Program-made: the position numbers and the translations under genes
NCBI GenBank assembly: GCA_023402015.1
Contig: JAEXCU010000013.1
Span: 59,604-123,603 of the forward strand
Length of the DNA stretch: 64,000 bases
Direction of reading: 5' to 3'
DNA from: Pseudomonadota bacterium
GTDB lineage: Bacteria; Pseudomonadota; Alphaproteobacteria; Rs-D84
Part shown: in pieces, positions 1 to 64,000 of the stretch
How the letters are laid out: every line of letters begins with the position of its first letter
Numbering within the stretch: the stretch's first letter is position 1
The notes under the pieces: generated by a model
What the model saw: the letters and a program-made list of their open reading frames with translations, nothing else
Database searches by the model: none
Told to the model about the DNA's origin: nothing

Positions 1-150
1 CAAAAGTAATCTTTTGATTGTCCGCCAATTCACGTAAACCGGCGCTTTCCACGTCAGAAATGTGAACGAAAACGTCCTGATTACCTGTTTCTGGTTTAAT
101 AAATCCATAGCCTTTTTTGGCGTTGAACCATTTTACTGTACCGTTTGCCA
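1..150 (-). CDS. cspA: cold-shock protein, CspA family (C-terminus cut by window edge)
   Basis: Minus-strand ATG at 148-150; translation MANGTVKWFNAKKGYGFIKPETGNQDVFVHISDVESAGLRELADNQKITF has RNP1 KGYGFI and RNP2 VFVHI of the cold-shock domain. Confidence 0.85.
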
Positions 151-348
151 TAATTTTTCCTTTTATGCTTAATACATTTTACGAATTTGCGTCATTGCAG
201 ACCCGCAGCAGATTTTTTCATTGTATTTTTAGAAAATCTTGCTGTTATGCTTAGATAAGATAAAAGAAGAATTTTTAGAAAATAGATATTGAATAAAATC
301 AACATTAACTATGTTAGCGTGTTTTATACATAATGCAAGGGATTTGTT

Positions 349-1098
349 TTACAGGTATTTTATGTCATATGACATTTTATATGTTCCGCCCGGTATTTGT
401 ATTTTTTCAGATGTTGCCGGTTGTCGGGGTACGGATGATAAAATGTTTTTAATTTCATCTTCGCGGCCAAAATATTTGCAGAAATCAAATTTTAATACCG
501 CGCCCCGGCATACCAATTGATTAAAAATTAATTCGTCATTTATGCAATGTGATTGGGATGATAGGCACACAGATGTATCCAATGTCAGGTAATATGTACT
601 GTCCCACCCAAGGCCATAATTTGCACTGCAAACCAAACATATTGCCAATATGCCAATGATTACCGTCGTTGGCAATAACAGTACATCGTTTTGCGGGTCT
701 TGACCAATTATACTGACACTGCTGACGCCACTGGTGGGGACCAGTTTGTATTTTATTGGCAAATCACATCCATGATGAATACAGCAACGAAATACGTGAT
801 AAATAATATCCGCCAAATCCGGACCAAAACGGCCGCCGATGTCTTTACCCCGTTCGTCGGGAATATGTATTTGCGAATAAAACCTGTATGCTGTATCTGC
901 GGGAAAACCCATAAAAATTTCAATTACCCAATAATATTTTCGTATAAGGTTTATGTATTCTGTGCGGGTTATGTGTGATTTATTATAATATCGCCGGGCC
1001 GTTGCTTCTATGGCCAGGGTGGCAAAATTCAATGACGCGTTATAATCATGTTTTTGCCAGTTATCAATGGCACGTTCCATGTTTTTTACCAATTCCAT
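349..1098 (-). CDS. hypothetical protein; weak resemblance to HEPN/abortive-infection-like proteins (unverified)
   Basis: 249-aa ORF with no recognisable catalytic motif; sits between cspA and nrdG; AT-rich. Confidence 0.4.
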   Translation of the reverse strand: MELVKNMERAIDNWQKHDYNASLNFATLAIEATARRYYNKSHITRTEYINLIRKYYWVIEIFMGFPADTAYRFYSQIHIPDERGKDIGGRFGPDLADIIYHVFRCCIHHGCDLPIKYKLVPTSGVSSVSIIGQDPQNDVLLLPTTVIIGILAICLVCSANYGLGWDSTYYLTLDTSVCLSSQSHCINDELIFNQLVCRGAVLKFDFCKYFGREDEIKNILSSVPRQPATSEKIQIPGGTYKMSYDIKYL

Positions 1099-1131
1099 GA
1101 TGGGGACCTGGGGTTATTTATGGGGTGGATG

Positions 1132-1833
1132 TTATTCGCGCCAAACAACGGATGAAAATAATCCGTTTATTTCATTGCGCAGGTTGGTGTCTGTAAAGAA
1201 TTGATTACGTGCATCTGGTGTGGTGCCGTGTTCGTTATCTTCAAAGTGCGGGATATATTTTTGTATTGCAACATTTGGCACGCCCCGTGCATGCAAATCG
1301 TGCATTATTTCCAACAAATCCAATTTGCTGACAAATCGCGGATCACATGTAATGCGAACTTCGTAATCTTTGCCGGTGGATTGCCAGATGTCCAGACTGT
1401 GAATCATATTATCATGGGCAATATTTTGCCCAACCAAAGAATTGTATTTATCACGCGTAGCCTTGTAATCCAGACCAATCCAGTCCACAACATCCGCCGC
1501 ACGTTTTAACGTTTCAGGATAAAATCCATTTGTATGCAGTCCGATTGCAAATCCCAATTCGCGAACGCGTCGCATGTATGCGATAACCGCATCGCCTTGC
1601 ATTAATGCCTCGCCCCCGGAAAAAACGACCGCTTCCAATTTACCAATGCGCGTTTGCAACCATTGATAAATTTTTTCTGCGTCATATTCGCCGTCGCCGA
1701 CATTTAACAGATGGGGATTGGAACAATACGCACACCGCAATGGACAGCCAACCAGAAACAGCACCGCCGCCAATTTTCCCGGATAATCAATTGTTGTAAA
1801 AGATACCAATCCACCAATCTGAATTTCTTTCAT
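1132..1833 (-). CDS. nrdG: anaerobic ribonucleoside-triphosphate reductase activating protein (radical SAM)
   Basis: CxxxCxxC radical-SAM motif (GCPLRCAYCSNP) near N-terminus; about 230 aa; immediately downstream of nrdD. Confidence 0.9.
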   Translation of the reverse strand: MKEIQIGGLVSFTTIDYPGKLAAVLFLVGCPLRCAYCSNPHLLNVGDGEYDAEKIYQWLQTRIGKLEAVVFSGGEALMQGDAVIAYMRRVRELGFAIGLHTNGFYPETLKRAADVVDWIGLDYKATRDKYNSLVGQNIAHDNMIHSLDIWQSTGKDYEVRITCDPRFVSKLDLLEIMHDLHARGVPNVAIQKYIPHFEDNEHGTTPDARNQFFTDTNLRNEINGLFSSVVWRE

Positions 1834-1836
1834 GGC

Positions 1837-2022
1837 CTAGGCCGCCTTTTTCATTAATTCTTCGTGGCGTTGACCTGTTGTCAGGCTGTTTTGTTCAGTA
1901 AAGGTTTTTCTTTCACAAAATTCAGAATATTTGCCGATGTTAAAATTGGATACCGGTCTGATAAATCCCATAGAGCGTGAAAAGCGTTCGCATGGTGTTC
2001 TTTGTGTATTTGCTGCTTGCAT
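1837..2022 (-). CDS. small glycyl-radical domain protein (NrdD C-terminal Gly-radical loop encoded separately)
   Basis: 61 aa with RSMGFIRPVSNFNIGKYSE, matching the NrdD glycyl radical motif R-x-C-G-Y-L...FN.GK.E; own RBS GGGAGG 8 nt upstream of ATG at 2020-2022; different frame from nrdD; TAG stop 3 nt before nrdG ATG. Confidence 0.55.
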   Translation of the reverse strand: MQAANTQRTPCERFSRSMGFIRPVSNFNIGKYSEFCERKTFTEQNSLTTGQRHEELMKKAA

Positions 2023-2053
2023 GATGGTTTTCCTCCCTTTCTGATTTTTTGTT

Positions 2054-4087
2054 TTATTGTGCCTGATTCTGATTTGCGGCGATTTCGGCGTCGCATTTTG
2101 GACAGAATTCGTAATTTCCCGCCAAATATCCGTGTTTTGGACATATTGAAAATGTCGGGGTCAGTGTCATATACGGTATGCGATAGTTTTCAAATATCGT
2201 ACGGACAATTTTTTGTGCGGCGTCCCCAGATGAAACCGGTTCACCCAGATACAAATGCAACATTGTGCCGCCCGTATATTTACGCTGTAATTCTTCTTGG
2301 TGTTCCAGGGCGACAAACGGGTCGTCTGTAAAGTTCACCGGCAACTGGGTTGAATTGGTGTAATACGGCGCGTCGGGCGTTCCTGCGGTAATAATATCCG
2401 GGAAATTCTTTTTATCCGTTTTTGCAAAACGATAAGAACAACCTTCGGCGGGTGTGGCCTCTAAATTATACAAATTACCGGTCTGTTCCTGGAAATTGGC
2501 CAGGTTTTCGCGAATGAAATCCATTACGTCCAAAACCAATTTTTTACCCATTGGCGTGGCGATGTTTTCGCGATCATCGGTAAAGTTGCGAACCATTTCG
2601 TTTGCGCCATTTACCCCGATTGTTGAAAAGTGATGATTCCAATCACCCAAATAACGTTTGGTAAATGGATACAGACCACGTTCCATATTCTTGCTGATTA
2701 TATTGCGTTTGATTTCCAATTGGTCGCGGCCCAAATCCAACAGGCGTTTTAATTCGCGGAACAAACCTTCGCGGTCGCCTTTGTGAATATATCCCAGGCG
2801 GGCCAGGTTCAGTGTGAATACACCAATGGAACCGGTTTTTTCCGCCGACCCAAATAAACCACCACCACGTTTTAATAATTCACGTACGTCCAAACGCAAA
2901 CGGCAACACATTGACCGAACGTCCGTCGGGTTCAGGTCCGAATTCAAGAAATTTTGGAAATTCGGAATTCCGTATTTTGCGGCCAAATCAAACAAAGGCT
3001 TTACATTCGGGTGTTCCCATGGGAAATCTGGGGTAATGTTATATGTCGGAATTGGGAATGTAAACGGACGGCCCTGGGCATCGCCTTCGGTCATGACTTC
3101 CAGAAATGCCTTGTTAATAATGTCCATTTCCGCCTGTAAATCACCATATGTGAAATCTACGGCCTTTTTACCAACAAATGGGTGTTGATTTTTTAAATCT
3201 TCGGGACATGTCCAATCAAACGTAAAGTTAATAAATGGTGTTTGTGTTCCCCAACGGCATGGTACCGCGCAGTTAAATATTAATGTCTGCATTGCATTTT
3301 TAACATCTGCATATGTCAGATTGTCAATGCGTACATATGGTGCCAGGTATGTGTCCACGGACGAAAACGCCTGGGCGCCGGCAAATTCATTTTGCAATGT
3401 CCCCAGGAAATTCACCATATGGGAAATTGCGGTTGCCATATGCTTGGCAGGTTCGCATTGCAAATAACCCGGAACGCCGTTAAATCCTTCGTACAATAAT
3501 TCACGCAGGGACCAACCGGCGCAGTATCCGGTTAACCATCCCAAATCATGAATGTGAACGGCTGCGTTTTTATGTGCCTCGGCAATTTCACGTGGATATA
3601 AATTCAACCAATATTCGGCCGTTACGCGTTCAGATGTGCGCAGAATCAGGCCGCCGATTGAATAACCGACATTTGCATTTTCCTTAATCCGCCAATTGGA
3701 ACCACCGACATAACCTTCTATGACGTCAACCGCATCAACAGATGCATTGCGAATTTCTGTGCGTTTTTGACGGTAAATAATATAACTTTCTGCGGTTTTA
3801 TATGCCCGTGCATCCATCAGGGTTTGAATAACAATATCCTGGATTGATTCCACAGACGGAACCTTGGTTGCGAATTGCGTGTCCAATTTGTCCAGAACTG
3901 TCTGGGTAATTTTAACAACATCTTCTTCGGAAATTTCGCCTGTAACGTCCACGGCCCGTTTTATTGCGTTAAATATCTTTTTGGCATCAAAAGGAACTGT
4001 TTCCCCGCTGCGCTTTTCCACAGCAACCATTTTGGTCGCCAGGGTTGGAATAATTTGTATTTTTGTTTCGTTTTCTGCCGTCGCCAT
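2054..4087 (-). CDS. nrdD: anaerobic ribonucleoside-triphosphate reductase, class III
   Basis: N-terminal ATP-cone, large RNR core and C-terminal Zn ribbon CPKHG...CPKCD; ATG at 4085-4087 with GGAG RBS (track ORF begins at TTG 4117); ends before the glycyl-radical loop. Confidence 0.9.
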   Translation of the reverse strand: MATAENETKIQIIPTLATKMVAVEKRSGETVPFDAKKIFNAIKRAVDVTGEISEEDVVKITQTVLDKLDTQFATKVPSVESIQDIVIQTLMDARAYKTAESYIIYRQKRTEIRNASVDAVDVIEGYVGGSNWRIKENANVGYSIGGLILRTSERVTAEYWLNLYPREIAEAHKNAAVHIHDLGWLTGYCAGWSLRELLYEGFNGVPGYLQCEPAKHMATAISHMVNFLGTLQNEFAGAQAFSSVDTYLAPYVRIDNLTYADVKNAMQTLIFNCAVPCRWGTQTPFINFTFDWTCPEDLKNQHPFVGKKAVDFTYGDLQAEMDIINKAFLEVMTEGDAQGRPFTFPIPTYNITPDFPWEHPNVKPLFDLAAKYGIPNFQNFLNSDLNPTDVRSMCCRLRLDVRELLKRGGGLFGSAEKTGSIGVFTLNLARLGYIHKGDREGLFRELKRLLDLGRDQLEIKRNIISKNMERGLYPFTKRYLGDWNHHFSTIGVNGANEMVRNFTDDRENIATPMGKKLVLDVMDFIRENLANFQEQTGNLYNLEATPAEGCSYRFAKTDKKNFPDIITAGTPDAPYYTNSTQLPVNFTDDPFVALEHQEELQRKYTGGTMLHLYLGEPVSSGDAAQKIVRTIFENYRIPYMTLTPTFSICPKHGYLAGNYEFCPKCDAEIAANQNQAQ

Positions 4088-4163
4088 CTTATTACTCCGA
4101 GATTCATAAAAACACAAGATATAGTGGTTGTGTTGCTGATTTGATTACAATATATAGTTTTAT

Positions 4164-4178
4164 ATGATTTCTATCAAC
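4164..4178. promoter_or_regulatory. FNR/CRP-family binding site candidate upstream of nrdD
   Basis: aTGATttctATCAAc, 9/10 match to TTGAT-N4-ATCAA, about 80 nt upstream of the nrdD start in a 440-bp AT-rich divergent intergenic region. Confidence 0.3.
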
Positions 4179-4560
4179 ATATAAAAGATAAAAAAATTTT
4201 CATTTTTTACTTTACTTTTAAAAAGGGGGATTTTCCGCTGGGTGGCGCCATATGCGATTCATTTAATATATTCACTAAATGCGTTTTTGTGTTAAAAATT
4301 TATGCTTTTTTTACACAAAAATGATTCGGATTTTGTAAAAATTACAAAATATAGATTAAAAATTGCGAATCAGTATCTATATATTGACAAAATGATGTAA
4401 AAAAGGGCAACTTTGACAACTTTTCATCCCGGAATTTCTGTATTTAATCGCGAATCATATAATTAGGTTGTTTTTCCGCATTTAAAATTTATATAATTGG
4501 GATATTCCAGGTTATGGTAATCTGGATTTTTGCTTAACTAAACACAAGAGTAATATCGTT

Positions 4561-6147
4561 ATGATGAAAAATATATACGACATGCTGCATGATGTTTGTT
4601 CCCAGAACAAAGACAGGATTTTCTTTGTCAGACAAAATGAAACATATGCAGATTTGTTAAGAAAAGTAAAACAGCGCGCCGTGGTATTGGCCAAACGGTT
4701 CGGCATTAAAAAGGGCGACACTGTTGCGATTCTGTCGGGGAACACACCTGATTTTATTCGTTCTTATTTTGCGATTGCGTCCCAGGGCGCGCGCGCACTG
4801 ATGTTGGACACCGGATTGTCGCAATCAGAACATCTGAATATGATGCAGCGCACAAATTGCAAATTGGTTCTGGCGCAAAAGTCGCACTTCATAGAAGGTG
4901 CGCCTGAAACATATGATATTGAAACCATTGATGACACGGATGAAAAAGATTTTGTTGTCGCAGATGTCGTTCGCGAAGATATTGCAATGTTATCGTTTAC
5001 ATCTGGTTCAACCGGCAATCCAAAAATTGTTGGATTAACGCACGACAATATATTATCACTGGCCGATGGCGCATTATTTTATAAACCAATTATTCACCCC
5101 GGTTATACGTTTTATGGATTTTTACCGCTGTATCATATTTATGGTGTTGTGATTAATATCGTTGCACCGTTGGTTTTGCAGGGAAAATTACTGTTGCAGC
5201 CGATATTAAATCCGCGTGAATTTTTAAAAGATTTCCAGGAATACCGGCCCGAAGTAATTCCGGCTGTTCCCCGTATATGGGAAGCGTTTTATAAAAAAAT
5301 CGTGGACGGCGCACGGGAAAAACATTCATGGACGTTGTTGCGTGTGATTGTTGCAATGCGGCATGTATTGCGTGCGGTGGGATTGGGATTTATTGTTGAC
5401 CGCGCGTTAAAACCGATACATGACATTTTTGGTGGCAATACCAAGGTTTTGGTGTCGGCCGGTGCAACATTAAAACCCTCAATTCGTAAATTCTTTGAAA
5501 GAATGGGATTTGTTGTGGGGGATTGTTATGGCCTGACAGAAACAACGGGACCGGCCAACTTTAATTTTGCATTTCGTTTGCCAAATGGCGCCATGCATTA
5601 TGCCGGACCATTGCCGGGAAATGAAATTCAGATTCATGACCCTGACAAAGACGGTGTTGGCGAAATCTGGGTTCGTGGTAATTTGGTAATGCCCGGATAT
5701 ATTAATAATGACCAGGCAAATGCCGATGCATTCCAAGACGGTTGGTTTAAAACTGGCGACATTGGTAAATTGGATAAATATGGTCGTCTGATTGTCAAAG
5801 GCCGTCAAAAACAGGTTATCGTTCTGGACAGTGGTAAAAATGTTTACCCCGATGAACTGGAAGACCTGTATTTGCAAAATGATGAAATTCTGGCGGCGGC
5901 GGTTTTTGAATATGTGATAAATGACAAAGTTGTGCCATTTGCCGTATTTCAGGTTAAACCGGGAACCAGTGTGGCCAAGGTTGCGATGTTGCTGAAAACG
6001 TCCAATTTGAAAATTGCGCCGTATAAATGGGTAAAACATTTTGCAATAACCGAAGAAGAACTGCCCCAGACATCTGCGAAAAAGATTAAGCATTTTGTGG
6101 TGCGTGAAATGTTGGATTCTGGTGCGTTTACACGACCGGCAGATTAA
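4561..6147 (+). CDS. AMP-dependent acyl-CoA synthetase/ligase (long-chain fatty acid CoA ligase-like)
   Basis: AMP-binding signature SFTSGSTGNPKIVGLTHDNI, conserved GDCYGLTETTG and WFKTGDIG motifs. Confidence 0.85.
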   Translation: MMKNIYDMLHDVCSQNKDRIFFVRQNETYADLLRKVKQRAVVLAKRFGIKKGDTVAILSGNTPDFIRSYFAIASQGARALMLDTGLSQSEHLNMMQRTNCKLVLAQKSHFIEGAPETYDIETIDDTDEKDFVVADVVREDIAMLSFTSGSTGNPKIVGLTHDNILSLADGALFYKPIIHPGYTFYGFLPLYHIYGVVINIVAPLVLQGKLLLQPILNPREFLKDFQEYRPEVIPAVPRIWEAFYKKIVDGAREKHSWTLLRVIVAMRHVLRAVGLGFIVDRALKPIHDIFGGNTKVLVSAGATLKPSIRKFFERMGFVVGDCYGLTETTGPANFNFAFRLPNGAMHYAGPLPGNEIQIHDPDKDGVGEIWVRGNLVMPGYINNDQANADAFQDGWFKTGDIGKLDKYGRLIVKGRQKQVIVLDSGKNVYPDELEDLYLQNDEILAAAVFEYVINDKVVPFAVFQVKPGTSVAKVAMLLKTSNLKIAPYKWVKHFAITEEELPQTSAKKIKHFVVREMLDSGAFTRPAD

Positions 6148-6164
6148 AGCACGTCGCCATGCGG

Positions 6165-6203
6165 CATTTCCGGTTTTATTGAAATAAAACCGGAAATGCC
6201 GTG
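6165..6203. terminator. intrinsic terminator hairpin after acyl-CoA ligase
   Basis: ggcatttccggttttattgaaataaaaccggaaatgcc long inverted repeat. Confidence 0.5.
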
Positions 6204-6312
6204 CGGCGGCCGGATAAATTGCAAAATAATTCACGAAAAAGGGTTTATATGGGCGTTGTGGACTTGACAAAAAGATAAAAAGTATTATATTAATTACAGC
6301 AAGGGGTTTAAA

Positions 6313-6873
6313 ATGACGAAAAAGACCAATCCGGCAATTTTTTATATTTTGAAATCACTGGTTGACAGACAGGTGCCCGAACTGCGCCAGCAGGTTCATA
6401 ATGGCGCCGTTGCATCCCAGAATATTTCCGTTTTAAAAGACCAGGTGGCATCTTTGGCGCAATATGCCGCAACCAATCGTCATGACCGCGAGGCCGTCCA
6501 AGACGCAGAAACTGACATGGATGCATGTGAACGTGAAATCAGTTATTTGACGGAACAGGTAAATCAGGCCCAGAATGCCAAGAATCAATTGAACGACGCA
6601 CGAAAATTTAACACATTGTTTGAAAAAGAAATTGTTATGCCCGCAGTCAAAGCACACGAAATTAACGAATTAAATGCACAATATAAACGCCTGGATCGCG
6701 AGGTTGGCGATATTGAATGCATGTATTACACCCAACGCAATTATGTAGAAGATATCCAGGCGGAACCGGAATCGCCCGAACGTGCCGTATTGGCAAATTA
6801 TTACGAAAAACTGAATAAAAAGCGCGAAGAACTGAATCGTTTGGCGCAATATATTCGTGTTTTGCAACGATAA
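6313..6873 (+). CDS. hypothetical coiled-coil protein
   Basis: 186-aa ORF, heptad-rich, RBS aaggggtttaaaATG. Confidence 0.55.
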   Translation: MTKKTNPAIFYILKSLVDRQVPELRQQVHNGAVASQNISVLKDQVASLAQYAATNRHDREAVQDAETDMDACEREISYLTEQVNQAQNAKNQLNDARKFNTLFEKEIVMPAVKAHEINELNAQYKRLDREVGDIECMYYTQRNYVEDIQAEPESPERAVLANYYEKLNKKREELNRLAQYIRVLQR

Positions 6874-6889
6874 TTGGGTTGCACAATAT

Positions 6890-6916
6890 TACGGGGCCAT
6901 AATGTGGCCCCCTTTT
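6890..6916. terminator. bidirectional intrinsic terminator
   Basis: ggggccataatgtggccccctttttt between convergent genes. Confidence 0.6.
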
Positions 6917-8158
6917 TTATTTGCAAACGGCGGTGTATGGTGGCACGGAACGTTCTGTATCAATTTCCCCATCACCGCAATCCAGACAATTAAATTTGCG
7001 GTTTTGTGAATGATGCCGGTCCAATGGTATGAATTTGCCGGCCAAATCACTGACGTTGGATACATATGAAAAACTGGGAAAACCAAAATAAAACGCGCGG
7101 GAACGACCACTGCAATCGCGGGTGCGACCGGGATAACAATTTGGATTATTTATTTGCGACGGGTCGGGTATGCAATACGAAACACACGTTTGGGCATCTG
7201 TTATCATTTTTTCGCAATCGGTGCACGAAGACTGTGGAACGCGCAATGTGGCCCCAATCGCGCCATAAATTGCCCCTGTTGTTATATTTGTGCATTTTTT
7301 GACGTCTTCGGTTTTCGTTGGATCGGCAACGCATTCCCATTCCAATGTATTATAATTTAAACGTGCAATCATGTTATCTGGGCATGTTTTTGCGGGGAAC
7401 GGATTGATGCATTCCCAAACACTGTCCACCAAGACGGCGGTTTGTTGTTCTGCGCATAATGGTTTGCGCGATTCATCGGCCACGCATTCTAATAAATCAG
7501 AATCCCAAATCATATCGCCGCCACAATTGGTTTTGGTATTATATCCCAGACACTGCCACCGGCCAAAGCGATATGTTTTAACCGTACCAGCGGGGCATAT
7601 AACGTCGGGTGATATGGGCGTGGTAAATACGGTTTGGGAATCTGGAACCTCGTACTGGGTCATATAAATTAATTGGCCGTTGGTTAATTCCAATTCGGAT
7701 ATTATTGTTTTGGGGACGCTGCGCTTGTCGCTGGTGCCGCCGGATACAATTTGGCCGTCCATAAATATTCCAAACGTGCCGGCATCGGAATAATATTGTT
7801 CTAAAACTTCCATCATATTATTAAAATCCGCGTCCGCCAGGGCGCCGGTTGCGGTTATTATATAACTGGCATCTGGTTTTTTATTTCGCACAATTTCACA
7901 TTTTGTTTTTGCACCACCGGCGTTCAGGCAAATTGTATTACTGGTGATATTATTTTGTGCGATACAGATGTCGTTAAAATCGGTACCCTTAATCTGGGCA
8001 TTGTGCATTGCCGCCGTGCATTCCGCAACACCGCGTAAATCAGAACGATTTATGGCATATTCTGTTTCTTGTTCGGGGATGCGCTGGCTGGGGCTGCTGA
8101 TCATATAATAACCCGCCATAAATATTGCAACCAAAACTATGATAAAAATATTCATCAT
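6917..8158 (-). CDS. cysteine-rich secreted/membrane-anchored protein
   Basis: 413 aa; N-terminal TM/signal anchor IFIIVLVAIFMAGYY; about 30 Cys in CxxC-like spacing in the extracytoplasmic part. Confidence 0.6.
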   Translation of the reverse strand: MMNIFIIVLVAIFMAGYYMISSPSQRIPEQETEYAINRSDLRGVAECTAAMHNAQIKGTDFNDICIAQNNITSNTICLNAGGAKTKCEIVRNKKPDASYIITATGALADADFNNMMEVLEQYYSDAGTFGIFMDGQIVSGGTSDKRSVPKTIISELELTNGQLIYMTQYEVPDSQTVFTTPISPDVICPAGTVKTYRFGRWQCLGYNTKTNCGGDMIWDSDLLECVADESRKPLCAEQQTAVLVDSVWECINPFPAKTCPDNMIARLNYNTLEWECVADPTKTEDVKKCTNITTGAIYGAIGATLRVPQSSCTDCEKMITDAQTCVSYCIPDPSQINNPNCYPGRTRDCSGRSRAFYFGFPSFSYVSNVSDLAGKFIPLDRHHSQNRKFNCLDCGDGEIDTERSVPPYTAVCK

Positions 8159-8246
8159 TCCCCCTTGCGATTTATTAAAAGTCTAGGTAATATAAGGATA
8201 AAATGCAATAGGAAAACTGATTGCAAAAATAAAAAATGGCCAATAA

Positions 8247-8729
8247 ATGAAAAAATATCTTCTGATTTTATCGCTTCTGGTTTTTACTGCGTGCGGTTTT
8301 CAACCAATGTTCACCGGCCAGGATACGGATATTTACGTTCCACCAATAAATGGTATTAATGGTATTGATTTGCGCAATGCGCTAAATGCAAAATTCGGTG
8401 GCCAGCGTGATGCAACCGCGCCGTATACTTTAACGGTCAGTTTGGCCACACCAATCACCCGGTACAAGGCACTGGAACGTACCGGCGACGCAACATGGCA
8501 ACAAATCGTCTTAAATGCAAATTACACATTGACCCATAATGGCGAACAAATCGCATCAGGCACAGAAACGGCGTCGGAATCTTATACATTTGTGCGGTAT
8601 CTGGTGGCGGCGAATGCGTCGTATAATAATGCGGTTCAAAATACGATTAAGGTTTTGGCCGATAAAATTGGAACACGTGCAATCGCAGAAACGCGTCAGT
8701 ATTCAATCGGGAACGATGATAACAAATGA
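8247..8729 (+). CDS. lptE: LPS-assembly lipoprotein LptE-like
   Basis: Lipobox LVFTAC then GFQPMF (compare E. coli LptE CGWHLR); immediately upstream of and overlapping holA as in the conserved leuS-lptE-holA arrangement. Confidence 0.6.
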   Translation: MKKYLLILSLLVFTACGFQPMFTGQDTDIYVPPINGINGIDLRNALNAKFGGQRDATAPYTLTVSLATPITRYKALERTGDATWQQIVLNANYTLTHNGEQIASGTETASESYTFVRYLVAANASYNNAVQNTIKVLADKIGTRAIAETRQYSIGNDDNK

Positions 8730-9715
8730 AATGGAAAGAAACAGATTTTGGAAATGGAATTGAATCCATTCGGGCTGTTTTAATTTATGGCCCTGATGCT
8801 GGCCAGGTTGATGAATACTGTGATAGGGCGGTTGAAAAATTACAAATTGACCGGGATAATTTATTTGCGCTGGATTCTGATGAACTGCGTGAAAAACAGG
8901 ATGCGTTATTTGCAGAAAGTTGCAGTCCATCCATGTTTGGTGGTCGGAAATTGGTTATAATTTCTGGTGCAACTGACGGGTGTGCACGACAAATTTCTGA
9001 TTTGGTTGAACATCCCGGATTATGCGCGACGGTAATTGTTGCCGCGGGTGATTTGCGCGCGGGTGGTTCTTTGCGTTCATTATTTGAAGGTGGCGACAAA
9101 GTTGCCGCATTACCGTGTTATACCGATGATGCGCGGACTTTGGCGACCCTGATACGCAAAGAATTATCGGCAGATGCGGGAATTCAACAAATCACACCCG
9201 ACGCCATGGCGTATATGACATCGCACCTGGGTGGCGACCGTGGAATTACACGTGGTTTTTTAACAAAGATTGCATTGTATGTTGATGATAAAAAAATCGT
9301 AGAACTGGAAGACGTTGAAAAATGTCTGCCTGATACCGGTGCGGCGGATATGGATGATTTTTTATATTCTTTGACCGCCGGTCATATTCAACAGACGATG
9401 ATGGCCCTGGACAGATTGTTATATGACAATGCGGAACCAAACATGTTGGTTCGGATGCTGGACGGACATTTTAAAAAATTATTAACCGCCGTGGTTGAGG
9501 GGCAATTGCCGCGGCTGTTTTGGAAAGTGGCTGAAAAATTTAATCATGCCATTAAAATTTGGCCGGAATCTGAAATAACCGCCGTGTTGGTACGATTAAA
9601 TGAATTGGAAAAACAATTACGCACAACCGGCATGCCGGGCGAGGTTTTATTACGTGATTTTTCATTAAAGTTGGCCGTACGCGCGGCAAAATTATCAATC
9701 AGGAGAAGAAATTAA
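8726..9715 (+). CDS. holA: DNA polymerase III subunit delta
   Basis: 329 aa, AAA-like fold markers (LIYGPD, clamp-loader delta architecture), ATGA overlap with lptE. Confidence 0.75.
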   Translation: MKWKETDFGNGIESIRAVLIYGPDAGQVDEYCDRAVEKLQIDRDNLFALDSDELREKQDALFAESCSPSMFGGRKLVIISGATDGCARQISDLVEHPGLCATVIVAAGDLRAGGSLRSLFEGGDKVAALPCYTDDARTLATLIRKELSADAGIQQITPDAMAYMTSHLGGDRGITRGFLTKIALYVDDKKIVELEDVEKCLPDTGAADMDDFLYSLTAGHIQQTMMALDRLLYDNAEPNMLVRMLDGHFKKLLTAVVEGQLPRLFWKVAEKFNHAIKIWPESEITAVLVRLNELEKQLRTTGMPGEVLLRDFSLKLAVRAAKLSIRRRN

Positions 9716-10479
9716 TGTTATCATCTGTTTATGCACCCAAAGATTTTAAACGTCTGCGTGTGGTTGGCGATTTGGTTGCGCGCTGTTTTGATTATATTTC
9801 CCCGCATATTGTCGCGGGTACGTCCACCGGCCAAATTGACCGCATGGTTGCAGAATTTTTGCGTCAAAACGGTGCACGTTCGTCAGATTTGGGATACCAG
9901 GGTTATCCAAAAAGTATTTGCACATCTGTCAATGATGTTATCGTTCATGGTATCCCCAGTGATGATGTTATATTAAAAGACGGTGATATTGTAAACGTTG
10001 ACCTGACCGCCGAGTACAAGGGTTTTCATGGTGATGCATCACGAATGTTTATGATTGGTCGTGTTTCACCCCAGGCGCGTAAATTGGTACAAACATGCCA
10101 GGATGCATTGAATGCTGCCATTTCTATCTGCGCACCAGGCGTGCCGTTGTCTGAAATTGGCCGTACGATTGAATCCGTGGTTAATCCGCATGGTTTTTCA
10201 ATATCGCGCGATTTTGTTGGTCATGGTATTGGCAAAGTTATGCATGATGACCCACAAATTTATCATTTTTATGACAGGCATTGGGACCGGGTAAAAATGG
10301 TTCCAGGATTGGTATTTACAATTGAACCAATGATTAATACCGGCCGCCCCGAATGCAAAATTGATGCAGATGGTTGGACGGCACGTACGATTGACGGTGG
10401 ATTATCTGCGCAATGGGAACATACAATTGGAATTACCGAAGACGGCGCAATAATCTTTACAGAACCAATGATGCAATAA
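9715..10479 (+). CDS. map: methionine aminopeptidase type I
   Basis: Pita-bread metal ligands: VHGIPSD...DIVNVDL...HG...FVGHGIG...FTIEPM...WEHT. Confidence 0.9.
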   Translation: MLSSVYAPKDFKRLRVVGDLVARCFDYISPHIVAGTSTGQIDRMVAEFLRQNGARSSDLGYQGYPKSICTSVNDVIVHGIPSDDVILKDGDIVNVDLTAEYKGFHGDASRMFMIGRVSPQARKLVQTCQDALNAAISICAPGVPLSEIGRTIESVVNPHGFSISRDFVGHGIGKVMHDDPQIYHFYDRHWDRVKMVPGLVFTIEPMINTGRPECKIDADGWTARTIDGGLSAQWEHTIGITEDGAIIFTEPMMQ

Positions 10480-10497
10480 TTTACACGGGCAACAATA

Positions 10498-11178
10498 TTG
10501 AAAACACCAGATTTATCTTTTCGCATCGGACATCGTGAAAGATTAAGACAAAAATTTCTGGATGATCAATTGGCGGATTATGAATTGCTGGAATTATTAT
10601 TAAGTTTCGCAATTCCCAGACGTGATGTTCGTCCGCTGGCACGTGGACTGATGGCAAAATTCGGTGGAATTCATCAGGTGTTAACGGCGCCAATTGAAGA
10701 ATTAATGAAATATGACGGCGTCGGTAAAAATACCGCGATATTTATCAAGGCAATTCACAAAACAATGTTGCTGGGTTATAAAGCATGTTTGGATAAAAGA
10801 CCTGTTTTTCATGATGAAAAGATTTTAACCAATTATTGCAAAATGTTATTATCCGGCAAACAAAAGGAAGAATTTCATGTCCTTTATTTGGGTGCGGATT
10901 TACGTTTGTTGCACCACGATTTACACAGTGTTGGAACCGTGGACAGTTCAGCCGTCTATCCACGTGAAATTTTGAAACGCGCATTGGATGTCGGTGCACG
11001 CAGTGTCGTTTTATTGCATAATCATCCGACACCATGTACTTCTTTTTCAACCGAGGATATTGAAATCACGGACAAAATCAAAGAAATATTGGAAAAGGTT
11101 GAAATTCGTTTGCACGATCATTACGTGGTATCTGGTGGTTTGATTTATTCTGCGCGCAATATGTTCTTGTTAAAATAA
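10498..11178 (+). CDS. radC: RadC-family JAMM domain protein (UPF0758)
   Basis: HhH N-terminal region plus JAMM motif LLHNHPT...S..D. Confidence 0.8.
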   Translation: MKTPDLSFRIGHRERLRQKFLDDQLADYELLELLLSFAIPRRDVRPLARGLMAKFGGIHQVLTAPIEELMKYDGVGKNTAIFIKAIHKTMLLGYKACLDKRPVFHDEKILTNYCKMLLSGKQKEEFHVLYLGADLRLLHHDLHSVGTVDSSAVYPREILKRALDVGARSVVLLHNHPTPCTSFSTEDIEITDKIKEILEKVEIRLHDHYVVSGGLIYSARNMFLLK

Positions 11179-11811
11179 ATCTGATACATCGCATACTACC
11201 TTTAACTGGCGCGTGCTGATGGGTTGCAGTTTGTTTTTCACAATTGTATAAACAGTTTCTGTGGCCATCGTGGGGGTTGTCCACGATTCTTGCCATGGGC
11301 GTGAAATTTTTACCACACGAAAATCAGGCCGGAATGCAAATTGTAATTTTTGCAATGCGCATTCTGCGCCCTGGGTGGTTCTGAATCCGTCCGGGGTTAT
11401 GTCAATGTATGTGCCATTATTGTTTATTGCAATCTGATATTGGTCATAATAATGGTCTGTTCCATTTTCATGTCGTGTGCGTATTATTCTGTCAGGTCGC
11501 CCGTCATGGTTAATGTCGCGGTTAAAAGCATCCATGCGTGCAACACCGGCGCCAAATTCATTTAATTCGTATTGTTCCGAATAATCCGGATTTATCAGGC
11601 CGTCTGATTCCGTTTTATTGGTTGGTGCCGGTTGGTTCGTTGTATTTGTTGCATTAATCGTTGGCGATTCCACGTTGTTCGTACGATGAATTTGCGGTGT
11701 TTTTCCCGCAATCAACATGTATCCCAACACGCCAATAACCACCAGCATTATTACCAATAACACTGTCAGACCTGTGGCCCCACGTTGTGATTTATATAAT
11801 TGCGTTGTCAT
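11170..11811 (-). CDS. hypothetical membrane-anchored protein
   Basis: 213 aa with N-terminal TM LTVLLVIMLVVIGVLGYMLIA, N/T-rich linker. Confidence 0.5.
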   Translation of the reverse strand: MTTQLYKSQRGATGLTVLLVIMLVVIGVLGYMLIAGKTPQIHRTNNVESPTINATNTTNQPAPTNKTESDGLINPDYSEQYELNEFGAGVARMDAFNRDINHDGRPDRIIRTRHENGTDHYYDQYQIAINNNGTYIDITPDGFRTTQGAECALQKLQFAFRPDFRVVKISRPWQESWTTPTMATETVYTIVKNKLQPISTRQLKVVCDVSDLF

Positions 11812-11821
11812 CTTTATCGCC

Positions 11822-12850
11822 TTAGATTTGTGTTATTCGTCCGGGTGTCCATCCTTCCAGTACGCGGATTGCGGCGGCAATGCGTGATAATTCAGCATCG
11901 TTTAAATCCCGTATCCGTTTATTAATGGACAGTCCCGTTAATTTTTCAATTTGCCGATGGTATGATGATGTATTATTTTCAGACGGTGGGGCATATTTAC
12001 TGATTGCCGATGCAATGGTCAGGTTATTATAACTGTCGCTGCGCATCAGGGCACGAATTGCGCGCATGCCGGTTGCTTCGTCTGGGAAAACGGCAAAACC
12101 ACCGGCGGAACCAATTGCACCCATACGCGCGGCAAATTCGGAATATCGTATGTTGCCCGGATTGGAATTGCGCCACGCGCGACTGCCCCCGGTGCGTCTG
12201 GTGCGGGTTCCGTCCGCGTTATGATAAATGACGTCCTTGGCCGATTCTGTGGCCCGTGTTGGTTGGCCATTGCCGGTGTTATTAATTGTTGGGGTGCGGT
12301 CAATTGCAACGTTGGTGTCAGGTGATACTGAAACAGATACGTCTTGCACTGCGCCTGCACCAACGATTGGCGATTGTGCATATGGAATTTCATGTGGTGC
12401 CGCACCGGTGTACGTTGCGCCGGAATCATATATTTCGTATTCTTCGTATAAATCGTATTCATTACGGGATGACAGTTTTGATTGGCGCGCATCCAACAGG
12501 CGGTTAACTTCGCTGATTTCAACGCGTATTGTGCGACACCCACGCGCAAATAAATCATCGCCGTAAATTAAATTTATAATTGGTCCGACCGCCGCCAGTG
12601 TCCCGAATATCAGCAATAAATTACGCATATTTGTGAACAGGTCGTTTTTGGCGCCGCGTATCATTGATATCGCCCATCCAAACAACAGTAAACCTGTTAT
12701 GAAAACAATAATAATCCACGCATAATATGCAAATGTTTCAAAACTGCGCAAAATACACGACGGATCTTCCAGGTATATAAACGACCCGTCCGCACCCAAT
12801 ATATGAAATCCGGAATTTGTCAGTAATCTAAGAATCGTATTTATATTCAT
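11822..12850 (-). CDS. hypothetical membrane protein with conserved C-terminal domain
   Basis: 342 aa; 2 TM near N-terminus; C-terminal block WRNSNPGNIRYSEFAARMGAIGS...FAVFPDEATGMRAIRALM of unknown function. Confidence 0.5.
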   Translation of the reverse strand: MNINTILRLLTNSGFHILGADGSFIYLEDPSCILRSFETFAYYAWIIIVFITGLLLFGWAISMIRGAKNDLFTNMRNLLLIFGTLAAVGPIINLIYGDDLFARGCRTIRVEISEVNRLLDARQSKLSSRNEYDLYEEYEIYDSGATYTGAAPHEIPYAQSPIVGAGAVQDVSVSVSPDTNVAIDRTPTINNTGNGQPTRATESAKDVIYHNADGTRTRRTGGSRAWRNSNPGNIRYSEFAARMGAIGSAGGFAVFPDEATGMRAIRALMRSDSYNNLTIASAISKYAPPSENNTSSYHRQIEKLTGLSINKRIRDLNDAELSRIAAAIRVLEGWTPGRITQI

Positions 12851-12867
12851 AAACGTTCATTGGGCGC

Positions 12868-14022
12868 CTATTTTTTTATTGCGGCGCCGGTAAAGAAACC
12901 GGGCATAGAAAAATCTTCGTCATTTGCGGCAATTCCGGCCCACCCGAACAGGTCGCCCATCAGTCCGGATTCATCACGTTTTGCCTTTTTAAATGGTAAA
13001 ATGTTTTTTAATTTTCCGATTTTTCCATGGCTTTGATTCTTGGGCGCGGCGACAATTTTATCCTGGTTTTCTGCAAATTCTGTGGCCAATTGTGCCAATG
13101 TTGCATCCGCGTCATCTGTATCATCAGAAAATGCATTCGGTACCACAGGTGTAATTTCATCGGGTTCAGACGTCGTGTCGTTAATATGTTCTTCGGCGAT
13201 ATCTTCGCGCAGTGGGGTCATACTTTCCAATAACTGTTCCAATGTTTTTTCAATTGGGGCGGTTGGGGCATCATCTGTAATCATGTCTGCGATGCTGACC
13301 GTTTCTGTGGAAATTTCCTGTGTGTCTTCGTTATCTGTTTCGGTCATTTCGGTTGTAATATTTACATCGCTGATGATAACTTCGTCAACCGCAATATCTG
13401 TATCCACCGGTGTTGGAACGCTGTCATTTTTTTCAGGTTCCACAATTTCCACCGGGGCGGGTTCGGATGTTTCTGTTTGTGTATTTTTTGCCGCCAAAAT
13501 GGATAAAATGGGAATAATTTTTTCGTTTTGTTCATCTGCGGCGGGTTCTGATTCCACAGTGGCCGATTCCATTGGCACTGATTCCACCGTTTCAGATTCC
13601 ACTGGGGCGTTTTCTGCCGATTGTGGTGCGGTGGTGTTTTCCGCAGTATTCGGGATAATTTCGTTTGTTGGTTCCGCGGTTGTTTCCACATTTTCCATTG
13701 GCGCCGGGGCAACACGCGCAGGACGCACGCGCGGTTTTTTAACAGGTGCCTTTTTTACAATTTCTGTTTCATTTGTTGGGATAACATCAATCTGTTCGTT
13801 TTTTATTTCAGATTCTGGGGCGACCGGTTCCGTAATTGGGGCAGATTGAATTTCATCTGTGGCAATGGTTTGGGTAATTGCATCATCGGCATCCACCGGA
13901 ACACCAAACAAAACGGTGTCAGACGCCAACCCCAGTGCGGCCCGCACTTCGTCAAAAGCGGCGCGAATATCCGCCATAGCGAAAATTTCATTACCGGAAA
14001 TATATATGATTTTGGTCTTCAT
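12868..14022 (-). CDS. acidic low-complexity protein (E/T/P/V-rich)
   Basis: ATG at 14020-14022 (MKTKIIYISG) with GGGGGA RBS; the track's longer ORF to 14079 lacks an RBS; highly acidic repetitive middle. Confidence 0.55.
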   Translation of the reverse strand: MKTKIIYISGNEIFAMADIRAAFDEVRAALGLASDTVLFGVPVDADDAITQTIATDEIQSAPITEPVAPESEIKNEQIDVIPTNETEIVKKAPVKKPRVRPARVAPAPMENVETTAEPTNEIIPNTAENTTAPQSAENAPVESETVESVPMESATVESEPAADEQNEKIIPILSILAAKNTQTETSEPAPVEIVEPEKNDSVPTPVDTDIAVDEVIISDVNITTEMTETDNEDTQEISTETVSIADMITDDAPTAPIEKTLEQLLESMTPLREDIAEEHINDTTSEPDEITPVVPNAFSDDTDDADATLAQLATEFAENQDKIVAAPKNQSHGKIGKLKNILPFKKAKRDESGLMGDLFGWAGIAANDEDFSMPGFFTGAAIKK

Positions 14023-14104
14023 AGAATCTTGTCCCCCACTAGATGCGGTTATTATATCACATTTTGGTGTTGAACGCATATAAAAAATATCTTAAACTGG
14101 GGAT

Positions 14105-14314
14105 ATGTCAGATATAAAACAGCAAATTTTTCAAGAATTGTCCCAATTGGAAGATGCCGCGGCCCGATTGCGTGGTGCCGCCGCCGTTGCGGGCAAGCAA
14201 ACAGATTTAGAAGTTGCCATTTTAACCGAACAGGTTAAAACCCTGCGCGAGAAAAATAACCGCGCCACAGATATGATTGATAAATCGTTGACGATATTAA
14301 AGAAGTTGAAATGA
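14105..14314 (+). CDS. small coiled-coil protein upstream of zapA (ZapB/DUF4164-like)
   Basis: 69-aa coiled coil, ATGA overlap with zapA. Confidence 0.5.
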   Translation: MSDIKQQIFQELSQLEDAAARLRGAAAVAGKQTDLEVAILTEQVKTLREKNNRATDMIDKSLTILKKLK

Positions 14315-14586
14315 GTGTTGTATCAATACCAATTGTAAATAAAAATTATCCCATGGGATGCGAAGACGGGCAAGAGGCGCGCCTGATTGAACTGGGCAAA
14401 ATGGTGGACGGCCGGGCGCGTGAAATTTTGGATAAAATTGGGCCTTTGCCAGAAAATGCTTTGTTGGCCACATTGTGTATTGTTTTGGCCGACGAAGTTC
14501 ATAACCGACCAACCCCAACCGTTTCGGATGCGGATTTAAAAGAAATATTGGCCCGGATTCGTGAAATAAAAAATAAAATTAATTAA
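14311..14586 (+). CDS. zapA: cell division protein ZapA
   Basis: VSIPIVNKNYPMGCEDGQEARLIELGKMVDGRAREI matches the ZapA core (V.I.G..Y.i.C.dGeE..L...A..vd). Confidence 0.7.
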   Translation: MSVVSIPIVNKNYPMGCEDGQEARLIELGKMVDGRAREILDKIGPLPENALLATLCIVLADEVHNRPTPTVSDADLKEILARIREIKNKIN

Positions 14587-14615
14587 GAAATAAAAATGCG
14601 CCATTGGCGCATTTT

Positions 14616-15770
14616 TTATATTGTTCGCTGCATTTGATTCACAATCATACTGTGCACTGGTGAATATTGTGCAATAACGCGTTCTTTGATTGTGTTCAAT
14701 TCCGGCGTGGGTTGTTTAAAATATTTGGCCCGTGCCAGTTTTAACAAATCTTCGCGTGTTAAATGCATCAAATGATACCGATTGGCATCGTCTGTTTCAC
14801 ATAGGAATTCAATCAGTTCTTCGCGCGATTTGGATTCAATTGTTTGCCATTCTTTGGCGTACTGTGCGCGTGCGATTTTCTTTGTATCGGCGGCAAACAC
14901 GTTGGATGTGTCCCATGTATCAAACAGGTATCCCATTTTTTCGCGATTGTGGCCGGTGTAAACGTGTTTGCCCATGCTGTCTGCGACAAATTCGTTGTTT
15001 ACGATACGCCCACGTCCCAGAAACATAATCATATGAAACTGATTTTTACTGCCGCGATAACGCGGAACAATCATCATTGTACCCGCGTCCAGCGCATCTG
15101 CGGAAAAATTTTTACGCGCAAAATCCGACATCGCCGCCGCGCGAACAGAATCAGGTGCATTTGGCGCAACACGGCGACGTGTCAGATATTTATTTAATGC
15201 CACATTATATGCGGAATCAGATTCAAACATTTTGCCTTCGCGGATGCATTCATCATATTCTGGCCCGCGATATTTCGTGCGCATTTGGTATTTAAATTGG
15301 CCACAGGCGCGACTGGCATCCCGGGGGACAATTGTCAATGTATCACCCATTTCGGACAATGCGCGCGTTAATTGGGTATATTGACCATATACGCAATGCA
15401 GGCCAACCGGCGCGCCGGGCAATTCGCGACGGACCGCGGCGCGATATCCGTTTTTGCCAACCAATGGGCCCAGTTTTTGTTGTGCGGTCAGCATGTTTTC
15501 CATGTATTTATCGCGCAGATTTTCCGCCTTTTTATCCAAATTCATTTCATCCAGCATCATGTAATAATGGGATTCATATTCCGGCGTAAAATTGCCCAAT
15601 GCCAATTTTGGCAGATTCAATTCAGCGCGTGATACCGGCATTTGTGGCAATATAATATTTTTTGTTTGGGGCGTGGTTGGCGGAATTTCCTGTTGGCCGC
15701 GCGTTTGACCCGATACAAACATCAATCCAGTACCCAGAATCACATATGGAACGATAAATTTTGCATTCAT
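14616..15770 (-). CDS. hypothetical secreted protein
   Basis: ATG at 15768-15770 (MNAKFIVPYVILGTGLMFVSG signal peptide). Confidence 0.55.
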   Translation of the reverse strand: MNAKFIVPYVILGTGLMFVSGQTRGQQEIPPTTPQTKNIILPQMPVSRAELNLPKLALGNFTPEYESHYYMMLDEMNLDKKAENLRDKYMENMLTAQQKLGPLVGKNGYRAAVRRELPGAPVGLHCVYGQYTQLTRALSEMGDTLTIVPRDASRACGQFKYQMRTKYRGPEYDECIREGKMFESDSAYNVALNKYLTRRRVAPNAPDSVRAAAMSDFARKNFSADALDAGTMMIVPRYRGSKNQFHMIMFLGRGRIVNNEFVADSMGKHVYTGHNREKMGYLFDTWDTSNVFAADTKKIARAQYAKEWQTIESKSREELIEFLCETDDANRYHLMHLTREDLLKLARAKYFKQPTPELNTIKERVIAQYSPVHSMIVNQMQRTI

Positions 15771-16111
15771 TTTCACACCTTTGCAATCAAACAGACGCAC
15801 CGGTATTAACCGCTTTGTCTTGTATTAAGTTATTTTTTTTGATTGGTTCGTCGCAATATGGAAATTTGCGGCGTACATTCAGACAAAATGGAAATCCAAA
15901 ATGCCCCGACTTGCCCTTGTGGCAGCCCGCCCCATCAGGGGAACCAAAGTTTGTATATACATATAATAATTATAATTCACAGAATTTCAAGGGGAAAAGA
16001 AACTTTTTTTAATTTTTTTCTTTGTCGGCCGCGTTGTGTGGGGATTATGTACATTTTGGGCGATTTTTTCTGTTGTTATTTTTTTTCAAATGTTCTAAAT
16101 TTTGGGGTGTC

Positions 16112-18343
16112 ATGAGTAAAGAAATTATTGAAAATATTGATTCACAACAGTTATCTGATGCCCTGTCAGAACGGTATCTGTCATACGCGGTCAGCACCAT
16201 TGTATCGCGCGCGTTGCCGGATGTTCGCGACGGGTTGAAACCGGTGCACCGCCGTATTTTGTATTCTATGTTGCGCCAAAAATTGTCCCCGTCGGCCGCA
16301 TTTCGCAAATGCGCAACCGTGGTTGGCGACGTTTTGGGGCATTATCATCCCCACGGGGACAGTTCGGTTTATGATGCCATGGTGCGTCTGGCCCAGGATT
16401 TTTCTGTTCGTTATCCATTAATTGACGGCCAGGGAAACTTTGGCAATATTGACGGCGACCCCCAGGCGGCATATCGTTATACAGAATCAAAAATGACCGA
16501 TGCGGCCATGCTGATTATGGAAGGTTTGGACGAAAACAGTGTTGATATGATGCCGAATTTTGACGGCACAACACTGGAACCAACCGTAATGCCGGGGGCG
16601 TTCCCGAACCTGTTGGCCAATGGTGGAATGGGTATCGCGGTGGGTATGGCAACAAATATTCCGACACACAATGTGGCCGAGGTTTGTGATGCCCTGAATT
16701 TAATGATTGACCACCCGGACGCCACAACGGCCCAAATTATCAAGAAAATGGTCGGGCCGGATTTTCCAACGGGCGGCGTATTAATTGATAATTTTGATAC
16801 CATTGTTAAAAATTATGAAACCGGGCGGGGCGCGTTTCGCATTCGTGCAAAATGGGATGTTGAAAAACTGGAACGCGGCGGCCAACAGGTTGTTATAACA
16901 GAAATTCCATATGGCATTATCAAATCCAAATTGGTGGAACAAATCGCCGGTTTGATTGATGCGAAAAAACTGCCCCTGGTGGATGATATTGTGGATGAAT
17001 CCACAACCGATGTTCGTATTGTGATTATTCCGAAAAATCGTAATATACCGGCGGATAAAATGATGGCCCACCTGTTTGCGATGACCGATTTGGAATACCG
17101 GTTCAATATGAACTTTAACGTTATTGATTCGCGTGGCGCGCCGCGTGTAATGGGTATTGGCGACGTATTGCGTGAATTTATTGCGCACCAGAAAAATGTT
17201 CTGACGCGTCGTACAAATTGGCGCCTGGGCAATATTGCGCGCAGACTGGAAATTCTGGGCGGATTGCTGGTTGTGTATTTAAATCTGGACCGGGTGATTG
17301 AAATTATCCGAAACGAAGATGATGCCAAGGCGGTTTTGGTTGCAGAATTTAATCTGACCGATGTTCAGGTAGAGGCGATATTAAACACCCGCCTGCGCAG
17401 TTTACGTAAATTGGAAGAAATGGAAATACGTCGCGAAGATGCGGCGTTGTTGGCCGAACAAAAACAGTTGCAGGAATTATTGGCCAGTGAACAAATGCAA
17501 AACGACCAATTAAAGGCGTGGTTTGCAGATATTAAAAAACGTTATGATAAAAAGACCACTTTGGGTCGCCGCCGCACAGTTTGGGCGGAACAGACCGAAG
17601 AAATTGTTGTAAATGCCGAAGAATTTATTGAAAAAGAACCACTGACGATTATTTTGTCTGCAATGGGTTGGATTCGTGCGGCCAAGGGTCATTTGGACCT
17701 GAATAATTTGGATTTAAAGTTCAAGGAAGGCGACGAATTGCAATACGCATTCCATGCCCAATCCACGGATAAAATTAATTTGTTTGTTTCGTCTGGTAAA
17801 ATGTTTACTTTGGCGGCGAACGAATTGCCGTCGGCGCGCGGGTTCGGTGAATCTGTGCGAATGATGGCCGATATTGGGGCGGACGAAGAAATTGTCTGTG
17901 CGTTTGTACTGGATACGACCGCAAAATATTTATTGGTGGCGCGCCATGGAACTGGATTTATCGTATCGGGTGAAAATTGCGTGGCCCAAACCAGAACCGG
18001 CAAACAGGTCATGAATACCGATGCCAAGAATTTGGCCAGCATGTGCGTCCCCGTATCAGGCGATATGGTTGCAATGTCGGGGTCTAATGACAAATTGCTG
18101 ATATTCAGCGCATCGGAAATTCCGGAAATGACACGTGGCAAAGGCGTGATATTACAGAAATATAATGCTGAACGTACGTATGTTTTGGATGCGATGTTCT
18201 TTGATGCGGCGAACGGATTTGGTTGGACCACAGGCCGCGGGACAACAAAACTGGACGATTGGCAACCTTGGGTTGGCCGCCGTGCAACCCAGGGCCGCAC
18301 AATACCGTTTGGATTCCCGCGCAGTGGAAAATTCGGAAAATAA
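16112..18343 (+). CDS. parC: DNA topoisomerase IV subunit A (GyrA/ParC family)
   Basis: Catalytic-Tyr region ...[10 protein letters not shown]...; GyrA/ParC N-terminus [17 protein letters not shown]; about 744 aa (shorter than GyrA) favours ParC; true ATG 16112. Confidence 0.8.
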
Positions 18344-18372
18344 AAACAAACGCCCAATCGGGCGTTTTTTAC
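18344..18372. terminator. intrinsic terminator after parC
   Basis: aaaaacaaacgcccaatcgggcgtttttt. Confidence 0.6.
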
Positions 18373-18600
18373 TGGATTGTTTCGCTTTTATGTATTACTG
18401 GATTGCCACACCACTATCGTGGTTCGCAATGACAAAACTGCTGTCATCGCGAGGGAGTGTCAACGACCGCGGCAATCCAGGTAATTGATGACCTTTGCAG
18501 ATTTAGGCATGGATTGCCACGCTGCACTGCGTTTGCTCGCAATGACAAAGAGCCAAGAACCTGTCATTGCGAACGAAGTGAAGCAATCCAGATTATTATT
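18372..18600. repeat. cluster of nested-palindromic MITE-like repeats (TGGATTGCC...CTCGCAATGACAA...GTCATTGCGA...AATCCAG)
   Basis: Copies of the same 25-90 nt palindromic units recur at 30603-30850, 31262-31345, 34497-34680, 34858-34925 and 38945-39112; the track's small ORFs here (CHCERSEAIQ / LLAMT peptides) are translations of the repeat. Confidence 0.8.
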
Positions 18601-18966
18601 GCAAAAAACGCCCCAATCGGGGCGTTTAAATTTGTATGAAAATAACGCAATTAGTGCGAAACTTTCGTTTCGGTCATAACGACATGCTTGCGCAATTTCG
18701 GGTCGTATTTGCGAAACTTCATTTTACCGGCCGTATTTTCAGACTTGGTATTTTTTGTTGTGATATAGAAGACCCCTGTTTCTTTGTTCATCAGGGCTAC
18801 GACTTCTTTGCTGCCTTTTTTAGATGCCATTTTATTTGCCTTTTATTATTCTGCCTGGGATTTTAGGGTAAAATTTACTGGAAATCAAGTCTTTTTTATC
18901 ATAATATGATTTTTATGGGGCTATGGCGACTGCGCAGCGTAGCGAAGTGCCGCCATACCCGTCAGT

Positions 18967-19051
18967 GCGGGTATGGCGAAACTGGCAGACGCGCTGGATT
19001 TAGGTTCCAGTGGGGCAACCCATAGGAGTTCAAATCTCCTTACCCGCACCA
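18967..19051 (+). tRNA. tRNA-Leu (anticodon TAG)
   Basis: Acceptor GCGGGTA/TACCCGC, long variable arm, anticodon loop cTGGAtttaggtTCCAG, T-arm AGGAGTTCAAATCTCCT, encoded CCA. Confidence 0.9.
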
Positions 19052-19058
19052 AATTTAT

Positions 19059-19655
19059 TTATTTTGTACGTTGATTATTGGCGGCGTGCTGATTCCACAT
19101 TCCCATGTAATACAGATAGTCTGCATCATCTTTTGGGTTGGCCGTGGTGGGTGAATTCCGATACGTGTATATGGGTTGTTGATAAAATTGGGAAATTTCG
19201 TTTAATTTCGCCTGAAAATCAATCGCGGGGATTTTGTTATTCGCGCGCGCATCGGCCATTTTAATCAGTTTTATAAAATACGGATTATTTATTTGTGCCC
19301 ATATCTGTCCAATACGGCCAATTTTGGGATTCATTGGTAATCCAGTCGCACTGGCCAGTTTGTATTGAAACAATGCGCGTTGATTGAAAACCCCCGGTGT
19401 TTCGCCGCGATGTAATGTAATGCAACCCAATGTGTCAATTTCCAGATTTTTGTATGGTGATGCAGTTGGGTTGGAAATGTTATAAACGACAATTTCTTGG
19501 TTTTTTGTGCGTTCCGATCGCCGGGATATCTGGGATTTTGTATCCATGATAAATGCCCGGGCGATATCATAACAATTAATCGTATCCTTTACGAACGCGC
19601 AGTTATCCTTAATCTGGTCGGGGGTAATGTTATATTTAACATACTTATATGCCAT
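19059..19655 (-). CDS. hypothetical protein adjacent to tRNA-Leu
   Basis: ATG at 19653-19655 with AAGGAT RBS; 199 aa, no recognisable motif. Confidence 0.5.
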   Translation of the reverse strand: MAYKYVKYNITPDQIKDNCAFVKDTINCYDIARAFIMDTKSQISRRSERTKNQEIVVYNISNPTASPYKNLEIDTLGCITLHRGETPGVFNQRALFQYKLASATGLPMNPKIGRIGQIWAQINNPYFIKLIKMADARANNKIPAIDFQAKLNEISQFYQQPIYTYRNSPTTANPKDDADYLYYMGMWNQHAANNQRTK

Positions 19656-19987
19656 GAAATTATCCTTGTATATTTTATAGCATATTCCCAAAATAAAAAT
19701 TGTCAACATTTTTGCGCGGTATTTTTAAACTATGTGATTGCTTATCAATATACGGGGTAATTACGGGGATATGACGGGTCAGGGTTATCCAGATTAGATT
19801 TTACACCGCATGCGGCGACCGTCATTGTACAAATCAGTAAAAATCCCAGAAATAATTTTTTCATATTATTTAAATTATATTCGCCAAACATGCGGTTGTC
19901 AAATCTTTGCATGGCAGGTTTCTTTCCTGGGAATTTTATGATAAAATATATAATTAAACCATTTCATGTCAAAAACCGAGATTTTAT

Positions 19988-21184
19988 ATGTCTGATAAAA
20001 AATTGACCCGCGATTTAAAATTAATGATTGTGTTTTCCAGTCTGCGCAAAATATCAGATTTGTTTTTGGGCACGTTTTTGATTTCGTTCATTATGCAATT
20101 ATCTGCAAATGAAATATTAAACATATCTTTGTATAAATTGTTTGAATATGTCGCAACCGCCGCCGGATATTTTCTGTTCGCCCATTGGTGCAAACGATAC
20201 AGCAAAGTTGCCGTCTTTGCCCTGAATGTTATCCCCAAAGCATTTGTTTTTGGTGCCATTATTTACCTGGGCGATAATGTTGTTAACTATGTCGTGGAAT
20301 TGGGAATTTTAATTGGCCTGGGGGCGGCGATGTTCCATTTGCCAATGAACACCATGACTGGGGAAAAGGTTGCCGCGCCCGTTATGGGACGTTATTTGGG
20401 AATTAAAAATGCGGTGGATTATATGGTTAAAATTGTTGCGCCGGTTATGTTGGGTGCATTTATCACCGTTGGATCATATGTGGAAATCGCATATGTTTTG
20501 CTGGCGTTATCCATTGTGGAATTTGGGTTAACGTTCTTTTTATCGCCGTCGCGGCACCGCAGCCGCAAGCCAATTGATTTTTCAGGATTTTTTGCCTGTA
20601 TGATGCGATTTGCAATATTGCGTAAATTGTTTTTGTTGGAAATCCTGCGCGGTTTCAGCATCGGATTGTTGGGCACAATCATTCCAATGTACACGGTTTA
20701 CATGTTTCATACGGACCTGAACCTGGGGATATTTACGACAATATTTGCAATTTGTTCCATTTTAACATCACTGTTATTGGGAAAATATGGCCGTCAAAAA
20801 ACGCAACCAAAGATGTTATGGATTTGCATGGTTGTAATATTGTTCGGATTGTCCCTGTTTGTTTTCCATACAACGCCGGCCACATTCTTGGTTTATAATT
20901 TCGTATATGCAACGGCAATTTGCGTACTGAATTTAATCGCAGATACCAACATGTTTAATCTGTCTAAATCGCGGTGCGTGACGGTAAATCACAAGATAGA
21001 ATATTTTGTATTTCGTGATTTTGCATTATTCATCGGTCGGTGGATTGGATTTGTCTGCCTGATGTACATTGGTGTATTTGGCAACGCGTCCTGGTTGCGT
21101 TATTTATTGGTTGTAATTACTGCATCAATCTTGGCATCGGGGGCAGTATCGGTCAAAATTTCCCAACATATCCGCGGGCGGTAA
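19988..21184 (+). CDS. MFS-type membrane transporter
   Basis: 398 aa with about 12 predicted TM helices in two 6-helix halves. Confidence 0.65.
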   Translation: MSDKKLTRDLKLMIVFSSLRKISDLFLGTFLISFIMQLSANEILNISLYKLFEYVATAAGYFLFAHWCKRYSKVAVFALNVIPKAFVFGAIIYLGDNVVNYVVELGILIGLGAAMFHLPMNTMTGEKVAAPVMGRYLGIKNAVDYMVKIVAPVMLGAFITVGSYVEIAYVLLALSIVEFGLTFFLSPSRHRSRKPIDFSGFFACMMRFAILRKLFLLEILRGFSIGLLGTIIPMYTVYMFHTDLNLGIFTTIFAICSILTSLLLGKYGRQKTQPKMLWICMVVILFGLSLFVFHTTPATFLVYNFVYATAICVLNLIADTNMFNLSKSRCVTVNHKIEYFVFRDFALFIGRWIGFVCLMYIGVFGNASWLRYLLVVITASILASGAVSVKISQHIRGR

Positions 21185-21265
21185 ATCCCAGGCAAAGCAT
21201 CCTGTTATTCATGTATTAATTCTGTATTAACCTGGACGTGTATAAAAACACCAAAAGGAGGATAC

Positions 21266-23038
21266 ATGTATTTCAGCAATGGAAATTACGAAGCATTTGC
21301 CAACCCGCAAAAGCCCAAAGATGTGGATAAAAAATCTGCATACATTATCGGCGGCGGTCTGGCGGGATTGGCCGCGGCGGTATTTTTAATTCGCGATGGT
21401 AAAATGGCCGGCAAAAAAATCCAAATTTTTGAAGAACTGGATTTGGCCGGTGGCAGTATGGACGGAATTTTAAATCCCCAACGTGGATACATCATTCGTG
21501 GCGGCCGCGAAATGGAGGCCCACTTTGAAACCCTGTGGGATTTATTCCGGTCCATTCCGTCATTGGAAAACCAAGACGTATCTGTGTTGGATGAATTTTA
21601 TTGGCTGAACAAATCCGACCCCAGTTTTTCACATTGCCGTGTTATTGAAAACCGGGGCAAACGCATGAAGTCTGATGGTAAATTAACCCTGACCCAGGGG
21701 GCCATTCGGGAACTGATTGACCTGGCCCTGACGCCCGAAGAAGATTTGCAAGATGTTCAGATTGACCAGGTGTTCAGTGAAGAATTCTTTGAATCAAATT
21801 TCTGGTTGTATTGGGCGACAATGTTTGCATTTGAAAAATGGGCGTCTGCAATGGAAATGCGGCGCTATATTTTGCGCTTTATTCATCATGTGGGAACATT
21901 GGCTGATATGTCTGCATTAAAGTTCACAAAATATAATCAATATGAATCACTGATTACGCCATTGGTGAAATGGTTGGAAAAACAGGGTGTGAAATTTCAT
22001 TACGACACGCGCGTGATAAATGTTCTGATTGATTCCACGCCTGACAGAAAGGTTGCCCAGAAAATTCAATTAACCAAGGGTGGCAAAAAACGGGAAATAT
22101 CACTGACCCCAGATGATTTGGTCTTTATTACCAACGGTTCCATTACCGAAAGTACAACGTATGGCGACAATGATACGCCCGCATCGCAAAAACATGAACT
22201 GGGGGGCAGTTGGGAATTATGGAAAAACATTGCGGCCCAGGACCCAGAATTTGGACATCCGGAAAAGTTCTGTGAAAATATCCCGGCGGCAAACTGGGTA
22301 ATGTCTGCAACGATAACATTGACGGACGACCGTGTTGTGCCGTATATTAAACGCATCTGTAAAAAAGACCCGCACAGCGGATCAATCGTCAGCAGTGGCC
22401 CCGTTACAATCAAGGATTCCAATTGGCTGTATGGATTCAGCATTTCGCGTCAACCGCATTTCCGCAGTCAAAAACCAAACGAATTGATTGTTTGGACGTA
22501 TGGGTTGTTGTCCGATACCCCGGGCAATTACGTGCGCAAAAAAATTGCAGACTGCACGGGCGCAGAATTGTGCGCGGAATGGTTGTATCATATCGGTGTG
22601 CCAATGGCCGAAATAGATGACATTGCGCATCACAGTGCAAATACTGTCCCGTCCCATATGCCGTATATCACGACGTATTTTATGCCACGCGCACTGGGCG
22701 ACCGGCCGTTGGTGGTGCCACGGGGCGCAGTTAATTTCGCATTTATCGGAAACTATGCAGAAACGGTTCGCGATACAGTGTTTACCACCGAATATTCCGT
22801 CCGCACCGCGATGGAGGCCGTGTACACATTACTGAACGTTGATCGTGGTGTGCCCGAAGTATTTGATTCTTGCTTTGACGTTCGTGTATTGTTGCGCAGT
22901 ATTTATTACCTGAACGACAAAAAGAAATTAAGCGAAATAGACCTGCCTTGGTTTATGAAAGTTCTGGAAAAACGCGGAATGAAGAAAATCCAAGATACGT
23001 ATCTGGAACAATTATTAAAACAGGCAGATTTGGTTTAA
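21266..23038 (+). CDS. oleate hydratase (FAD-dependent fatty acid hydratase, MCRA family)
   Basis: N-terminal FAD fold [21 protein letters not shown] and characteristic MCRA-family length of 590 aa; GGAGG RBS. Confidence 0.8.
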
Positions 23039-23102
23039 TTAACACGATAAAAAATGTCATTTATAATCATCATAAATAAAAACAGGCGATTAATTCGCCT
23101 GT

Positions 23103-23130
23103 TTTTATTTTGGCAGCCCCAACCAGATTC
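23103..23130. repeat. partial direct duplicate of tRNA-Glu 3' end (att-like)
   Basis: gtttttattttggcagccccaaccagattc matches 23358-23385 at the 3' end of the tRNA-Glu gene, 255 bp away. Confidence 0.8.
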
Positions 23131-23208
23131 CCTCGGCATAAAATGCCTGCGGGGAAACCGTAACGGCTTGATTGCGCTGCGCTTATCTCGCCTACTTGTT
23201 TTCGCACA

Positions 23209-23266
23209 GTGTCAAATTTTGTGTCAAATTTTGTGTCAAATTTTGTGCAAATTTTGTGTAAAAATA
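23209..23266. repeat. tandem iteron-like repeat (gtgtcaaatttt x about 4.5)
   Basis: gtgtcaaattttgtgtcaaattttgtgtcaaattttgtgcaaattttgtgtaaaa inside the tRNA-Glu-associated spacer. Confidence 0.7.
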
Positions 23267-23365
23267 TGCTAAAAAATGTCAAAAAATGACGATTTGGGAA
23301 ACAAATTATTAAACTATTGGGAAACGATAAATAATAAAAAACCGCAGAAATCTGCGGTTTTATTT

Positions 23366-23441
23366 TGGCAGCCCCAACCAGATTCGAACTGGTGTTCTCG
23401 CCTTGAAAGGGCGGTGTCCTAGGCCTCTAGACGATGGGGCC
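23366..23441 (-). tRNA. tRNA-Glu (anticodon TTC)
   Basis: Revcomp ggccccatcgtctagaggcctaggacaccgccctttcaaggcgag...ccagttcgaatctggttggggctgcca; G1:U72, encoded CCA. Confidence 0.9.
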
Positions 23442-23540
23442 AAAACTGCCACATTAATGAATTTATTCAATCCAAAAATGCTGGCAAATTATAACTGGCA
23501 TTTTTTCTGTTGTCAAGTCAAAACGATGCCAGTTTTTCAT

Positions 23541-23996
23541 TTAGTTTTGTGCCGGGGCGGGTTGTACAACCTCTACTGCGGTGGTTTCTTCAACAACTTC
23601 GCCCGGGATGGTGTCAACCTGCTGAAAAACAATTTCTTTGCCCGCGCCGTTCTTTAATGTCAGGCGGCCGTCTTTTAAATCATATGTTTCAACGGTTGAC
23701 ATAAACTGGAAATAATCTTGCTCTGTTTGCATTGCGTCCATTGGTCCCATCATCATTGTGGATGCCATTGGGCCGAATGCAATTTTGTTGCCGGATACTT
23801 CATATGGTCCGTTGTACAGATTTACAACACGACCGTTAACGCGCATTTCTGACGGGTCAAAAGACAAAATGATGTTTGTGCCTGTTGCATCAGAAACAAA
23901 GTTTGCACCCTTTAATGCCGCCGGGTTTGGTGTTTTGTCATTGCATGCCGCCAATGCCAAAATTCCCGCCGCCAGTGCAAATGGTTTTATGTTCAT
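23541..23996 (-). CDS. HslJ-like (META domain) lipoprotein
   Basis: ATG 23994-23996; lipobox ILALAAC; META/DUF306-like body. Confidence 0.6.
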   Translation of the reverse strand: MNIKPFALAAGILALAACNDKTPNPAALKGANFVSDATGTNIILSFDPSEMRVNGRVVNLYNGPYEVSGNKIAFGPMASTMMMGPMDAMQTEQDYFQFMSTVETYDLKDGRLTLKNGAGKEIVFQQVDTIPGEVVEETTAVEVVQPAPAQN

Positions 23997-24104
23997 TATT
24001 TTTCTCCCTTGGTTGGTATGCCAAGTATAACATATTGTCAATCATAGTAAATGTTATTTTATACCCAATGAAAAACGCACCCGAATGGATGCGTTTTTTA
24101 TTGT

Positions 24105-24123
24105 CTGGCGGGATTGAAGGGGT
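24105..24123. repeat. partial direct duplicate of tRNA-Asp 3' end (att-like)
   Basis: tctggcgggattgaagggg identical to 24292-24310; preceded by a similar T-rich tract. Confidence 0.8.
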
Positions 24124-24293
24124 TGTAAATTCCCACCGCTGTGCGGCGGGCCCCTTTCGGCTTGTACGGTTCAAACTGTGCGTTGCTTGTTTTCACCAAC
24201 TTCGCACACGAACCCTCTGCTTGGGTTCGCGCCCCTGGCATATTCATCAAGACAAATAAAAAACGTATCTTAAAAGATACGTTTTTATTTATC

Positions 24294-24370
24294 TGGCGGG
24301 ATTGAAGGGGCTCGAACCCTCGACCTTCTGCGTGACAGGCAGACGCTCTAACCAGCTGAGCTACAACCCC
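24294..24370 (-). tRNA. tRNA-Asp (anticodon GTC)
   Basis: Revcomp ggggttgtagctcagctggttagagcgtctgcctgtcacgcagaaggtcgagggttcgagccccttcaatcccgcca. Confidence 0.9.
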
Positions 24371-24473
24371 TGAAAGCCCACATATCTTATACTGACTGAT
24401 AAATAATTGCAAGTATTTTTTTCATAAAAAATAAAAATCCCCCATTGGGGGGATTTTTTTATTTGTGGGATGA

Positions 24474-25475
24474 TTATTTAATCAGTTTTCCCATTGCAAC
24501 GGCGGTATCACTCATGCGGTTAGAGAATCCCCATTCGTTGTCATACCATGCGCTGACATGAACCAATTTATCGCCAACAACCTTGGTCTGTCCGGCGTCA
24601 AAAATGGAACTGTGCGCGTCGTGCGTGAAATCAACGGATACCAATGGTTTGTCATTGTATCCGAACGTGCGGGATTCGGCTGCCTTCATTGCGGCATTGA
24701 CGGCTTCAACTGTTGCATCTTTTTCCAGATTAACAATTAATTCCACCACAGAAACGTCAGGGGTCGGAACGCGTATTGCAATGCCATCCAATTTACCCGC
24801 CAAATCTGGCAGTACCAGGCCAATTGCCTTGGCGGCGCCGGTGCTGGTTGGAATCATTGACAATGCAGCGGCGCGTGCGCGACGGAAATCTTTGTGATTT
24901 TTATCCAACAATTGCTGGTCGCCGGTATATGCGTGAACGGTTGTCATCCAACCGGAAACAATGCCGAATGTGTTATCCAAAACCTGGGCCACCGGGGCCA
25001 GACAGTTTGTTGTACAAGATGCATTGGAAACGATTAAATCCGCACTGGTCAATGTGTCTTGGTTAACGCCGTAAACGATTGTTGCGTCTGCGCCCGCAGA
25101 TGGTGCAGATACCAACACGCGTTTTGCGCCGCGTTCCAGGTGAACACGTGCCTTGTCCGCGGCGGTGAACAGACCGGTGCATTCCATAACAACGTCAATA
25201 TTCATTTCGCCCCATGGCAATTGTTCTGGGTCGCGTTGGGCAATGCATTTGATTTTCTGATTGCCGACGATAATTGTGTCGCCGTCTAATTTTACATCCA
25301 TTGGCAATTTTCCATGTACGGAATCGTATTCCAACAAATATGCATTTTGTTCGGCCGGGGCCAAATCGTTAACTGCAACAAATTCAATATCTTCGCGGCC
25401 AGATTCCAATGCAGCGCGCAAAACCAAACGGCCGATACGGCCAAATCCGTTAATGGCAACTCTTACTTTTGACAT
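24474..25475 (-). CDS. gap: glyceraldehyde-3-phosphate dehydrogenase
   Basis: MSKVRVAINGFGRIGR NAD-binding start; active-site SNASCTTNCLAP. Confidence 0.9.
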   Translation of the reverse strand: MSKVRVAINGFGRIGRLVLRAALESGREDIEFVAVNDLAPAEQNAYLLEYDSVHGKLPMDVKLDGDTIIVGNQKIKCIAQRDPEQLPWGEMNIDVVMECTGLFTAADKARVHLERGAKRVLVSAPSAGADATIVYGVNQDTLTSADLIVSNASCTTNCLAPVAQVLDNTFGIVSGWMTTVHAYTGDQQLLDKNHKDFRRARAAALSMIPTSTGAAKAIGLVLPDLAGKLDGIAIRVPTPDVSVVELIVNLEKDATVEAVNAAMKAAESRTFGYNDKPLVSVDFTHDAHSSIFDAGQTKVVGDKLVHVSAWYDNEWGFSNRMSDTAVAMGKLIK

Positions 25476-25578
25476 TTTTATTTCCTTTCGTTTTATATTA
25501 TTGGACAAGTTATAATAGCACCATAAACACGCATATTACAATTGAATTTTGATATTTCGCCATTTATAATCAAACCAA

Positions 25579-26445
25579 ATGAAAACATATGATTCATATA
25601 TTATTGCGGGCCCGACGGCATCGGGTAAATCTGACCTGGCACATAGATTGGCGGGTCAGGTCGGCGGGGTGGTCATAAACTGCGACAGTGTGCAAATATA
25701 TCGCGGAATTGAAAACATATCGGCCAGTCCATTTGCCGGTCGCGAATTGCGTGATGAAATTGATGGCGTCCCGTACAGGTTGTTTTCCATATTGGATTTG
25801 TCGCAACAAATTTCTGTGGCGGATTTTCTGGAATTGGCACGTCGTGAATATGACACGGCCATCCGTGCCGGTCGCGTACCAATTTTTGTCGGTGGCACCG
25901 GATATTATATAAATGCGATTATAAATGGGATTTCGCCCATGCCAGATGTTTGTGCGGCCAACCGTGCACGTGCACGTGATATGGTTGCGGCGGATATAGA
26001 TGCCGCCCGAAAATTATTACCCGATGATTTTGCCGCCACAGACCCGCAACGTACGGCACGCGCACTGGAAGTTTTTTTTGAAACAGGTCGTCATTTAGCG
26101 GAATTTCAATCTTTGCCGCGGACCGGTGCAATTGTTCCGACGCCACATCGTATATTGATAAATCCCGACCCGGATGTATTACGTGCCCGCATCGCGGCGC
26201 GAATTCCAAAAATGCTGGCCGGTGGTGCGGTGGACGAAGCCCAGGTGATAATAGACGCCGGACTGAATGAAAACCGCGCGATTGGCGCGGCCGTACTGTG
26301 TCAAATGTTGCGTGGTCAAATTACGAACGATGAATGCATTGCAAAATGGATAACCCAGACAAACCAATATGCAAAACGGCAACGAACATGGTTCAGAACC
26401 CAATTCGTGGCGGATACAGAAATTAATGATGCATATTTGGTTTAG
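25579..26445 (+). CDS. miaA: tRNA dimethylallyltransferase
   Basis: P-loop IIAGPTASGKSDLA at N-terminus, about 290 aa, IPT family layout. Confidence 0.85.
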   Translation: MKTYDSYIIAGPTASGKSDLAHRLAGQVGGVVINCDSVQIYRGIENISASPFAGRELRDEIDGVPYRLFSILDLSQQISVADFLELARREYDTAIRAGRVPIFVGGTGYYINAIINGISPMPDVCAANRARARDMVAADIDAARKLLPDDFAATDPQRTARALEVFFETGRHLAEFQSLPRTGAIVPTPHRILINPDPDVLRARIAARIPKMLAGGAVDEAQVIIDAGLNENRAIGAAVLCQMLRGQITNDECIAKWITQTNQYAKRQRTWFRTQFVADTEINDAYLV

Positions 26446-26999
26446 CGTTTGTTCTGGCGAACCGTTTCCAATGTAAATATTGATTGAACTTCGCGCATGA
26501 TTTTTAAATCTTTGCGTGCCTGGCGCAGTGCATTTTCCCGTTTTTCCGCATTGCGGTATTGTGGATTGCGCCGACGTTTTTCGCGTTTTTCACGTTGTTT
26601 GGCAAACAGATTTTGTATAAAGGCATTGTTCACAAACAATGTGTTTTTCAGTTTTTCTTTTTCCTGTTTGCGCAATTCTTTGCGGGCCCGGTTGGATATT
26701 GGCAACGCGTGGCCATGCATTGTGAACGCAGATAAATAATCCGCCATTTGGGTTGTCAAAGAATCCAAAAATTGGGGATCTGTATATTTGCCTTCCTGGC
26801 TGGGCAGTGTTGAAATAAATATTTTGGTTTTAAAAATTAAAAACTTTTCTGCGGCGGCGGAATATGGTACCGCTTCGCGCCATTTGTTTCGGGTGGTGGC
26901 CTGACTCATATAAGAAGCACCAAACTGTTCCAAAAATTCACTGGTTATTGTGCGTGTGTAATCGTTAAATGTTATATCCACTGCAGATTTGCGTCCCAT
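26442..26999 (-). CDS. hypothetical basic protein (R/K-rich C-terminus)
   Basis: 185 aa ORF, stop overlaps miaA stop region, no motif recognised. Confidence 0.45.
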   Translation of the reverse strand: MGRKSAVDITFNDYTRTITSEFLEQFGASYMSQATTRNKWREAVPYSAAAEKFLIFKTKIFISTLPSQEGKYTDPQFLDSLTTQMADYLSAFTMHGHALPISNRARKELRKQEKEKLKNTLFVNNAFIQNLFAKQREKREKRRRNPQYRNAEKRENALRQARKDLKIMREVQSIFTLETVRQNKR

Positions 27000-27079
27000 G
27001 ATTGCCCCCTGATATAATGGTTTTTTAATAAATAGGACAAAATTCGGACTTTGTCAAGTGTCGTGTAGAAATTTATAGA

Positions 27080-27913
27080 TTATTTGTCAGATTTTGCAGT
27101 TTTCGTGGTTGTACGCCCACGGGATTTTACAATTTTTTTGTCTGTTTTTGGTTTTTGGGGGCGGACGTCTGTGGTTTTATCGGTTTTTGATGCGTTTGCC
27201 TGTTTATTCATTGAATAATATTCCAGCATTACCGCAATTAAAATGCCCGATTCCTGCATATTCTTGGAAAAAGCAATAACATTGTGAAATTCTGTTTCCA
27301 GTGTGCCCCATCCGGAATATTCCCAATCAATCAGGCCGACAATATCCATGGTTTTGCGATTAACAATAATATTATTGCATATGTCGTTATGATTCCAACC
27401 GTCCCCGTCCTGGGTTCGCAGGTCTTCTATTTCAGCCGGGCGGGCATTATGAACCGCGGTGATAAATTCGGCCAATTGGCGGCCCCATTTCCAACTGTTT
27501 CTGGAAATTGTGCGTAATGAAAATGTATTCAGGTTTTTCCCCGGTATAAAATCATATTTGTAATACGTATATCCGCCCGCACGGACAATGTCAATTTTGG
27601 GAATACGCAGTGGCGATATATCTGCAAATGCATCGGTTATACGCTTTTCACGCATAATATGATCCGCCGGTATTGATTTGTCGTAAAATTTACGAATTTT
27701 GAAAACGTATTTTTTGTCCACAATAAATCCGATATTCCATCCGCCCTTTATCATTTTTGTATGACGAAAATTCAATTCCGGGAATGCCGCCCGCAGTGCA
27801 CGGTATTTATTGCGCCAATCGTATAATTTCACCGTGCGAATTTGATTACGTTTTTGTTTACTGGGGATAAAGTTGCACAAGAAATCACATGTTTCAAAAA
27901 ATAGTTTCCACAT
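27080..27913 (-). CDS. phosphotransferase-family kinase (APH/choline-kinase-like fold)
   Basis: Brenner motif HNDICNNNIIVN and downstream IDWEYSGWG (D..E.. metal-binding) typical of APH/ChoK. Confidence 0.6.
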   Translation of the reverse strand: MWKLFFETCDFLCNFIPSKQKRNQIRTVKLYDWRNKYRALRAAFPELNFRHTKMIKGGWNIGFIVDKKYVFKIRKFYDKSIPADHIMREKRITDAFADISPLRIPKIDIVRAGGYTYYKYDFIPGKNLNTFSLRTISRNSWKWGRQLAEFITAVHNARPAEIEDLRTQDGDGWNHNDICNNIIVNRKTMDIVGLIDWEYSGWGTLETEFHNVIAFSKNMQESGILIAVMLEYYSMNKQANASKTDKTTDVRPQKPKTDKKIVKSRGRTTTKTAKSDK

Positions 27914-27977
27914 ATATTAATCCATTTGATAGGTTTGTATAAATGGTATTGAAAAAAACGAAAAAAACAAGTACTTT

Positions 27978-30191
27978 ATGGATATGTTCAAACCAGGTGA
28001 TGTTGTCAAAGTCTTGATTCCCAACGTTGTTAATGCCGGATATGATTATCGGCTGACTGCGGCGGCCGATTTGGGGACATTTGTTGCATGCACGGTTATG
28101 AACCGTATGTATATTGGTGTTGTTTATGGCATCGGGGACAGTGGTTTGCCCGCGCAAAAGATAAAAAATGTATCCCAGGTATTCCCGACCCATTTGTCTG
28201 TTGCGGATTTGCAATGGATTCAGAAAATGTCTGAATGGACATTAATGTCGCCGGGCTCGGTTTTGCGGTTAATTGTAAATGTGCCCGATGCATTTTTACC
28301 CCCACGGGTTGAACAATTGTATGGTTTTAAATCGGATACCGGTGTTCGTATGACCACCGCCCGCCAGGCTGTTGCAGATGCATTTGCATCAAACGATGAT
28401 GAACCAATGTCTGCATCGGACATACAAAATATTGCACGTGTCAGTTCCGCAGTTGTGCGCACCATGATAAAAAATGGTACGTTGGAACCACGCGATTGCC
28501 GTGCGGTGGAACGCGACAATTTTGCGTATGAATATCATGATATGGGCACCGTTCAGTTAAACGATGAACAGGCCGCCGCCGCCGCCGCCATTGGTACCGC
28601 CATTAATATGGGCGGTTTTTCGGTCCATTTGTTGGACGGAATCACCGGCAGTGGTAAAACCCAGGTATATTTTGATTCCGCATGGCGTGCGTATAACCGC
28701 GGGGAATCTGTATTATTAATGATGCCGGAAATTGCATTAACGGCCCAGTTTATGACGCGGTTTGCGCATCGCTTTGGCGCGCCGCCCGTTGTATGGCACA
28801 GTAATTTAACCGCCGCCCGTCGGCGTGAAATCTGGCGTGGTGTTTTAAATGGCGATATTCGTATGGTTGTCGGCACGCGCAGTGCATTGTTTTTGCCGTG
28901 GCAGAATCTGGGTCTGATTGTGGTGGATGAAGAACACGATACATCGTACAAACAAGAAGACATGGGAAATTATCACGCGCGTGATATGGCGATTTTGCGC
29001 GCGAAAATTGCCGGTTTCCCGGTTGTGTTGGCCAGTGCCACGCCATCTGCGGAAACAATGCAGAATGTTGCAGACGGTCGGTATAATCACCTGCGTCTGA
29101 CGTCGCGATTTGGTGGGGCGCAATTGCCAACCATTAAAACAATTGATTTACGCGAAAATCGTCCGGACGAGTATCGTTTGGCCAATGATACGGATGACAC
29201 GCCGGCGCGGTCGGGATTTTTGTCGTCTGTAATGAATGATGCGATTTCGCAAAACCTGGCCGCCGGGCGCCAGGTAATGCTGTTTATCAATCGGCGTGGA
29301 TTTGCCCCGATTGTTCAGTGTAAAAAATGCGGGTGGGTTGCCACATGCGATGATTGCAGTGTCGGCATGACATACCATAAACGTTTGGGAAAATTATTGT
29401 GTCATATGTGTGGCCGCACATCGCCCATGCCGGATGTTTGCCCGGATTGTGGTGGCGCGGTGTCCACGCGTGGGGTTGGTCTGGAAAAGATTCAGGAAGA
29501 GGTATCCGCCCGTTTCCCCCATGCCCGTACCGCAATCGTTTCCAGTGATACAATCGCGTCCCGCCAGGCACTGGAACGCCTGGTCAATAAAATGGAAACA
29601 GGTGAAATAGACATTGTAATCGGTACACAAATTTTGGCCAAGGGTCATCATTTCCCGAACCTGACCCTGGTTGGTGTGGTGGATGCAGATATGGGATTGT
29701 TTGGCACAGATTTTCGCGCCGCCGAACACACGTTTCAACAATTGTTCCAGGTGGCCGGCCGCGCCGGTCGTGGTGAATTGCCCGGTACGGTATTATTGCA
29801 AACGTATCAGCCGGACCATCCGGTATTACGCGCCATTTGTGCGGGCGACCGTGATGCGTTCATGGCGTCTGATATGGCGGCGCGTCGCAGTGCGAAAATG
29901 CCGCCATATGGTCAATTAATCGCCATTGTGATAGAGGCGGAAAAAGAAACAATATTGCAAAAATATTGCACAGATTTGGCGGCCGCGGCACCGAAATTAA
30001 ATGGCGGCAAAATTATGGGTCCAATCGCCGCCCAGATTTATCAGGTGCGTTCGTGGTATCGCATGCGATTTTTGGTCGCGGGTGATGCGCGGGCGCGCCT
30101 GCAACCGGTGGTGATGCATTGGATTAAAAAGGTAAAACAGCCGGCCAATGTTCGCGTTAAAATTGACGTGAATCCGCAAAATTTTATGTAG
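27978..30191 (+). CDS. priA: primosomal protein N' (replication restart helicase)
   Basis: Walker A GITGSGKT, DEEHD box, tandem Zn fingers CKKCGWVATCDDC...CHMCG...CPDCG. Confidence 0.85.
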   Translation: MDMFKPGDVVKVLIPNVVNAGYDYRLTAAADLGTFVACTVMNRMYIGVVYGIGDSGLPAQKIKNVSQVFPTHLSVADLQWIQKMSEWTLMSPGSVLRLIVNVPDAFLPPRVEQLYGFKSDTGVRMTTARQAVADAFASNDDEPMSASDIQNIARVSSAVVRTMIKNGTLEPRDCRAVERDNFAYEYHDMGTVQLNDEQAAAAAAIGTAINMGGFSVHLLDGITGSGKTQVYFDSAWRAYNRGESVLLMMPEIALTAQFMTRFAHRFGAPPVVWHSNLTAARRREIWRGVLNGDIRMVVGTRSALFLPWQNLGLIVVDEEHDTSYKQEDMGNYHARDMAILRAKIAGFPVVLASATPSAETMQNVADGRYNHLRLTSRFGGAQLPTIKTIDLRENRPDEYRLANDTDDTPARSGFLSSVMNDAISQNLAAGRQVMLFINRRGFAPIVQCKKCGWVATCDDCSVGMTYHKRLGKLLCHMCGRTSPMPDVCPDCGGAVSTRGVGLEKIQEEVSARFPHARTAIVSSDTIASRQALERLVNKMETGEIDIVIGTQILAKGHHFPNLTLVGVVDADMGLFGTDFRAAEHTFQQLFQVAGRAGRGELPGTVLLQTYQPDHPVLRAICAGDRDAFMASDMAARRSAKMPPYGQLIAIVIEAEKETILQKYCTDLAAAAPKLNGGKIMGPIAAQIYQVRSWYRMRFLVAGDARARLQPVVMHWIKKVKQPANVRVKIDVNPQNFM

Positions 30192-30253
30192 TATTCCTAT
30201 TGAACATTTTTTTCGTTTTCTGATATAATATCTACATAACAAAGGAGAGAATA

Positions 30254-30574
30254 ATGGCGAATTTTTTATTTGCATTTGTAATAATGTTTGCGCTGGTGAT
30301 GCTGTGCATTGCGATAATTTGCATACCGATTATGATTGCAAACGCGCGTGGCATCTGTGGCAGTGAAAAGACCGCAATTATCGTGTTATCTTGGTTGGGA
30401 ATATTTTTTGGGATAACATGGATTGTTGCATTGGTACTGTCCATTATTTGGCGCGGTCAATGCTATGCCGGCGGTGATAATCTGGACCGGTTGGAAAAAT
30501 TATCGCGCCTGTACAAAGAAAAGGCAATAAGCAAAGAAGAATTTGAAAAAATGAAAGCGAAATTGTTGTCATAA
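30254..30574 (+). CDS. membrane protein with C-terminal SHOCT domain
   Basis: Two TM helices then LEKLSRLYKEKAISKEEFEKMKAKLL (SHOCT motif). Confidence 0.6.
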   Translation: MANFLFAFVIMFALVMLCIAIICIPIMIANARGICGSEKTAIIVLSWLGIFFGITWIVALVLSIIWRGQCYAGGDNLDRLEKLSRLYKEKAISKEEFEKMKAKLLS

Positions 30575-30604
30575 AAATCCCGCCATTTGGCGGGATTTTT
30601 CGTG
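30575..30604. terminator. intrinsic terminator
   Basis: aaaaatcccgccatttggcgggattttt; the same 24-mer recurs after rph at 58289-58316. Confidence 0.65.
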
Positions 30605-30850
30605 GTACGTGATAGGTGATACGTAATACGATTTTCCTTCGTCATTGCGGGGCCCATCGGGACGAAGCAATCCAGTTAATTAATGAACTTTGCCGCTTTA
30701 TATGTAGATTGCTTCACTTCGTTCGCAATGACAAAGAGCCAAGAAGCTGTTATTGCGGGACGCGTCAGTTGCGTCCACACGAAGTGTGGACGGATGGCAA
30801 TCCAGCCGTCTTTGCAGGCAAAGCCGCGCTGAACATTTTAATGGAATTTG
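30603..30850. repeat. cluster of GTCATTGCG/TGGATTGCC palindromic repeats plus GTGATACGTAATAGGTGATACG sub-repeat
   Basis: Shares units with 18372-18600 and 34497-34680. Confidence 0.75.
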
Positions 30851-31261
30851 TTCCGGCATTCGTGTATAATATGCGGGAATCCATAGGGATATGGGTTCGG
30901 GGTCGTAAGAAAACCCATAAGCTATCGGTGCAGTAATGTGCCGTCATTTAATCCGATGCGGTGTCAACTGCACCGTTATCTCCCGTACTTACCGGTCGGG
31001 GGGTCATTGGTTATAAAATACGGGCAACCGAAAGACCAATGAGGTCATGATAGCTTATGATTTTCTTAACTCCCCGACCGCCAAGATTCTCTCTCCGGCG
31101 GTCTTTTCATAGGAAACGGGTGAAAAAAATAAATTTAGCAATAAAAAATTCAGGCGCCTGTTTCCTGCATGCAAGTGCGGGGTTTGTTTTCTTCCTCAAC
31201 CACACATCATCAGAAAACACCCCGTGCTTTTTATGGGGACGATTATACAATGCGCAAAACA

Positions 31262-31345
31262 CGTCTAAGGTATTGTCCCCACCTGCATTGTTATTGCGGG
31301 GCGCATCCGTCGCGGCCACACAAAGTGTGGACGTATGGCAATCCA
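31262..31345. repeat. palindromic repeat unit (TTATTGCGGGG...CCACACAAAGTGTGG...GGCAATCC)
   Basis: Same family as the 30603-30850 cluster. Confidence 0.7.
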
Positions 31346-31927
31346 TTAATTACCGTAATAACAATTTTCTGTGAATGTAAAAATACCTGCGGAATCGTTA
31401 TTGCTGGTGTCGGACGGAATATAGCACGATGTTTGTGATGTGCTGCCGGCCGCAGATGTTCCGGTCATGCTGTCTGCGGTGGGGCAAATTGTGCAACCGG
31501 ATGTTCCGTTTGATGAACTGCCATAATAACCGGGTGCGCAGCGGTACGTGGTTGTTTCATTACATGTATTACAACTGCATGTGCGTGTTGTTTTTTTCTG
31601 ATACCCGGTGGCGTGCGCGGACCAATCAGAATCACTGGTGCAATTGCTGCATCCGGTGCATGCGCGTTCACACGTATCGTATTCATATGTGCATCCACCT
31701 GCGGAATATGTTGCCGTGATATGTTTAATGTTATATCCGGATTTGCATTTGGTGCACGTGCTGATGGCTTTGCCGCCCAAACATCCCAACAGACTGACAC
31801 TGCTGCAACCAATCATTAATCCGGCGGACATTCCGTCGGGGCAATATTCCATTGAACATACATAACCATGTGCGGGCGCAACAAATGTGCATCCCAAACA
31901 GACCATGGTTAAAATTATTTTTTTCAT
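31346..31927 (-). CDS. cysteine-rich secreted protein
   Basis: 193 aa, signal peptide MKKIILTMVCLGCTFVAPAHG, about 28 Cys with CxxC/CSxC/TCxC spacing; AGGAGA RBS. Confidence 0.6.
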   Translation of the reverse strand: MKKIILTMVCLGCTFVAPAHGYVCSMEYCPDGMSAGLMIGCSSVSLLGCLGGKAISTCTKCKSGYNIKHITATYSAGGCTYEYDTCERACTGCSNCTSDSDWSAHATGYQKKTTRTCSCNTCNETTTYRCAPGYYGSSSNGTSGCTICPTADSMTGTSAAGSTSQTSCYIPSDTSNNDSAGIFTFTENCYYGN

Positions 31928-32186
31928 TGTCCGCTCTCCTGTTATTTTTTCAGAATGAAAAAACCACCAACAATATTGGTGGTCAGGAGGTTGACTACAA
32001 TCTTATGAATTGTGCTGTGTATTGTTAATATTTCACAACCCTCCTGACCCAATGGGTCGGGAGTGTATTTTTCGTCGTAATTGTAAAACGGGCGCCAAAG
32101 CGCGCCACGAGATTGTATTCCGACGCATAAGCAGGGTAGTCACACCCCATTGACGGAACACCCGCCAACAAAATAATTATATATTG
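31928..32186 (-). ncRNA. structured RNA leader, family member D (5' UTR of the Cys-rich protein gene)
   Basis: TATATAAT -10; conserved GGTGTGACTACCCTGC block; hairpin CTCCCGACCCATTGGGTCAGGAGGGTTGTGAAATAT; terminal hairpin CCACCAATATTGTTGGTGG+TTTTTT 30 nt before the ATG; homologous to leaders A/B/C with compensatory stem changes. Confidence 0.55.
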
Positions 32187-32204
32187 CCAATGGTGTAAAT
32201 ACAA

Positions 32205-32236
32205 GAAATAAAAAATGCCGATTTGAATCGGCATTT
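32205..32236. terminator. intrinsic terminator
   Basis: aaaaaatgccgatttgaatcggcatttt. Confidence 0.6.
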
Positions 32237-32238
32237 TA

Positions 32239-32484
32239 TTAACGTGTTGTTTGATTGTTGTTTTGCTGTGATTGTTGGATTTGTTTTTTGCGCGACAACA
32301 TCAATTTTAATTTTGCAATTCCCGCGCGGAATTTATCCATCATCGTTGGGGCATCAAATCGTTCCTGTTCCCTGCGCGCGGCATGACGTAATTTGGCCGC
32401 CGCGTTGGCGTCTTCTTGGCGTTTGATTTCTTCGGGTGGTTGGGAATAGTCAACCTGATAAACTTTTTCATCTTCGTATGGCAT
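32239..32484 (-). CDS. small hypothetical protein downstream of virB11-like gene
   Basis: ATG 32482-32484 with AAGGAG RBS; about 81 aa, charged; overlaps the end of the upstream ATPase gene. Confidence 0.4.
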   Translation of the reverse strand: MPYEDEKVYQVDYSQPPEEIKRQEDANAAAKLRHAARREQERFDAPTMMDKFRAGIAKLKLMLSRKKQIQQSQQNNNQTTR

Positions 32485-32518
32485 TACTTGCTCCTTATAT
32501 TTTATTGGTGGGTTAGAT

Positions 32519-33478
32519 TTATACAACCTCGGTCACAGCGCGCAGTGAACCGTCGCGCGATAATTGAACAACGCGAATTTTCTGTTTCATTTCTGCAATT
32601 AAATCTGTTCTGTCGTATGCGGGTTGCGTGTGTAAAATGCGGTCTGCGAATGCGGCGTATGCAGCATCGGCACTTTCCGCGTGAATTGTTGTGTAAAAAT
32701 GGTCATGTCCGGTTCCCAACATTTCCCACAAAACCGCGGCGTTGTCGGTGGAAATTTCACCACCAATAATAACGTCGGGTGTCATGCGAACCACCAAATC
32801 CAGTAATCGTGCATAGTTAAAATCATTCGTTTGTTCGGTACGCGACAAAACAAAGTGCACGCGGTTTGGTTGGGGAACGCGGATTTCACGCGCATCTTCC
32901 ACGGTGATGACACGACTGTTGATATCAATCAATGTCAACAAATGATTCAAGAATGTTGTTTTTCCGGTGGCGGTGGCACCACTGATGATAATCGGACTGC
33001 CGTCATTTACGGCCGTCATTAAACGTTCGTATGGGTCATCGGGGCGCACACTTTCGCGCGGTTTAACCTTTAATAATTTTTCACCACGACGCAGATGATA
33101 GTTTTCAAAACTGACGTCCGGTGCATTGCCGCCGCGAATACTCATGGCGACGCCGCCCGTTACATCGCGCTCATCGTATTGAACGTTTGGACCGGCAATT
33201 GCAGTAAATCTGTGATTCCCGGGCAGGGTGGCGTACACCACCGGCATGCCATGAATGGGATCAAATGGCCGTTCATAAATGTTTGCAACCGTATGAATTA
33301 AATCCACCAGGTATTGTTTGGTCAGAACATCGGCATTATATGCAACCCACGGAACGCGGGCACCGTGCAGACGCATCCAAACCTGGCCCGCGTGATTAAT
33401 GGCGATTTCTTCTACAAATGATGGTTTGTAAAATTCTTCCAGTGGGCGCAGTAAAGATTCCAGAACAACGTTTGACAT
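32519..33478 (-). CDS. virB11: VirB11-family type IV secretion/traffic ATPase (orphan)
   Basis: Walker A ISGATATGKTT, Walker B/Asp box, His box IHAESADAAYAAF; about 320 aa as in VirB11/TrbB; ATG at 33476-33478. Confidence 0.65.
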   Translation of the reverse strand: MSNVVLESLLRPLEEFYKPSFVEEIAINHAGQVWMRLHGARVPWVAYNADVLTKQYLVDLIHTVANIYERPFDPIHGMPVVYATLPGNHRFTAIAGPNVQYDERDVTGGVAMSIRGGNAPDVSFENYHLRRGEKLLKVKPRESVRPDDPYERLMTAVNDGSPIIISGATATGKTTFLNHLLTLIDINSRVITVEDAREIRVPQPNRVHFVLSRTEQTNDFNYARLLDLVVRMTPDVIIGGEISTDNAAVLWEMLGTGHDHFYTTIHAESADAAYAAFADRILHTQPAYDRTDLIAEMKQKIRVVQLSRDGSLRAVTEVV

Positions 33479-33554
33479 TGTTTTAATTTTATCATAAATC
33501 CTGACTTGAATCAAAAAGGTTTATTTGATAAAATTAAGAAAAAGAGAGATTAAT

Positions 33555-34118
33555 ATGAAAAAAACATTACTTTGTGCAATTTGTTCCGCAGTTTTGTTGG
33601 GCGCATGCGCGTCGGATTCTGATGCGCCGTATAATACCGCCGATTTTGCCCAGGGTGGTGCCGATGCGCCATTGTACAACGAACGTACCAGTGAATTTAT
33701 GCAATCTGATAATCAATATTCAAATATTGATTCATACAAACCAAAAACTGCGGCGGAAAAAGAACAAAGTGATAATCGTTGGAATACATCGCGGATGGAA
33801 ACGCGCTGGCAAGAATACAAGGGCGCAATGGTTCGCGTTCAGATTCTGTTGGGTAATACCGATTTGCGCGAAATGCGCCTGCGTTTGATGCAAAATGCCG
33901 ACGGTATGGATATCGACGGCGATGCACGTACAATTTTGGCCAAGGTTGCAGATTACGAAATGAAACGAATTTGTGGTCGCAATGCCGACAGTATTGTTAT
34001 GGTTTACGATCGTCCGTCATTTGATGTAATGCGTCCAACACCATTCTTTGATTATCGGATCGAAGCCGAAGGCGCCACCATGCGTGAATACGGTTTCCGT
34101 TGTGTTTACAATAATTAA
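33555..34118 (+). CDS. hypothetical lipoprotein
   Basis: ATG 33555 after AAAGAGAGA RBS; lipobox LLGAC. Confidence 0.55.
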   Translation: MKKTLLCAICSAVLLGACASDSDAPYNTADFAQGGADAPLYNERTSEFMQSDNQYSNIDSYKPKTAAEKEQSDNRWNTSRMETRWQEYKGAMVRVQILLGNTDLREMRLRLMQNADGMDIDGDARTILAKVADYEMKRICGRNADSIVMVYDRPSFDVMRPTPFFDYRIEAEGATMREYGFRCVYNN

Positions 34119-34139
34119 TTAACCAAAAACGGGGGAAAT

Positions 34140-34469
34140 ATGAAAAAGATTATGTCTGCGGCCGCATTGTGCGGTGCATTGGTTTTGGGTGCCTGCGACA
34201 GCAATGCCGGCGCACAGAATGGCGATACGGTTGTAATTGACTTTGCGGGGTATTTGGACGGGGTTCAATTCCCGGGTGGTACCGCAACCGGATTTCCATT
34301 AAAATTGGGCAGTGGCCAATTTGTTCCCGGATTCGAAGAACAATTAATCGGCGCGTCCAAGGGTGAATCGCGTGATGTAAACATAACATTCCCGCAAAAT
34401 TATTATCCGGAATTGGCCGGCAAAGATGTCGTGTTCAAGGTAAAAGTTCAAGATATCGTAAAAGAATAA
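34140..34469 (+). CDS. FKBP-type peptidyl-prolyl cis-trans isomerase (periplasmic lipoprotein)
   Basis: Lipobox LVLGAC; FKBP core GDTVVIDFAGYLDGVQF...GSGQFVPGFEEQLIGASKGE...VVFKVKV. Confidence 0.7.
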   Translation: MKKIMSAAALCGALVLGACDSNAGAQNGDTVVIDFAGYLDGVQFPGGTATGFPLKLGSGQFVPGFEEQLIGASKGESRDVNITFPQNYYPELAGKDVVFKVKVQDIVKE

Positions 34470-34496
34470 AAAACGCCCGTATGGGCGTTTTTTTCG
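34470..34496. terminator. intrinsic terminator
   Basis: aaaaaacgcccgtatgggcgttttttt. Confidence 0.65.
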
Positions 34497-34680
34497 TGAT
34501 ACGTAATAGGTGATACGATTTTTTAAAACCATCACCCCCATTGTCATTGCGAGGACCACCGGGACTAAGCAATCCAGTTAACTAACTTTGCCGCTTTATT
34601 TATGGATTGCCATCCGTCCACACTTCGTGTGGCCGCGACGGACGCGGGAATGACAAGACCATTTATTATTGAATTATGCA
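34497..34680. repeat. palindromic repeat cluster (GTGATACGTAATAGGTGATACG; GTCATTGCGAGG; TGGATTGCC; CCACACTTCGTGTGG)
   Basis: Same families as 18372-18600 / 30603-30850. Confidence 0.75.
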
Positions 34681-34681
34681 A

Positions 34682-34854
34682 ATATTCATTGTATAATGCG
34701 AATGCATCGGGCGATTCCCGATGTGAGGTGTAGTACCCTCATATAAGACATTTCTCCAACATGGTTGGAGGGTTGCGATATACTTGAATAAGCAACACTA
34801 TTCTTGTAGTAGGTACTAACCTCCAACCGCCCTTAATCACGGCGGTGTTTTTTT
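34682..34854 (+). ncRNA. structured RNA leader, family member A (upstream of small XRE HTH gene)
   Basis: ATATTCATTGTATAAT promoter-like start; hairpin CATCGGGCGATTCCCGATG; GAGGTGTAGTACCCTCATAT; hairpin CTCCAACATGGTTGGAGGGTTGCGATAT; terminator CCGCCCTTAATCACGGCGG+TGTTTTTTT. Confidence 0.6.
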
Positions 34855-34857
34855 AAC

Positions 34858-34925
34858 TGGATTGCCACGCTGCACTTTGTTTGCTCGCAATGACAACGCT
34901 TTGTCGTCGCGAGGGAGTAAAACGA
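34858..34925. repeat. palindromic repeat unit inserted between leader A and its HTH gene
   Basis: TGGATTGCCACGCTGCACTTTGTTTGCTCGCAATGACAA...GTCGTCGCGAGGGAG, same family. Confidence 0.7.
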
Positions 34926-34963
34926 CCGTGGCGTTCCATAAAAAGAAAACCCAAGGAGGAAAA

Positions 34964-35203
34964 ATGTTAAAAGTACAAACAGAACGTGAATTTTACCAAA
35001 ATCTGGGCAAATTCATTCGCCGTGTTCGCAGGCGATCGGGTATGAGTCCGTTTTATGCCGGCAGGACAGTTGGAATTAACGGCACGATGTTCTATGCAAT
35101 TGAAAAAGGCGATGTCGTCCCCACACCATATCAGATATATAAAATTATTTGCACTTGGTGGCCGGAATATCTGCGACAAATTGAACGCGACAACAAAATA
35201 TAA
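34964..35203 (+). CDS. small XRE-family HTH protein (paralog group with 38523-38753 and 53905-54138)
   Basis: AAGGAGGAAAAATG start context shared with paralog B; HTH GMSPFYAGRTVGINGTMFYAIEKG; 80 aa. Confidence 0.65.
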   Translation: MLKVQTEREFYQNLGKFIRRVRRRSGMSPFYAGRTVGINGTMFYAIEKGDVVPTPYQIYKIICTWWPEYLRQIERDNKI

Positions 35204-35226
35204 AAACGCCCGGTTGGGCGTTTTTA
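35203..35226. terminator. intrinsic terminator (bidirectional, shared with lpxI)
   Basis: aaaaacgcccggttgggcgttttt. Confidence 0.65.
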
Positions 35227-36048
35227 ATTATCCATTGCCACAATAAATATTTTATGTTTGTTTGCGGCCTGAATTACCGCCGGTTTATCCACAACAAAGC
35301 ATGTTTTTGCATTTACCACAATTCCACGCAGATGTGCCGCCGCAACCGCGTTTACCGTGTCCACACCAATGGCGGGGATGTCAATTCGTAAATCCTGGCC
35401 GGGTTTGGTCATTTTGGCAAAAACACCACTGGATTTTTTATGATTTTTCCGCATTTCCACCACGCGGGCCAACATTTTTGCGGTGCCTTCGGCGGCCTCA
35501 ACCCCGATAACCTGTTTATCAACGACGACCGATGCGCCAATGTCTGCGGCGCCGATTGTATGTGAAACCTCTATCGCGCGGTTAATATTTTTTTTATCTG
35601 CGGCCGTTGGTTTTGTTCGTGTCTGAACGCCCGGTGTTGCGAACGTTAATTCCGGCGCCAAATCCTGGGCCGCGACAATTTCAAATCCACGCTTTTCCAA
35701 TACTTTGTTCAATGCAACCCCCATGGAATCATATCCCCGTTGATGTTTTTTTATACTGACCAATGCCGTTAATGTCCATAAATCCGGCCATAAATCCGAT
35801 AAATTTGGATGCCCCAGTGCGCCCACAAAAACCAATTTGCGAATTCCACGCCGGCGCAATGCGCGCGCGCCGCGGCCGCATCCGCCCAATCGCACCACCA
35901 GGTCGGGTTTCAATCGCGGGTCATAAAAGTTTTTCAGTCCCACCGTAAAAACATCCCATCCATTATTACGCAGCGCGTCGCGCGTAAAAAACGGCAAATC
36001 CAAGGCGCCGGCCACCACGGCAATTTTTTTATCTGTGTTTTTCTTCAT
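35224..36048 (-). CDS. lpxI: UDP-2,3-diacylglucosamine hydrolase LpxI (DUF1009)
   Basis: KIAVVAGALDLPFF N-terminus and DUF1009 body; ATG at 36046-36048; alphaproteobacterial LpxH replacement. Confidence 0.65.
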   Translation of the reverse strand: MKKNTDKKIAVVAGALDLPFFTRDALRNNGWDVFTVGLKNFYDPRLKPDLVVRLGGCGRGARALRRRGIRKLVFVGALGHPNLSDLWPDLWTLTALVSIKKHQRGYDSMGVALNKVLEKRGFEIVAAQDLAPELTFATPGVQTRTKPTAADKKNINRAIEVSHTIGAADIGASVVVDKQVIGVEAAEGTAKMLARVVEMRKNHKKSSGVFAKMTKPGQDLRIDIPAIGVDTVNAVAAAHLRGIVVNAKTCFVVDKPAVIQAANKHKIFIVAMDN

Positions 36049-36138
36049 ATGTGTAATGGTACGCATAAATGGGGCTGGAATCAAGTTTTGATTTATGATA
36101 GACTTTTAATAAAGTAAAAATTCTGGGGTAAAATTAAT

Positions 36139-36909
36139 ATGAAAAAAATATCATATCTGGGAATTTTGGCCGTAATATTGACATGCAACGTTGCAAATGC
36201 GGCGAAATCTGATAAACAATTTCGGGCCGAAATATTGGATGGTTTGGACATCGTGGCCGCGCGCGACAATGTTGATGTGTTTGCTGATGCCGCGCCGGGT
36301 GAATTGGGACTGGAAGTATATGAAACAGTCGGCGTGGTTGATGCCAATGCAACCAAGGTTTTTATCCCAACAACCATGTACGTGCGTGGCGGTGGGGGCC
36401 TGAATTTGGGATTTGCCACCGACAAAGCAAAATTTGCCGGCCAAGAATACGAAAGCAGTGGCAGTTATACCGTACAATTGGGTCTGGGGTGGAATTTATC
36501 GTCATATGTTCGCACAGAAATTGATTTCCAGACATCTACGTTTGAATTTTCTGACCTGCCACAGGCACAGGCAACATATCGCACATTGGGCGGGATGTTA
36601 TACTTTGACCTGGCACGTCGTTATGTTCATACCGGCGACATTACACGTCGCAGAACATTTGTTCCGTTTATGGGATTTGGTGCCGGTTTTGGCCAATACC
36701 AATTTGACGGCCCCGGTGGCGCAGATGGTTTTGTAATTGCGGCGCCACGCGCGGCAATTGGGTTTAATGTAATGTTTAACGACCTGATTGGGATTGATAT
36801 CATGTATCAATATCAGATGATGATTGGCAACGGATTTGGTTGGGATGTGCGTCGTGGCGGTGTTGATAACATCAGCAATATTATGGCGTCTTTCCGCGTT
36901 AACTTTTGA
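36139..36909 (+). CDS. outer-membrane beta-barrel protein (OmpA-like/OmpW-like surface antigen)
   Basis: Signal peptide ILAVILTCNVANA; alternating amphipathic strands; C-terminal SFRVNF with terminal aromatic. Confidence 0.65.
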   Translation: MKKISYLGILAVILTCNVANAAKSDKQFRAEILDGLDIVAARDNVDVFADAAPGELGLEVYETVGVVDANATKVFIPTTMYVRGGGGLNLGFATDKAKFAGQEYESSGSYTVQLGLGWNLSSYVRTEIDFQTSTFEFSDLPQAQATYRTLGGMLYFDLARRYVHTGDITRRRTFVPFMGFGAGFGQYQFDGPGGADGFVIAAPRAAIGFNVMFNDLIGIDIMYQYQMMIGNGFGWDVRRGGVDNISNIMASFRVNF

Positions 36910-36925
36910 CAAGGGATTGTAAAAA

Positions 36926-37576
36926 ATGAAAGCGAAAATTTTATTTGGTTTGATTTGCATATTACCAATGGCGGCAAACGCGGCAATCCCGTATCGCGTG
37001 GAACAGGTTAAAATGCCCGCGCCCGAAACACCCGACGGTTATGACAGCGAGGCATTTGCCCGCCTGCGTCGTTTTTATGTTGGTGGTGCATACAATTTTT
37101 CCATGTGGCAAAATTATACAGATGACAACGATGTGCATGTCGCGGGTAAAAACACTTCGTCGTTTGAGGCCATGGCCGGCGTCCGCGTATTGGATACGTT
37201 CCGGGTCGAGGCAAACTATATCCGCACAAATGCCAAATACAACGCATTTAAACTGACCGGCGATACCGCGATGATTAACGCAATATTTGATGCGCGCATT
37301 GATAATATTTATCGTCTGTTCCGTAAGCAGCGCTTGGTTCCATATGTTGGAATTGGTGGTGGTGTGTCTTGGAACAGTGTGGACGATGCACATATCCAAA
37401 ATAAAATAACACCGGTTGCGGCGGCAATGGCCGGTTTGGGCATCGAATTGGGCGACAGATTTACATTGGATTTCGGATACAGATACATGTACATGTTCAC
37501 ACCAAAATTTGATGTAATTAATGATTTTGCACCAACCGCGCATCAGTTCCGTGCCGGTGCACGTATAAACTTTTAA
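36926..37576 (+). CDS. outer-membrane beta-barrel protein (paralog of preceding gene)
   Basis: Signal peptide ICILPMAANA; C-terminal GARINF; tandem with 36139-36909. Confidence 0.65.
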   Translation: MKAKILFGLICILPMAANAAIPYRVEQVKMPAPETPDGYDSEAFARLRRFYVGGAYNFSMWQNYTDDNDVHVAGKNTSSFEAMAGVRVLDTFRVEANYIRTNAKYNAFKLTGDTAMINAIFDARIDNIYRLFRKQRLVPYVGIGGGVSWNSVDDAHIQNKITPVAAAMAGLGIELGDRFTLDFGYRYMYMFTPKFDVINDFAPTAHQFRAGARINF

Positions 37577-37578
37577 CG

Positions 37579-38502
37579 ATGAATCAATGTCCATTTTTTG
37601 GTAAATGTGGTGGATGCAAATATGATTTTGCATCTGCCAATTATCGCACAGAAAAATTATCAGAACTGCGTGGTGTGCAACCAACCGGGGAACCGTTTTG
37701 GACACCGGTGGGTGTGCGCCGTCGCGCGGATTTTTGCTTTGGCAATGGCCAGTTTGGATTTTACGAATCGCGTTCCAAAAATATTGTTTCCGTAAATCAT
37801 TGTCCAAACTTGGTGAATGAAATAAATGATATTTTGCCGCGTGTCGCGGCGTTGCCATGGGTGGGGGCGGGGGCGTGCCTGATTACTGCATGCGATAACG
37901 GAATTGATATTGCGATAACGTCTGATGTTTCGTTTTTCAGCACAGAATTCAAACAGGCCGCAATGAAATTGCCGGCAATTCGTATAACATGGAATGACCA
38001 AGTTATTAAGTGCGACGCAACGCCAATTATAAAATTTGCGGGCGTGTCATGCGAATATCCGTCCGGTGGATTTTTACAGCCAACCGTGCCCAGTGAATCC
38101 GCACTGCGTGATATGGTTGTTTCGGCGGCAAATGGCGCGCGACGTGTTGCGGATTTGTTTTGTGGTCTGGGGAATTTTACATTTGCATTAAATGCCGATG
38201 GATTTGATATTTCCGGCATTGGTTGCAATCGCGATTTGTTTAAAAAACCGCTGACGGTGGGGATGCTGAATGGATATGATTGCGTGGTAATGGACCCACC
38301 ACGGGCCGGCGCAATGGCACAATGCCAAGAACTGATAAAAAGTAATGTTTCGCGCATTATTTATGTATCGTGCAACCCGGCGACATTTCGGCGCGATGCC
38401 CAGATTTTGACGCGCGGCGGGTATTGTATGAAAAAATTGGTTCCGGTTGACCAATTTGTGGGCAGTAATCATTGGGAAATATTTTCCGTATTTGAAAAAT
38501 AA
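37579..38502 (+). CDS. 23S rRNA (uracil-C5)-methyltransferase RumA/RlmD-like (TrmA family)
   Basis: Fe-S motif CPFFGKCGGCKY, SAM motif DLFCGLGNFT, DPPRAG, nucleophile region VSCNPAT. Confidence 0.75.
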   Translation: MNQCPFFGKCGGCKYDFASANYRTEKLSELRGVQPTGEPFWTPVGVRRRADFCFGNGQFGFYESRSKNIVSVNHCPNLVNEINDILPRVAALPWVGAGACLITACDNGIDIAITSDVSFFSTEFKQAAMKLPAIRITWNDQVIKCDATPIIKFAGVSCEYPSGGFLQPTVPSESALRDMVVSAANGARRVADLFCGLGNFTFALNADGFDISGIGCNRDLFKKPLTVGMLNGYDCVVMDPPRAGAMAQCQELIKSNVSRIIYVSCNPATFRRDAQILTRGGYCMKKLVPVDQFVGSNHWEIFSVFEK

Positions 38503-38528
38503 AAACGCCCAACCGGGCGTTTTTATTT
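38503..38528. terminator. intrinsic terminator (bidirectional)
   Basis: aaaaacgcccaaccgggcgttttt. Confidence 0.65.
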
Positions 38529-38753
38529 CTGGGTTTTTGTGGCACCCCGGGCCCGCATTACCAAAAATCCGAAATGCATCAGACGTTGTATGGTTGTATG
38601 GGGTATCAGTTTGGTTCCCCGTTCGTATCGGACCAAGTCGTGGGTTGTTATGCCCAAAATTTTGGCACATTCCACCAGGGTAAAGTTGGCGCTTTTTCTG
38701 GCACCACGCAGTGCAATGCCAATATGTTTGCAATCAACCAGTATAACAGTCAT
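38523..38753 (-). CDS. small XRE-family HTH protein (paralog B)
   Basis: AAGGAGGAAAAAATG start context nearly identical to paralog A; HTH FTLVECAKILGITTHDLVRYERG; 76 aa. Confidence 0.65.
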   Translation of the reverse strand: MTVILVDCKHIGIALRGARKSANFTLVECAKILGITTHDLVRYERGTKLIPHTTIQRLMHFGFLVMRARGATKTQK

Positions 38754-38775
38754 TTTTTCCTCCTTGGGTTTTCTA

Positions 38776-38944
38776 AAAAAACACCGCCGTGATTAAAGGC
38801 GGTTGGAGGTTCATACCTATTATGCAATAGTGCTGTTTATTAGATATTCACAGCCCTCCAACCAATGTGGAGAGTTTAACATATGAGGGTATGAAACCTC
38901 GCATTGGTAATCAACCAATGCATGTGTATTATACAATGAATATT
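38776..38944 (-). ncRNA. structured RNA leader, family member B (inverted copy of A)
   Basis: Minus-strand reading: ATATTCATTGTATAATACACATG + hairpin CATTGGTTGATTACCAATG + GAGGTTTCATACCCTCATAT + CTCTCCACATTGGTTGGAGGGCTGTGAATAT + CCGCCTTTAATCACGGCGG TGTTTTTTT; stem changes compensatory relative to A. Confidence 0.6.
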
Positions 38945-39112
38945 TACACAATTCAACAGTAAACATGGCGCGGCTTTGCCTTGCAAAGACGGCTGGATCG
39001 CCGCGGTCGCTTCTCTCCCTCGCGATGACAAAGAACTGTCATTGCGAGCAAACGAAGTGCAGCGTGGCAATCCAGTATTATAATATTCATAAAAAAACGC
39101 CGCCGGTTTCCC
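38945..39112. repeat. palindromic repeat cluster (CTCGCGATGACAAAGAACTGTCATTGCGAGC...TGGCAATCCAG)
   Basis: Same family as 18372-18600. Confidence 0.75.
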
Positions 39113-39509
39113 GGCGGTGTTTCCGAATGCCCCGAAAGGAAGGAAAGGAGAAAAAGAAATGGGCATTCTAAACTGTAAAAAGGGTTGGGGCCCAGAGTCC
39201 AGAGGAGAGAGAATGTAGGAGGGAGTCTGAATCCCTGAACCCCACGGGGCTTTCGCACCCGGTCATCGGGTTTAACCCCTTTGACGATTCGTAATGTAAT
39301 ACATATTTTCTTATTTGTCAAGTTATTTTGTCAAATTTTATTTTAGGCCATTTTTTTGCCGCTTTCTGGGATGGGTAAAAACGCGCAAAGCCCCGGAAAT
39401 CATAGTATTCCTAGGAAATGGTGCTTATTGTAAAAAATATCGCTGTGGAATAAAATCAAGTCAGGTAGAAATATCTACCTAGGATTTCTTAAAACAGAGG
39501 AGAGAAAAG

Positions 39510-39755
39510 ATGACACATGATGATGTGTGGCGCGCCATAGAACGTTTTGCAACAGAACATGGCATGTCTTGTTCCGGATTGGCCAAGTGCAGCGGACTGG
39601 ATCCAACCACATTTAATAAATCCAAACGGTGGTCCAAAGAAGGTCAGCCCAGATGGCCGTCAACAAACAGCATTTCAAAAATACTGTCTTCTACGGGATC
39701 CAAAATCCAAGACTTTACTAAATTTATTGATACCCCAGACCAGGGGCGTGAATAA
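39510..39755 (+). CDS. phage CI-like repressor N-terminal HTH domain protein
   Basis: DVWRAIERFATEHGMSCSGLAKCSGLDPTTFNKSKR resembles the Phage_CI_repr N-domain; AGGAGAGA RBS; upstream operator-like palindromes CCTAGG...CCTAGG. Confidence 0.45.
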   Translation: MTHDDVWRAIERFATEHGMSCSGLAKCSGLDPTTFNKSKRWSKEGQPRWPSTNSISKILSSTGSKIQDFTKFIDTPDQGRE

Positions 39756-39846
39756 ACTGTTTGTTTTGGATACATCAGACCACAACGGGAATCCGTTGTG
39801 GTCTTTTTTATAGACAACGGGTAAATCCTTTATTATTCTGGGGTAT

Positions 39847-40266
39847 ATGTTAAGTGGTATTCGTATTTATTCATCTGATGCGCTGTGGCGGCAAATACTG
39901 GGCGATTTAAACGCAACCGTCTTGGACGGGCCGGATGTTGCGGATGTAAACCTGGATACTTTGTCGTTGAAATTGCCGATTTCTGTGGTGGAATTAAAGG
40001 CCGCAATTTTGGGTGCCACGGACAACTCTAACATAATTTGCAATATATTCGGCCGTGAAATCCCATTGCCACGCCTGCAACGCCAGATTATTGTTTTGCT
40101 GTATAAAACCGGTGGAATGTCAATTGCGGATTTAAAAAACGCGTTGGGGTATTCGCCAAACACAACAACCCACACCGTGGATACAGCAATTTATCAATTG
40201 CGTAAAACGTATGGCCACAATTTTATTTTGAACAAGAATGGGATTTACAGTATTGGCCAGTTATAA
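39847..40266 (+). CDS. winged-helix DNA-binding protein (OmpR/PhoB C-terminal-type domain, no receiver)
   Basis: C-terminal SPNTTTHTVDTAIYQLRKTYGHNFI matches trans_reg_C (HTVDVHIRRLRKKL). Confidence 0.5.
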   Translation: MLSGIRIYSSDALWRQILGDLNATVLDGPDVADVNLDTLSLKLPISVVELKAAILGATDNSNIICNIFGREIPLPRLQRQIIVLLYKTGGMSIADLKNALGYSPNTTTHTVDTAIYQLRKTYGHNFILNKNGIYSIGQL

Positions 40267-40918
40267 GTTGATTTCTTTTGATAAAATCCCCAGTACACAG
40301 ACATATGCGTTGGATATGGTTGCATATGGCCAGGCATCTGACCGTACCGTCATTATGGCCGAGGCCCAAAGTGCCGGCCGGGGCCGATATAAACGGCAAT
40401 GGGTTTCACATCACGGCAACCTGTATACCAGTTTTATTTATTATATGGAAGAACGTGATCCGCGTCTGTCGTACGTGGTGGCGGTGGCGATTGTAGAAAC
40501 ACTGATATCATATGGTGTGCAACCAACAATCAAATGGCCCAATGATATCTTGGTGGATGACAAAAAAATCTGTGGCGTGTTAATTGAATATGCCGGGTCT
40601 TTTGTTGTGGTGGGAATTGGCATAAACATCAAAACAAATCCAACAGTTGAAAAATACAAAACAACAAAACTGGAAAATTATGCAAACGTGGCAAAGCCAG
40701 ATTTGCTGAACAGGTTAATGAAGAATTTAGATAAATGGATGGCGGCCGATTTTATTTCTGTGCGTGCGCGATGGATGGAATTGGCAGCCGCATTAAATAA
40801 AATTGTAAAATATCGCGGCGAAGAAGTGGAACTGAACGGTATAAATGAAAATGGTGCGTTGGTTTTACGACGTGGTTCACAATATTTCTTGGCGTATGGT
40901 GATGAAATAACGATGTAA
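40238..40918 (+). CDS. birA: biotin--[acetyl-CoA-carboxylase] ligase
   Basis: BPL motif AEAQSAGRGRYKRQWVSHHGNLYTS; no N-terminal HTH (group I BirA). Confidence 0.8.
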   Translation: MGFTVLASYKLISFDKIPSTQTYALDMVAYGQASDRTVIMAEAQSAGRGRYKRQWVSHHGNLYTSFIYYMEERDPRLSYVVAVAIVETLISYGVQPTIKWPNDILVDDKKICGVLIEYAGSFVVVGIGINIKTNPTVEKYKTTKLENYANVAKPDLLNRLMKNLDKWMAADFISVRARWMELAAALNKIVKYRGEEVELNGINENGALVLRRGSQYFLAYGDEITM

Positions 40919-41087
40919 AAATGGCGGATTTGTGCATATTACAAAATAACGGCTTGACTTTTATCGCGAATTATGATATTATATTTATATAAACAGTAAA
41001 GATTGTACCCACACCACGGTGTGGTTTTTTTTATTTCATTTTGGCCGCATTTTTATGCGGCCTGTTTTATTTAAAAGGATTGTTCGC

Positions 41088-41501
41088 ATGCAATTAAAAT
41101 TGATAAAAAATCCTGATGAAAACAGGGGCATAATTTATAAAATCGCGCGCGTAATATATACCGAAACATCTGCATCATCCCTGATTGCGGTTGAGGCATT
41201 GGCTGCGATGATTGCAAATCGCAGTGCGGCATTAAACCAATCGCCCATGGAAATTATCAATGATTGTGATTTATTTGAATCAAACAATCCCAAATCACCA
41301 CGACATAAACCAACGTCATCGGTGGATGTTAATTCGCGCGGTTTTTGTATGTGTTTGCGGGTTGTGCGACGCATGATGAATTCTGCGCTGGATGATGTAT
41401 GTAATGGTGCGACCATGTTTCATCACAGTGATTGCATGCCACAGTGGGCCGCGGCGCGTGGATATATCGCAGACATTGACGGGTTATTATTTTATGCATA
41501 G
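41088..41501 (+). CDS. cell-wall hydrolase, SleB/CwlJ (Hydrolase_2) family; putative endolysin
   Basis: ATG 41088 after AAAAGGA; IARVIYTETSASSLIAVEALAAMIANRSA ... MFHHSDCMPQWA, the Hydrolase_2 pattern. Confidence 0.65.
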   Translation: MQLKLIKNPDENRGIIYKIARVIYTETSASSLIAVEALAAMIANRSAALNQSPMEIINDCDLFESNNPKSPRHKPTSSVDVNSRGFCMCLRVVRRMMNSALDDVCNGATMFHHSDCMPQWAAARGYIADIDGLLFYA

Positions 41502-41733
41502 GGGGGCGTTGGTGAAAAAAATAATCAGCGGCGGATTCTTGGCAGGGCGCAGAACGTATGTGATATCTGCTGTTGGAATACTGTCGGCGGTGGGCGCATA
41601 TCTGGTGGGGGACACAGATATATTTACGATGTTGCAGGCAATCTTTACATTGGGTGGAATATATTTTCTGCGAAAATCAAGCCAAACAAAAGGAAGCGAA
41701 AATGGAAAAAATCCCAGAAAAATTTCTGAATGA
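41494..41733 (+). CDS. putative class II holin
   Basis: 79 aa, two TM helices (VISAVGILSAVGAYLV, FTMLQAIFTLGGIYFL), K/R-rich C-tail; ATG overlaps hydrolase stop (ATGCATAG); overlaps scaffold gene start by about 30 nt. Confidence 0.45.
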   Translation: MHRGALVKKIISGGFLAGRRTYVISAVGILSAVGAYLVGDTDIFTMLQAIFTLGGIYFLRKSSQTKGSENGKNPRKISE

Positions 41734-42358
41734 AGATGGCACATTAAATGCCGCGGCATTAATGAAGTCTTATTCAGAATTGGAAAAGAAAATTGGAACG
41801 ATGATTTCTGTGCCGGGTGATGATGCCGATGATGCATCACGTGAAAAATTTAAACGTGCAATTGGTGTACCGACATCACCGGATGAATATCCAACCAATG
41901 CAATATTTGATGACGATTCTGTTCGTCAAAAATTTCATGAAATTGGATTAACTGCAACCCAGGTTGAAAAAATTTATCAAATCGCCGAAGAATTTTTATC
42001 ACCTGTGCTGACAGAATTGTTCACAACGCAAAACGAAACAGGTGCGATGTCTGAATTAAAAAGTTTCTTTGGTGGTGAAGAAAAAATGAACGAAGCGTTG
42101 CATGCAATTGCCGCGTTCGGCCAACAGTTTTTACCCCATGATGCATTTGATGCATTATGCGCCACACCCCAGGGAATCCAAAGCGTTTACAACATGATGC
42201 AATCAATGGAACCACATGTTGAAACAGATAAAAATGCAGTTGAAAATTTAACAGATAATGATTTACGACGCATGATGCAGGACCCAAAATATTGGCGCGA
42301 CAAAGATCCAGAATACGTTCGCAAGATTGAAAGCGGATTTAAAAAATTATATTCGTAA
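41702..42358 (+). CDS. T7 gp9-like capsid scaffolding protein
   Basis: C-terminus MMQDPKYWRDKDPEYVRKIESGF aligns with T7 gp9 C-terminus AMSDPRYRTDANYRRQVEQKVIDSNF; acidic body; AAAGGAAG RBS. Confidence 0.65.
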   Translation: MEKIPEKFLNEDGTLNAAALMKSYSELEKKIGTMISVPGDDADDASREKFKRAIGVPTSPDEYPTNAIFDDDSVRQKFHEIGLTATQVEKIYQIAEEFLSPVLTELFTTQNETGAMSELKSFFGGEEKMNEALHAIAAFGQQFLPHDAFDALCATPQGIQSVYNMMQSMEPHVETDKNAVENLTDNDLRRMMQDPKYWRDKDPEYVRKIESGFKKLYS

Positions 42359-42458
42359 ATAAAATGCACTTTCTCCTTTACTAATTTTTATGTTTCCGAT
42401 AAAATATAAATCAAGAACAAAAAAATTTGTTCTATCCAAAAAATAAAAGGAGAGAAGA

Positions 42459-42716
42459 ATGGCATTCACATTCTTGAAGCCAGCCGCAAAGAAAACAGCT
42501 GCGAAAAAGCCAGCTGCGAAACCGGCCGCAAAAAAACCAGTTGCTAAAAAAGCACCTGCGAAAAAAGTTGCTGCTAAACCAGCCGCAAAGAAACCAGTTG
42601 CAAAAAAAGCAGCCGTAAAAAAACCGGTTGCCAAAAAAGCACCTGTGAAAAAAGTTGCTGCGAAACCAGCGGCAAAAAAGACAGTTGCCAAAAAAGCACC
42701 TGCAAAAAGAAAATAA
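42459..42716 (+). CDS. histone H1-like lysine/alanine-rich DNA-binding protein
   Basis: Tandem (P)AAKKPVAKKA repeats, 85 aa, GGAGAGAAGAATG RBS, terminator at 42721-42750. Confidence 0.65.
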   Translation: MAFTFLKPAAKKTAAKKPAAKPAAKKPVAKKAPAKKVAAKPAAKKPVAKKAAVKKPVAKKAPVKKVAAKPAAKKTVAKKAPAKRK

Positions 42717-42988
42717 TATAATCCCGCGTTTGCGGGATTTTTTCTTGTAATGCCCGGATAATCCCCCGGGCATTTTTATTTAAAAAAGTTTCAGTCTGAT
42801 AAGGCAACCCCCAGTCCGACTGAAATTTTTTTTTGGGACAATCCCGCGTGGACCCCGTGTTTTGTTTCATGGCGCACAATATGCATAACCAAAAAACAAA
42901 ATTTTAATCGGCATGCATTGACGCATCAATCACCGATGCGCGTTTTTATATCGCATGTCTGTTTTCATTTTTAACCAAAGGAATATGT

Positions 42989-43828
42989 ATGTCTGTTTCC
43001 ATAGATAACGTCTTCGTGAAACAATTTGAAGCCGACGTCCATTTGGCATACCAACAAATGGGCACAAAATTGCGCGCAACCGTGCGCAGCAAAACCGGTG
43101 TTGTGGGTGCATCCACGACCTTTCAAAAGGTTGGGCGCGGCACCGCCAGCACTAAATCACGTCATGGCATTGTGCCGGTGATGAATTTAAACCATGAACC
43201 TGTGGAATGTCTGTTGCAGGATTATTATGCGGGTGATTGGGTTGATGCATTAGATGAATTAAAAATAAACATAGACGAACGTCGTGTTGTGGCATCTGCG
43301 GGTGCGTATGCATTGGGACGTAAAACCGATGAATTGATTATCGCCGCCATGAATGGTGCAACCGCAACCGTTGGTGATTATTCAACCGGCCTGACCAAGA
43401 ATTTGATTTTGTCCGCCGTTGAAACGCTGAATTCCAAAGATGTTCCAGATGACGGCCGCAGATTCGCGGTTGTTGGGGTGCATCAGTGGAATGAATTATT
43501 GTCATTGGATGAATTTGTTTCCGCCGATTACATTGGCGACGATTTGCCATTGGTAAATGGTGGCGCATCAAAAAAATGGTTGGGGATTACATGGTTGTTG
43601 CATAACGATTTGCCGGTTAATTCTAATAAACGTGATTGCTTTATTTACCATGCCAGCAGCATTGGGCACGCATGTGGCCAAGATGTCAAAACAGATATTT
43701 CTTGGCATGGTGAACGCGCCGCGCATTTTATCAGCAACAGCATGTCCCAGGGTGCAGTTCTGATAGATAGCGACGGTATCGTTCGCGTTAAATGCAGCGA
43801 TGTGGATGCAACAAAATCAAATGAATAA
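42989..43828 (+). CDS. putative major capsid protein (by position after scaffold)
   Basis: 279 aa, strong AAAGGAATATG RBS, follows the gp9-like scaffold as gp10 does in T7; no direct motif. Confidence 0.45.
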   Translation: MSVSIDNVFVKQFEADVHLAYQQMGTKLRATVRSKTGVVGASTTFQKVGRGTASTKSRHGIVPVMNLNHEPVECLLQDYYAGDWVDALDELKINIDERRVVASAGAYALGRKTDELIIAAMNGATATVGDYSTGLTKNLILSAVETLNSKDVPDDGRRFAVVGVHQWNELLSLDEFVSADYIGDDLPLVNGGASKKWLGITWLLHNDLPVNSNKRDCFIYHASSIGHACGQDVKTDISWHGERAAHFISNSMSQGAVLIDSDGIVRVKCSDVDATKSNE

Positions 43829-43839
43829 AAGGATAATAC

Positions 43840-44070
43840 ATGGCGTTTCAAAATAAAAACCTGTCTGTAATTGCATATGCCAATGGATTTACATTATGGC
43901 ACTATGCGGCGAACGAAACAATGGCAACAATCAGTGCCAGTGGATATTTTAACAGTGTTAAAACGCTGATGAATGTTGGGGATATTGTAATCATCAATGC
44001 ATCTGACAATACGTCCATTAAAAAGGTTGGCATCACATCTGGCAATATTACGGTTGCGGCGCTGGCATAA
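43840..44070 (+). CDS. small virion-associated protein (putative)
   Basis: 76 aa ORF tightly packed after capsid gene. Confidence 0.4.
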   Translation: MAFQNKNLSVIAYANGFTLWHYAANETMATISASGYFNSVKTLMNVGDIVIINASDNTSIKKVGITSGNITVAALA

Positions 44071-44137
44071 AAAATACTGATGTTTAATATCGGGCCACAT
44101 TTTGTGGTCCGATTTTTATAAAAGATAAGGGCACAAT

Positions 44138-44656
44138 ATGCTGACGAAAATAGATTTATGTTCAATGGCATTACTGAAATTGGGCGAAAAACCAATTCAA
44201 TCTTTGATAGATGATAATGCCGCCGCGCAATTGGCACGAACGCTGTTTGACCCGGTTATGGATGCACTGATTGCATCACACCCATGGCGATTTGCGTGTA
44301 AATCGTATGATTTGATTAAAAATGCAGATGGTGATTTTTTGATACCGGCCGATTGCCTGCGCGTTGTGAAATGTAATGGCGAAATCATTGGCAACAGAAT
44401 TGTGGCGCGCGACGATGCTATTACGATACTGGCCGTAAATCGCGTTCCGGTTGAATCATATCCGGGGTATTTTGTATCCCTGGCGGCAACCAAATTGGCG
44501 ATGGAATTTTGTATTCCATTGATTGGTGAACAAACGGTATTTCGTATGTTGGCCGCATTATACGAAGATGAACTGCAATCTGCCAAATTCATAGACAGCA
44601 CCACATCCGTTGCACGCGACATAGAAAACTTTTCATTAATTAACGCACGTTTTTAA
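44138..44656 (+). CDS. putative tail/adaptor protein (position of T7 gp11)
   Basis: 172 aa; synteny only. Confidence 0.35.
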   Translation: MLTKIDLCSMALLKLGEKPIQSLIDDNAAAQLARTLFDPVMDALIASHPWRFACKSYDLIKNADGDFLIPADCLRVVKCNGEIIGNRIVARDDAITILAVNRVPVESYPGYFVSLAATKLAMEFCIPLIGEQTVFRMLAALYEDELQSAKFIDSTTSVARDIENFSLINARF

Positions 44657-46383
44657 TGGGGGAAATCATGGGAAATTTTATTAAAACACAAAATTCTTTT
44701 GCAGATGGCGAAGTGGCCCCGGAATTTTATGCCCGCGACAATATAAATGGATTATCCCGATTGGAAAATATGGACGTGCTGGCCGGTGGCGGATTAAAAA
44801 GACGCGCCGGTTTGGAACATGTTGCGGGTTTAAATTCTTATGCGCGCCTGATACCATTTTCTGTGGGCGAAGACGACGATTACCTGTTGGCATTGACCGG
44901 CGGTCATATATTGGTTTTTCACGACGGCGTTCAAATCCAGGATATTTTATGCGTGTGGCCGGCGGCGGCATTGGACAACCTGCAATATGCCCAGCGTTTC
45001 GGTACAATGATATTTGTACATCCCGACTATCAGCCATATGTTTTGAAAAAAACAGGTTCGCAATTCACAATATCTAAATTTAATTTTGCGATAAATGAAA
45101 ATGATATGTCGGTAAACATTCCGTTTATACGGTTTGATGACGCCAGTGGCATAAACATTACAATTTCGTCAAACAGTTTGGGTGGAAATTATGCAACATT
45201 TACAACCAACAAAGATTTTTGGACATCTGATAATGTTGGCACGCGATTGTTGTTATTAAACAAGCAATGGCGCATTGTGCAATATGTCAGTCCAACCGTC
45301 GTTTATGTATATTGTAATGGGCAATTCACAATACCGTCCGCCGCAGTGTCTGATTGGTCTGAATCCGCATTCAGTGAACGTCGTGGATGGCCATGCAGTA
45401 TAACATTTCACCAAGACAGATTGGTTTTTGGCGGTTCGCGTTCATACCCCAGTGGTGTTTGGTTGTCCCAGGTGGGACGTCATGATAATTTCAGTGTCGG
45501 CACCGGTCTGGATGACGAGGCAATATTTATAACCCTGTTGTCGCAACAGCGCCAGCAGATTTGTACCGTGGTCAGCAGCGATAACCTGCAAATTCTGACG
45601 TCTGTGGGTGAATGGGCAATTTCCAGTAAACCATTAACACCGTCTATGGTGGATATAAAACAACATACCGCCGTTGGCAGTGTGGCATCACGATATTTAC
45701 CGCCCCAGAAAATAGAAGGCGCCACAGTTTTTATTTCAGGCAGTAAAAAAGACATACGCGAATTAAGTCTGGATGAACTGGGGGAAAATTATAATGCGTC
45801 TGATTTATGCAGTTTTGCGAAACACTTAATGCAAAATCCCATAGACATCGCATACAACCAACAACGGCGACAATTGTTTGTTGTAATGGCGTCTGGCGAC
45901 ATGGCGGTATTAAACCAAAATTCGTCATTGGGAATATCTGCATGGGGGTCATATAAAACCCAGGGCAATTTTAAATCCGTTGCGGTTATTGCGGGGGAAA
46001 CATTTGTGGTGGTTGAACGCGGCGGCGAATTTGCATTGGAAAAATTTTCAGATTCGGCGTTAACAGATTCGGGCAACCGTGGTTTTTCGTTTGCCGCATC
46101 GGCGTTGCCGCTGCGTGGGTCAGGGCATAATGCGTCATTAATGCGCATTCGCAAAATTACTGCGCGGGTAATAAATACAAAAACACTGTTTATAAATGAA
46201 ATGCGTGCGTCATTGCCAAATGAAATATATACACCTGATTTGCCGGGATTCAGCGGGGATGCAGGTATAAATTTACTGGGGTGTCAGCGCAACTGTATCC
46301 AATCGCCATGGACAATCCAAAGCAGTGAACCATTACCGGCGACAGTACTGTCAATAACGGTGTATGGGTATTATATGGTTTAA
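44656..46383 (+). CDS. putative tail tubular/nozzle protein (position of T7 gp12)
   Basis: 575 aa; start overlaps upstream stop; synteny only. Confidence 0.35.
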   Translation: MGEIMGNFIKTQNSFADGEVAPEFYARDNINGLSRLENMDVLAGGGLKRRAGLEHVAGLNSYARLIPFSVGEDDDYLLALTGGHILVFHDGVQIQDILCVWPAAALDNLQYAQRFGTMIFVHPDYQPYVLKKTGSQFTISKFNFAINENDMSVNIPFIRFDDASGINITISSNSLGGNYATFTTNKDFWTSDNVGTRLLLLNKQWRIVQYVSPTVVYVYCNGQFTIPSAAVSDWSESAFSERRGWPCSITFHQDRLVFGGSRSYPSGVWLSQVGRHDNFSVGTGLDDEAIFITLLSQQRQQICTVVSSDNLQILTSVGEWAISSKPLTPSMVDIKQHTAVGSVASRYLPPQKIEGATVFISGSKKDIRELSLDELGENYNASDLCSFAKHLMQNPIDIAYNQQRRQLFVVMASGDMAVLNQNSSLGISAWGSYKTQGNFKSVAVIAGETFVVVERGGEFALEKFSDSALTDSGNRGFSFAASALPLRGSGHNASLMRIRKITARVINTKTLFINEMRASLPNEIYTPDLPGFSGDAGINLLGCQRNCIQSPWTIQSSEPLPATVLSITVYGYYMV

Positions 46384-46405
46384 TTTTTAACAATGGGGGA
46401 AAAAT

Positions 46406-46753
46406 ATGGGACAAATTGTTTCGGATGTAACATCCATTTTGGATTATAAAAAAGAAAAGAAAGAGGCCAAAAACGAAAGACAAAAAATCTTGGCTGAAAT
46501 GGCGGAAAATGAAAAGACAAAAACCAACCTGGTGAAAAAGGCTTTGGCGGCACAACGTGCCAAATATGGTGCGTCGGGGATGTCAAACCGCGGCATGACC
46601 GAAGGCGCCGTTTTAAAACGTTTAAAGAACGAAACAGAACAACCGTACAATGAAAAACGAAATGCCAGTTTGGAAAAATTAAGAAAAATAAAAGTAAATA
46701 AACCAAATCTATTGAAATCTTTGTTAAGCAGATTTGACGATTTGGTCGGTTGA
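46406..46753 (+). CDS. lysine-rich coiled-coil virion protein (putative)
   Basis: 115 aa, GGGGGAAAAATATG RBS. Confidence 0.4.
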   Translation: MGQIVSDVTSILDYKKEKKEAKNERQKILAEMAENEKTKTNLVKKALAAQRAKYGASGMSNRGMTEGAVLKRLKNETEQPYNEKRNASLEKLRKIKVNKPNLLKSLLSRFDDLVG

Positions 46754-46768
46754 TATAGGGGCACAGAT

Positions 46769-47317
46769 ATGCATAAAATTTCATATACCGGTGATGGCGA
46801 AACGAATGAATACCTGTTTGCTTTTCCATTTTTTCAGACGGGCGATGTGCGCGTTGCATTGAATAATGTTGTTCAGGATGCATCCAAATACAGTGTGATT
46901 GCCAACGAAGATTTTACCGGCGGCACCGTGGTTTTTCCGGCCCCGGTTGATACAGGCATTCAGATTGATATCTTTCGCCAGGTGTCTTTGACCCGTGTTG
47001 TTGATTATCAACCCACCGCCAAGATTGATCCAGAAAATCTGAACAGCGATTTTAATTTTTTATTGGCGGCGTTTCAGGACCTGCATGCGGTTGATATAGA
47101 CCTGGCCGAATGGGCGAATACACACGACAATGTGTTATCTTTTCTGCAATATAATTTACAGGTAATACAAGATAAACTGTCGGGTGGGTCGGTTATGGGG
47201 CTGTATCGTAATTTATTAACTGTGTTGGACAGTGCGTTGCCCACGTTGATAAATGATTATGGTTCCATTAACGAACCGGCGCCGGGTGAAAACAGTGATG
47301 ACTACGGCGTTTTATAA
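46769..47317 (+). CDS. tail fibre protein, T7 gp17 N-terminal (tail-attachment) domain only
   Basis: MHKISYTGDGETNEYLFAFPFFQTGDVRVALNNV... parallels T7 gp17 N-terminus (YQLDGSNRDFNIPFEYLARKFVVVTL); only 182 aa, no distal fibre domain. Confidence 0.6.
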   Translation: MHKISYTGDGETNEYLFAFPFFQTGDVRVALNNVVQDASKYSVIANEDFTGGTVVFPAPVDTGIQIDIFRQVSLTRVVDYQPTAKIDPENLNSDFNFLLAAFQDLHAVDIDLAEWANTHDNVLSFLQYNLQVIQDKLSGGSVMGLYRNLLTVLDSALPTLINDYGSINEPAPGENSDDYGVL

Positions 47318-47900
47318 TTTCTTGGATGAATGGAATGCATTGATTGGCATGAAAACGCCGGAACACCACCGTAAAATAATGGAATTTTTGGTGGCAACGT
47401 TAAATGATGCGCCGCATCGTGGGTTGCTGATGGCGTTTCGTCATTCGGGAAAATCAACCGTTGTGGGAATCTTTGCGGCATGCGTGTTATATTTGCATCC
47501 GGAAACCAGAATATTAATTCTGTCCGCGGAAAGCCGTTTGGCTGCACGCATGGTTGCGCATATTCGTCATATTTTGGAAAACCATCCGCGATGCAGTGAA
47601 ATGGTTCCCACAATAAAAAAAGAATGGGCGTCAGGACGCATCACAATCAATCGGCCGATTGGAATTCGCGAACCGTCCGTCGTATGCCAGGGTGTACATG
47701 GAAATATAACCGGTTTGCGCGCGGATTTAATTATTTGCGATGACGTAGAGGTTCCAAATACAACCAATACGGCACAAAAACGGGAAAACCTGCGGGAAAG
47801 GTTGCGGGAATTGGATTTTATATTATCACCCACCGGCACAATGATTTACATTGGTACGCCGCACACAACAGATACGATTTATCGTACAACGGAAAAGTAA
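47298..47900 (+). CDS. terminase large subunit, N-terminal ATPase fragment
   Basis: Walker A FRHSGKST, Walker B LIICDDVE, motif III-like YIGTPHT; ends abruptly after the ATPase core. Confidence 0.65.
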   Translation: MTTAFYNFLDEWNALIGMKTPEHHRKIMEFLVATLNDAPHRGLLMAFRHSGKSTVVGIFAACVLYLHPETRILILSAESRLAARMVAHIRHILENHPRCSEMVPTIKKEWASGRITINRPIGIREPSVVCQGVHGNITGLRADLIICDDVEVPNTTNTAQKRENLRERLRELDFILSPTGTMIYIGTPHTTDTIYRTTEK

Positions 47901-48581
47901 TTAAATTGATGTCGGTGCATCCGGTGCGTTGTCCGTGTCATACTGATCGCGGGTGCTGATAAATGTGCGCAGTTTGCCCAACAATTCTGTGCCTGCGTCG
48001 CCAAACATCGGCAGGTATGTTTCATATTCGGGCATGTCTGCCTGTAATTGCGCGCGCGCGCGTTCGGACAGTGGCTGATTTAACATATCACTGGCAACCT
48101 TCCACAGGAAATATGCCCGGTATGTTTTGGTGATGATTGACCATTTATCCAACAGGTCCGGTCGTTCCGCCAATGCGGCGCGTATTGCGACAATCCATTC
48201 ATCGCCAAATTTTTTAATAACGGGTAATTCCTGGATTTGGTCCAGGCCTGCCTGGTCGGGGGTAAATGCGTTAATACCGTTTTCCAATTCAGTCCATTCA
48301 GACGGCAATAATGGTACCGTTGCAACGGTTTCGGCCATCATGCCACCATATGGCAATAAATCGCGGTCAATGCTGTTCATTGGGGTTTTGCCACTGCGCA
48401 GGTTTGCAATGTGTTGAACCAAACTTTTGCCCGTGGGCAATTGTGATATTTCGTGCAGAACGTCATCATCCGCTTCGCCAATAAATATTTCATTAACAGC
48501 GGCCCAACCGCCAAATATAACGTGTTCTTGACGATACAGGTTTAATAATTTTTGTGCGACAACGCTGGCTTTTGGTTTCAT
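47901..48581 (-). CDS. hypothetical protein (last gene of dnaB-repressor module)
   Basis: 226 aa; co-directional with dnaB and repressor; function unknown. Confidence 0.45.
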   Translation of the reverse strand: MKPKASVVAQKLLNLYRQEHVIFGGWAAVNEIFIGEADDDVLHEISQLPTGKSLVQHIANLRSGKTPMNSIDRDLLPYGGMMAETVATVPLLPSEWTELENGINAFTPDQAGLDQIQELPVIKKFGDEWIVAIRAALAERPDLLDKWSIITKTYRAYFLWKVASDMLNQPLSERARAQLQADMPEYETYLPMFGDAGTELLGKLRTFISTRDQYDTDNAPDAPTSI

Positions 48582-48614
48582 TTCACAGTCCCCCCGGTTG
48601 TGATGACGAACGAA

Positions 48615-49622
48615 TTATTCCATAACAATCATGATAACCTTGTGCATGGTGCGGCCGATAATTTTTTCTTCGGGTGAAGATACCTGGCCGTACAGTTTGC
48701 CCTTGGAATCTGCACGCACACTGACAATTTGTGCGGTGGCGGTATCATTGGAATCCAAAGAATTAAAATCTGTATCAATGCAAACGGCCAAATCACCAAC
48801 GACCGGCGCAATGTTCGCGTCCGCAAATACATATGATTTTTCAGGAATAAATCCGCCCATTCTTTTGGTGTTTGGAACAACGGCATAAATACCCTGGCGG
48901 CCTTCCAGTGTTAAGGGTGCCACAATCATTGTTTTGTCAGATTTTTTGAAACTGATTGCTTTGCCAGATGGAACACCGAACACAGGCACCAATTTTTTAC
49001 GTGCACTGTCGTATAATTTTGCGCCATACAAACTGCTGTGCATGTCAATGCCAGACAATGGATTGCCCGGAATCAGAACGGATTTTACGCGTTCTTTGAC
49101 CTTGTTAATTTGTTTATTTAAATCACCAGATTTATACAGGGTTGCAATTTTATCAAACAATGCATCAACACTGTATGCAAAGGATTTTGCCAATGGTTCA
49201 ATTTCATTTTGGTAAACTTCGCGTTGGCCAACCTCTATCTTGTGATAAACGGACAGGGTCATGCCGGCGTCTTTGGCCGCCTGGGCAATTGTTTTGCCGG
49301 TTTGTTGACGGATTTTGCGCAGGCCACTGCCGAATATTTTCAGGCCGCTGTCTTCGTTATCATTCATACGGCGTTTGATTTCGTTTTGCCATTGATTTGC
49401 AACATCGTCAGATTCTTTGATAAATATATCGGATAATTTGCAACCCAAAATATTGCAGATATTCAGCAATTGTTTTTGGTTCAGACGACGTACGCCTTTT
49501 TCAATTTTGGATACCGCAGACAAAGACAAATTGGATTGACGGGCCAATTCGGTCATTTTCATGCCCGCCGCCAAACGAATATTTCTGATGTTATTTGGGA
49601 AAATTATTTCTTCTTGGGCCAT
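48615..49622 (-). CDS. CI/LexA-like repressor: two XRE HTH domains plus C-terminal S24-like domain (catalytic Ser apparently absent)
   Basis: HTH1 MTELARQSNLSLSAVSKIEKG, HTH2 IAQAAKDAGMTLSVYHKIEVG; C-terminus KRMGGFIPEKSYVFADANIAPVVGDLAVCID resembles the LexA GDSM...GDLVLVD block, but G-D-S-M is replaced. Confidence 0.6.
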   Translation of the reverse strand: MAQEEIIFPNNIRNIRLAAGMKMTELARQSNLSLSAVSKIEKGVRRLNQKQLLNICNILGCKLSDIFIKESDDVANQWQNEIKRRMNDNEDSGLKIFGSGLRKIRQQTGKTIAQAAKDAGMTLSVYHKIEVGQREVYQNEIEPLAKSFAYSVDALFDKIATLYKSGDLNKQINKVKERVKSVLIPGNPLSGIDMHSSLYGAKLYDSARKKLVPVFGVPSGKAISFKKSDKTMIVAPLTLEGRQGIYAVVPNTKRMGGFIPEKSYVFADANIAPVVGDLAVCIDTDFNSLDSNDTATAQIVSVRADSKGKLYGQVSSPEEKIIGRTMHKVIMIVME

Positions 49623-49687
49623 CGCACAACTCCTGTACTATCTTGACAAAATATTAGTCAATTTTTATATGCTTGGCAAGAAAATAA

Positions 49688-51247
49688 TTACAAACCAATG
49701 TCGTCGGGAATTGCGTTGGCGTCAATAATTTCTGGTGCAAAATCGCCATCAGATGGTGAATTGTTCTGTGCGCCAGAATTTGTAAATCCACCGGAAGGAT
49801 TGATTTCAATTTCATCCAGATTGTCAAACAAACTGTAATCGCCAAAGAACGCCAAATGAACACTTTCGGGACGGCCATGTCGGTTTTTTCCGATGATAAC
49901 ATCCGCCTTGCCACGGGCGCGTTCCAGACGTTTTTGATAACTTTCCTGGATTTTATCGTTGGTGTTGCCCGACAATCGTTGGGACGGATCGCGATTTTCC
50001 AAATAGTATTCTTCGCGGTACGTGAACATAACAATGTCGGCGTCCTGTTCAATAGACCCCGATTCACGCAAATCGGCCAGTTGCGGACGTTTGTCATCGC
50101 GGGATTCAACGCTGCGCGACAACTGGGACAGGGCGATAACCGGCACATCCAATTCTTTGGCCAGCATTTTCAGACCACGTGTGATTTCGGAAATTTCCTG
50201 GACACGGTTATCATTGCGCCGGCCACCGGGCGACGTCATTAATTGCAGATAATCAATTACGATTAATGCAATACCGCCCGCCTTGCGCGCCAGACGACGT
50301 GCACGCGTGCGCATCATGGGAACGGACATACCGGGGGTGTCGTCAATGAACAGTGGGACCTTGCTGATGGCGGCACTGTATTGCGACATTTTTAAAAAAT
50401 CTTCGTCTGTCAATGTGCCTTCACGCATGGCCGATGCCGGAATTTTTGACTGCGATGCCAAAACACGCGCGGCCAATTGCGATGCAGACATTTCCAAACT
50501 GAAAAATGCGACGGCGCCTTTGTATTTTTCATTGGCGCGTCCGTACAGAATTGCATTTGCGGCATTAAACGCAATATTCATCGCCAGGGTTGTTTTACCC
50601 ATTGCGGGACGACCGGCGATGATAATTAAATCACTGTGGTGCAGACCGCTGATGGATTTGTCCAACGCGTTTAATCCGGTGGTCAGACCGGATAATTTTC
50701 CGTCGGCCTTGTATGCGATTTCTGCCTCTTGTAATGCGGATTGTAATGCGGTTGCAATTGACGACACTTCGCGTTCAGATGTACCCGATGTCGCCATTTC
50801 AAACAGTTGTTGTTCCGCCAATTCAATTTGGCGCGAAACAGGATTGTCCAAATCTTCTATGAATGCAGAATCAGTTATTGATTGCCCCAGGTTGATTAAA
50901 TCGCGCCGTAATGCGTTTTCATAAACAATACGGCCATATTGTTCAACATTAACAACCGTTGCACCCGCACCAGATAATTGCGTCAGATAATCAACACCGC
51001 CAACAGATTCCAATGTTCCCTGTTGGTCCAGATAATTTTTCGCCGTGATTATATCAAACGGAATACCTGCGGCAAATTGGCGTTCGGCCAATTTATAAAT
51101 TTCTTGGTGCGCAGGATGGGAAAAATGTTCCGGTTTCAGGAATTCAGCAACGCGTTCCAGCGCGCGGTTATTCATCAATACCGCGGCCAGGACGGCCTGT
51201 TCTGCTTCCAGATTTGTTGGCAAAGTTTTGGGAGTAAAGTCCATGTC
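49688..51247 (-). CDS. dnaB: replicative DNA helicase DnaB
   Basis: N-domain LPTNLEAEQAVLAAVLM, Walker A IIAGRPAMGKTTLAMN, H4 motif, Arg finger; ATG at 51245-51247; C-terminal extension of about 50 aa. Confidence 0.85.
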   Translation of the reverse strand, partial: DMDFTPKTLPTNLEAEQAVLAAVLMNNRALERVAEFLKPEHFSHPAHQEIYKLAERQFAAGIPFDIITAKNYLDQQGTLESVGGVDYLTQLSGAGATVVNVEQYGRIVYENALRRDLINLGQSITDSAFIEDLDNPVSRQIELAEQQLFEMATSGTSEREVSSIATALQSALQEAEIAYKADGKLSGLTTGLNALDKSISGLHHSDLIIIAGRPAMGKTTLAMNIAFNAANAILYGRANEKYKGAVAFFSLEMSASQLAARVLASQSKIPASAMREGTLTDEDFLKMSQYSAAISKVPLFIDDTPGMSVPMMRTRARRLARKAGGIALIVIDYLQLMTSPGGRRNDNRVQEISEITRGLKMLAKELDVPVIALSQLSRSVESRDDKRPQLADLRESGSIEQDADIVMFTYREEYYLENRDPSQRLSGNTNDKIQESYQKRLERARGKADVIIGKNRHGRPESVHLAFFGDYSLFDNLDEIEINPSGGFTNSGAQNNSPSDGDFAPEIIDANAIPDDIGL

Positions 51248-52091
51248 AGATATAGTATATAAAAATTTTGCTTTTTCAACGCCTTTTTTGCATGGATATC
51301 GTGAATTAAGAATTCCGATTGTGGATGCCAATGGTGTGCCCGCGTGGCCGGATGTTTATCCGATTTCACGAATAGAAATGTTGCGTGAAACGGTTGGGCC
51401 GCGGCACTTTTCATCCCAGATGATGTTGGAATTCGTATCCATGGACCGGGCGCGGTTGGACCCGGATGCGTTGCACATGTATAATGCGGATTTTGATGCG
51501 CGCACGGCAAAAATTGGTGATAACCAAATTACCAGCGTGGTGGTGTATTGGGACCCGTCCACGGGACGCGCAGGACGCGACGGCAGTGTTTGCGTATTGC
51601 TGTATCGTGATGACCATGCGCGACGCGCATTCATTCACGATGTTGTATATCTGACCGTGTCAGACGGTGAACTGCACCCATTGGCGCGGCAATGCGAAAT
51701 GATATTGGATTTTATGCGCCGTCATGGTGTGGGGCGAATTATCATTGAGACAAACGGTATCGGAAACGCGTTGCCTGAAATTATGCGCGATGTCGCAACG
51801 CGCCGTGGCGCGGGTATTAATGTCCAGAAAATCACAAATAATAAAAATAAACAGACGCGAATCCTGGATGCGATTGAACCCGTGCTGACCACCGGGCGCC
51901 TGTATGCGCATGCGCGCGTTCAACATACACCATTACTGGCAGAAATGCTGGGGTGGTGCCCGATTGGGACCACCGGCCATGACGACGGATTGGATGCATT
52001 GGCCGGTGCAATAACGGCCGTGCCAACGCCCGTTCGCCCATTGGGTGGGCGTGTTCGCCCCATAATGGCAAATACAAATTTTACCATTTAA
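51243..52091 (+). CDS. terminase large subunit, C-terminal nuclease fragment
   Basis: RNaseH-like nuclease acidic residues VVVYWDPSTGRAGRDGS, IIIETNGIG, GHDDGLDAL (Terminase_6C pattern); GGGAG RBS; ATG 51243. Confidence 0.65.
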   Translation: MSDIVYKNFAFSTPFLHGYRELRIPIVDANGVPAWPDVYPISRIEMLRETVGPRHFSSQMMLEFVSMDRARLDPDALHMYNADFDARTAKIGDNQITSVVVYWDPSTGRAGRDGSVCVLLYRDDHARRAFIHDVVYLTVSDGELHPLARQCEMILDFMRRHGVGRIIIETNGIGNALPEIMRDVATRRGAGINVQKITNNKNKQTRILDAIEPVLTTGRLYAHARVQHTPLLAEMLGWCPIGTTGHDDGLDALAGAITAVPTPVRPLGGRVRPIMANTNFTI

Positions 52092-52174
52092 AGATTTGTT
52101 CAGATATTTCATATGGAAAATATCTGCCACAAAAATTATGCGAAATAAATTTGCAAAGAAAAAAGGATTTAATT

Positions 52175-53407
52175 ATGCAAACAGATTTAAATAATTTGCA
52201 GCAAATGTATCGTCGTGCGCTGGATGCGCGTTCGCCGTGGCTGGCCCGGTGGGACAGTGCAAAAAAATACACCATGCCAACCGCCGATGATGATTTGGCG
52301 GTTTTGTTTGACGCGACCGCGGCAGACGCGGTTGATAACCTGGCCGCGTCAATGTATTCATTGCTGACCCCGCCGGAATCATTATGGTTGAATCTGGTGC
52401 CGGAAAGTGATGCGTCGCCCGACGCCGCCACGGCAACGGGGGCACTGCGTGCGAACATAAACGATTCAAATTTTTATACGACAATTCATCAATGCTATCT
52501 GGATTTGGTGGTTTTGGGTACGGCATGTTTATTCATGTCGGAAAACCCAATTGGTGGTGCGTCTGCGTTTTCTTTTACCGCAATTCCGATGACGGATATC
52601 GCAATTCTGCCGGGGGCGGTTTTTCATACCACGTCCATGCCGGCGCGCGATGTTATGGAAAAATATCCCACATGGACACCACCGGCGGATTTACGCGATA
52701 AAATAAAAAAAGACCCCGATACCCCGCTGCGTTTGGTGCAAAGTTTGGTTAATACGGAATTTACCGCGTGGTTGGATGTGGGTGGGAATATACAAAACAA
52801 TATTGTGTCGCGTGGAACGTTTGAAACCAATCCGTATTTAATATTTCGCTGGTCGCTGGCCAGTGGTGAAATATACGGGCGCAGTCCGGTTATGCGGGCA
52901 TTACCCGATATTAAAACCGCAAACAAAGTCGTTGAATTGGTGTTAAAAAACGCAACCATTGCCGTTTCCGGCATATGGCAGGCCGATGACGACGGTGTAA
53001 TAAACCTGGCAAATATAAACCTGACGCCGGGTGCAATTATACCCAAGGCCGTTGGTTCATCGGGCCTGACCCCGCTGTCCGCCGGGGCCGATTTTGATGT
53101 TTCCCAGATAATATTAACAGACCTGCGCGATAGAATCAGACACGCATTGTTGGCGGACCGTTTGGGATTGTTGAGTGAAAAAGAAATGACGGCGACCGAA
53201 ATAATGGCGCGCAACGCCGATATGATGCGCATATTGGGTGCAACGTACGGACGACTGTTGCATGAATTTATCCGACCATTATGCGAACGCGGATTACAAA
53301 TTTTATCGCGTCGCGGTGTTATTCCAAAAATATCACTGCATGGCGATGCGGAATTAAAATATATTGCGCCGATTGCCCAAATGGCCGCGGCAGAAAATGT
53401 TATATAG
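52175..53407 (+). CDS. T7 gp8-like portal (head-tail connector) protein
   Basis: NLAASMYSLLTPPESLWLNL aligns with T7 gp8 NLASKLMLALFPMQTWMRL; about 410 aa; position after terminase. Confidence 0.6.
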   Translation: MQTDLNNLQQMYRRALDARSPWLARWDSAKKYTMPTADDDLAVLFDATAADAVDNLAASMYSLLTPPESLWLNLVPESDASPDAATATGALRANINDSNFYTTIHQCYLDLVVLGTACLFMSENPIGGASAFSFTAIPMTDIAILPGAVFHTTSMPARDVMEKYPTWTPPADLRDKIKKDPDTPLRLVQSLVNTEFTAWLDVGGNIQNNIVSRGTFETNPYLIFRWSLASGEIYGRSPVMRALPDIKTANKVVELVLKNATIAVSGIWQADDDGVINLANINLTPGAIIPKAVGSSGLTPLSAGADFDVSQIILTDLRDRIRHALLADRLGLLSEKEMTATEIMARNADMMRILGATYGRLLHEFIRPLCERGLQILSRRGVIPKISLHGDAELKYIAPIAQMAAAENVI

Positions 53408-53417
53408 GGGTAAAATC

Positions 53418-53609
53418 ATGAAAGAAATAGAATTAAATTATGCACGCTGCTTTGGTACCGCCGCGGGCGCCGCGGTATTGGCGCACCTGCGTCGGATTAC
53501 GATTGAACGTGCCCTGGGGCCGGATGCAACCGATGCGCAACTGCGTGGGTTGGAAGCGCAGCGCACCCTGGTACATCAAATTGAAAATATGATAGAGCGG
53601 GGTAAATAA
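53418..53609 (+). CDS. small hypothetical protein
   Basis: 63 aa, AGGGGTAAAATCATG RBS. Confidence 0.4.
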   Translation: MKEIELNYARCFGTAAGAAVLAHLRRITIERALGPDATDAQLRGLEAQRTLVHQIENMIERGK

Positions 53610-53611
53610 CC

Positions 53612-53869
53612 ATGTCATCACAGCAAAGCGCAATGGGCATTGTGGATTTTCTGCGCGACAGTTGGTTTTTAATTGCATTTATTGCCGGCATGATTTATTG
53701 GGTCGCGCGCCAGGATTCATCCCTGGCCGATATCCAGCGTGCCGACCAGCGTTTAACATCATTGGAAAACCGCACGACAATACTGGAAACAGGCATTGGC
53801 CAATTGCAGATAAAAATAGACGGCATCAAAGATGACGTTGCATTAATAAAAACCGCCGTTATAAAATAA
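53612..53869 (+). CDS. membrane-anchored coiled-coil protein (i-spanin/holin-like)
   Basis: One N-terminal TM (WFLIAFIAGMIYWV) followed by coiled coil; 85 aa. Confidence 0.4.
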   Translation: MSSQQSAMGIVDFLRDSWFLIAFIAGMIYWVARQDSSLADIQRADQRLTSLENRTTILETGIGQLQIKIDGIKDDVALIKTAVIK

Positions 53870-53904
53870 AGAATAACCGCCGAATTTTATTTCGGCGATT
53901 TTGT

Positions 53905-54138
53905 TCAGATTTTGGGCCAGTTTTCGCCCTTGATTAAATCAGGCTGGGTCGCATTTATAAACAGATACATTTGATATATGCTGATTGGTTTCTGGGCCGA
54001 TTCATATTGTTGATATTCAACCAATGATACGCCCAATTTATCGGCAATGAATTGCTGGGATAAACCCAACTTTTCACGTGTTGCGCGAATTGATGCGGCA
54101 ATTTCCTGATAGAACATTTGTTCATTTTTATTTTGCAT
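53905..54138 (-). CDS. small XRE-family HTH protein (paralog C)
   Basis: ATG 54136-54138 after GGGGAGGGGATAACAAAC; HTH LSQQFIADKLGVSLVEYQQYESA; 78 aa. Confidence 0.6.
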   Translation of the reverse strand: MQNKNEQMFYQEIAASIRATREKLGLSQQFIADKLGVSLVEYQQYESAQKPISIYQMYLFINATQPDLIKGENWPKI

Positions 54139-54356
54139 GTTTGTTATCCCCTCCCCACACTTGCTCCGATGAAATACCACCATATAAATATGGTGGTTGG
54201 AGTTTAAGAACAATTGAGTGAATTGCGTGCTCTATTCAATATATTCAGCACACTCCAACCACTTGGTTGGACTTTCACCCGCTTTGGATGAAACACTCAA
54301 GGGATTCTTACGCCCCATGGCAGAAATCACGCTGCCACAGAAAGATTATATGGTTT
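54139..54356 (-). ncRNA. structured RNA leader, family member C
   Basis: Minus strand: CCATATAAT -10, hairpin GGCAGCGTGATTTCTGCC, CTCCAACCAAGTGGTTGGAGTGTGCTGAATAT, terminal hairpin CCACCATATTTATATGGTGG + TATTT, then RBS. Confidence 0.5.
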
Positions 54357-54377
54357 ATTTCACAGTTTCGCAAGATT

Positions 54378-54403
54378 AAAAAACGCCCGTAATTGGGCGT
54401 TTT
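54378..54403. terminator. intrinsic terminator after rne
   Basis: aaaaaacgcccgtaattgggcgtttt. Confidence 0.6.
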
Positions 54404-54407
54404 ATTT

Positions 54408-56204
54408 TTATCCAACCAATTTCTTCCAGATACTGGGCTTTTTTTCAGGTTGTTTTTTACGTCTGCGACGTGGCGTTGACATTGTTGTCTTTTTCGCATC
54501 CACATGTTGTGCATTTTTCTTTTTTGCATCGGTTGATGGTGCAAATGCGGTCAACAAATCTTCGGTTTTGTTTTGTTCGGGGGCAACACGCTGGATTGAA
54601 TATTGGTCAATATTCATCAGGCTGTCGTCGCCAACAATAACAATTTCTGTTTCAAATTTTGCCTCCATTTCCGCCAATTCTGCGCGTTTATGATTCAACA
54701 GATAAATCGCAACATCGGTCGGAACCGTCATAATGATTTTCTGGGCACTTTTGGCCAACAGTTTTTCCTGTAAATGACGGAACAAAATTATCGCGGCGGT
54801 TTGAATGGATGGTACAACGCCGGCGCCCATGCAATGTGGACACTGGACATACGAAGATTCCATAAAACTGCTGCGTAATCTTTGGCGTGATAACATTAAA
54901 ACACCAAAGTTATTAATTTTGGCAACCTGGGTGCGTGCGCGGTCGCGCTTCATAACTTCGCGCATTTTCATTTCCAATTTGCGGTTGTTGCGTTCTTCTT
55001 CCATATCAATAAAGTCAATTGCAACAATGCCCGCCAAATCGCGCAAACGCAATTGCAGGGCGATTTCTTCGGCCGCTTCCAGATTGGTATTCAGGGCCGT
55101 TTGCTCTATATCTTTTTCTTTAATCGCGCGTGAAGAATTCACGTCAATGGTAACCATTGCCTCGGTCTGATTAATGACCAATGAACCGCCCGACGGCAAT
55201 TGAACATATGGTCCATGCAAACCTTCCAATTGTTTTTCAACGCCCGCCTTGACCATTAATGGAACAGCGGTATCTTTGTATTGCACCAATTGTTTGCGTG
55301 GTGCACGGCCATACATTTGCTGAAAATATTGTTTGGCGGCATCAAATGCATCTTCGCCTTGAATAACCAAGACATCTTCTTTGTCGGACAAGAAATCGCG
55401 TACCACGCGGCGCAATAATGAATCTTCGGTATGAATGGTCACAGGTGCCACCGATTCCAGTGTGATTTTGCGGATTTCATTCCATAAATTCACCAGGTAA
55501 TCATAATCGGCCGCAACATCTGCCGCCGCGGCGCCAAATGCCGCCGTGCGCAGAACAACCGTCATGCCCTTGGGTATTTTTAAACCATGCAGAATATCGC
55601 GCAGACGGGCGCGTTCGGATTTGTCCGAAATCTTTTTGGAAATTCCATAACTGTTGCGTTTACGGGAATTGGGCATTAACACCGCAAAACGTCCCGCCAG
55701 CGACAGGTATGTCGTCATGGACGCACCTTTTTGGCCGCGTTCTTCCTTGACACCCTGGACCAGCAAGATTTGCTTTGGCTTGATAACGTCCTGGATTTTA
55801 AATTCGCGTGCGCGTTTAACAAATTCTTTGTTGTCTTCGCCGGCACTGTGGTCATCGTATTCGGCAACTTCGTCCCCTTCGTCATCTGGGTCGTCGTCAT
55901 CGTCAACAATATTGGCGTGTGCCAATTCCAACAGTTTCTTTTTTTGTTCTGGGTTTACCTGATAATAATCGGGATGAATTTCAGAAAACGGTAAGAATCC
56001 GTTTTTCCCCGATCCATAATCTACAAACGCCGCCTGCAAAGATGGTTCTACGCGTATGACCTTGGCCAGATAAATATTTCCCTTTATCTGGGGTTTTGTC
56101 GTTGTTTCAACGTCAAAATCAGAAACACGCCCGGTTGCGGTATCCACCACAACCACCCGCGTTTCTTCCGGGTGGACTGCGTCCACATAAATCTTCTTTG
56201 ACAT
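54408..56204 (-). CDS. rne: ribonuclease E/G family endoribonuclease (short RNase E)
   Basis: S1 domain and catalytic core (MSKKIYVDAVHPEETRVVVVD...GNIYLAKVIRVEPSLQAAFVDYG), Arg/Lys-rich tail. Confidence 0.8.
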   Translation of the reverse strand: MSKKIYVDAVHPEETRVVVVDTATGRVSDFDVETTTKPQIKGNIYLAKVIRVEPSLQAAFVDYGSGKNGFLPFSEIHPDYYQVNPEQKKKLLELAHANIVDDDDDPDDEGDEVAEYDDHSAGEDNKEFVKRAREFKIQDVIKPKQILLVQGVKEERGQKGASMTTYLSLAGRFAVLMPNSRKRNSYGISKKISDKSERARLRDILHGLKIPKGMTVVLRTAAFGAAAADVAADYDYLVNLWNEIRKITLESVAPVTIHTEDSLLRRVVRDFLSDKEDVLVIQGEDAFDAAKQYFQQMYGRAPRKQLVQYKDTAVPLMVKAGVEKQLEGLHGPYVQLPSGGSLVINQTEAMVTIDVNSSRAIKEKDIEQTALNTNLEAAEEIALQLRLRDLAGIVAIDFIDMEEERNNRKLEMKMREVMKRDRARTQVAKINNFGVLMLSRQRLRSSFMESSYVQCPHCMGAGVVPSIQTAAIILFRHLQEKLLAKSAQKIIMTVPTDVAIYLLNHKRAELAEMEAKFETEIVIVGDDSLMNIDQYSIQRVAPEQNKTEDLLTAFAPSTDAKKKNAQHVDAKKTTMSTPRRRRKKQPEKKPSIWKKLVG

Positions 56205-56409
56205 TCAGTAATCCTTTTGTTTTGTGCGCGTATGCAATGGATATAACCCGTCCCCGTGGGGCGTCCAAGCCCATGCCAAGGGAATGCGCAACGATGACAA
56301 ACAGCGCAAAGCGAATTACATAAAATAGTGATAATACAAACACTTATATTAACCCCATATCATACACATCCCCCAGCATAGCATGTGGCGGCGTCATATG
56401 GCAAGGTAT

Positions 56410-57429
56410 TTATTTTTTGATTTTTTTGGAATTTTTGGTCAGGTGCGGAATAACCTGTTTGGCTTCGTCCAACAGACGCTTCATCCGTGCACGCAACCAA
56501 TTTTCATATATAAAGAACAATCCGCCCACGCCAATCAGTGGCAACACATAATAAATTATGCGATACGCCAACAGGGCGCCAAATATGTCGGCCTTGTCCA
56601 CGGTGTCCGGCAACGCCAGCAAGAAAACACTTTCAAATACACCGATGCCACCTGGGACCTGGCTGAATACGCCGGTGGTCTGGGCCACAACAAACAGGCC
56701 GATATACGTCCAAAACGGTATTTCAACAAACGGCCGCAGGCAGAAATACAATACCAATCCGGCCAGAACACTGTCCGTTATACCCAACAACATTTGCATC
56801 AGGGCCATTTGGGTCGTCGGTATTTGAAATTTTAATTGGCCGATTTTAATGCTTTTGCCATGAAAGAATATTGTCATGGCGAAATATATTAATAACGCCA
56901 CAATGCAAATTACAAACAGGGTGCTGATACCAATACTGGCCCCGGCAGATCGGTTGAATAATTCGGCCGGCACCATAAAATACCCGATAATTAAGATTGC
57001 CGCCGCACCCAGAAAATATGTAAATCCGGATATGGTCAGCATTTTTACAATGTCGCCACCATGTATGCGCCAACGTGTATACAGGCGATATCTTATGGCC
57101 CCACCTGATACAACGGCGTGTCCGGCATTATTGCTGATTGCAAAGCCCAACATCCCGGCCAACATCCATTTCCACCAAGAAACCTTTTTATTTTCACCCA
57201 CATACCGCAATGCCAGGTAATCATACAGTGATAATGATAAATATCCCAATAAACATGCCACGCACGCCGCAATCAGGTTTGGTACCGGAATTGCGACCAA
57301 CGCGCGCAAAATGTCTGACATGCTGTAATTACGCAATTGCCACCACAACATTACGGCGGCCAGAATAAAAAAGAAAATGCCCGAATAACTTATTAACTTT
57401 TTCAACAGGCGTTTCGTCTTGGCTGACAT
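56410..57429 (-). CDS. MprF-like flippase/LPG-synthase TM-domain protein (UPF0104)
   Basis: 339 aa polytopic membrane protein with the lysylphosphatidylglycerol synthase TM-region layout. Confidence 0.6.
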   Translation of the reverse strand: MSAKTKRLLKKLISYSGIFFFILAAVMLWWQLRNYSMSDILRALVAIPVPNLIAACVACLLGYLSLSLYDYLALRYVGENKKVSWWKWMLAGMLGFAISNNAGHAVVSGGAIRYRLYTRWRIHGGDIVKMLTISGFTYFLGAAAILIIGYFMVPAELFNRSAGASIGISTLFVICIVALLIYFAMTIFFHGKSIKIGQLKFQIPTTQMALMQMLLGITDSVLAGLVLYFCLRPFVEIPFWTYIGLFVVAQTTGVFSQVPGGIGVFESVFLLALPDTVDKADIFGALLAYRIIYYVLPLIGVGGLFFIYENWLRARMKRLLDEAKQVIPHLTKNSKKIKK

Positions 57430-57550
57430 AAAAATCCTTTTTCAGGTTTTGCAGGATACCAATATCCAAAATAAAATGCAAATTTAAAAAAAATTGCAAT
57501 CAGTGTACTTTATTATATACTAATCATGAAATTTAACCAAAGGTAATTAA

Positions 57551-58267
57551 ATGTTGCGTCCATCATTGCGTAAACCAGATCAAATGCGTCCTGTGTCATT
57601 GGAAACAGGCGTAAACAAATGGGCCGAAGGGTCATGCCTGATAAAAATGGGCGGAACCCAGGTTTTGTGTACGGCATCGGTGGATTTAAATCAACCATTG
57701 TGGAAACGGATTCAGAATAAAACAGGCGGTTGGGTAACGGCCGAATATTCCATGCTGCCCCGGTCGGTTGGTATGCGCAAAAATCGCGAAACGTTAATGA
57801 AAGACCATCGCAGTGCGGAAATTTCCCGTCTGATTGGTCGGGCATTTCGCAGTGTCGTGGACATGGAAAAATTGGGCCGTCATACGATTACAATTGATTG
57901 CGATGTGATTCAGGCCGACGGTGGCACGCGTTGCGCGTCAATTACGGGCGGGTTTGTTGCGCTGGCACTGGCGGTGCGTTGGTTATTGGACCAGGGCCGC
58001 ATTCGTGAAAACCCAATTCGGGAACATGTTGCCGCAATTTCGGCCGGTCTGTGGGACAATGAATTAATATTGGATTTGGATTACGAAGAAGATTGTGTTG
58101 CCGAATTGGACGCAAATTTTGTCGTTTCCGGAAATGGAAAATTTGTAGAAGTTCAGGCCACCGGCGAACAGCATCCATTTACCCAGGAACAAATTGTAAA
58201 ATTAATGGAAATGGCGTCTGCGGGTTGCGAAAAATTAATCGCCATGCAGCACCAGGTTTTGGAATAA
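57551..58267 (+). CDS. rph: ribonuclease PH
   Basis: 238 aa; RNase PH phosphate-binding region TGGWVTAEYSMLPRS...; CDVIQADGGTRCASITG. Confidence 0.9.
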   Translation: MLRPSLRKPDQMRPVSLETGVNKWAEGSCLIKMGGTQVLCTASVDLNQPLWKRIQNKTGGWVTAEYSMLPRSVGMRKNRETLMKDHRSAEISRLIGRAFRSVVDMEKLGRHTITIDCDVIQADGGTRCASITGGFVALALAVRWLLDQGRIRENPIREHVAAISAGLWDNELILDLDYEEDCVAELDANFVVSGNGKFVEVQATGEQHPFTQEQIVKLMEMASAGCEKLIAMQHQVLE

Positions 58268-58312
58268 ATATAATTATCCCATAAAAATATATCCCGCCAT
58301 TTGGCGGGATTT

Positions 58313-59644
58313 TTAATCTTTTTGATTTAATATATCGCCCGACTTTATATATTCAGGGGTGGATTTTGGTAATTCTTGGCGTGCACGTTTTGCATATGTG
58401 CGTGCGTTTTTCATATCGCCGGCCATATTATAAAATTCTGCGCGTGCCCAATTTGCCCGGCCGGAATCTGTTTCATCATATGCGCGCGCCATGACCCAGT
58501 ATGCCAATGGCGAAGATTGGGTTAAAATGGCACGTTTACATAATTCTATGGCGCGTGCGTTGTCGCCGGGCTTGTTCCTTTCGGCCAATACCAACGCCAG
58601 TGCCGTTTGAATTTGTGGTGCGTTCCCGGCCAGGCTCAGACTGCGTTCATATGCCGTTATACTGTCGTCATAATGGCCGAATTGGTATTGGATATCCCCC
58701 AATAATTCATAAAAATATGGATTTTCCGGATGCCGCGATATCAGTGTTTGCGCACCCGTGCGGGCCGCGTCCAAATTGCCGGCCTGCATTCGTGCAATGG
58801 CGCGCGCATAAATTGCCGCATCGGATGTATCAGAATTTGGATACAGGTTTTTAACGCGGTCCGCACTGTCCAGATATCCAATCAATTTTGCCCGCACCAG
58901 TTCATATTCTGCCGCGCGCTGTGATTCCAATTTTTTGTTTGGGGTGTATTTGCTGTTTAATTTTTGTACCTGTTCACGGACATTTTTTAAACGTTCTGTG
59001 GTCAATGGATGATTAACCTGGTTCGGGTTAATTTTGGATTCCATTGGGTGCGACATCTGGTCCATTTGTTCAAAAACTTCTATGAATCCATGCGGGTTTT
59101 GACCGGCCCGAACCATTAAATCCATGCCCATGCTGTCTGCGATGCGTTCTTCGTCGCGTGAAAATGCCAACATTGATTGCGTCGCCACCCCCGACGACCC
59201 GGCCAACACCCCCGCGCCCAGGGACGGGTTTCCCCCCGCCACCATTAATCCAACACCCAGTGCCTGAATCAGCATCGCACGTTTAAATTCGGCCGCCATG
59301 CGCGCCGACATTTGTGCCATATGCCCCCCGATTGTATGGCCCAGTTCGTGTGCAATCACTGCCTGTAATGCGGTGGGCGTTTTTATCTGGGTCAGCAGTC
59401 CTGTATAGATAAAGACATCTTCACCGCCCATGACAAATGCATTAAAATCATTGTCATTAACAATGTGAATTTTTAACCGGTTTTGTGGAATGTCCGCCGC
59501 CACGGCCAATGGCATAACCAATTCCATCAACAATTTTTCGGTTTCTGTATCGTTAATCAACGATGCCCCCCGCGCGGGAATTGCGCACATTAAACACAAT
59601 AAAAATGCAAATATTTTACGCACCAATAATTTCCCCACGGTCAA
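58313..59644 (-). CDS. M48 zinc metalloprotease with C-terminal TPR repeats (BepA/YfgC-like)
   Basis: HELGH zinc motif at AHELGHTIGGHM; signal peptide; TPR-like repeats in the C-terminal half. Confidence 0.8.
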   Translation of the reverse strand: MTVGKLLVRKIFAFLLCLMCAIPARGASLINDTETEKLLMELVMPLAVAADIPQNRLKIHIVNDNDFNAFVMGGEDVFIYTGLLTQIKTPTALQAVIAHELGHTIGGHMAQMSARMAAEFKRAMLIQALGVGLMVAGGNPSLGAGVLAGSSGVATQSMLAFSRDEERIADSMGMDLMVRAGQNPHGFIEVFEQMDQMSHPMESKINPNQVNHPLTTERLKNVREQVQKLNSKYTPNKKLESQRAAEYELVRAKLIGYLDSADRVKNLYPNSDTSDAAIYARAIARMQAGNLDAARTGAQTLISRHPENPYFYELLGDIQYQFGHYDDSITAYERSLSLAGNAPQIQTALALVLAERNKPGDNARAIELCKRAILTQSSPLAYWVMARAYDETDSGRANWARAEFYNMAGDMKNARTYAKRARQELPKSTPEYIKSGDILNQKD

Positions 59645-61670
59645 ATATAAACATTAAATCACGTATCCACGGTGTTGGCGCATCCATATCCCGCGCCGCC
59701 GATGATGCCAGACGGAATAAATCGCGATGCATGCGGTAATCAACAAAATGATAATTTATCCAACCACTTTGACGTGTCCCCAACAGTTCGCCCGTGCCAC
59801 GCATCATTAAATCTTGTTCTGCAATTGCAAATCCGTCATCGGTTTCGCACAGCACGTCCAATCGTTTCAGGCCATCTTCGCTGATGTTGCGGCCGAATGC
59901 CAGGATGCAATATGATTGTTGATTGCCGCGTCCTACACGCCCGCGCAATTGATGCAGGGCCGCCAATCCAAACCGTTCGGCATTTTCAATAACGATTATT
60001 GTAGCGCGGGGGACGTCAATTCCAACCTCTATGACCGTGGTTGCAACCAGTATCGGCATTTTGTCGTCGTCTGCCGCGAATTGGGCCATTACGGCGTCGC
60101 GCTGTTTTTTATCCATTTGCCCATGAACCAGGCCCGCGCCCGGAAAGTATTTTTTCAGGTCTTTATATCGCTCCTCTACGGCGGTCAGGTCAGATTCCGC
60201 GGATTCGGCAACCAGTGGGCATACCCAGAAAACCTTGGCGCCACCCGCAATTTGCGATTGCAGGCGCGCAACCAATTCACCAATGCGTGCAATTGGTAAT
60301 TTTGTTGTTTTAATGGGCAAACGACCCGCCGGTTTTTCATTAATAATTGAAACATCCATGTCGCCATAAATCGTCATGGACAGCGTTCGTGGAATTGGTG
60401 TTGCAGATAACGCTAATAAATCGGGATTGTTTCCTTTGGCACGCAGGGCCTGGCGCTGGGACACGCCAAAGCGATGCTGTTCGTCCACAATAACCAATCC
60501 CAAATCCCGGTACATGACATCTTCGGAAAACAGTGCGTGTGTGCCAACAATGATTTTTGTGCGCCCCGAACGCAGCGATATCAGTTTTTCTTTGCGGGCT
60601 GCGCCTTTGTCCCGGCCGGTCAGAATATCGCACACAATGCCGATTTTGTCGCACATGGGTTTTAATTTTGCAAAATGTTGCTGTGCCAGCGTATCGGTCG
60701 GTGCCAACAGGGCGGTTTGACCGCCCGATTGGCACATTTCAACCGCTGCGGCCAATGCGACAATTGTTTTACCACTGCCGACGTCGCCCTGGACCATGCG
60801 CATCATTGGTACATCTGCGCCCATGTCGCGCGTAATTTCATCAATCGTACGTTGTTGTGCGCCCGTTAATGCAAATGGCAACGCGTCATAAAATTTATCC
60901 ATTAATTTGTATTTTTGGGGCCGGGGCGTGCGGCGATTTCGCATATCTGTGCGGTTGCGGCGACTGATTGCGATTGCCGATTGATGCGCCAACAATTCCC
61001 AATATGCCAGTTTTACAATATATTCAGAATTCGGCGTCAAATCATCAGATGATTTTGCATAATGCACATGGTTCAGTGCATCAAAAAATTCGCGCACATC
61101 CGCATCGTCTTCGCCCGCGATTTTATCAGGCAATGCGGCAAAAATCTGGTCGCGAACGGCGGTAAATGTTTTCTGGGTTAATCCTTCGCCGGCCGGGTAT
61201 ATCGCCTGAATCTGGGGGATTTTGTCGGCGTTTTCCATATCTTCTATAAAGTCCGGATGGTTAATAACCGCGCGGGATGATTTTTCCAATTTACCACTTA
61301 TCATGCGCCATTGGCCCACCGGCATTTTATTTAACCAATAATCCAAAAAGTTCACATTAAAGAACTGAATCACCAACGGATTGCCCATTTTGTCATTGCA
61401 TATAATTTGCGTTGGGGTCCGCCGGCCACGAAATACGCCGCCTTTTTTATGCGATTTGACCAATACTGGAATTGTTATAACATCGCCGGGATTGGCATCT
61501 GAAACGCATTCACTGATTTCGCGGGCGCGGACATATGCCGGCGTATGCAACATGAAATCCAACACGCGCCGTCCGCCCAGGACATCTGCGAACCGCGCGG
61601 CCAGTTTCGGCCCCACGCCCTTGATAAATTGCAGGTCTGTGCCCAGAAAATCAAACAATTCTTTTTTCAT
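59616..61670 (-). CDS. recG: ATP-dependent DNA helicase RecG
   Basis: Wedge domain, Walker A GDVGSGKT, DEQHRFG, helicase C motifs QLRGRVGRG. Confidence 0.85.
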   Translation of the reverse strand: MKKELFDFLGTDLQFIKGVGPKLAARFADVLGGRRVLDFMLHTPAYVRAREISECVSDANPGDVITIPVLVKSHKKGGVFRGRRTPTQIICNDKMGNPLVIQFFNVNFLDYWLNKMPVGQWRMISGKLEKSSRAVINHPDFIEDMENADKIPQIQAIYPAGEGLTQKTFTAVRDQIFAALPDKIAGEDDADVREFFDALNHVHYAKSSDDLTPNSEYIVKLAYWELLAHQSAIAISRRNRTDMRNRRTPRPQKYKLMDKFYDALPFALTGAQQRTIDEITRDMGADVPMMRMVQGDVGSGKTIVALAAAVEMCQSGGQTALLAPTDTLAQQHFAKLKPMCDKIGIVCDILTGRDKGAARKEKLISLRSGRTKIIVGTHALFSEDVMYRDLGLVIVDEQHRFGVSQRQALRAKGNNPDLLALSATPIPRTLSMTIYGDMDVSIINEKPAGRLPIKTTKLPIARIGELVARLQSQIAGGAKVFWVCPLVAESAESDLTAVEERYKDLKKYFPGAGLVHGQMDKKQRDAVMAQFAADDDKMPILVATTVIEVGIDVPRATIIVIENAERFGLAALHQLRGRVGRGNQQSYCILAFGRNISEDGLKRLDVLCETDDGFAIAEQDLMMRGTGELLGTRQSGWINYHFVDYRMHRDLFRLASSAARDMDAPTPWIRDLMFIFDRGEIIGA

Positions 61671-61874
61671 ATATATGTAAATTTAGCCAAAACCTGGCCC
61701 ATAAGCAATAATAAAAAACGCCACACTGGCGCAACTAATTGAAAGGAACCACCGTTTCCTTGGTGTTGATTTTAAAGTCTATTTATGGTATAATATAACC
61801 CATCAGGCGGTTTTCCCGCCGTTTTTTTATTTGCCCTGCGATATCGCGGGGCTTTTTTATACAAAGGACAACAG

Positions 61875-63104
61875 ATGATAACAATGCCTATATTTCTAAG
61901 AGATTTAATAGAATCAAATGCTTATACAAATACTCTGCATCCAAACCATCAAATTATAAATGAAAAAGTGATAAATTATATGCGAATTTTATATCCAGGT
62001 TATATGACACCCGATGCAACGGGAAGGTTTGTTCCCACAGAATATGATATGACCCTTGAACAGTTTAACGAAGCCCAAAAACAAATTGAAGCCGATTTTG
62101 AAGATGAAAAACAAGATGCTTATGATGAGCTATTAGAAGAATATGGACAAGAATATTTTGAAAATTTGGGTATTGATTTAAATATGGACGATTTTGTGGA
62201 ACCAGGTGAATCAATACCGGTAAAAGTTTTATATGGCGATGATACCATTGCACTTCAGTATTTGGAAACGTATGATCTTGATATTCCGGATTTTAAGAAA
62301 ATTGATAAAATCTGGATCTGGTATAGTGAAGAATCAGACACAACTTGCGAGAAATGCGAAAGTTGTGATGGTAAAATATTTTACAGCAAAGATGATATTC
62401 CACAATGTCCCATTCATCCAAATTGTAAATGCTGGGTGGAAGAAATAGAAATTGATGAATGTGGTAATATTATAAATCGTATGTGTATTGCCGGAAAGAA
62501 TCCGACAGATGAATCTGATGATGATATACAAAGTGATCAAATAAATGAGCAGGAAATGATACTCAATGAAAATTTAACACCTGAACAAATCCGTGAAAAC
62601 TCTATACACCTAACAATGGCCGAAGAAGGTGGATATATAGATAACCCAAATCTTATAGATCAGCCAACAAATGCCGGTATAACACAACCTGCTTTGAATA
62701 ACTTTAATCAAAGATACCCAGACGCAGGATTCCCGGTAAACATCAAAGATTTAACCGGTGCCCAAGCGGAAAAAATTTATACAGAAATCTATTATAATGA
62801 TAGAAATATTGGGGATATAAATGATACGCGTATTGCGCATGCAATATTTGACATGGGCGTTATGAGTAATTTTTCAAATGTTGGTAAAATGGTTCAAACC
62901 ACAATTAACAGTACTCAGGGTACAAATTTACCTGTGAACGGAAAAGTCGGAACCCGGACAATAGAAGCGCTTAACAATATACCAACAAACAAAGTGGACA
63001 AGTTTATCGAAGTTTTAAAACAAAATCGTCTTGAATATTTACGTTCTTTGGATGGTTGGGATAAATACGGACGTGGTTGGACAGCCCGGACAAACAGGTA
63101 CTGA
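61875..63104 (+). CDS. fusion protein: phage MuF/SPP1-gp7-like head-morphogenesis domain + GH108 muramidase + PG_binding_3
   Basis: MuF C-motif CEKCESC...PQCPIHPNCKCW; GH108 motif EEGGYIDNPNLIDQPTNAGIT; C-terminal PG-binding repeat; markedly lower GC than surroundings. Confidence 0.55.
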   Translation: MITMPIFLRDLIESNAYTNTLHPNHQIINEKVINYMRILYPGYMTPDATGRFVPTEYDMTLEQFNEAQKQIEADFEDEKQDAYDELLEEYGQEYFENLGIDLNMDDFVEPGESIPVKVLYGDDTIALQYLETYDLDIPDFKKIDKIWIWYSEESDTTCEKCESCDGKIFYSKDDIPQCPIHPNCKCWVEEIEIDECGNIINRMCIAGKNPTDESDDDIQSDQINEQEMILNENLTPEQIRENSIHLTMAEEGGYIDNPNLIDQPTNAGITQPALNNFNQRYPDAGFPVNIKDLTGAQAEKIYTEIYYNDRNIGDINDTRIAHAIFDMGVMSNFSNVGKMVQTTINSTQGTNLPVNGKVGTRTIEALNNIPTNKVDKFIEVLKQNRLEYLRSLDGWDKYGRGWTARTNRY

Positions 63105-63105
63105 A

Positions 63106-63540
63106 CTAAAATTTTGTGTTTATTGCACTTATTAAATGTGATATATAATTATTAATAAAATCCAAAGTGGGTGTATATGCCATAAGGGCAGATAAGTTGC
63201 CGCAATCATTATAACAAACATCTGGATTATACATATCGTCTGATGTCTGTTTGTATGCAGTTATCAGGCCACGAAGATTATTTTTCATTGATTCAGATTG
63301 TTTAGAATAATATTTGTCTATTATTTTATGTGCAACAGATTCATAGCAAACAACCTGACTGTCTGCTGCAAGGATCATTCCAGAGCCACTAGAATTTTTA
63401 TTAACATTTTGTTTGAAGTTTTGATCACATTTTTCTAGATCATGTTTATAAAATGATTCTGAAATAGACGTCTGCGCAGAAATAGTAATTGGAAATATGA
63501 AGAAAAATGCTAAAAATAATCGCTTCATGTCAAATATCAT
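63106..63540 (-). CDS. periplasmic DUF1311/LprI-like (lysozyme-inhibitor-like) protein
   Basis: Signal peptide; two Cys pairs and YY/L spacing reminiscent of DUF1311; AT-rich like the neighbouring muramidase gene. Confidence 0.4.
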   Translation of the reverse strand: MIFDMKRLFLAFFFIFPITISAQTSISESFYKHDLEKCDQNFKQNVNKNSSGSGMILAADSQVVCYESVAHKIIDKYYSKQSESMKNNLRGLITAYKQTSDDMYNPDVCYNDCGNLSALMAYTPTLDFINNYISHLISAINTKF

Positions 63541-63578
63541 AAATAATTTGTTGTTAAAAAGGAAGTGCTTTTATTAAG

Positions 63579-63599
63579 AATGGGGCGGATGACCGGATT
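63579..63599. repeat. partial direct duplicate of tRNA-His 3' end (att-like)
   Basis: aatggggcggatgaccggatt identical to 63737-63757. Confidence 0.8.
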
Positions 63600-63738
63600 G
63601 TTCGCATCCGCTCACCACACGTAAGGCTCAAACTGCGTAAACTTGTTTTCGCCAACTATCGTGTCGTACCGGCGGTTCTTATCACGGTATCGCAACCGAT
63701 TAATAAAAAAACGCCCCGCTGGGCGCATTTTTTATTAA

Positions 63739-63816
63739 TGGGGCGGATGACCGGATTCGAACCGGCGACATTTGGTACCACAAACCAACGCTCTAACCAA
63801 CTGAGCTACATCCGCC
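63739..63816 (-). tRNA. tRNA-His (anticodon GTG) with encoded G-1
   Basis: Revcomp g-gcggatgtagctcagttggttagagcgttggtttgtggtaccaaatgtcgccggttcgaatccggtcatccgc-c-cca. Confidence 0.9.
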
Positions 63817-63820
63817 ATAC

Positions 63821-63896
63821 TGGTGGAGCTGATCGGACTCGAACCGACGACCCCTTGCATGCCATGCAAGTGCTCTACCAACTGAGCTACAACCCC
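63821..63896 (-). tRNA. tRNA-Ala (anticodon GGC)
   Basis: Revcomp ggggttgtagctcagttggtagagcacttgcatggcatgcaaggggtcgtcggttcgagtccgatcagctccacca; G3:U70 identity pair. Confidence 0.9.
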
Positions 63897-63974
63897 ATTG
63901 CCGCCATATTCTATATTTCTTCTTGCAAAAAGTCAAATAGATTTGCTAACCTTTTTTATATAAGGAGATAAATT

Positions 63975-64000
63975 ATGGATTATCAAGTGCTGAAAGCCGA
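63975..64000 (+). CDS. start of unidentified CDS (truncated by window end)
   Basis: AAGGAGATAAATTATG RBS/start; MDYQVLKA... Confidence 0.3.

Follow-up and report, generated by a model that had tools for sequence, protein, structure and literature searches.

A previously undescribed family of gene-less units is located behind tRNA genes in the gut alphaproteobacterium Candidatus Enterousia and related uncultured bacteria, and three of its members are present in the window, the whole 64,000-nt stretch of DNA analysed here. An exact direct copy of 17–20 nt of the tRNA 3′ end (nt ∼58–76) is found 158–255 nt 3′ of each of tRNA-Glu, tRNA-Asp and tRNA-His; the initial annotation had reported duplicated 3′ ends at these three genes, and exact copies do stand in the places where it had put them. 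By chance, an exact copy of 17 nt would be expected about 2e-8 times within 300 nt, and a 3′-end copy was present at 0 of 16 control tRNAs from unrelated viral contigs (a second control set, other Alphaproteobacteria near GAPDH, gave one usable tRNA only, and the viral-contig set was used). We give an even chance to the reading that the units are gene-less, non-autonomous mobile elements of ∼160–200 nt with specificity for tRNA gene 3′ ends.

Architecture of the units

On the strand of the tRNA, the order of parts is tRNA, a terminator borne by the element (T1), an inverted, degenerate copy of the 3′ region of the tRNA comprising the T-arm and the acceptor 3′ strand (a′), a GAACC/GGTTCG hairpin (H1) that restores the 5′ strand of the T-stem together with TTCG, a core of ∼100 nt with two further hairpins (H2 and H3), the direct copy of nt 58–76 (copy a), and the terminator originally behind the tRNA (T2). 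There are two subtypes, type A, which is the form at tRNA-Asp and tRNA-His, and type B, which is the form at tRNA-Glu. Type A units are uniform in size, 158–207 nt over ∼30 loci. Of 22 related loci that were scored, most have exactly nt 58–76 (19 nt) as copy a, and at the left junction of these 22 loci GGTTCG is followed by the core every time; the core junction is invariant and lies between nt 57 and 58 of the T-loop. Both inverted arms, a′ and a, are peculiar to the tRNA concerned and not constant, and the repeat comprises 19 nt of the tRNA, sometimes together with the terminator. As read from the core alignment, a′ has G and not T across from A58 in ∼15 of 21 units.

The three units in the window

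The type B unit follows the intact tRNA-Glu(UUC) gene (23366–23441, minus strand; ARAGORN; Rfam 54.3 bits), the last 20 nt of which are repeated downstream. Its T1, an intrinsic-terminator hairpin right after CCA, AAATAAAACCGCAGATTTCTGCGGTTTTTTATT (23333–23365, minus strand; inverted repeat), would be element-borne by analogy with the L242/L243 pair described below. A 12-mer tandem array, (ACAAAATTTGAC)n, with AT-rich filler (23209–23266, minus strand; repeat analysis) stands where other units have the inverted tRNA copy and H1; this array, already pointed out in the initial annotation, is real, and it has 4 repeat units in the window, L084 and L085 versus 2 in strain L001. The core (23131–23207, minus strand) consists of GTGCGAAAACAAGTAG, a hairpin region, CGTTACGGTTTCCCC, a GGCAT/ATGCC hairpin and GAGG, and was recognized by local alignment to the type B unit of L223 (z = 9.5), while it scores only 12.9 bits with the type A covariance model. 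Copy a corresponds to tRNA-Glu nt 57–76, GAATCTGGTTGGGGCTGCCA (23111–23130, minus strand; exact repeat), and the whole exact repeat is 28 nt (23103–23130), reaching into the T-tract flank; strain L001 has two substitutions in this copy. T2 is a bidirectional terminator hairpin (23074–23110, no strand assigned; an inverted repeat of 16 bp with 100% complementarity). On the ORF map, it is also positioned to terminate the convergent MCRA gene (21266–23038).

At the second locus, tRNA-Asp(GUC) is intact (24294–24370, minus strand; ARAGORN, Rfam) and is followed by the T1 hairpin GTATCTT/AAGATAC (24254–24292, minus strand), an inverted repeat kept in the ortholog L237; in strain L001 the 5′ flank of this T1 has been converted to the T2 form, resulting in a 35-nt repeat. 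The a′ segment and H1 (24209–24239, minus strand) were defined by alignment to the reverse complement of the tRNA and by covariation in H1: GCCAGGGGCGCGAACCC is an inverted copy of tRNA-Asp nt ∼49–65 with one mismatch, and after it come a loop and then GGGTTCG, which repeats the 5′ strand of the T-stem and TTCG in sense orientation. The type A core (24124–24208, minus strand) lies within a covariance model match at 24120–24252 of the minus strand (109.7 bits, E = 2.5e-29), and its order is the X segment, H2 (GUUGGUG-AAAAC...GUUU-GAACCGUAC), the linker CGAAAGGGG, H3 (CCCGCCG/CGGUGGG) and AAUUUACA. Copy a comprises tRNA-Asp nt 60–76, CCCCTTCAATCCCGCCA (24106–24122, minus strand; exact repeat), that is 17 nt of the tRNA or 18 nt with a flanking base, and a 56-nt repeat at 80% identity takes in the terminator too. 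The T2 hairpin GCATCC/GGGTGC (24067–24104, minus strand; inverted repeat), conserved in the ortholog in L237, is upstream of a META-domain gene. Between two species the orthologous Asp core is 80% identical and third codon positions are 57% identical, and the changes in its stems keep pairing, being wobble-preserving or compensatory; because of this, comparison of the sequences hints that the resident Asp copy may be under host-level selection, i.e. a functional RNA. The outer a′/a stem is not maintained in L237.

The third unit is located 3′ of tRNA-His in a tRNA-Ala(GGC)–tRNA-His(GUG) operon (63739–63896, minus strand; tRNA-His 63739–63815; ARAGORN, Rfam), and the same Ala–His arrangement with type A units is found in L214, L217, L226, L227 and L234. 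Its T1 is the terminator hairpin GCGCCC/GGGGCG (63702–63736, minus strand; from the sequence), followed by a′ and a degenerate H1, GCGATACCGTGATAAGAACCGCCGGTACG, in which the alignment recognizes the 3′ region of tRNA-His, inverted and degenerate (63665–63693, minus strand). The type A core (63600–63664, minus strand) lies within a covariance model match at 63595–63702 of the minus strand (63 bits, E = 1.1e-15); H2 is intact, and the H3 region has been swapped for TGAGCGGATGCGAAC, which is able to base-pair with copy a behind it. This copy, of tRNA-His nt 58–76, AATCCGGTCATCCGCCCCA (63581–63599, minus strand; exact repeat), has a length of 19 nt, which becomes 21 nt once the flank is counted. 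A weak A/T-rich hairpin 3′ of it, upstream of a 144-aa ORF (63553–63578, minus strand; from the sequence), is tentatively assigned as T2, having no strong stem.

The spacers of Asp and His share a 43-nt block (local-alignment z = 10.5), and the homology between spacers claimed in the initial annotation holds for this pair, also by the covariance model; Glu has in common with His the sole short block GCGAAAACAAGT (z = 3.7) and belongs to the second subtype, and its membership of the family is shown by the alignment to L223. The a′ segment, the fixed 57/58 junction, the single-strand structure of the core and the status of Glu as a separate subtype go beyond that annotation.

Folding and covariation of the core

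In the helices of the core, 94.2% of cells are paired, versus 23–46% when the partners were slid. Changes on both sides of a pair occur in 56 cells compared with 15.8 in shuffles, a value that 0 of 500 shuffles reached, and are distributed over 11 of the 24 pairs, with perfect covariation at H2 columns 74/104, 75/103 and 85/92. These compensatory changes mark the core as a structured single-stranded nucleic acid, either RNA or ssDNA. When read on the tRNA-sense strand, G·T and A·C pairs stand at 7 to about 1, and the base-pairing constraint acts on this strand. H2 and H3 are dissimilar, and the sequence of H3 is variable.

Several other structures were considered and set aside. A tRNA-like cloverleaf or minihelix for the 3′ part has pairing that is inconsistent among members, and the outer stem is lost in L237; pairing of the X segment (after GGTTCG) with the segment after CTTAC is subfamily-specific in the core alignment and unconvincing; and resemblances to a self-cleaving ribozyme, group II domain V, a CRESS-type nonanucleotide and the IS608 TTAC are likenesses of motif without Rfam support. 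With Rfam 15 at the gathering threshold, tRNAs were the only matches across the window, and at E ≤ 1 nothing overlapped the core at three canonical loci.

Insertion, tandem units and decay

Presence or absence of a unit varies between strains, a comparison that the initial annotation had proposed, and one pair of sister strains, of which L242 is occupied and L243 is empty, shows the topology of insertion. In L242, 336 nt made up of two units (169 and 167 nt) lie exactly between the CCA of tRNA-Tyr and the terminator with its flank. The 71 nt after the distal tRNA-end copy, which is mutated, are 100% identical to the sequence right behind tRNA-Tyr in L243, and the next 1.5 kb downstream is 96% identical. 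Thus in this one pair the unit brings a terminator, and the old 3′ end and old terminator are displaced downstream. Because the sequence of T1 in L242 differs from that of the original terminator, T1 was imported and not duplicated. The pair could equally represent allele transfer by homologous recombination or a precise deletion between the 19-nt repeats.

Tandem accretion is seen at L221, L223, L236 and L242, and in L223 the tandem behind one tRNA is of mixed subtype, type B and then type A. Presence of units also differs between related species, and units have been lost or truncated in close relatives (L209/L210, L238, L207). Copy a has decayed while the core is intact in L001 Glu, L211, L225, L227, L231 and L237 and in the distal copy of L242. 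Two apparent cases of empty sites were rejected. Contigs L002 and L003, which break off exactly at the repeat, are not empty tRNA-Asp sites, as the L001-type conversion of T1 to the T2 form gives a 35-nt repeat that breaks k=31 assemblies; and L210 retains the start of a′ and is a deletion derivative, not a virgin site. In L207, tRNA-Glu and a decayed unit are separated by a GNAT gene; homologs of this gene occur elsewhere in unrelated contexts, hence it was rejected as cargo and probably reflects a local rearrangement.

Distribution of the family

Copies next to further tRNA genes, a search for which was suggested in the initial annotation, were found behind at least 14 tRNA species on Enterousia-like gut metagenome contigs. 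With a degenerate 27-position pattern, 24 metagenome loci were recovered, every one of them a short unit; almost without exception they come immediately behind a tRNA of the same orientation, and the tRNAs concerned were Arg(TCT), Arg(CCG), His, Leu(AAG), Leu(CAA), Val, Lys, Ser, Met, Glu and Gly(CCC); further members were found at Arg(ACG) and Pro in L007, at Tyr in L242, and at Asp in the window and L237. Because in an unbiased sample ∼7 of 20 tRNA transcription units, about a third, carry a unit, the sequences 3′ of tRNA genes, their terminators and recombination nearby are shaped by the units in these reduced gut genomes.

The Asp core of the window is 88–90% identical to His cores of other genomes, and in one assembly the His and Leu(CAA) cores are 97% identical. 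In these comparisons core similarity does not track tRNA identity, and gene conversion instead of transposition could explain the high identity across loci. The specific core pattern had 0 matches in IMG/VR viral contigs, where a loose version of it gave noise only, and blastn found no match in plasmid or phage records.

Search for genes and enzymes

No unit contains an ORF or any gene fragment, and coding potential of the spacers was rejected on account of indels and non-periodic substitutions between members. Pfam searches with the 10 ORFs of the window, a low-power test, detected no integrase, and phmmer with XerD, likewise of low power on partial genomes, had no match among 755 ORFs from ∼400 kb of related loci. 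Of the mini-element reading in the initial annotation, a gene-less family at tRNA 3′ ends and the insertion topology are borne out, and the integrase it called for was not found in these two low-power searches. Searches for Y1 or RAYT, with approximate query sequences and partial genomes, had no match among 2225 ORFs of related loci, and the unannotated ∼400-aa ORFs of the window had no Pfam OrfB_IS605 match. In the loci searched, with low power, no recombinase, transposase or reverse transcriptase was linked to any unit. L239 has an RVT_1 gene, which is unlinked.

Proposed mechanism and alternative explanations

If the units are mobile elements as we propose, the moving form would be single-stranded, ssDNA or RNA. 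In this form a′ could pair with both target-like halves to give a T-arm/acceptor-like duplex from which the core is bulged out at nt 57/58, and a trans-acting host or helper enzyme would then exchange strands with the tRNA gene within nt 58–76, perhaps in the manner of folded attC or CTX-phage sites. The integrated unit would restore the tRNA with a replacement nt 58–76, leaving it intact, and resident copies would afterwards decay or become homogenized by gene conversion. Against the element reading stand, besides the low-power negative searches for enzymes, the gene-conversion alternative, the other possible origins of the L242/L243 pair and the hint of selection on the Asp copy, two further points: a classical tyrosine integrase would have to act on a very small circle or duplex, of 160–200 bp, and a new tRNA target requires new a and a′ arms, for which the mechanism is only putative. 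A more specific version, which we hold to be unlikely, is that of a selfish, protein-less, replicon-less single-stranded parasite of 160–200 nt that would use a′ as guide or splint, fold into a T-arm/acceptor mimic with the core bulged at nt 57/58, home via a housekeeping enzyme and restore the tRNA by bringing in a 3′ end and a terminator. Candidate enzymes would include Xer-type recombinases, tRNA-processing or repair enzymes and unlinked reverse transcriptases, and such a parasite, if true, would be a DNA-integrating viroid-sized element of bacteria. If active, the units would be among the smallest site-specific mobile units known, gene-less and targeting essential single-copy tRNA genes without damage, and would point to an unrecognised way in which a folded single strand hijacks an enzyme of the host or of a helper.

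The covarying hairpins with G·U pairs on the tRNA-sense strand would also be expected of a host-level structured non-coding RNA, in which the core and the 19-nt copy are read through from the tRNA promoter and end at T2, and which would serve as a scaffold-plus-3′-guide (omega-RNA/crRNA-like) for an unlinked effector or as a tRNA-3′-end decoy or processing module, with the spread of the family being secondary. The order of scaffold, 19 nt identical to the neighbour gene and terminator is in agreement with such an RNA, as are the T-loop bases TTCG, which in the tRNA gene immediately precede the match on its 5′ side as a TAM or PAM would, and the orthologous Asp core with its 80% identity against 57% at third positions and its pairing-preserving substitutions. 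However, a strong T1 always lies between tRNA and core, no conserved sigma-70 promoter was seen by eye in the core on either strand, and no effector gene adjoins any of the loci; moreover, at the seven sites listed above the putative guide decays behind an unimpaired core, the close relatives named there have lost or truncated units, and Rfam has no match at E ≤ 1. We regard this explanation as rather unlikely; were it right, the core would represent a new class of tRNA-linked structured RNA with a built-in copy of the tRNA end.

No dedicated machinery is needed if template switching at the T-arm and terminator palindromes (tandem-inversion duplication) produced the arrangement and the core spread passively by gene conversion via GGTTCG and ARTCC microhomologies and by inter-strain homologous recombination. 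The tRNA end, T1 and a′ do form a long imperfect palindrome with the terminator loop as its centre, T-loop microhomologies flank the core in every unit, the converted T1 flank of L001 with its 35-nt repeat is visible gene conversion, and a similar direct and inverted arrangement of a tRNA 5′ end is present in the tRNA-Leu leader (18917–18966). Yet local duplication cannot make a covarying core of ∼100 nt that is common to >14 tRNA loci, the T1 of L242 is unlike the original terminator, and G opposite A58 in ∼15 of 21 a′ segments is a shared design feature and not random decay, which makes this explanation improbable. As to the decayed attL/attR and arm sites of ordinary integrase-bearing islands or prophages, the duplicated tRNA 3′ ends are their classical footprint, phage-like genes are scattered across the window, and the GNAT gene of L207 sits between tRNA-Glu and a decayed unit. 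The initial annotation had offered an arm-site remnant as its alternative, and this is at odds with the uniform size of 158–207 nt over ∼30 type A loci, the absence of gene fragments from all units and the covarying hairpins; in addition, one strain has a fresh tandem insertion made up of a 169-nt and a 167-nt unit, the core pattern is absent from viral contigs and from phage and plasmid records, and no integrase was found in the flanks searched. Remnants of islands are thus very improbable.

Comparison with known systems

Islands and prophages with tyrosine integrases integrate into tRNA genes, reportedly (Williams 2002) at sublocations from the T-loop to the 3′ end. Like them, the units have a direct repeat of the tRNA 3′ segment from the T-loop, a replacement 3′ end with its own downstream sequence, a displaced original and tandem accretion, and at the empty site (L243) the tRNA stands directly before the sequence that flanks the distal repeat. 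Unlike them, the units are 160–200 nt without integrase or any gene, have an extra inverted copy of the target and a core that is a covarying single-strand structure; moreover, because identity begins at nt 58, the 7-nt T-loop cannot be the overlap region. CIMEs of streptococcal ICE systems are cis-mobilizable, att-flanked units without recombination genes, and share with the present units a gene-poor body bounded by att-like repeats, presumed mobilization in trans and tandem accretion with relatives. However, CIMEs are kb-sized deletion derivatives of identifiable ICEs, whereas the units here have a dedicated folded core and no known parent, and homology to the arms of an autonomous parent element was absent from IMG/VR, plasmids and phages.

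Integron attC and CTX-phage attP(+), the latter used by XerCD, are folded single-stranded recombination sites. The likeness consists of an imperfect palindrome that re-creates a duplex site on one strand, conserved mismatched or extrahelical crossover positions and strand specificity; the target here is a tRNA T-arm/acceptor segment and not attI or dif, there is no cargo, and a role of IntI or Xer is only putative. MITEs, REPINs and IS200/IS605-derived PATEs are likewise small, gene-less, hairpin-rich, multi-copy and in need of a trans enzyme, and the ssDNA active form of the HUH-type families resembles the single-stranded unit proposed here. In contrast to these, the units have strict specificity for the tRNA 3′ end, a 19-nt target repeat with an imported terminator, and no constant terminal inverted repeats; the combination of constant terminal inverted repeats with a short target-site duplication of fixed length, by which MITEs are defined, is not found. 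A PATE or REP/RAYT system would have a Y1 HUH transposase in the genome, similar left and right subterminal hairpins and no target duplication; in the partial genomes covered, no Y1 or RAYT match was seen, H2 and H3 of the units are dissimilar, and a target duplication is present.

TnpB omega-RNA and Cas12-type guides, including CAST homing crRNAs with matches to tRNA genes, resemble the units in a structured scaffold followed by ∼19 nt identical to the tRNA gene, with TTCG 5′ of the match; they differ in that here no effector adjoins, the match is to the immediate neighbour gene, the putative guide has decayed in many copies and Rfam gives no match. The primer-binding site of LTR retroelements is 18 nt complementary to tRNA nt 59–76, ending at m1A58. 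Similarly, the segment repeated here is nt 58/59–76, with TGG at the start of its opposite strand, and the unit is bounded by short direct repeats at its ends; in contrast, no RT, PPT or LTR is found in or next to the units, the constraint is on the strand identical to the tRNA, and the host is bacterial. The repeats also have a practical effect, as they break short-read assemblies at tRNA genes, as seen in L002 and L003.

Partial tRNA copies downstream of tRNA-Glu, tRNA-Asp and tRNA-His

ARAGORN and Rfam identified five tRNAs in the window, three of which, all on the minus strand, are followed downstream by an exact copy of their own 3′ end. The copy of tRNA-Glu (23366-23441) lies at 23111-23130, with the exact repeat reaching 23103, that of tRNA-Asp (24294-24370) at 24106-24122, and that of tRNA-His (63739-63815), which comes second in an Ala-His operon, at 63581-63599. 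This confirms the duplicated ends that the initial annotation had reported for these tRNAs. None of 16 control tRNAs in unrelated contigs was followed by such a copy, and chance is not expected to account for the three. Moreover, at each of them a terminator-like hairpin follows the full tRNA (T1) and another follows the partial copy (T2). The window, which derives from an uncultured alphaproteobacterium of the gut, encodes a GAPDH with 87% and 79% identity to its counterparts in Candidatus Enterousia MAGs, and ENA and Logan gut assemblies contain contigs near-identical to the window.

The Asp and His spacers have a 43-nt block in common (z = 10.5), and the Glu spacer shares only GCGAAAACAAGT, with His. 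In covariance model searches the Asp unit was a complete type A unit (109.7 bits, E = 2.5e-29), and the His unit was of type A with the H3 hairpin region replaced (63 bits). The Glu unit belongs to a second subtype, type B, in which it aligns with a unit behind tRNA-Arg in the metagenome locus L223 at z = 9.5, and the L223 unit aligns with one behind tRNA-Arg(ACG) in the MAG L007 at z = 21. In the Glu unit, AT-rich sequence and a 12-mer array, the length of which varies among strains, stand in place of the inverted copy a′ and hairpin H1.

A family of units behind many tRNAs

A scan of loci fetched by GAPDH showed, in L007, a 21-nt 3′-end copy downstream of tRNA-Arg and, downstream of tRNA-Pro, a related spacer. 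A META-domain protein gene sits between tRNA-Asp and tRNA-Glu of the window, and among the loci fetched by its homologs, L211 carries behind tRNA-Glu a unit that is nearly the same as the window Asp unit. A degenerate version of the conserved block, in which R, Y and K positions could vary, matched 24 metagenome loci, essentially all on the same strand as a tRNA and immediately behind it: Arg(TCT), Arg(CCG), His, Leu(AAG), Leu(CAA), Val, Lys, Ser, Met, Glu or Gly. This pattern had no match in viral contigs, and the core matched nothing in plasmid and phage collections by blastn and nothing in Rfam even at E ≤ 1; a literature search returned nothing comparable to these units.

Anatomy and folding of the unit

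Along the tRNA strand, the parts of a canonical type A unit are, in order, tRNA, T1, a′, H1, a 7-nt segment, H2, linker, H3, GGGAAUUUACA, the direct copy a, and T2. The element a′ is a degenerate reverse complement of tRNA nt ∼49-76, often starting with TGG, the complement of CCA. H1 is GAACC/GGTTC, and its 3′ strand plus G re-creates the 5′ strand of the T-stem and TTCG; it tracks unusual tRNAs (CAGTTCG for Glu, GGGTCCG for Met). The 7-nt segment differs by subfamily, H2 is GUUGGUG-AAAAC...GUUU-GAACCUUAC, the linker is CGAAAGGGGCC, and H3 is variable in sequence. Type B has the same layout with another core, GGTTCG-AAAACAAGTAG, hairpin, ACGGTTTCCCC, hairpin, GAGGGA. In most of 22 scored loci the direct copy covers exactly the 19 nt of positions 58-76, and thus the core is placed precisely between T-loop nt 57 and 58 of a partial second tRNA 3′ copy. 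The a′ base opposite A58 is G and not T in ∼15 of 21 units, as read by eye from the type A alignment, with GGACGAGAACC typical where GGACTCGAACC is expected; the pattern is more suggestive of a design common to the units than of random decay.

In the 21 type A units, H1, H2 and H3 were supported both by RNAalifold and by explicit counts of pairs. Paired cells made up 94.2%, against 23-46% for slid partners; both sides had changed in 56 cells, against 15.8 in column shuffles (0 of 500 shuffles reached 56), and the covariation score was 0.296 against 0.141 in shuffles. Three H2 positions covary perfectly (GC/AU, UA/CG, CG/UA) across subfamilies and tRNAs, and this was not imposed by the search pattern. 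G.T pairs outnumbered A.C pairs by 7 to about 1, which indicates that the constrained strand is the tRNA-sense strand. Single-sequence folding predicted an outer a′/a pairing, which is not maintained in L237, the ortholog of the window Asp locus in another species. Four features go beyond the initial annotation: the inverted copy, the constant junction at 57/58, the folding of the core and the existence of two subtypes.

Comparison of the window with L237 gave 80% identity for the Asp core, 70-82% for intergenic segments nearby and 57% for third codon positions of META. Three substitutions in the H2 stem all give G.U pairs, and C-G is replaced by U-A in the outermost H3 pair. These results are compatible with some constraint on the resident Asp copy, although the numbers are small and C-to-T is the commonest mutation in AT-rich genomes.

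Insertion, exchange and loss

Two strains, L242 and L243, are 96% identical over the downstream 1.5 kb. In L243 tRNA-Tyr is directly followed by its terminator, whereas in L242 336 nt lie between the tRNA-Tyr CCA and this terminator, whose 71 nt are identical in both strains. The insert is made up of two type B units in tandem (169 and 167 nt), each with T1, a′, GGTTCG, core and a, and the distal tRNA-end copy is mutated. Thus T1 arrives with the element, the functional tRNA has its end supplied by the element, and the previous end and terminator have been moved downstream, which is the insertion topology of tRNA-integrating islands. Accretion was also seen in L223, where a type B unit and then a type A unit follow one tRNA, and in L221 and L236, which have a second, partial unit.

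Clusters of core identity do not match tRNA identity. The window Asp core shares 88-90% identity with His cores (L217, L227) and 84% with a Glu core (L233); in one assembly a His unit and a Leu(CAA) unit are 97% identical, and three different subfamilies occur at tRNA-His in different genomes. This shows exchange between tRNA loci, which could be transposition or gene conversion between cores.

Units are also truncated or deleted (L209/L210, L238, L207), and the Asp unit is missing in E. onthequi (L005) and in L004 and present in the closer relative L237. Gene conversion between repeats was seen in L001, a strain close to the window, and it accounts for the break of the Logan contigs L002 and L003 immediately behind tRNA-Asp. 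In L207 (806-1760) the type A unit of tRNA-Glu is decayed (23.5 bits with the covariance model) and lies 820 nt downstream of the tRNA, with a GNAT acetyltransferase gene and its own terminator between them. Homologs of this gene occur in unrelated contexts in other genomes, hence the flank of the tRNA seems particularly prone to rearrangement.

Nature of the units

The best-supported reading, on which our confidence is evenly balanced, is a family of non-autonomous integrative mini-elements specific for tRNA 3′ ends. The initial annotation had proposed miniature tRNA-targeting integrative elements mobilised in trans; topology, family, polymorphism and accretion bear this out in part, but no integrase was found. 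No unit contains an ORF. Integrases (0 of 10 window ORFs), XerD-like proteins (0 of 755 ORFs, ∼400 kb of related loci) and Y1 or RAYT-like proteins (0 of 2225 ORFs) gave no hit in what are weak tests, with approximate queries on fragments of many genomes. The sense-strand constraint, the built-in antisense target copy and the conserved junction mismatch together suggest a folded single strand as the active form, in which a′ would splint two target-like halves and the core would bulge out at nt 57/58, much like attC and CTX attP(+) sites.

A structured host RNA, either a scaffold-plus-guide RNA or a 3′-end mimic, is an unlikely reading of the same folded units: in many loci the tRNA-end copy and a′ decay with the core intact, and close relatives lose whole units. 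We regard it as improbable that the units arose passively, through template switching at the palindromes of the T-arm and the terminator and spread of the core by gene conversion, and as highly improbable that these are remnants of ordinary islands; some weight is left for mechanisms beyond these readings. There is a real, though minor, chance that the units are something categorically new; the known kind to which we assign the mini-elements is that of non-autonomous site-specific elements.

Other repeats and genes

Five ORFs of 329-413 aa at 6917-15800 have no Pfam match at E ≤ 0.001. Phage-type structural genes lie among housekeeping genes at 42989-43828, 47253-47900, 51228-52091, 52151-53407 and 61875-63104 (Phage_capsid_2, Terminase_6N, T7-type terminase RNaseH-like domain, T7-like head-tail connector, and GH108 plus Mu-F-like domain), the interspersed genes including DnaB (49688-51331) and RNase E/G (54408-56204). 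No integrase was seen among them, and they could represent either a prophage in decay or a GTA-like particle module that has been domesticated. In L239, an Enterousia-like contig, an RVT_1 reverse-transcriptase gene (1-1024, E = 4e-16) lies 3 kb upstream of tRNA-Asp and is followed by four small ORFs of unknown function, with no unit linked; it may be a retron or DRT-type defence locus.

A second family of small palindromic intergenic repeats, variable among strains, occurs at 34540-34900 and after units in L214, L218, L219, L235 and L242, with the types GGATTGCCAC...TCGCAATGAC, CATTGCGAGG...AGCAATCC and ATTTTCACCGNNGC...GAAAAT. At one such spot (L001 1300-1420) there is an orphan core-like fragment that is missing in the window strain. 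The leader (18917-18966) of tRNA-Leu (18967-19051) contains degenerate direct GGGGCTATGGCGA and inverted GCCGCCATACCC copies of the tRNA's own 5′ end, flanking CTGCGCAGCGTAGCGAAGT; a partial tandem copy of 73 nt, its first 12 nt replaced by GCGTAGCGCAGCGG, lies behind the same tRNA in L211 (13340-13555). These may be a 5′-side counterpart of the 3′-end elements. Finally, tRNA-Gly(UCC) in L242 (426-535) and L243 (725-838) has no terminator and is followed after ∼105 nt by a 17-nt 3′-end copy, TCCCGCTGCCCGCACCA; the spacer includes AGTTGGGTAACCTTGCG, which resembles a collapsed H2, and the arrangement is possibly a third, reduced subtype.

Follow-up and report, generated by a model that had tools for sequence, protein, structure and literature searches.

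What do four loci in one 64-kb stretch of DNA (the whole of the stretch analysed, called the window here) have in common, and what might the shared element do for the genes that stand directly behind it? An original prediction had proposed that these loci, A to D, carry copies of one structured RNA, and we followed the proposal from the window out to the relatives of its four copies.

Four copies of one RNA unit

The four loci lie where they had been placed and do share one architecture, an RNA unit of about 150 to 220 nt that has its own promoter in each case. A search pattern built from the shared 3' half of the four copies (GGAGNGNNNNGAN{5,10}AATANNNNNNNCWATTN{12,18}AAMCTCC) matches the window exactly four times, at A to D, against an expectation of 0.00 from 100 shuffles, and a covariance model with 54 members likewise matches only A to D there (78.7 to 98.7 bits, E 3e-19 to 1e-24). 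The features listed for this architecture were all found, from the first hairpin and a block like GAGGTGTAGTACCCTC through the hairpin CTCCAAC..GTTGGAG and the block GGGYTGYGAATAT to a terminal GC hairpin followed by a U-run. Copy A, on the plus strand, is made up as follows.

34669..34697 (+): promoter, with -35 TTGAAT at 34669-34674, a 17-nt spacer, and -10 TATAAT at 34692-34697
34704..34724 (+): P1, the 5'-terminal hairpin, GCAUCGGG / CCCGAUGU (RNAfold)
34725..34740 (+): S1 hairpin, GAGG/CCUC (covariation, RNAalifold)
34731-34736 (+): 5' strand of S2, the S1 loop bases UAGUAC (pseudoknot helix)
34754..34760 (+): segment 1, CUCCAAC, the 5' arm of P3 and proposed anti-antiterminator
34763..34771 (+): segment 2, GGUUGGAGG, partner of segment 1 (P3) or of segment 3 (Alt)
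34772..34796 (+): P4 hairpin, GUUGC/GCAAC; its loop, GA-UAUACUUG-AAUAA, is conserved (covariation)
34798..34812 (+): P5 hairpin, CUAUU/AGUAG (covariation)
34813..34818 (+): 3' strand of S2, GUACUA, partner of the S1 loop at 34731-34736 (covariation)
34820..34828 (+): segment 3, CCUCCAACC, which pairs with segment 2 (Alt, the putative antiterminator)
34826..34854 (+): intrinsic terminator, ACCGCC / GGCGGU, with its U-run at 34848-34854
34881..34917 (+): palindromic repeat between the terminator and the RBS, outside the RNA family
34964..35203 (+): gene for a 79-aa XRE-type HTH protein, RBS AAGGAGG at 34953-34959

The terminator of this copy has its foot in the last bases of segment 3, whose CCUCC is able to pair with the SD. 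At 100 nt, the gap between terminator and RBS is longer in copy A because the palindromic repeat is inserted there. A second copy of that repeat is found at 39015-39051 (-). The other three units lie on the minus strand.

38775..38933 (-): copy B unit, from the -10 at 38928-38933 to the U-run at 38775-38781; 85.5 bits
38867-38872, 38855-38863, and 38801-38809 (-): segments 1, 2, and 3 of copy B
38889-38894 and 38811-38816 (-): S2 strands of copy B
38523..38753 (-): gene after copy B, for a 76-aa XRE-type HTH protein
54168..54350 (-): copy C unit, with the -10 at 54345-54350; 98.7 bits
54273-54293 (-): P2a insert hairpin of copy C
54265-54271, 54252-54260, and 54195-54203 (-): segments 1, 2 (GGUUGGAGU), and 3 (ACUCCAACC) of copy C
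53905..54138 (-): gene after copy C, for a 77-aa XRE HTH protein (HTH_3, E 3.6e-8)
31957..32204 (-): copy D unit, "UGAC" subtype, with the -35 at 32199-32204 and the -10 at 32176-32181; 78.7 bits
32073-32125 (-): large P2a insert of copy D
32055-32063, 32040-32049, and 31981-31990 (-): segments 1 (CUCCCGACC), 2 (GGUCAGGAGG), and 3 (CCUCCUGACC) of copy D
31346..31927 (-): gene after copy D, RBS CAGGAG at 31936-31941, for a Cys-rich protein of 193 aa whose N-terminus resembles a signal peptide

The RBS of the copy B gene lies 10 nt past the U-run, and the terminator of copy D ends at 31957. The U-run of copy C is weak, which counts against the terminator model developed below.

Pfam and composition bear out the description of the downstream genes as encoding three small XRE HTH proteins (79, 76, and 77 aa) and a Cys-rich protein of the secreted type (193 aa). 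The XRE proteins match HTH_3, HTH_31, or HTH_19, with only the 77-aa protein passing the curated cut-off; the 79-aa protein after copy A matches HTH_31 below that cut-off and falls in a cluster of 42 XRE proteins. The copy D gene product is 10.9% Cys and belongs to a 12-member family, 11 of which are encoded behind D-type leaders. Some details of the original prediction need correction. The TGn extension that it saw at the -10 of A and B is actually a TTG abutting TATAAT, one base off the extended -10 register; the second hairpin of D, described as fully compensatory, contains one C/A mismatch; and the start context said to be shared by the XRE genes is common to A and B (AAGGAGGAAAAATG) and does not extend to C (GGGGAGGGGATAACAAACATG).

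A covarying fold and its alternative pairing

Covariation supports P1, S1, the S2 pseudoknot, the optional P2a insert hairpin, P4, and P5. S2 is an H-type pseudoknot in which the S1 loop pairs with a strand about 80 to 130 nt downstream. For state X, the fold that includes the Alt helix between segments 2 and 3, 92.6% of cells are paired across 123 copies, and the covariation score is 0.475 versus 0.172 in shuffles, none of 500 shuffles scoring as high; the proposal of a functional structured RNA, be it leader or small RNA, is upheld by these figures. Sliding the register as a control brings pairing down to 34 to 50%. Across the 123 copies, both sides change at all eight pairs of P1, where G-U pairs are numerous. 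Pairing in S1 stands at 91.9%, two to three of its four pairs showing compensatory changes, and P4 is 98.5% paired, with such changes at four of five. S2 is 98.1% paired, its pair 173-345 occurring as GC (38), AU (34), UA (32), and CG (15). P5 is 97.6% paired (pair 324-341: AU 70, UA 52), and in two copies, L073 and L077, its sequence is wholly swapped with the pairing intact. S1, Alt, P4, and P5 are also predicted independently by RNAalifold. G-U pairs are frequent (pair 141-154: 59; pair 327-338: 43), which indicates that the constraint acts on the sense-strand RNA and not on DNA. The -10 proposed to precede the first hairpin is conserved as well: it is of the sigma-70 type, matches at five or more of six positions in 96 of 101 copies, and ends 6 to 8 nt ahead of P1 in 77.

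A further helix, the "P2 base" that single-sequence minimum-free-energy folding forms from the 5' GAGG and the 3' CCUC, lacks covariation, and three of its five pairs are unpaired in 45 to 67 of the 123 copies; the local S1 hairpin and the Alt helix replace it. The structural model of the original prediction calls for revision, to take in the S1/S2 pseudoknot, the Alt helix, and a three-way complementarity. The blocks it had singled out as conserved are present, not as free-standing motifs but as strands of the S1/S2 and P4 helices. An alternative pairing that would make the element a switch had no place in that account.

This complementarity centers on segment 2 (GGUUGGAGG), which matches both the upstream CUCCAAC (segment 1) and the downstream CCUCCAACC (segment 3). 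The three segments covary together, and the terminator stem has its foot in the final three to four bases of segment 3, which overlaps the 5' arm. Alt is 99.7% paired, as GGAG[G]:[C]CUCC in 78 copies and GGAG[U]:[A]CUCC in 44 to 45, with one exception; its flanking tetramers are GGUU/AACC (96), GUCA/UGAC (19), GGCA/UGCC (1), and GGCU/AGCC (1), and other compensated variants include a three-way compensated insertion in copy L085. At least nine of 10 Alt pairs form in 151 of 156 copies. GGAG/CUCC makes up four of the nine Alt pairs and was preset by the search pattern, so that its invariance is partly a matter of ascertainment and the evidence for Alt rests on the free positions and on matches found by the covariance model alone. 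P3, between segments 1 and 2, forms in 143 of 156 copies (median dG -10.2 versus -4.3 when shuffled), and segment 1 tracks the subtype of segment 2, dG being -3.7 across types versus -11.6 within a type; P3 was scored by direct folding, the D subtype being one column out of register at P3 and at the terminator in alignment A3.

In 114 of 124 copies, no more than 3 nt separate the start of the terminator stem from the end of CUCC. The median stability of the stem is -11.3 kcal/mol, falling to -5.5 when the overlap is blocked, and direct folding finds the D-type stems intact. U-runs are visible in the family alignment, and the GC-rich hairpin and U-run sit after the promoter and directly before the ORF, so the predicted layout is that of a generic intrinsic-terminator attenuator. 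When the read-through RNA is folded to minimum free energy, 88 of 104 copies show segment 3 paired to the SD zone, the base preceding GGAG is U in 14 of 48 A/C-type copies versus a 5% background, and CAGGAG occurs in 13 of 14 D-type copies versus a 20% background, all of these being soft statistics in that any CUCC pairs with any GGAG, an SD-like motif was required in calling starts, and homologous leader-plus-gene modules are not independent observations. As far as sequence can tell, the element is most likely a terminator/antiterminator switch.

Extent of the family and its relation to known RNAs

The pattern search and the covariance model, the latter alone contributing 33 matches, together gave at least 156 copies, spread over 71 MAG assemblies of which nearly all are labelled Alphaproteobacteria, Ca. 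Enterousia, or Rickettsiales. One paper places the host group in the order Rs-D84, with genomes of <1 Mb. A single genome of that size holds at least 12 copies. So many homologues, with such strong covariation, speak against recent duplication alone as the source of the similarity. In several assemblies, units stand in tandem arrays, up to five complete ones in a row, every one with a promoter and a terminator of its own and four without an ORF behind; the units of an array differ by compensated changes that keep the structure. A phage origin was considered and dropped, the pattern giving 0 matches in viral contigs.

At gathering thresholds, Rfam 15 finds five tRNAs in the whole window and nothing on copies A to D; at E<=10 over the slices 31900-39000, 54100-54400, and L070:4760-5010 (the best-scoring homolog), it finds nothing relevant, and the best matches overlapping the copies reach 12 to 19 bits against cut-offs of 38 to 100. 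The original view that the element falls outside known families is therefore sustained. Literature searches on Enterousia, on RF32 with riboswitch, and on candidate riboswitch with XRE turned up no description. What we describe is an undescribed family of leader RNAs, strongly structured and multi-copy in gut Alphaproteobacteria with tiny genomes.

General features of the well-known leader classes help to place it. Like the S-box (SAM-I) leader, the family has a structured 5' leader with an ORF directly after it, a multi-helix junction reinforced by pseudoknot pairing of a hairpin loop with a junction strand, and a closing helix that shares bases with an anti-antiterminator/antiterminator/terminator platform. 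It differs in having no sequence or model similarity to the S-box (Rfam, E<=10), in the order of its helices, the pseudoknot partner hairpin lying outside the closing helix, in being followed by XRE regulators and Cys-rich secreted proteins instead of metabolic genes, and in reaching 12 or more copies in a genome below 1 Mb. With T-boxes it shares the many paralogous copies per genome, each with a different gene behind it and with differing variable parts, and the competition of a conserved antiterminator with a terminator. We found no Stem I or specifier loop, no T-box sequence, and no Rfam T-box match in the family, and its consensus is without the T-box antiterminator bulge, the antiterminator being a perfect helix of 9 to 10 bp; unlike those of T-boxes, its variable parts are all base-paired, with no codon-like loop. 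The trp and pyr (PyrR) attenuators follow the same logic, 1:2 and 3:4 versus 2:3, with segment 1 in the place of the anti-antiterminator, and in this family as well the outcome could depend on a ribosome or protein acting in trans; the family differs from them in lacking a conserved leader peptide and in the much larger conserved domain (S1/S2, P4, P5) around the switch.

Alphaproteobacteria also have multi-copy or tandem anti-SD small RNAs, alpha-r14 and the "cuckoo" RNAs CcsR1-4. These resemble the family in bacterial class, CU-rich anti-SD-like motifs, multi-copy tandem arrangement, and terminators of their own. Their CCUCCUCCC motifs lie in hairpin loops, whereas the CUCC segments of the family are strands of alternative helices; most family copies, in contrast to them, abut an RBS, and their Rfam models give no match on the copies. 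In style of regulon the closest likeness is to the c-di-GMP riboswitches (GEMM-I/II), which are likewise many-copy cis regulators before surface, secreted, and regulatory genes and not before metabolic operons. The fold is unrelated to theirs, with no model match, and to suppose that the family binds a ligand at all is speculation.

A probable conditional terminator in cis and its rivals

An ORF start preceded by an SD lies within 400 nt of 111 of 124 copies, and the start codon follows CUCC at a median of 55 nt (10th to 90th percentile, 46 to 65), a distance that leaves no room for another promoter. Small XRE regulators account for 38% of the downstream genes, and most of the remainder encode orphan proteins, which in many cases are rich in Cys and have an N-terminus like a signal peptide; across the family these genes give no metabolic hint and suggest no ligand. 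The notion that the XRE proteins themselves are RNA-binding effectors found no support, as they appear to be unremarkable proteins of the HTH_3 type, divergent and with a recognition region that varies.

A constant spacing to the start codon, together with the overlap of antiterminator and terminator, favors a leader acting in cis, and we think it probable that every copy forms the 5' leader of a transcription unit of its own, serving as a conditional intrinsic terminator with an SD lock. The complementarity on which this scheme draws is observed, and the mutual exclusivity of its two states, X and Y, is inferred from it. In state Y, segments 1 and 2 would form P3, leaving segment 3 free; the terminator could then form and halt transcription about 20 nt upstream of the RBS, and, should transcription read through, the SD may be paired with the CCUCC of segment 3. 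In state X, segments 2 and 3 would form Alt, a helix of 9 to 10 bp closing a tight four-helix junction with P4, P5, and S2, so that the terminator would lose its foot, the SD would be unblocked, and the gene would be expressed. Some signal would select between the states. Our guess is that it stabilizes the junction and pseudoknot, that is, state X, which would make the element an ON switch; a small ligand or second messenger bound to the fold is one candidate, and a protein or RNA that keeps the A-rich linker and segment 1 single-stranded is another. Two marks of a riboswitch are present in that a covarying structured domain lies upstream of the gene and the expression-platform pairing overlaps the sensor domain, Alt and the terminator sharing segment 3.

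The rival that deserves most attention is that the units are genes for trans-acting small RNAs of about 150 to 220 nt, whose CU-rich, anti-SD-like segment 1, which an A-rich linker precedes, or segment 3 would bind target RBSs, with the placement before genes being secondary or the terminated leader having a dual function. Every unit does have its own promoter and a strong terminator, arrays of two to five full units without an intervening ORF are unexpected for a purely cis leader, state X would leave segment 1 and the A-rich linker single-stranded over about 15 nt, and the alphaproteobacterial precedent of multi-copy or tandem anti-SD small RNAs points the same way. Against this, a fixed distance of about 20 nt separates about 90% of the copies from the RBS that follows, too short for another promoter to fit between, so that the downstream gene depends on read-through; the covariation of segments 1 and 2 within one RNA and the overlap of segment 3 with the terminator go beyond what a seed region would need; and the internal units of arrays retain a remnant of an RBS, in keeping with the duplication of a cassette made up of promoter, leader, and RBS. 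GGTTGGAG is, moreover, confined to the leaders in the window, and the search there for a trans partner carrying GGUUGGAG found that word in leaders only. We regard the trans reading as unlikely, though worth keeping in view.

Far less probable is ribosome-mediated attenuation of the trp type, in which a leader peptide would run from the P1/S1 junction across segments 1 and 2 to a stop in the P4 loop and the position of the ribosome would choose among the terminator, Alt, and P3. An ATG stands at that junction in copies B, C, and D and opens ORFs of 18, 28, and 47 codons that pass through segments 1 and 2 before ending within P4, in its 5' arm or its loop, and the conserved P4 loop UUGAAUAA has stop codons in two frames. 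However, copy A reads ATG-TGA, a junction ATG, GTG, or TTG with an ORF reaching P4 exists in only 39 of 123 copies (14 with ATG), most such ORFs end short of segment 1, and neither a start column nor an SD is conserved; with no ORF conserved across the 123 copies, the idea is largely refuted. We give almost no credence to a similarity at the level of DNA only, whether as promoter cassette, mobile element, or XRE palindromic operators, with an RNA structure that has no function. The element is indeed multi-copy and sometimes tandem, it adjoins small palindromic repeats, and the P1 inverted repeat just past the -10 could be a repressor operator site, but helix sequences vary and yet stay paired, the G-U pairs would become A-C mismatches when read from the other strand or as a DNA palindrome, the long-range pairs of S2 and Alt covary across 50 to 130 nt, pairing collapses in slid registers, and the copies are less than 80% identical to one another (90 of the 120 rows used passed this filter). 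For P1 in particular, the abundance of G-U pairs argues for RNA over a DNA operator.

The cis leader, then, remains our preferred reading. Beyond it, and only tentatively, the family may be a new class of sensor RNA, either a riboswitch or a switch responding to a protein, and a dominant control device in the reduced genomes of Rs-D84. With a dozen or more copies per genome, it would place the small XRE regulators and the variable Cys-rich surface or secreted proteins under one common signal, with the two orthogonal segment codes (AACC, UGAC) defining sub-regulons and the arrays acting as amplifiers or as a source of trans RNA. Such a signal could be, for example, a second messenger or a cue from the host or a partner.

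The design is unusual in giving CCUCCAACC three competing partners, namely segment 2, the 3' arm of the terminator, and the SD, which would allow one switch to exert both transcriptional and translational control, and the promoter-bearing tandem arrays pose a testable question of cis versus trans action. The alignment of more than 150 members, with its abundant covariation, is sufficient for work on structure and ligand. If our reading is correct, a well-supported orphan class joins the cis-regulatory RNAs, and widespread, uncultured bacteria of the animal gut with very small genomes, in which units can be as dense as four in the 64-kb window, would run a sizeable part of their regulators and of their secreted or surface proteins through one RNA switch, giving us a handle on what Rs-D84 bacteria sense in the gut.

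The leader family in and beyond the window

The original prediction that the window carries a family of four structured RNA leaders, placed before small XRE HTH genes or a Cys-rich gene, was borne out. The four loci (copy A on the plus strand and copies B, C, and D on the minus strand) are real and mutually alike: single-sequence folds of all four give a common layout, and a pattern drawn from their common 3′ half matches exactly these sites in 64 kb, with 0.00 matches expected from shuffles. They are also the only matches in the window (78.7 to 98.7 bits) in a search with R1, a covariance model of 130 positions and 23 pairs. Downstream lie three XRE-type HTH proteins (79, 76, and 77 amino acids), of which only the last passes Pfam's curated cut-off, and one Cys-rich protein of 193 amino acids with a signal-peptide-like N-terminus. 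The window is ordinary chromosome, with genes including PriA, LpxI, and a tRNA methyltransferase; a T2SSE gene (Pfam; a type II/IV secretion-family ATPase; 32519-33514, minus strand) ends, at a terminator of its own, a short way upstream of the promoter serving leader D and its Cys-rich secreted protein. A palindromic repeat, TTGCTCGCAATGACA..TGTCRTCGCGAGGGAG, accompanies two copies:

34881-34917, plus strand: palindromic repeat between the terminator and the RBS of copy A
39015-39051, minus strand: palindromic repeat upstream of the copy B promoter

Fragments resembling this repeat also flank leaders at collected loci L005, L038, L055, and L077, and it is therefore probably a small mobile or REP-like element.

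Homologs were first gathered with an exact pattern fixing GGAG, GA, AAUA, CWAUU, and AAMCUCC, so the invariance of these bases is partly by construction. The four-copy pattern matched at least 117 DNA stretches (one genome per species scanned) and no viral contigs. In the collected loci, R1 gave at least 156 matches at E ≤ 0.01 (138 + 18), of which 33 fell outside the exact pattern and were all inspected; family counts throughout are of sequences, not evolutionary events. Gut MAGs supplied nearly all the stretches listed, under the titles Alphaproteobacteria, Candidatus Enterousia, or "Rickettsiales bacterium," with hosts including chicken, goat, deer, horse, mouse, rabbit, human, and termite, and at least 71 assemblies are represented (counted by accession prefix, among the matches listed). 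One MAG (BRZ_KL_bin36) holds at least 12 copies and another (CAXHMP01) at least 8. Ca. Enterousia belongs to the uncultured order Rs-D84, and its genomes, of ~0.75 to 1.0 Mb, lack the TCA cycle and a respiratory chain (PMC12306168). Records with the element that are titled otherwise, namely, L007 and L080 (CAVGNU01, Bacteroides fragilis) and L083 (BGZN01, Ca. Termititenax aidoneus), probably reflect mis-binning or contamination of public assemblies; apart from these, the element is restricted to Alphaproteobacteria among the matches listed. Just as the leader had initially been matched to no known RNA family, Rfam 15 gave no match at the gathering level, nor at E ≤ 10 on short slices, and full-text literature searches found no description of the family.

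Conserved helices and competing pairings

The compensatory changes first noticed among the four copies extend to the family. On A3, an alignment of 123 sequences on which named structures were scored, 92.6% of cells are paired in a structure combining the 5′ hairpin P1, the small hairpin S1, the pseudoknot helix S2, the optional insert hairpin P2a, Alt (segments 2 and 3), and the hairpins P4 and P5; slid controls (1 to 3 columns) gave 34 to 50%. Its covariation score of 0.475 was reached by none of 500 shuffles (0.172 ± 0.005), and an independent run of RNAalifold also predicts S1, Alt, P4, and P5.

Table. Helices scored on the A3 alignment
Helix; cells paired; detail
P1; 83.8%; both-side changes in 8/8 pairs
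S1; 91.9%; local hairpin, GAGG/CCUC
S2; 98.1%; joins the S1 loop to the strand immediately 3′ of P5; counts at one pair: GC 38, AU 34, UA 32, CG 15
P4; 98.5%; compensatory change in 4/5 pairs
P5; 97.6%; one pair is AU 70, UA 52
Alt; 99.7%; segment 2 with segment 3

A long-range helix of 5′ GAGG with 3′ CCUC, seen in single-sequence MFE folds, was rejected, being free of covariation and unpaired in 45 to 67 copies.

S1 (4 bp), a 2-nt loop, S2 (6 to 7 bp), and a zero-length second loop would make up a standard H-type pseudoknot. Judging from column positions, Alt/P4 and S2/P5 abut with 0 to 1 unpaired nt and may form a compact four-helix junction when Alt is formed. The P4 loop is conserved, GA(A)UAU...(G)AAUAA, and in two copies holds an extra hairpin between GAAUAA and AAAUAA flanks:

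L066:7456-7601, minus strand: P4 loop with extra hairpin mid-loop
L083:363-501, minus strand: P4 loop with extra hairpin mid-loop

The two A-rich flanks are thus the conserved part, and the A-rich P4 strands behave as a conserved internal loop, not a terminal one.

What the original prediction called the second hairpin is P3, the pairing of segment 1 (CUCCAAC) with segment 2 (GGUUGGAGG). This pairing is present; what that description missed is that segment 2 is also complementary to the downstream segment 3 (CCUCCAACC). Of 156 copies, 151 retain 9 or more of the 10 Alt pairs and 143 form P3 (median of −10.2 kcal/mol, versus −4.3 with shuffled upstream sequence). Segment 1 tracks the subtype of segment 2 (the D type being that of window copy D), a D-type segment 2 giving −3.7 with A-type upstream sequence and −11.6 with that of other D-type copies. 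At the position following GGAG and its counterpart preceding CUCC, 78 copies carry G/C, 45 carry U/A, and 1 differs; the flanking tetramers are GGUU/AACC (96), GUCA/UGAC (19), GGCA/UGCC (1), and GGCU/AGCC (1), the remainder being G-U variants. Matches found by R1 only give four further compensated variants: GAUUGG/CCAAUC, UGUUGG/CCAACA, GGUCGGGAG/CUCCCGGCC, and one in which an extra G is compensated by an extra C in both segment 1 and segment 3.

The terminator stem starts within 3 bases of the CUCC end in 114 of 124 copies, and its median energy goes from −11.3 to −5.5 kcal/mol once the bases shared with Alt are blocked; the Alt duplex has about −17 kcal/mol. These pairings and energies point to two mutually exclusive states of comparable stability, one with Alt formed and the other with P3 and the terminator. 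The predicted anatomy is that of a terminator/antiterminator switch.

Promoters, downstream genes, and the putative Shine-Dalgarno lock

Each unit has its own sigma-70-type promoter, whose −10 element matches at 5 or more of 6 positions in 96 of 101 copies and ends 6 to 8 nt before P1 in 77 of the 101. An ORF start with a Shine-Dalgarno (SD) sequence lies within 400 nt downstream in 111 of 124 copies; the start codon falls a median of 55 nt after CUCC (10th to 90th percentile, 46 to 65) and ~20 nt after the U-run, so the downstream genes would depend on read-through. Among the 111 proteins encoded downstream, 42 are small XRE HTH proteins, nearly always preceded by an A-type leader. Many others are orphans with signal-peptide-like N-termini, often Cys-rich (>6% Cys in at least 26), and include several families (13, 12, 5, 5, and 4 members); a few other genes occur, among them one match each to PFK, an outer-membrane beta-barrel, and Imp-YgjV. 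Gene class goes with leader subtype: the GGAGG/AACC subtype stands mostly before XRE genes (38 of the 42), the UGAC (D) subtype before one Cys-rich family (11 of its 12 members), and the GGAGU/ACUCC subtype before a 140-amino-acid Cys-rich family and others. A single genome can hold two or three subtypes side by side, as the window itself does.

Of 104 read-through MFE folds, 88 show the SD region paired with the part of segment 3 left free by the terminator (CCUCCA or, for the D subtype, CCUCCUG). The bases before the GGAG of the RBS match the subtype as well, with U in 14 of 48 A/C-type leaders (5% of background ORFs) and CA in 13 of 14 D-type leaders (20% of background). This is consistent with an RBS that imitates segment 2 and vies with it for segment 3. 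The evidence is soft, since CUCC always pairs with GGAG, starts were called only where an SD-like motif was present, and modules of leader plus gene that share ancestry do not count as independent. In many copies, the U-run of the terminator can pair with A-rich sequence immediately preceding the RBS (UUUUUUGUUU..AACAAAAAA; e.g., L008, L020, and window copy D, 31941-31963), and read-through folds then show a third small hairpin within the segment 3:SD helix. GGAG within 20 nt of the first ATG is found in ~10% of long background ORFs (L001-L117 plus the window) versus about half or more of leader-controlled genes, a comparison biased by start calling that hints at strong SDs as a special feature of the regulon.

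Tandem arrays and modes of action

Complete units also occur in tandem, 2 to 5 at a time with a period of ~240 nt, in L052, L067, and L040 as well as here:

L075:3957-5045, minus strand: five-unit array
L098:7038-7894, minus strand: four-unit array
L056:5586-6132, minus strand: three-unit array
L066:7456-7998, minus strand: three-unit array

In L075, every unit carries a promoter and terminator of its own plus the remnant of an RBS but lacks an ORF, an XRE gene following only the last; S2 differs between the units with exact compensation.

The leader probably acts in cis, as a conditional terminator backed by an SD lock. An ON switch would be favored, in which a signal stabilizes the junction and pseudoknot fold, its direction and effector being conjectural; the signal might about equally well be a small ligand or a protein or RNA holding the A-rich linker and segment 1. 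It is chiefly the arrays that action in cis alone would not lead one to expect, and they keep alive a trans-acting role as an anti-SD sRNA, which we consider unlikely and which could coexist with action in cis. They would also fit duplication of the promoter-leader cassette, giving higher output and a sharper response.

Attenuation by a leader peptide might be read into the ATG at the P1/S1 junction of three of the four window copies, B (~38904), C (54318-54316), and D (32150-32148), whose ORFs of 18, 28, and 47 codons extend through segments 1 and 2 to a stop codon in P4. Such an ORF, however, occurs in just 39 of 123 family copies and is not conserved; the window ATGs are probably chance, and this mechanism seems very improbable. 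A repeat acting only as DNA is harder still to credit given the covariation and the frequent G-U pairs in A3, the latter placing the constraint on the sense-strand RNA. Conditional terminators, the kind of device favored here, are already well known. Neither Rfam 15 nor the literature searched describes this family or its fold, the pairing of XRE regulators with Cys-rich secreted proteins in its regulon, the number of copies it reaches in very small genomes, or its tandem arrangement.

Follow-up and report, generated by a model that had tools for sequence, protein, structure and literature searches.

RcGTA and CcGTA, both of demonstrated function, are chromosomal head-tail-packaging clusters of ~13-15 kb that lack integration and replication genes. 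GTAs of the RcGTA type are vertically inherited, evolve under purifying selection and are linked to lysis genes. RcGTA itself comes from a long-tailed, HK97-type phage and has a prohead protease, a tape measure and a small terminase; its terminase is unsplit, and no essential host gene is nested in it. A short-tailed system from Faecalibacterium prausnitzii, FpGTA, has been termed the first podovirus-like GTA, and experiments have shown both its particles and the ~9-kb DNA packaged in them (PMC12946183).

Here we describe a ~13-kb set of short-tailed-phage genes for head, tail, DNA packaging and lysis on the chromosome of Candidatus Enterousia (Alphaproteobacteria, order Rs-D84), a gut bacterium with genomes of <1 Mb. 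Positions refer to the window, a 64,000-nucleotide stretch of contig JAEXCU010000013.1 (assembly GCA_023402015.1). The cluster is probably a domesticated, vertically inherited and host-owned GTA-like element derived from a short-tailed phage. It shares with RcGTA and CcGTA the genomic traits listed above, its function being a predicted one; it also differs from RcGTA in its T7-type portal, scaffold, tail tube and terminase and in lacking the protease and the small terminase. By description, it resembles FpGTA as a short-tailed GTA-like element of a gut bacterium, with small operons and genus-wide conservation, whereas FpGTA belongs to Firmicutes, lies in two separate operons and has TerS. Should the Enterousia cluster and its Rhodospirillales relatives form particles, Alphaproteobacteria would hold an independent case of a podovirus-like GTA.

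The cluster and the T7-like phages (Autographivirales) or HTVC010P-type pelagiphages have homologous portal, scaffold, tail tubular proteins A and B, fibre N-domain and TerL, but it lacks their RNA polymerase, DNA polymerase, primase, internal core proteins and small terminase. It further differs from T7-like phages in that the portal follows TerL, TerL is split, the chromosomal site is fixed and the cluster co-diverges with its host.

Results

The cluster is a reduced set of T7-like late genes. Profile searches identify a T7-type portal, scaffold, tail-tube proteins A and B, fibre N-domain and large terminase, along with a PF19821 capsid and a hydrolase-holin pair (Table 1). These searches upheld all of the resemblances to T7 gp8, gp9 and gp17 that a preliminary description had read from the sequence, and its SleB-type hydrolase with overlapping holin and its histone-H1-like protein were likewise recovered. 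The same searches found no RNA polymerase, DNA polymerase or internal core (gp14-16 ejection) proteins in the cluster, as that description had stated, and no primase or prohead protease. No integrase, replication initiator or polymerase was found in the cluster or its flanks. The cluster has no excisionase and no recognisable small terminase, a repeat scan found no att-like repeats, and no distal receptor-binding protein was found in the present species. The T7 type extends over portal, scaffold, tail tube, fibre and terminase; the capsid is closest to those of HTVC010P-type pelagiphages. Capsid and portal are 44% and 31% identical, respectively, to those of pelagiphage EXVC031P Hodr.

Table 1. 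Features of the Enterousia cluster and its left flank, with positions in the window
Feature	Position	Strand	Assignment and evidence
hth81	39510-39755	+	81-aa HTH protein, candidate cluster regulator
Terminator-like hairpin	39777-39804		After hth81
x139	39847-40266	+	139-aa lineage-specific protein, candidate regulator
birA	40238-40918	+	Biotin-protein ligase without HTH domain; PF03099 in orthologues
Late promoter and leader	40953-41075	+	Sequence scan; -35 CTTGACT, 17-nt spacer, extended -10 TGATATTAT; near-consensus
Leader terminators	41009-41024; 41043-41062		Tandem, intrinsic; T-run after each
Cell-wall hydrolase	41055-41501	+	SleB/Hydrolase_2-type endolysin; phrog_938 E 3e-7; PF07486 E 9e-4, below cutoff
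Holin-like protein	41494-41733	+	79 aa; two hydrophobic helices, read from sequence
Scaffolding protein	41702-42358	+	T7 gp9 type; PF05396 ("Phage T7 capsid assembly protein") E 1.3e-8, above gathering score; phrog_3742
Histone-H1/HC2-like protein	42459-42716	+	85 aa, AKKP repeats; PF07382 and NF038053, both below cutoffs
Terminators	42720-42774		After H1/HC2-like gene
Major capsid protein	42989-43828	+	PF19821 E 1e-71; phrog_3437
p76	43840-44070	+	Small conserved protein; phrog_18004
Terminator	44089-44113		After p76
Tail tubular protein A	44138-44656	+	gp11-type adaptor; PF17212 E 6.5e-5; phrog_394 E 5e-32
Tail tubular protein B	44668-46383	+	gp12-type nozzle; phrog_376 E 5e-81
p115	46406-46753	+	Small coiled-coil virion protein at position of T7 gp13/gp14
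Fibre N-terminal domain	46769-47317	+	182 aa, tail attachment; PHROG tail-fibre families, best E 1.6e-11
TerL-N	47298-47900	+	T7-type large terminase ATPase core: Walker A, Walker B, motif III
p226	47901-48581	-	All-alpha protein; last gene of dnaB block
rep335	48615-49622	-	Two Cro/CI-type HTH domains and C-terminal domain; HTH_3 x2, E 2e-19
dnaB	49688-51244	-	Cellular replicative helicase
TerL-C	51243-52091	+	Remaining ATPase domain and RNaseH-like nuclease; PF22530 E 1.4e-9
Portal	52175-53407	+	T7 gp8 type; PF12236 (Head-tail_con) E 2e-84, profile positions 3-440 of 489
Bbp19-like protein	53418-53609	+	Small protein; PF25181 E 1.2e-12
p85	53612-53869	+	N-terminal transmembrane helix and coiled coil, read from sequence
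Terminator	53878-53897		After p85, the last cluster gene

Homologous clusters of ~15 kb occur in Rhodospirillales, including Azospirillum, Skermanella, Varunaivibrio, Constrictibacter and others; we found no published name for them. On sequence comparison, the Enterousia cluster is one branch of this family. Gene families are the same and gene order is nearly equal; capsids are ~59-63% identical to that of Enterousia, and p115, p76, Bbp19 and the hydrolase are common to both groups. The relatives also carry a Hydrolase_2 gene and a GTA_holin_3TM gene, whose family (PF11351) is shared with RcGTA-type GTAs. Unlike Enterousia, they have an unsplit TerL, a full-length portal, a large variable tailspike and a full S24 repressor, and they retain the T7 order, with the portal first and TerL followed by lysis genes last. 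The circular permutation relative to T7 noted earlier holds for the Enterousia version, which is the reduced, rearranged form with dnaB nested in it. We found neither replication genes nor a clear integrase in the Rhodospirillales clusters; the Azospirillum copy has one faint integrase-like ORF in its flank. The Azospirillum and Skermanella clusters share their right flank.

Individual genes match their counterparts in these relatives. The hydrolase is 29% identical (E 5e-14) to the Hydrolase_2 gene product of Varunaivibrio. The holin-like ORF, conserved in 40+ species, overlaps the 3' end of the hydrolase gene and the 5' start of the scaffold gene; it has no family match in profile searches and occupies the position of the PF11351 gene, with no significant similarity. 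Homologues of p76 follow the capsid gene in the Rhodospirillales clusters and in Hodr, as p76 always does in Enterousia (N-terminal 22 residues invariant, n = 54 sequences), and the Bbp19-like gene follows the portal in the same sets. hmmsearch links p115 (E 3e-7 to 1e-5) to the protein encoded after tubB in four Rhodospirillales clusters. The first ~100 residues of the fibre domain match many PHROG tail-fibre families; orthologues have weak PF03906 (Phage_T7_tail) matches, and identity to the N-terminus of the 454-aa Varunaivibrio fibre is 26%. The portal corresponds in alignment to residues 11-447 of its 568-aa Varunaivibrio counterpart and lacks the C-terminal ~120 residues of its relatives.

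Within Enterousia, capsids are 79-90% identical across species (dN/dS 0.013 in close pairs) and p85 56-84% across 45 species (dN/dS 0.017). The start of tail tubular protein B lies at Met5, since stops occur upstream of it in some species. The H1/HC2-like gene has 15-nt periodic repeats, and a Lys/Ala/Pro/Val-rich ORF (38-160 aa) occupies its position in 45 of 46 species, the remaining locus (L047) being unclear.

The terminase is encoded by two ORFs, with 3.3 kb of opposite-strand genes (dnaB, rep335 and p226) between the halves. A single terminase had been described, which does not hold. TerL-N covers positions 269-461 of phrog_38 (E 1e-42) and TerL-C positions 481-709. The former aligns to T7 gp19 and to residues 43-214 of T7-family TerL (PDB 4bij, 8dgc); it starts at Met16, ends 10 residues beyond motif III and has invariant motifs in 58 sequences. 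The nuclease motifs of TerL-C (YWDPS, ETNG and DDGLDA) are conserved. When joined, the halves align as a single piece (residues 4-464) to unsplit phage TerL. To our knowledge, no terminase divided within its ATPase domain has so far been demonstrated to be an active enzyme. The identical split site occurs in an independent relative (L122), which is without the dnaB block.

The nested DnaB is of cellular type, scoring 615 bits against the NF006606 equivalog (cutoff 540) and 511 bits against TIGR00665 (cutoff 385). A phage-type DnaB was rejected (phage_DnaB TIGR03600, 414 bits, below the 499 cutoff). The dnaB/repressor module reported earlier does contain DnaB and a regulator with two HTH domains, but its dnaB is not a phage module. 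The start codons of dnaB and terC overlap within a TCCATG that is unchanged in 52/52 species, and terC is left without intergenic space for a promoter. rep335 is 70-89% identical across species (dN/dS 0.03). p226 (dN/dS 0.056) has no family match in profile searches, only 45 representatives among 1.8e9 proteins and an AF2 model (pLDDT 90) without a fold match.

The functional unit begins before the first lysis gene at 41055, with a promoter at ~40953 and two candidate regulators upstream of birA. hth81 is the counterpart of the N-terminal DNA-binding domain of the LexA/CI-type (S24) repressor flanking the Rhodospirillales clusters (58% identity over 74 aa to that of Varunaivibrio) and is without the peptidase domain. 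It lies immediately upstream of x139 in 46/46 loci, with 72-96% identity. x139 is present in every one of the 46 loci extending that far and combines a small alpha/beta N-domain with a C-terminal winged helix (AF2 pLDDT 85). Its 236 homologues are all Enterousia-like; family matches are weak (MarR/HTH_24, sigma-region-4-like), and in the PDB it matches OmpR-type wHTH regulators best, at only E~2e-3. Between these regulators and the late promoter lies the host housekeeping gene birA, constant in adjacency and 54-77% identical across species.

The late promoter leads into a ~20-nt conserved leader and then one or two intrinsic terminators ahead of the first gene, a layout found in 45/45 species. 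Under a strict rule, 33 of these have two leader terminators and 12 have one, and the stems covary across species. Internal terminators are kept at two more sites, the scaffold-capsid gap (45/46 species) and the position after p76 (46/53). The promoter-then-terminator layout suggests antitermination control. The lambda late operon has a pR' promoter, a tR' terminator and the antiterminator Q. The likeness to it is one of layout only, with a strong promoter running into terminators and lysis genes before head genes; no Q homologue was found at the Enterousia cluster. Among GTAs, CcGTA provides a precedent, as its expression needs read-through of terminators within the cluster (PMC11150451).

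The Enterousia cluster is a vertically inherited, selected element. A species scan anchored on TerL-N, which Enterousia genomes without the cluster would escape, finds it in at least 57 Enterousia species; of the 57 species genomes, 56 show a collinear arrangement. In up to 57 species all 19 genes have remained intact, the sole "stops" falling at ORF termini. NG86 dN/dS is 0.07-0.31 over all usable pairs and 0.00-0.14 across genes in eight unsaturated close pairs, as low as the values for dnaB (0.026) and birA (0.056), which indicates purifying selection. In close pairs the cluster has dS values similar to those of host genes. Its distances correlate with those of the host flank (structural genes r = 0.78, dnaB r = 0.77).

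These results bear on whether the cluster is a decaying, cryptic T7-like prophage, undeleted so far or kept only by its entanglement with the essential genes dnaB and birA. Its many missing T7 genes, split terminase and truncated fibre look like decay at first sight, but the genes have stayed intact despite genome shrinkage, every one of them, structural genes included, has low dN/dS, and collinearity and host co-divergence also contradict decay. Entanglement with dnaB might shield DNA from deletion, not codons from drift. We consider such a remnant extremely improbable. Intact conservation in many species, together with a host dnaB nested in the split terminase, points instead to a host-owned particle maker, the GTA-like reading among those first proposed.

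The left junction (hth81-x139-birA) is fixed, with x139-birA in place in 46/46 loci reaching it. The right flank, with rne, is specific to the present species and varies by host rearrangement. The reported location between birA and rne is accordingly a conserved one on the birA side only. This one-sidedness, the split terminase and the nested cellular dnaB had been overlooked in the preliminary description.

A still-mobile element, either a tiny temperate phage or a helper-dependent satellite that always integrates beside birA, might explain why IMG/VR tools call many copies proviruses, why repressor-like and lysis genes are present and why a related 5-kb fragment occurs in a human faecal "bacteriophage" record. 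Such an element would have to move without an integrase, excisionase, att repeats or replication initiator and with cellular dnaB and birA embedded in it. Its synonymous divergence equals that of host genes, its distances track the host flank, and the right-flank variation reflects host rearrangement, not an empty site. This explanation is very unlikely, and the satellite proposed earlier is unsupported, the chromosomal position being fixed as well.

Discussion

Particle production and DNA transfer by the GTA-like element are candidate functions, inferred from sequence. In most cells, RNA polymerase would start at the strong promoter downstream of birA and halt at the one or two terminators ~20 nt in. 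In a producing cell, an antitermination-type signal, for which x139, hth81 and rep335 are candidate factors, would carry transcription past the leader, scaffold/H1 and p76 terminators, so that hydrolase, holin, scaffold, capsid, tail tube, p115 and fibre N-domain are expressed. Conjecturally, transcription might run on antisense through p226-rep335-dnaB into terC-portal-Bbp19-p85; this would occlude the dnaB promoter, located inside terC. Procapsids would form on the portal, and a two-polypeptide terminase (an ATPase core, and a lid with nuclease) would package DNA. As no small terminase is recognisable, the packaged DNA would probably be host DNA, taken up by headful. The short tail would then be added and the cell lysed.

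A domesticated and selected particle system could also benefit its host other than by gene transfer: through lysis-linked release of DNA or public goods, as a particle that kills or adheres to competitors or the cells on which these tiny-genome bacteria may depend, or as a decoy in defence against related phages. Conservation and selection fit such a benefit equally well. It is also favoured by the missing ejection proteins and a receptor-binding end that is reduced and variable, consisting of the fibre N-domain alone, lost in 8 of 57 species, with an Mtd_N-type fibre in only 13-14 of 45. However, the intact portal and the ATPase and nuclease motifs kept in the two terminase halves speak for selection on DNA packaging itself. 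Tailocins, the killing particles known to us, have no head, portal or terminase, which counts against such a role. We regard a benefit of this kind as rather unlikely, though a more serious contender than a mobile element.

Since it lacks gp14-16 and its portal crown is truncated, the GTA-like element may deliver DNA only to the periplasm, as RcGTA does. Related phages with a capsid protein of such size hold ~35 kb. With this capacity, a particle might therefore have room for the entire 13-kb cluster, in contrast to those of classical GTAs.

The cluster carries T7-like structural genes and a split terminase

Open reading frames (ORFs) between birA and rne were scanned against Pfam, PHROGs and NCBIfam. 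The scans bore out the preliminary description of this locus as a T7-like late-gene cluster, and the likenesses it proposed to the gp8 portal, the gp9 scaffold and the gp17-type fibre N-terminus are upheld by PF12236, PF05396 and tail-fibre PHROGs, respectively. The T7 set gp8, gp9, gp11/gp12, gp17 and gp19 is represented in full, with the fibre as an N-terminal domain only and the terminase (gp19; PF22530 and PDB 4bij) in two parts. This split is an important addition to the preliminary description.

Features of the cluster, its flanks and related loci (window positions unless a locus is named)
Feature	Position	Strand	Basis or remark
Small HTH gene	38523-38753	-	upstream of hth81
hth81, candidate regulator	39510-39755	+	
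x139, candidate regulator	39847-40266	+	
birA	40238-40918		
SleB/Hydrolase_2-type endolysin	41055-41501	+	phrog_938, weak PF07486
Holin-like protein, two helices	41494-41733	+	sequence only
Scaffold, T7 gp9-type	41702-42358	+	PF05396
H1/HC2-like AKKP-repeat protein	42459-42716	+	PF07382, below cutoff
Major capsid protein	42989-43828	+	PF19821, E 1e-71
p76	43840-44070	+	phrog_18004
Tail tubular protein A (tubA)	44138-44656	+	PF17212, phrog_394
Tail tubular protein B (tubB)	44668-46383	+	phrog_376, E 5e-81
p115	46406-46753	+	homologues in relatives
Fibre N-terminal domain, 182 aa	46769-47317	+	PHROG tail-fibre families
TerL N-part (TerN)	47298-47900	+	phrog_38 positions 269-461
p226, 226 aa, no assigned function	47901-48581	-	between terminase parts
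rep335, regulator with two HTH domains	48615-49622	-	between terminase parts
dnaB	49688-51244	-	between terminase parts
TerL C-part (TerC)	51243-52091	+	PF22530; phrog_38 positions 481-709
Portal, gp8-type	52175-53407	+	PF12236, E 2e-84
Bbp19-like protein	53418-53609	+	PF25181
p85, membrane-anchored coiled coil	53612-53869	+	sequence only
Cro/CI-type HTH gene, 102 aa	53905-54213	-	between p85 and rne
rne	54408-56204		
GH108 protein, 409 aa	61875-63104		Glyco_hydro_108 (phage-type lysozyme) domain
Mtd_N-type fibre	L019:15223-15714		
Mtd_N-type fibre	L007:12339-12842		
Mtd_N-type fibre, further loci			L013, L016, L020, L022, L024-L027, L030, L035, L037, L068

The cluster is vertically inherited and under purifying selection

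The host lineage, Candidatus Enterousia, comprises uncultured gut bacteria of the order Rs-D84 (Alphaproteobacteria). Their genomes are ~0.75-1.0 Mb in size and lack a TCA cycle and respiratory chain (PMC12306168). Our literature search found no paper mentioning phage-like genes in this lineage.

A scan anchored on TerN, with one genome per GTDB species, yielded 57 species-level genomes, onto which all window proteins were mapped. We found that the cluster is collinear in 56 of the 57. Its left junction is fixed, with x139 and birA at the left in all 46 loci extending that far. The right flank depends on the species, and is formed elsewhere by DUF4223/UPF0102, BamA-RseP-CdsA-UppS-Frr or other genes. 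Of the location first proposed, between birA and rne, the birA side is therefore general, while the rne side applies to this species only.

No gene is disrupted in any species, and there are no internal stops beyond ORF termini. Where the full gene was covered, capsids are 79-90% and portals 77-88% identical to the window proteins; DnaB is 64-90% and BirA 54-77% identical. The preliminary description held that purifying selection would suggest domestication. In eight close, unsaturated pairs (NG86; dS 0.3-0.6), dN/dS lies between 0.00 and 0.14 for every gene, including the capsid (0.013), portal (0.023), TerN (0.039) and TerC (0.088), against 0.026 for dnaB and 0.056 for birA. Over all pairs the values are 0.07-0.31. 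Synonymous divergence of cluster genes is similar to that of host genes. Pairwise distances show a correlation between structural genes and host flank genes (r = 0.78), and one just as good between dnaB and the flank (r = 0.77).

Two hallmarks of gene transfer agents (GTAs) are thus seen: vertical chromosomal inheritance, in the collinearity, fixed left junction, correlated distances and similar dS; and purifying selection rather than decay, in the absence of internal stops and the low dN/dS. The conservation, intactness, selection and co-divergence of the cluster, together with the lack of mobility genes and att-like repeats described below, are hard to reconcile with either a decaying prophage or a currently mobile element, all the more so given that this lineage has lost the greater part of its genome. 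That the cluster is a host-owned, selected set of phage-derived particle genes is well supported, and we regard it as very probable.

Genes for replication, integration and delivery are missing

The absence of RNA polymerase, DNA polymerase and integrase noted in the preliminary description extends to the flanks of the cluster. No integrase, excisionase, replication initiator or polymerase was found in the cluster or the examined flanks, and no ORF of the size or family of a single-subunit RNA polymerase was found in the cluster, the examined window ORFs or the flanks of the 57 species. Direct repeats around the cluster or the dnaB block (p226-rep335-dnaB) are short and at chance level, with none resembling att sites. 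With these genes and repeats absent and a dnaB gene of cellular type, a third hallmark of GTAs, the lack of autonomous replication, integration and excision, is seen across the cluster and its flanks. A functional temperate prophage is not indicated, given that the locus has no integrase, attachment sites or replication module. A satellite was one of the readings proposed at the outset; one of PICI or cf-PICI type fits poorly with the missing integrase and initiator/primase, the fixed position and the vertical inheritance.

The losses extend to packaging and delivery. No small terminase (TerS) is recognisable in the cluster, and neither a prohead protease nor a tape measure is among its Pfam and PHROG assignments. 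For the gp14-gp16 core and ejection proteins, there is no large ORF other than tubB between the capsid and terminase genes; the position after tubB is occupied only by p115 (115 aa). The portal is without the C-terminal ~120 residues that its relatives have, and the fibre consists of its attachment domain alone and is missing altogether in 8 species. The losses of TerS, gp14-gp16, portal C-terminus and fibre fit non-specific DNA packaging with delivery only to the periplasm, which is where RcGTA delivers its DNA. They are also compatible with a role that does not involve gene transfer.

Of 45 Enterousia species, 13-14 encode an Mtd_N-type tail-fibre protein of 150-170 aa at a distance of 20-900 nt past p85; the window does not. 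This protein has a conserved N-terminus (MSRQIQxRRGT...LRVHDG) and a variable C-terminus, and may be the missing receptor-binding protein.

The terminase halves enclose the host replicative helicase

Walker A (RHSGKST), Walker B (DLIICDDVE) and motif III (IGTPH) are all in TerN, which ends ten residues past the last of these. The nuclease motifs YWDPS, ETNG and DDGLDA are in TerC. Across 51-58 sequences, each of these motifs shows little or no variation. In the T7-family TerL structures 4bij and 8dgc, the part that aligns with TerN is residues 43-214. When joined, TerN and TerC give a one-piece alignment (residues 4-464 of 482) to unsplit T7-type phage terminases, which served as the unsplit reference in place of the pelagiphage Hodr TerL, as the latter is not homologous to the Enterousia TerL. 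The halves abut with no residues missing or extra at the junction, which rules out a split intein or splicing to rejoin them.

The dnaB gene between the halves encodes the cellular replicative helicase: it scores 615 bits against NF006606 (cutoff 540), also passes TIGR00665, and falls under the cutoff of the phage DnaB model (NCBIfam). Its start codon (minus strand, 51244-51242) overlaps that of terC (51243-51245) in the palindrome CATG. The sequence TCCATG is invariant in 52/52 species, including the G that is unconstrained by dnaB coding. A promoter-like dnaB site, TTGAAA-16-TACTAT (51279-51252), lies within the first terC codons; the dnaB mRNA predicted from it would be near-leaderless. At the other end of the block, the stop codons of TerN and p226 abut. 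Our scan found no strong plus-strand terminator across the dnaB block.

In a low-GC IMG/VR relative (L122:8416-10261; capsid 66% identical), TerL is split at exactly the same residue, and the spacer between the halves is 335 nt long without a dnaB block. Thus, the split probably predates the arrival of host genes in the spacer. The L122 spacer carries promoter-like and terminator-like sequences, and the L122 portal also follows TerL.

A conserved promoter leads directly into terminators

Between birA and the hydrolase, 45/45 species have CTTGACT, a 17-nt spacer with TGnTAnnAT, and a short conserved leader. Intrinsic terminators start ~20 nt downstream, as a tandem pair in 33 species and singly in 12. 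They were counted by an explicit hairpin-plus-T-run rule, applied strictly, because the A-rich leader pairs with the T-runs and makes global MFE folding unsuited to the purpose. The stems vary in sequence among species while complementarity is kept. Further conserved terminators follow in the scaffold-capsid gap (45/46 species) and after p76 (46/53), with essentially none in the remaining short intergenic spaces. An Rfam scan of the whole window returned tRNAs only, so the leader matches no RNA family. The CtrA box (TTAA-N7-TTAA) has two matches in the window and none in the cluster, which is below chance expectation.

In phage lambda, pR'-tR' is a strong promoter running straight into terminators, with lysis genes first, the layout of an antitermination-controlled late operon. 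By analogy, the cluster leader appears to have the same layout. The Caulobacter GTA cluster is also controlled by an antiterminator (PMC11150451). Candidate antitermination factors are hth81, x139 and rep335. Present in 46/46 loci and 72-96% conserved, hth81 is 58% identical to the N-terminus of an S24 repressor from related clusters and is without its peptidase domain; Enterousia has thereby lost the S24 autocleavage domain that the ancestral repressor had. No link was found between x139 and GafA, GafZ or Q, and its only matches are weak winged-helix ones.

Homologous clusters occur in free-living Rhodospirillales

Capsid-anchored scans and look-ups showed that Azospirillum, Skermanella, Varunaivibrio, Constrictibacter and further Rhodospirillales have homologous ~15-kb clusters. 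Capsid identity is 75-98% among these clusters and ~59-63% to the Enterousia capsid. The clusters are laid out as S24 repressor, two to three small genes, portal, usually a Bbp19-like gene, scaffold, capsid, p89, tubA, tubB, p115 homologue, variable tailspike, unsplit TerL, p107 and Hydrolase_2, followed by a GTA_holin_3TM gene in two of the four clusters examined. Among profiles of x139, p85, the holin, p226 and p115, only p115 significantly matched the small genes of these clusters. The clusters have no replication genes and no clear integrase; a faint integrase-like ORF flanks the Azospirillum copy in one strain, where the portal is truncated. The right flank DUF952-pyrD is common to Azospirillum and Skermanella. 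The Enterousia version looks like a reduced, rearranged branch of an old domesticated element. In Azospirillum (L152:6739-9576), scaffold and capsid are separated by two nested genes, a host signalling gene encoding a 783-aa PAS-GGDEF-EAL protein and a gene with a PRC domain.

The closest true phages are HTVC010P-type pelagiphages for the capsid (44% identical) and portal (31%), and T7-like phages for TerL. Where related phages have a capsid protein like this one, they hold ~35 kb. Autographivirales have their own single-subunit RNA polymerase and gp14-gp16, whereas the Enterousia cluster is without both. RcGTA-like elements (Rhodogtaviriformidae) have an HK97-type capsid with a prohead protease, their own portal and a long tail, and no homology to them was found here; by Pfam and PHROG, the Enterousia cluster instead has a T7-type portal, scaffold and tail tube with a PF19821 capsid.

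The "10-kb GTA" of the older Azospirillum literature is not equated with this cluster, since it was attributed there to an RcGTA-like gene arrangement and, reportedly, to long-tailed particles (Boyer et al. 2008). Searches on Enterousia, Rs-D84, Bbp19, tail-tubular GTAs and split terminases found no earlier description, nor any publication on an Enterousia-Rhodospirillales cluster family. The Faecalibacterium FpGTA is stated to be the first podovirus-like GTA (PMC12946183).

Proposed mechanism and significance

Action as a GTA, by non-specific packaging and periplasmic delivery, is the best available mechanism for the cluster, and we infer it to be somewhat more probable than not. How production would be switched on is more speculative. 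In a tentative model, antiterminated late transcription would read through the dnaB operon, so that terC and the portal are expressed; the same read-through would shut off dnaB and the rep335 regulator. If true, this would give the producing cell a built-in point of no return.

It is possible, if doubtful, that these clusters form an undescribed, ancient podovirus-derived GTA family across Rhodospirillales and Rs-D84, rewired in Enterousia in three ways: the large terminase would work as two separate polypeptides, the operon of the cell's sole replicative helicase would lie antisense between its halves, and late transcription would pass through that operon. Such a family would represent an independent domestication of a T7-like short-tailed phage, common to free-living Rhodospirillales and to gut bacteria with genomes of <1 Mb. 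The alphaproteobacterial GTAs known to us so far derive from long-tailed phages.

Genome-reduced bacteria shed nearly everything dispensable. The retention of 13 kb of phage structural genes (~1.5% of the genome), under selection as strong as that on dnaB, therefore argues for a real benefit, and the cluster offers a test of the idea that small asexual genomes withstand mutational decay by exchanging genes. Its architecture is unusual and testable, with a split terminase, a nested essential host gene and overlapping divergent starts in 52/52 species, and the conserved promoter-terminator leader is a concrete handle for identifying the switch by which a cell becomes committed to making particles. 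Enterousia are common in human and livestock guts, where the cluster could be an overlooked route of DNA mobilisation.

Additional features of the cluster and its surroundings

p226 has no Pfam, PHROG or NCBIfam match. An exhaustive HMMER search returned only 45 representatives, with longer relatives lacking informative domains, and a confident AF2 model (pLDDT 90) has no fold match in the PDB.

Repeats of 15 nt (AKKPA-type) make up the H1-like gene, which encodes 38 to ~160 aa among species; a Lys/Ala-rich ORF nevertheless lies between scaffold and capsid in 45/46 species. Its product could serve to condense DNA in the head, or could be a nucleoid protein of the host that has become lodged in the cluster. 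A second copy of the capsid gene start (ATGTCTGTTTCCATAGATAAC) is found 34 nt upstream of it (ATGTCTGTTTTCATTTTTAAC, 81% identical; window 42955-43009). The first 22 residues of p76 (MAFQNKNLSVIAYANGFTLWHY; window 43840-43905) are invariant in 54/54 sequences, and far more conserved than the remaining protein or the neighbouring genes.

Upstream of hth81 (window 38523-39509), there is an extra small HTH gene and a ~750-nt stretch that holds no convincing ORF and no Rfam match. In many other species, no more than ~400 nt separate hth81 from a rumA-like methyltransferase gene. The 102-aa HTH gene after p85 lies outside the conserved cluster and is specific to this species, three others having matches of ~30%. 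Beyond rne, the window encodes a GH108 protein, and other species (L010-L012) have similar GH108 genes at ~10 kb from the cluster.
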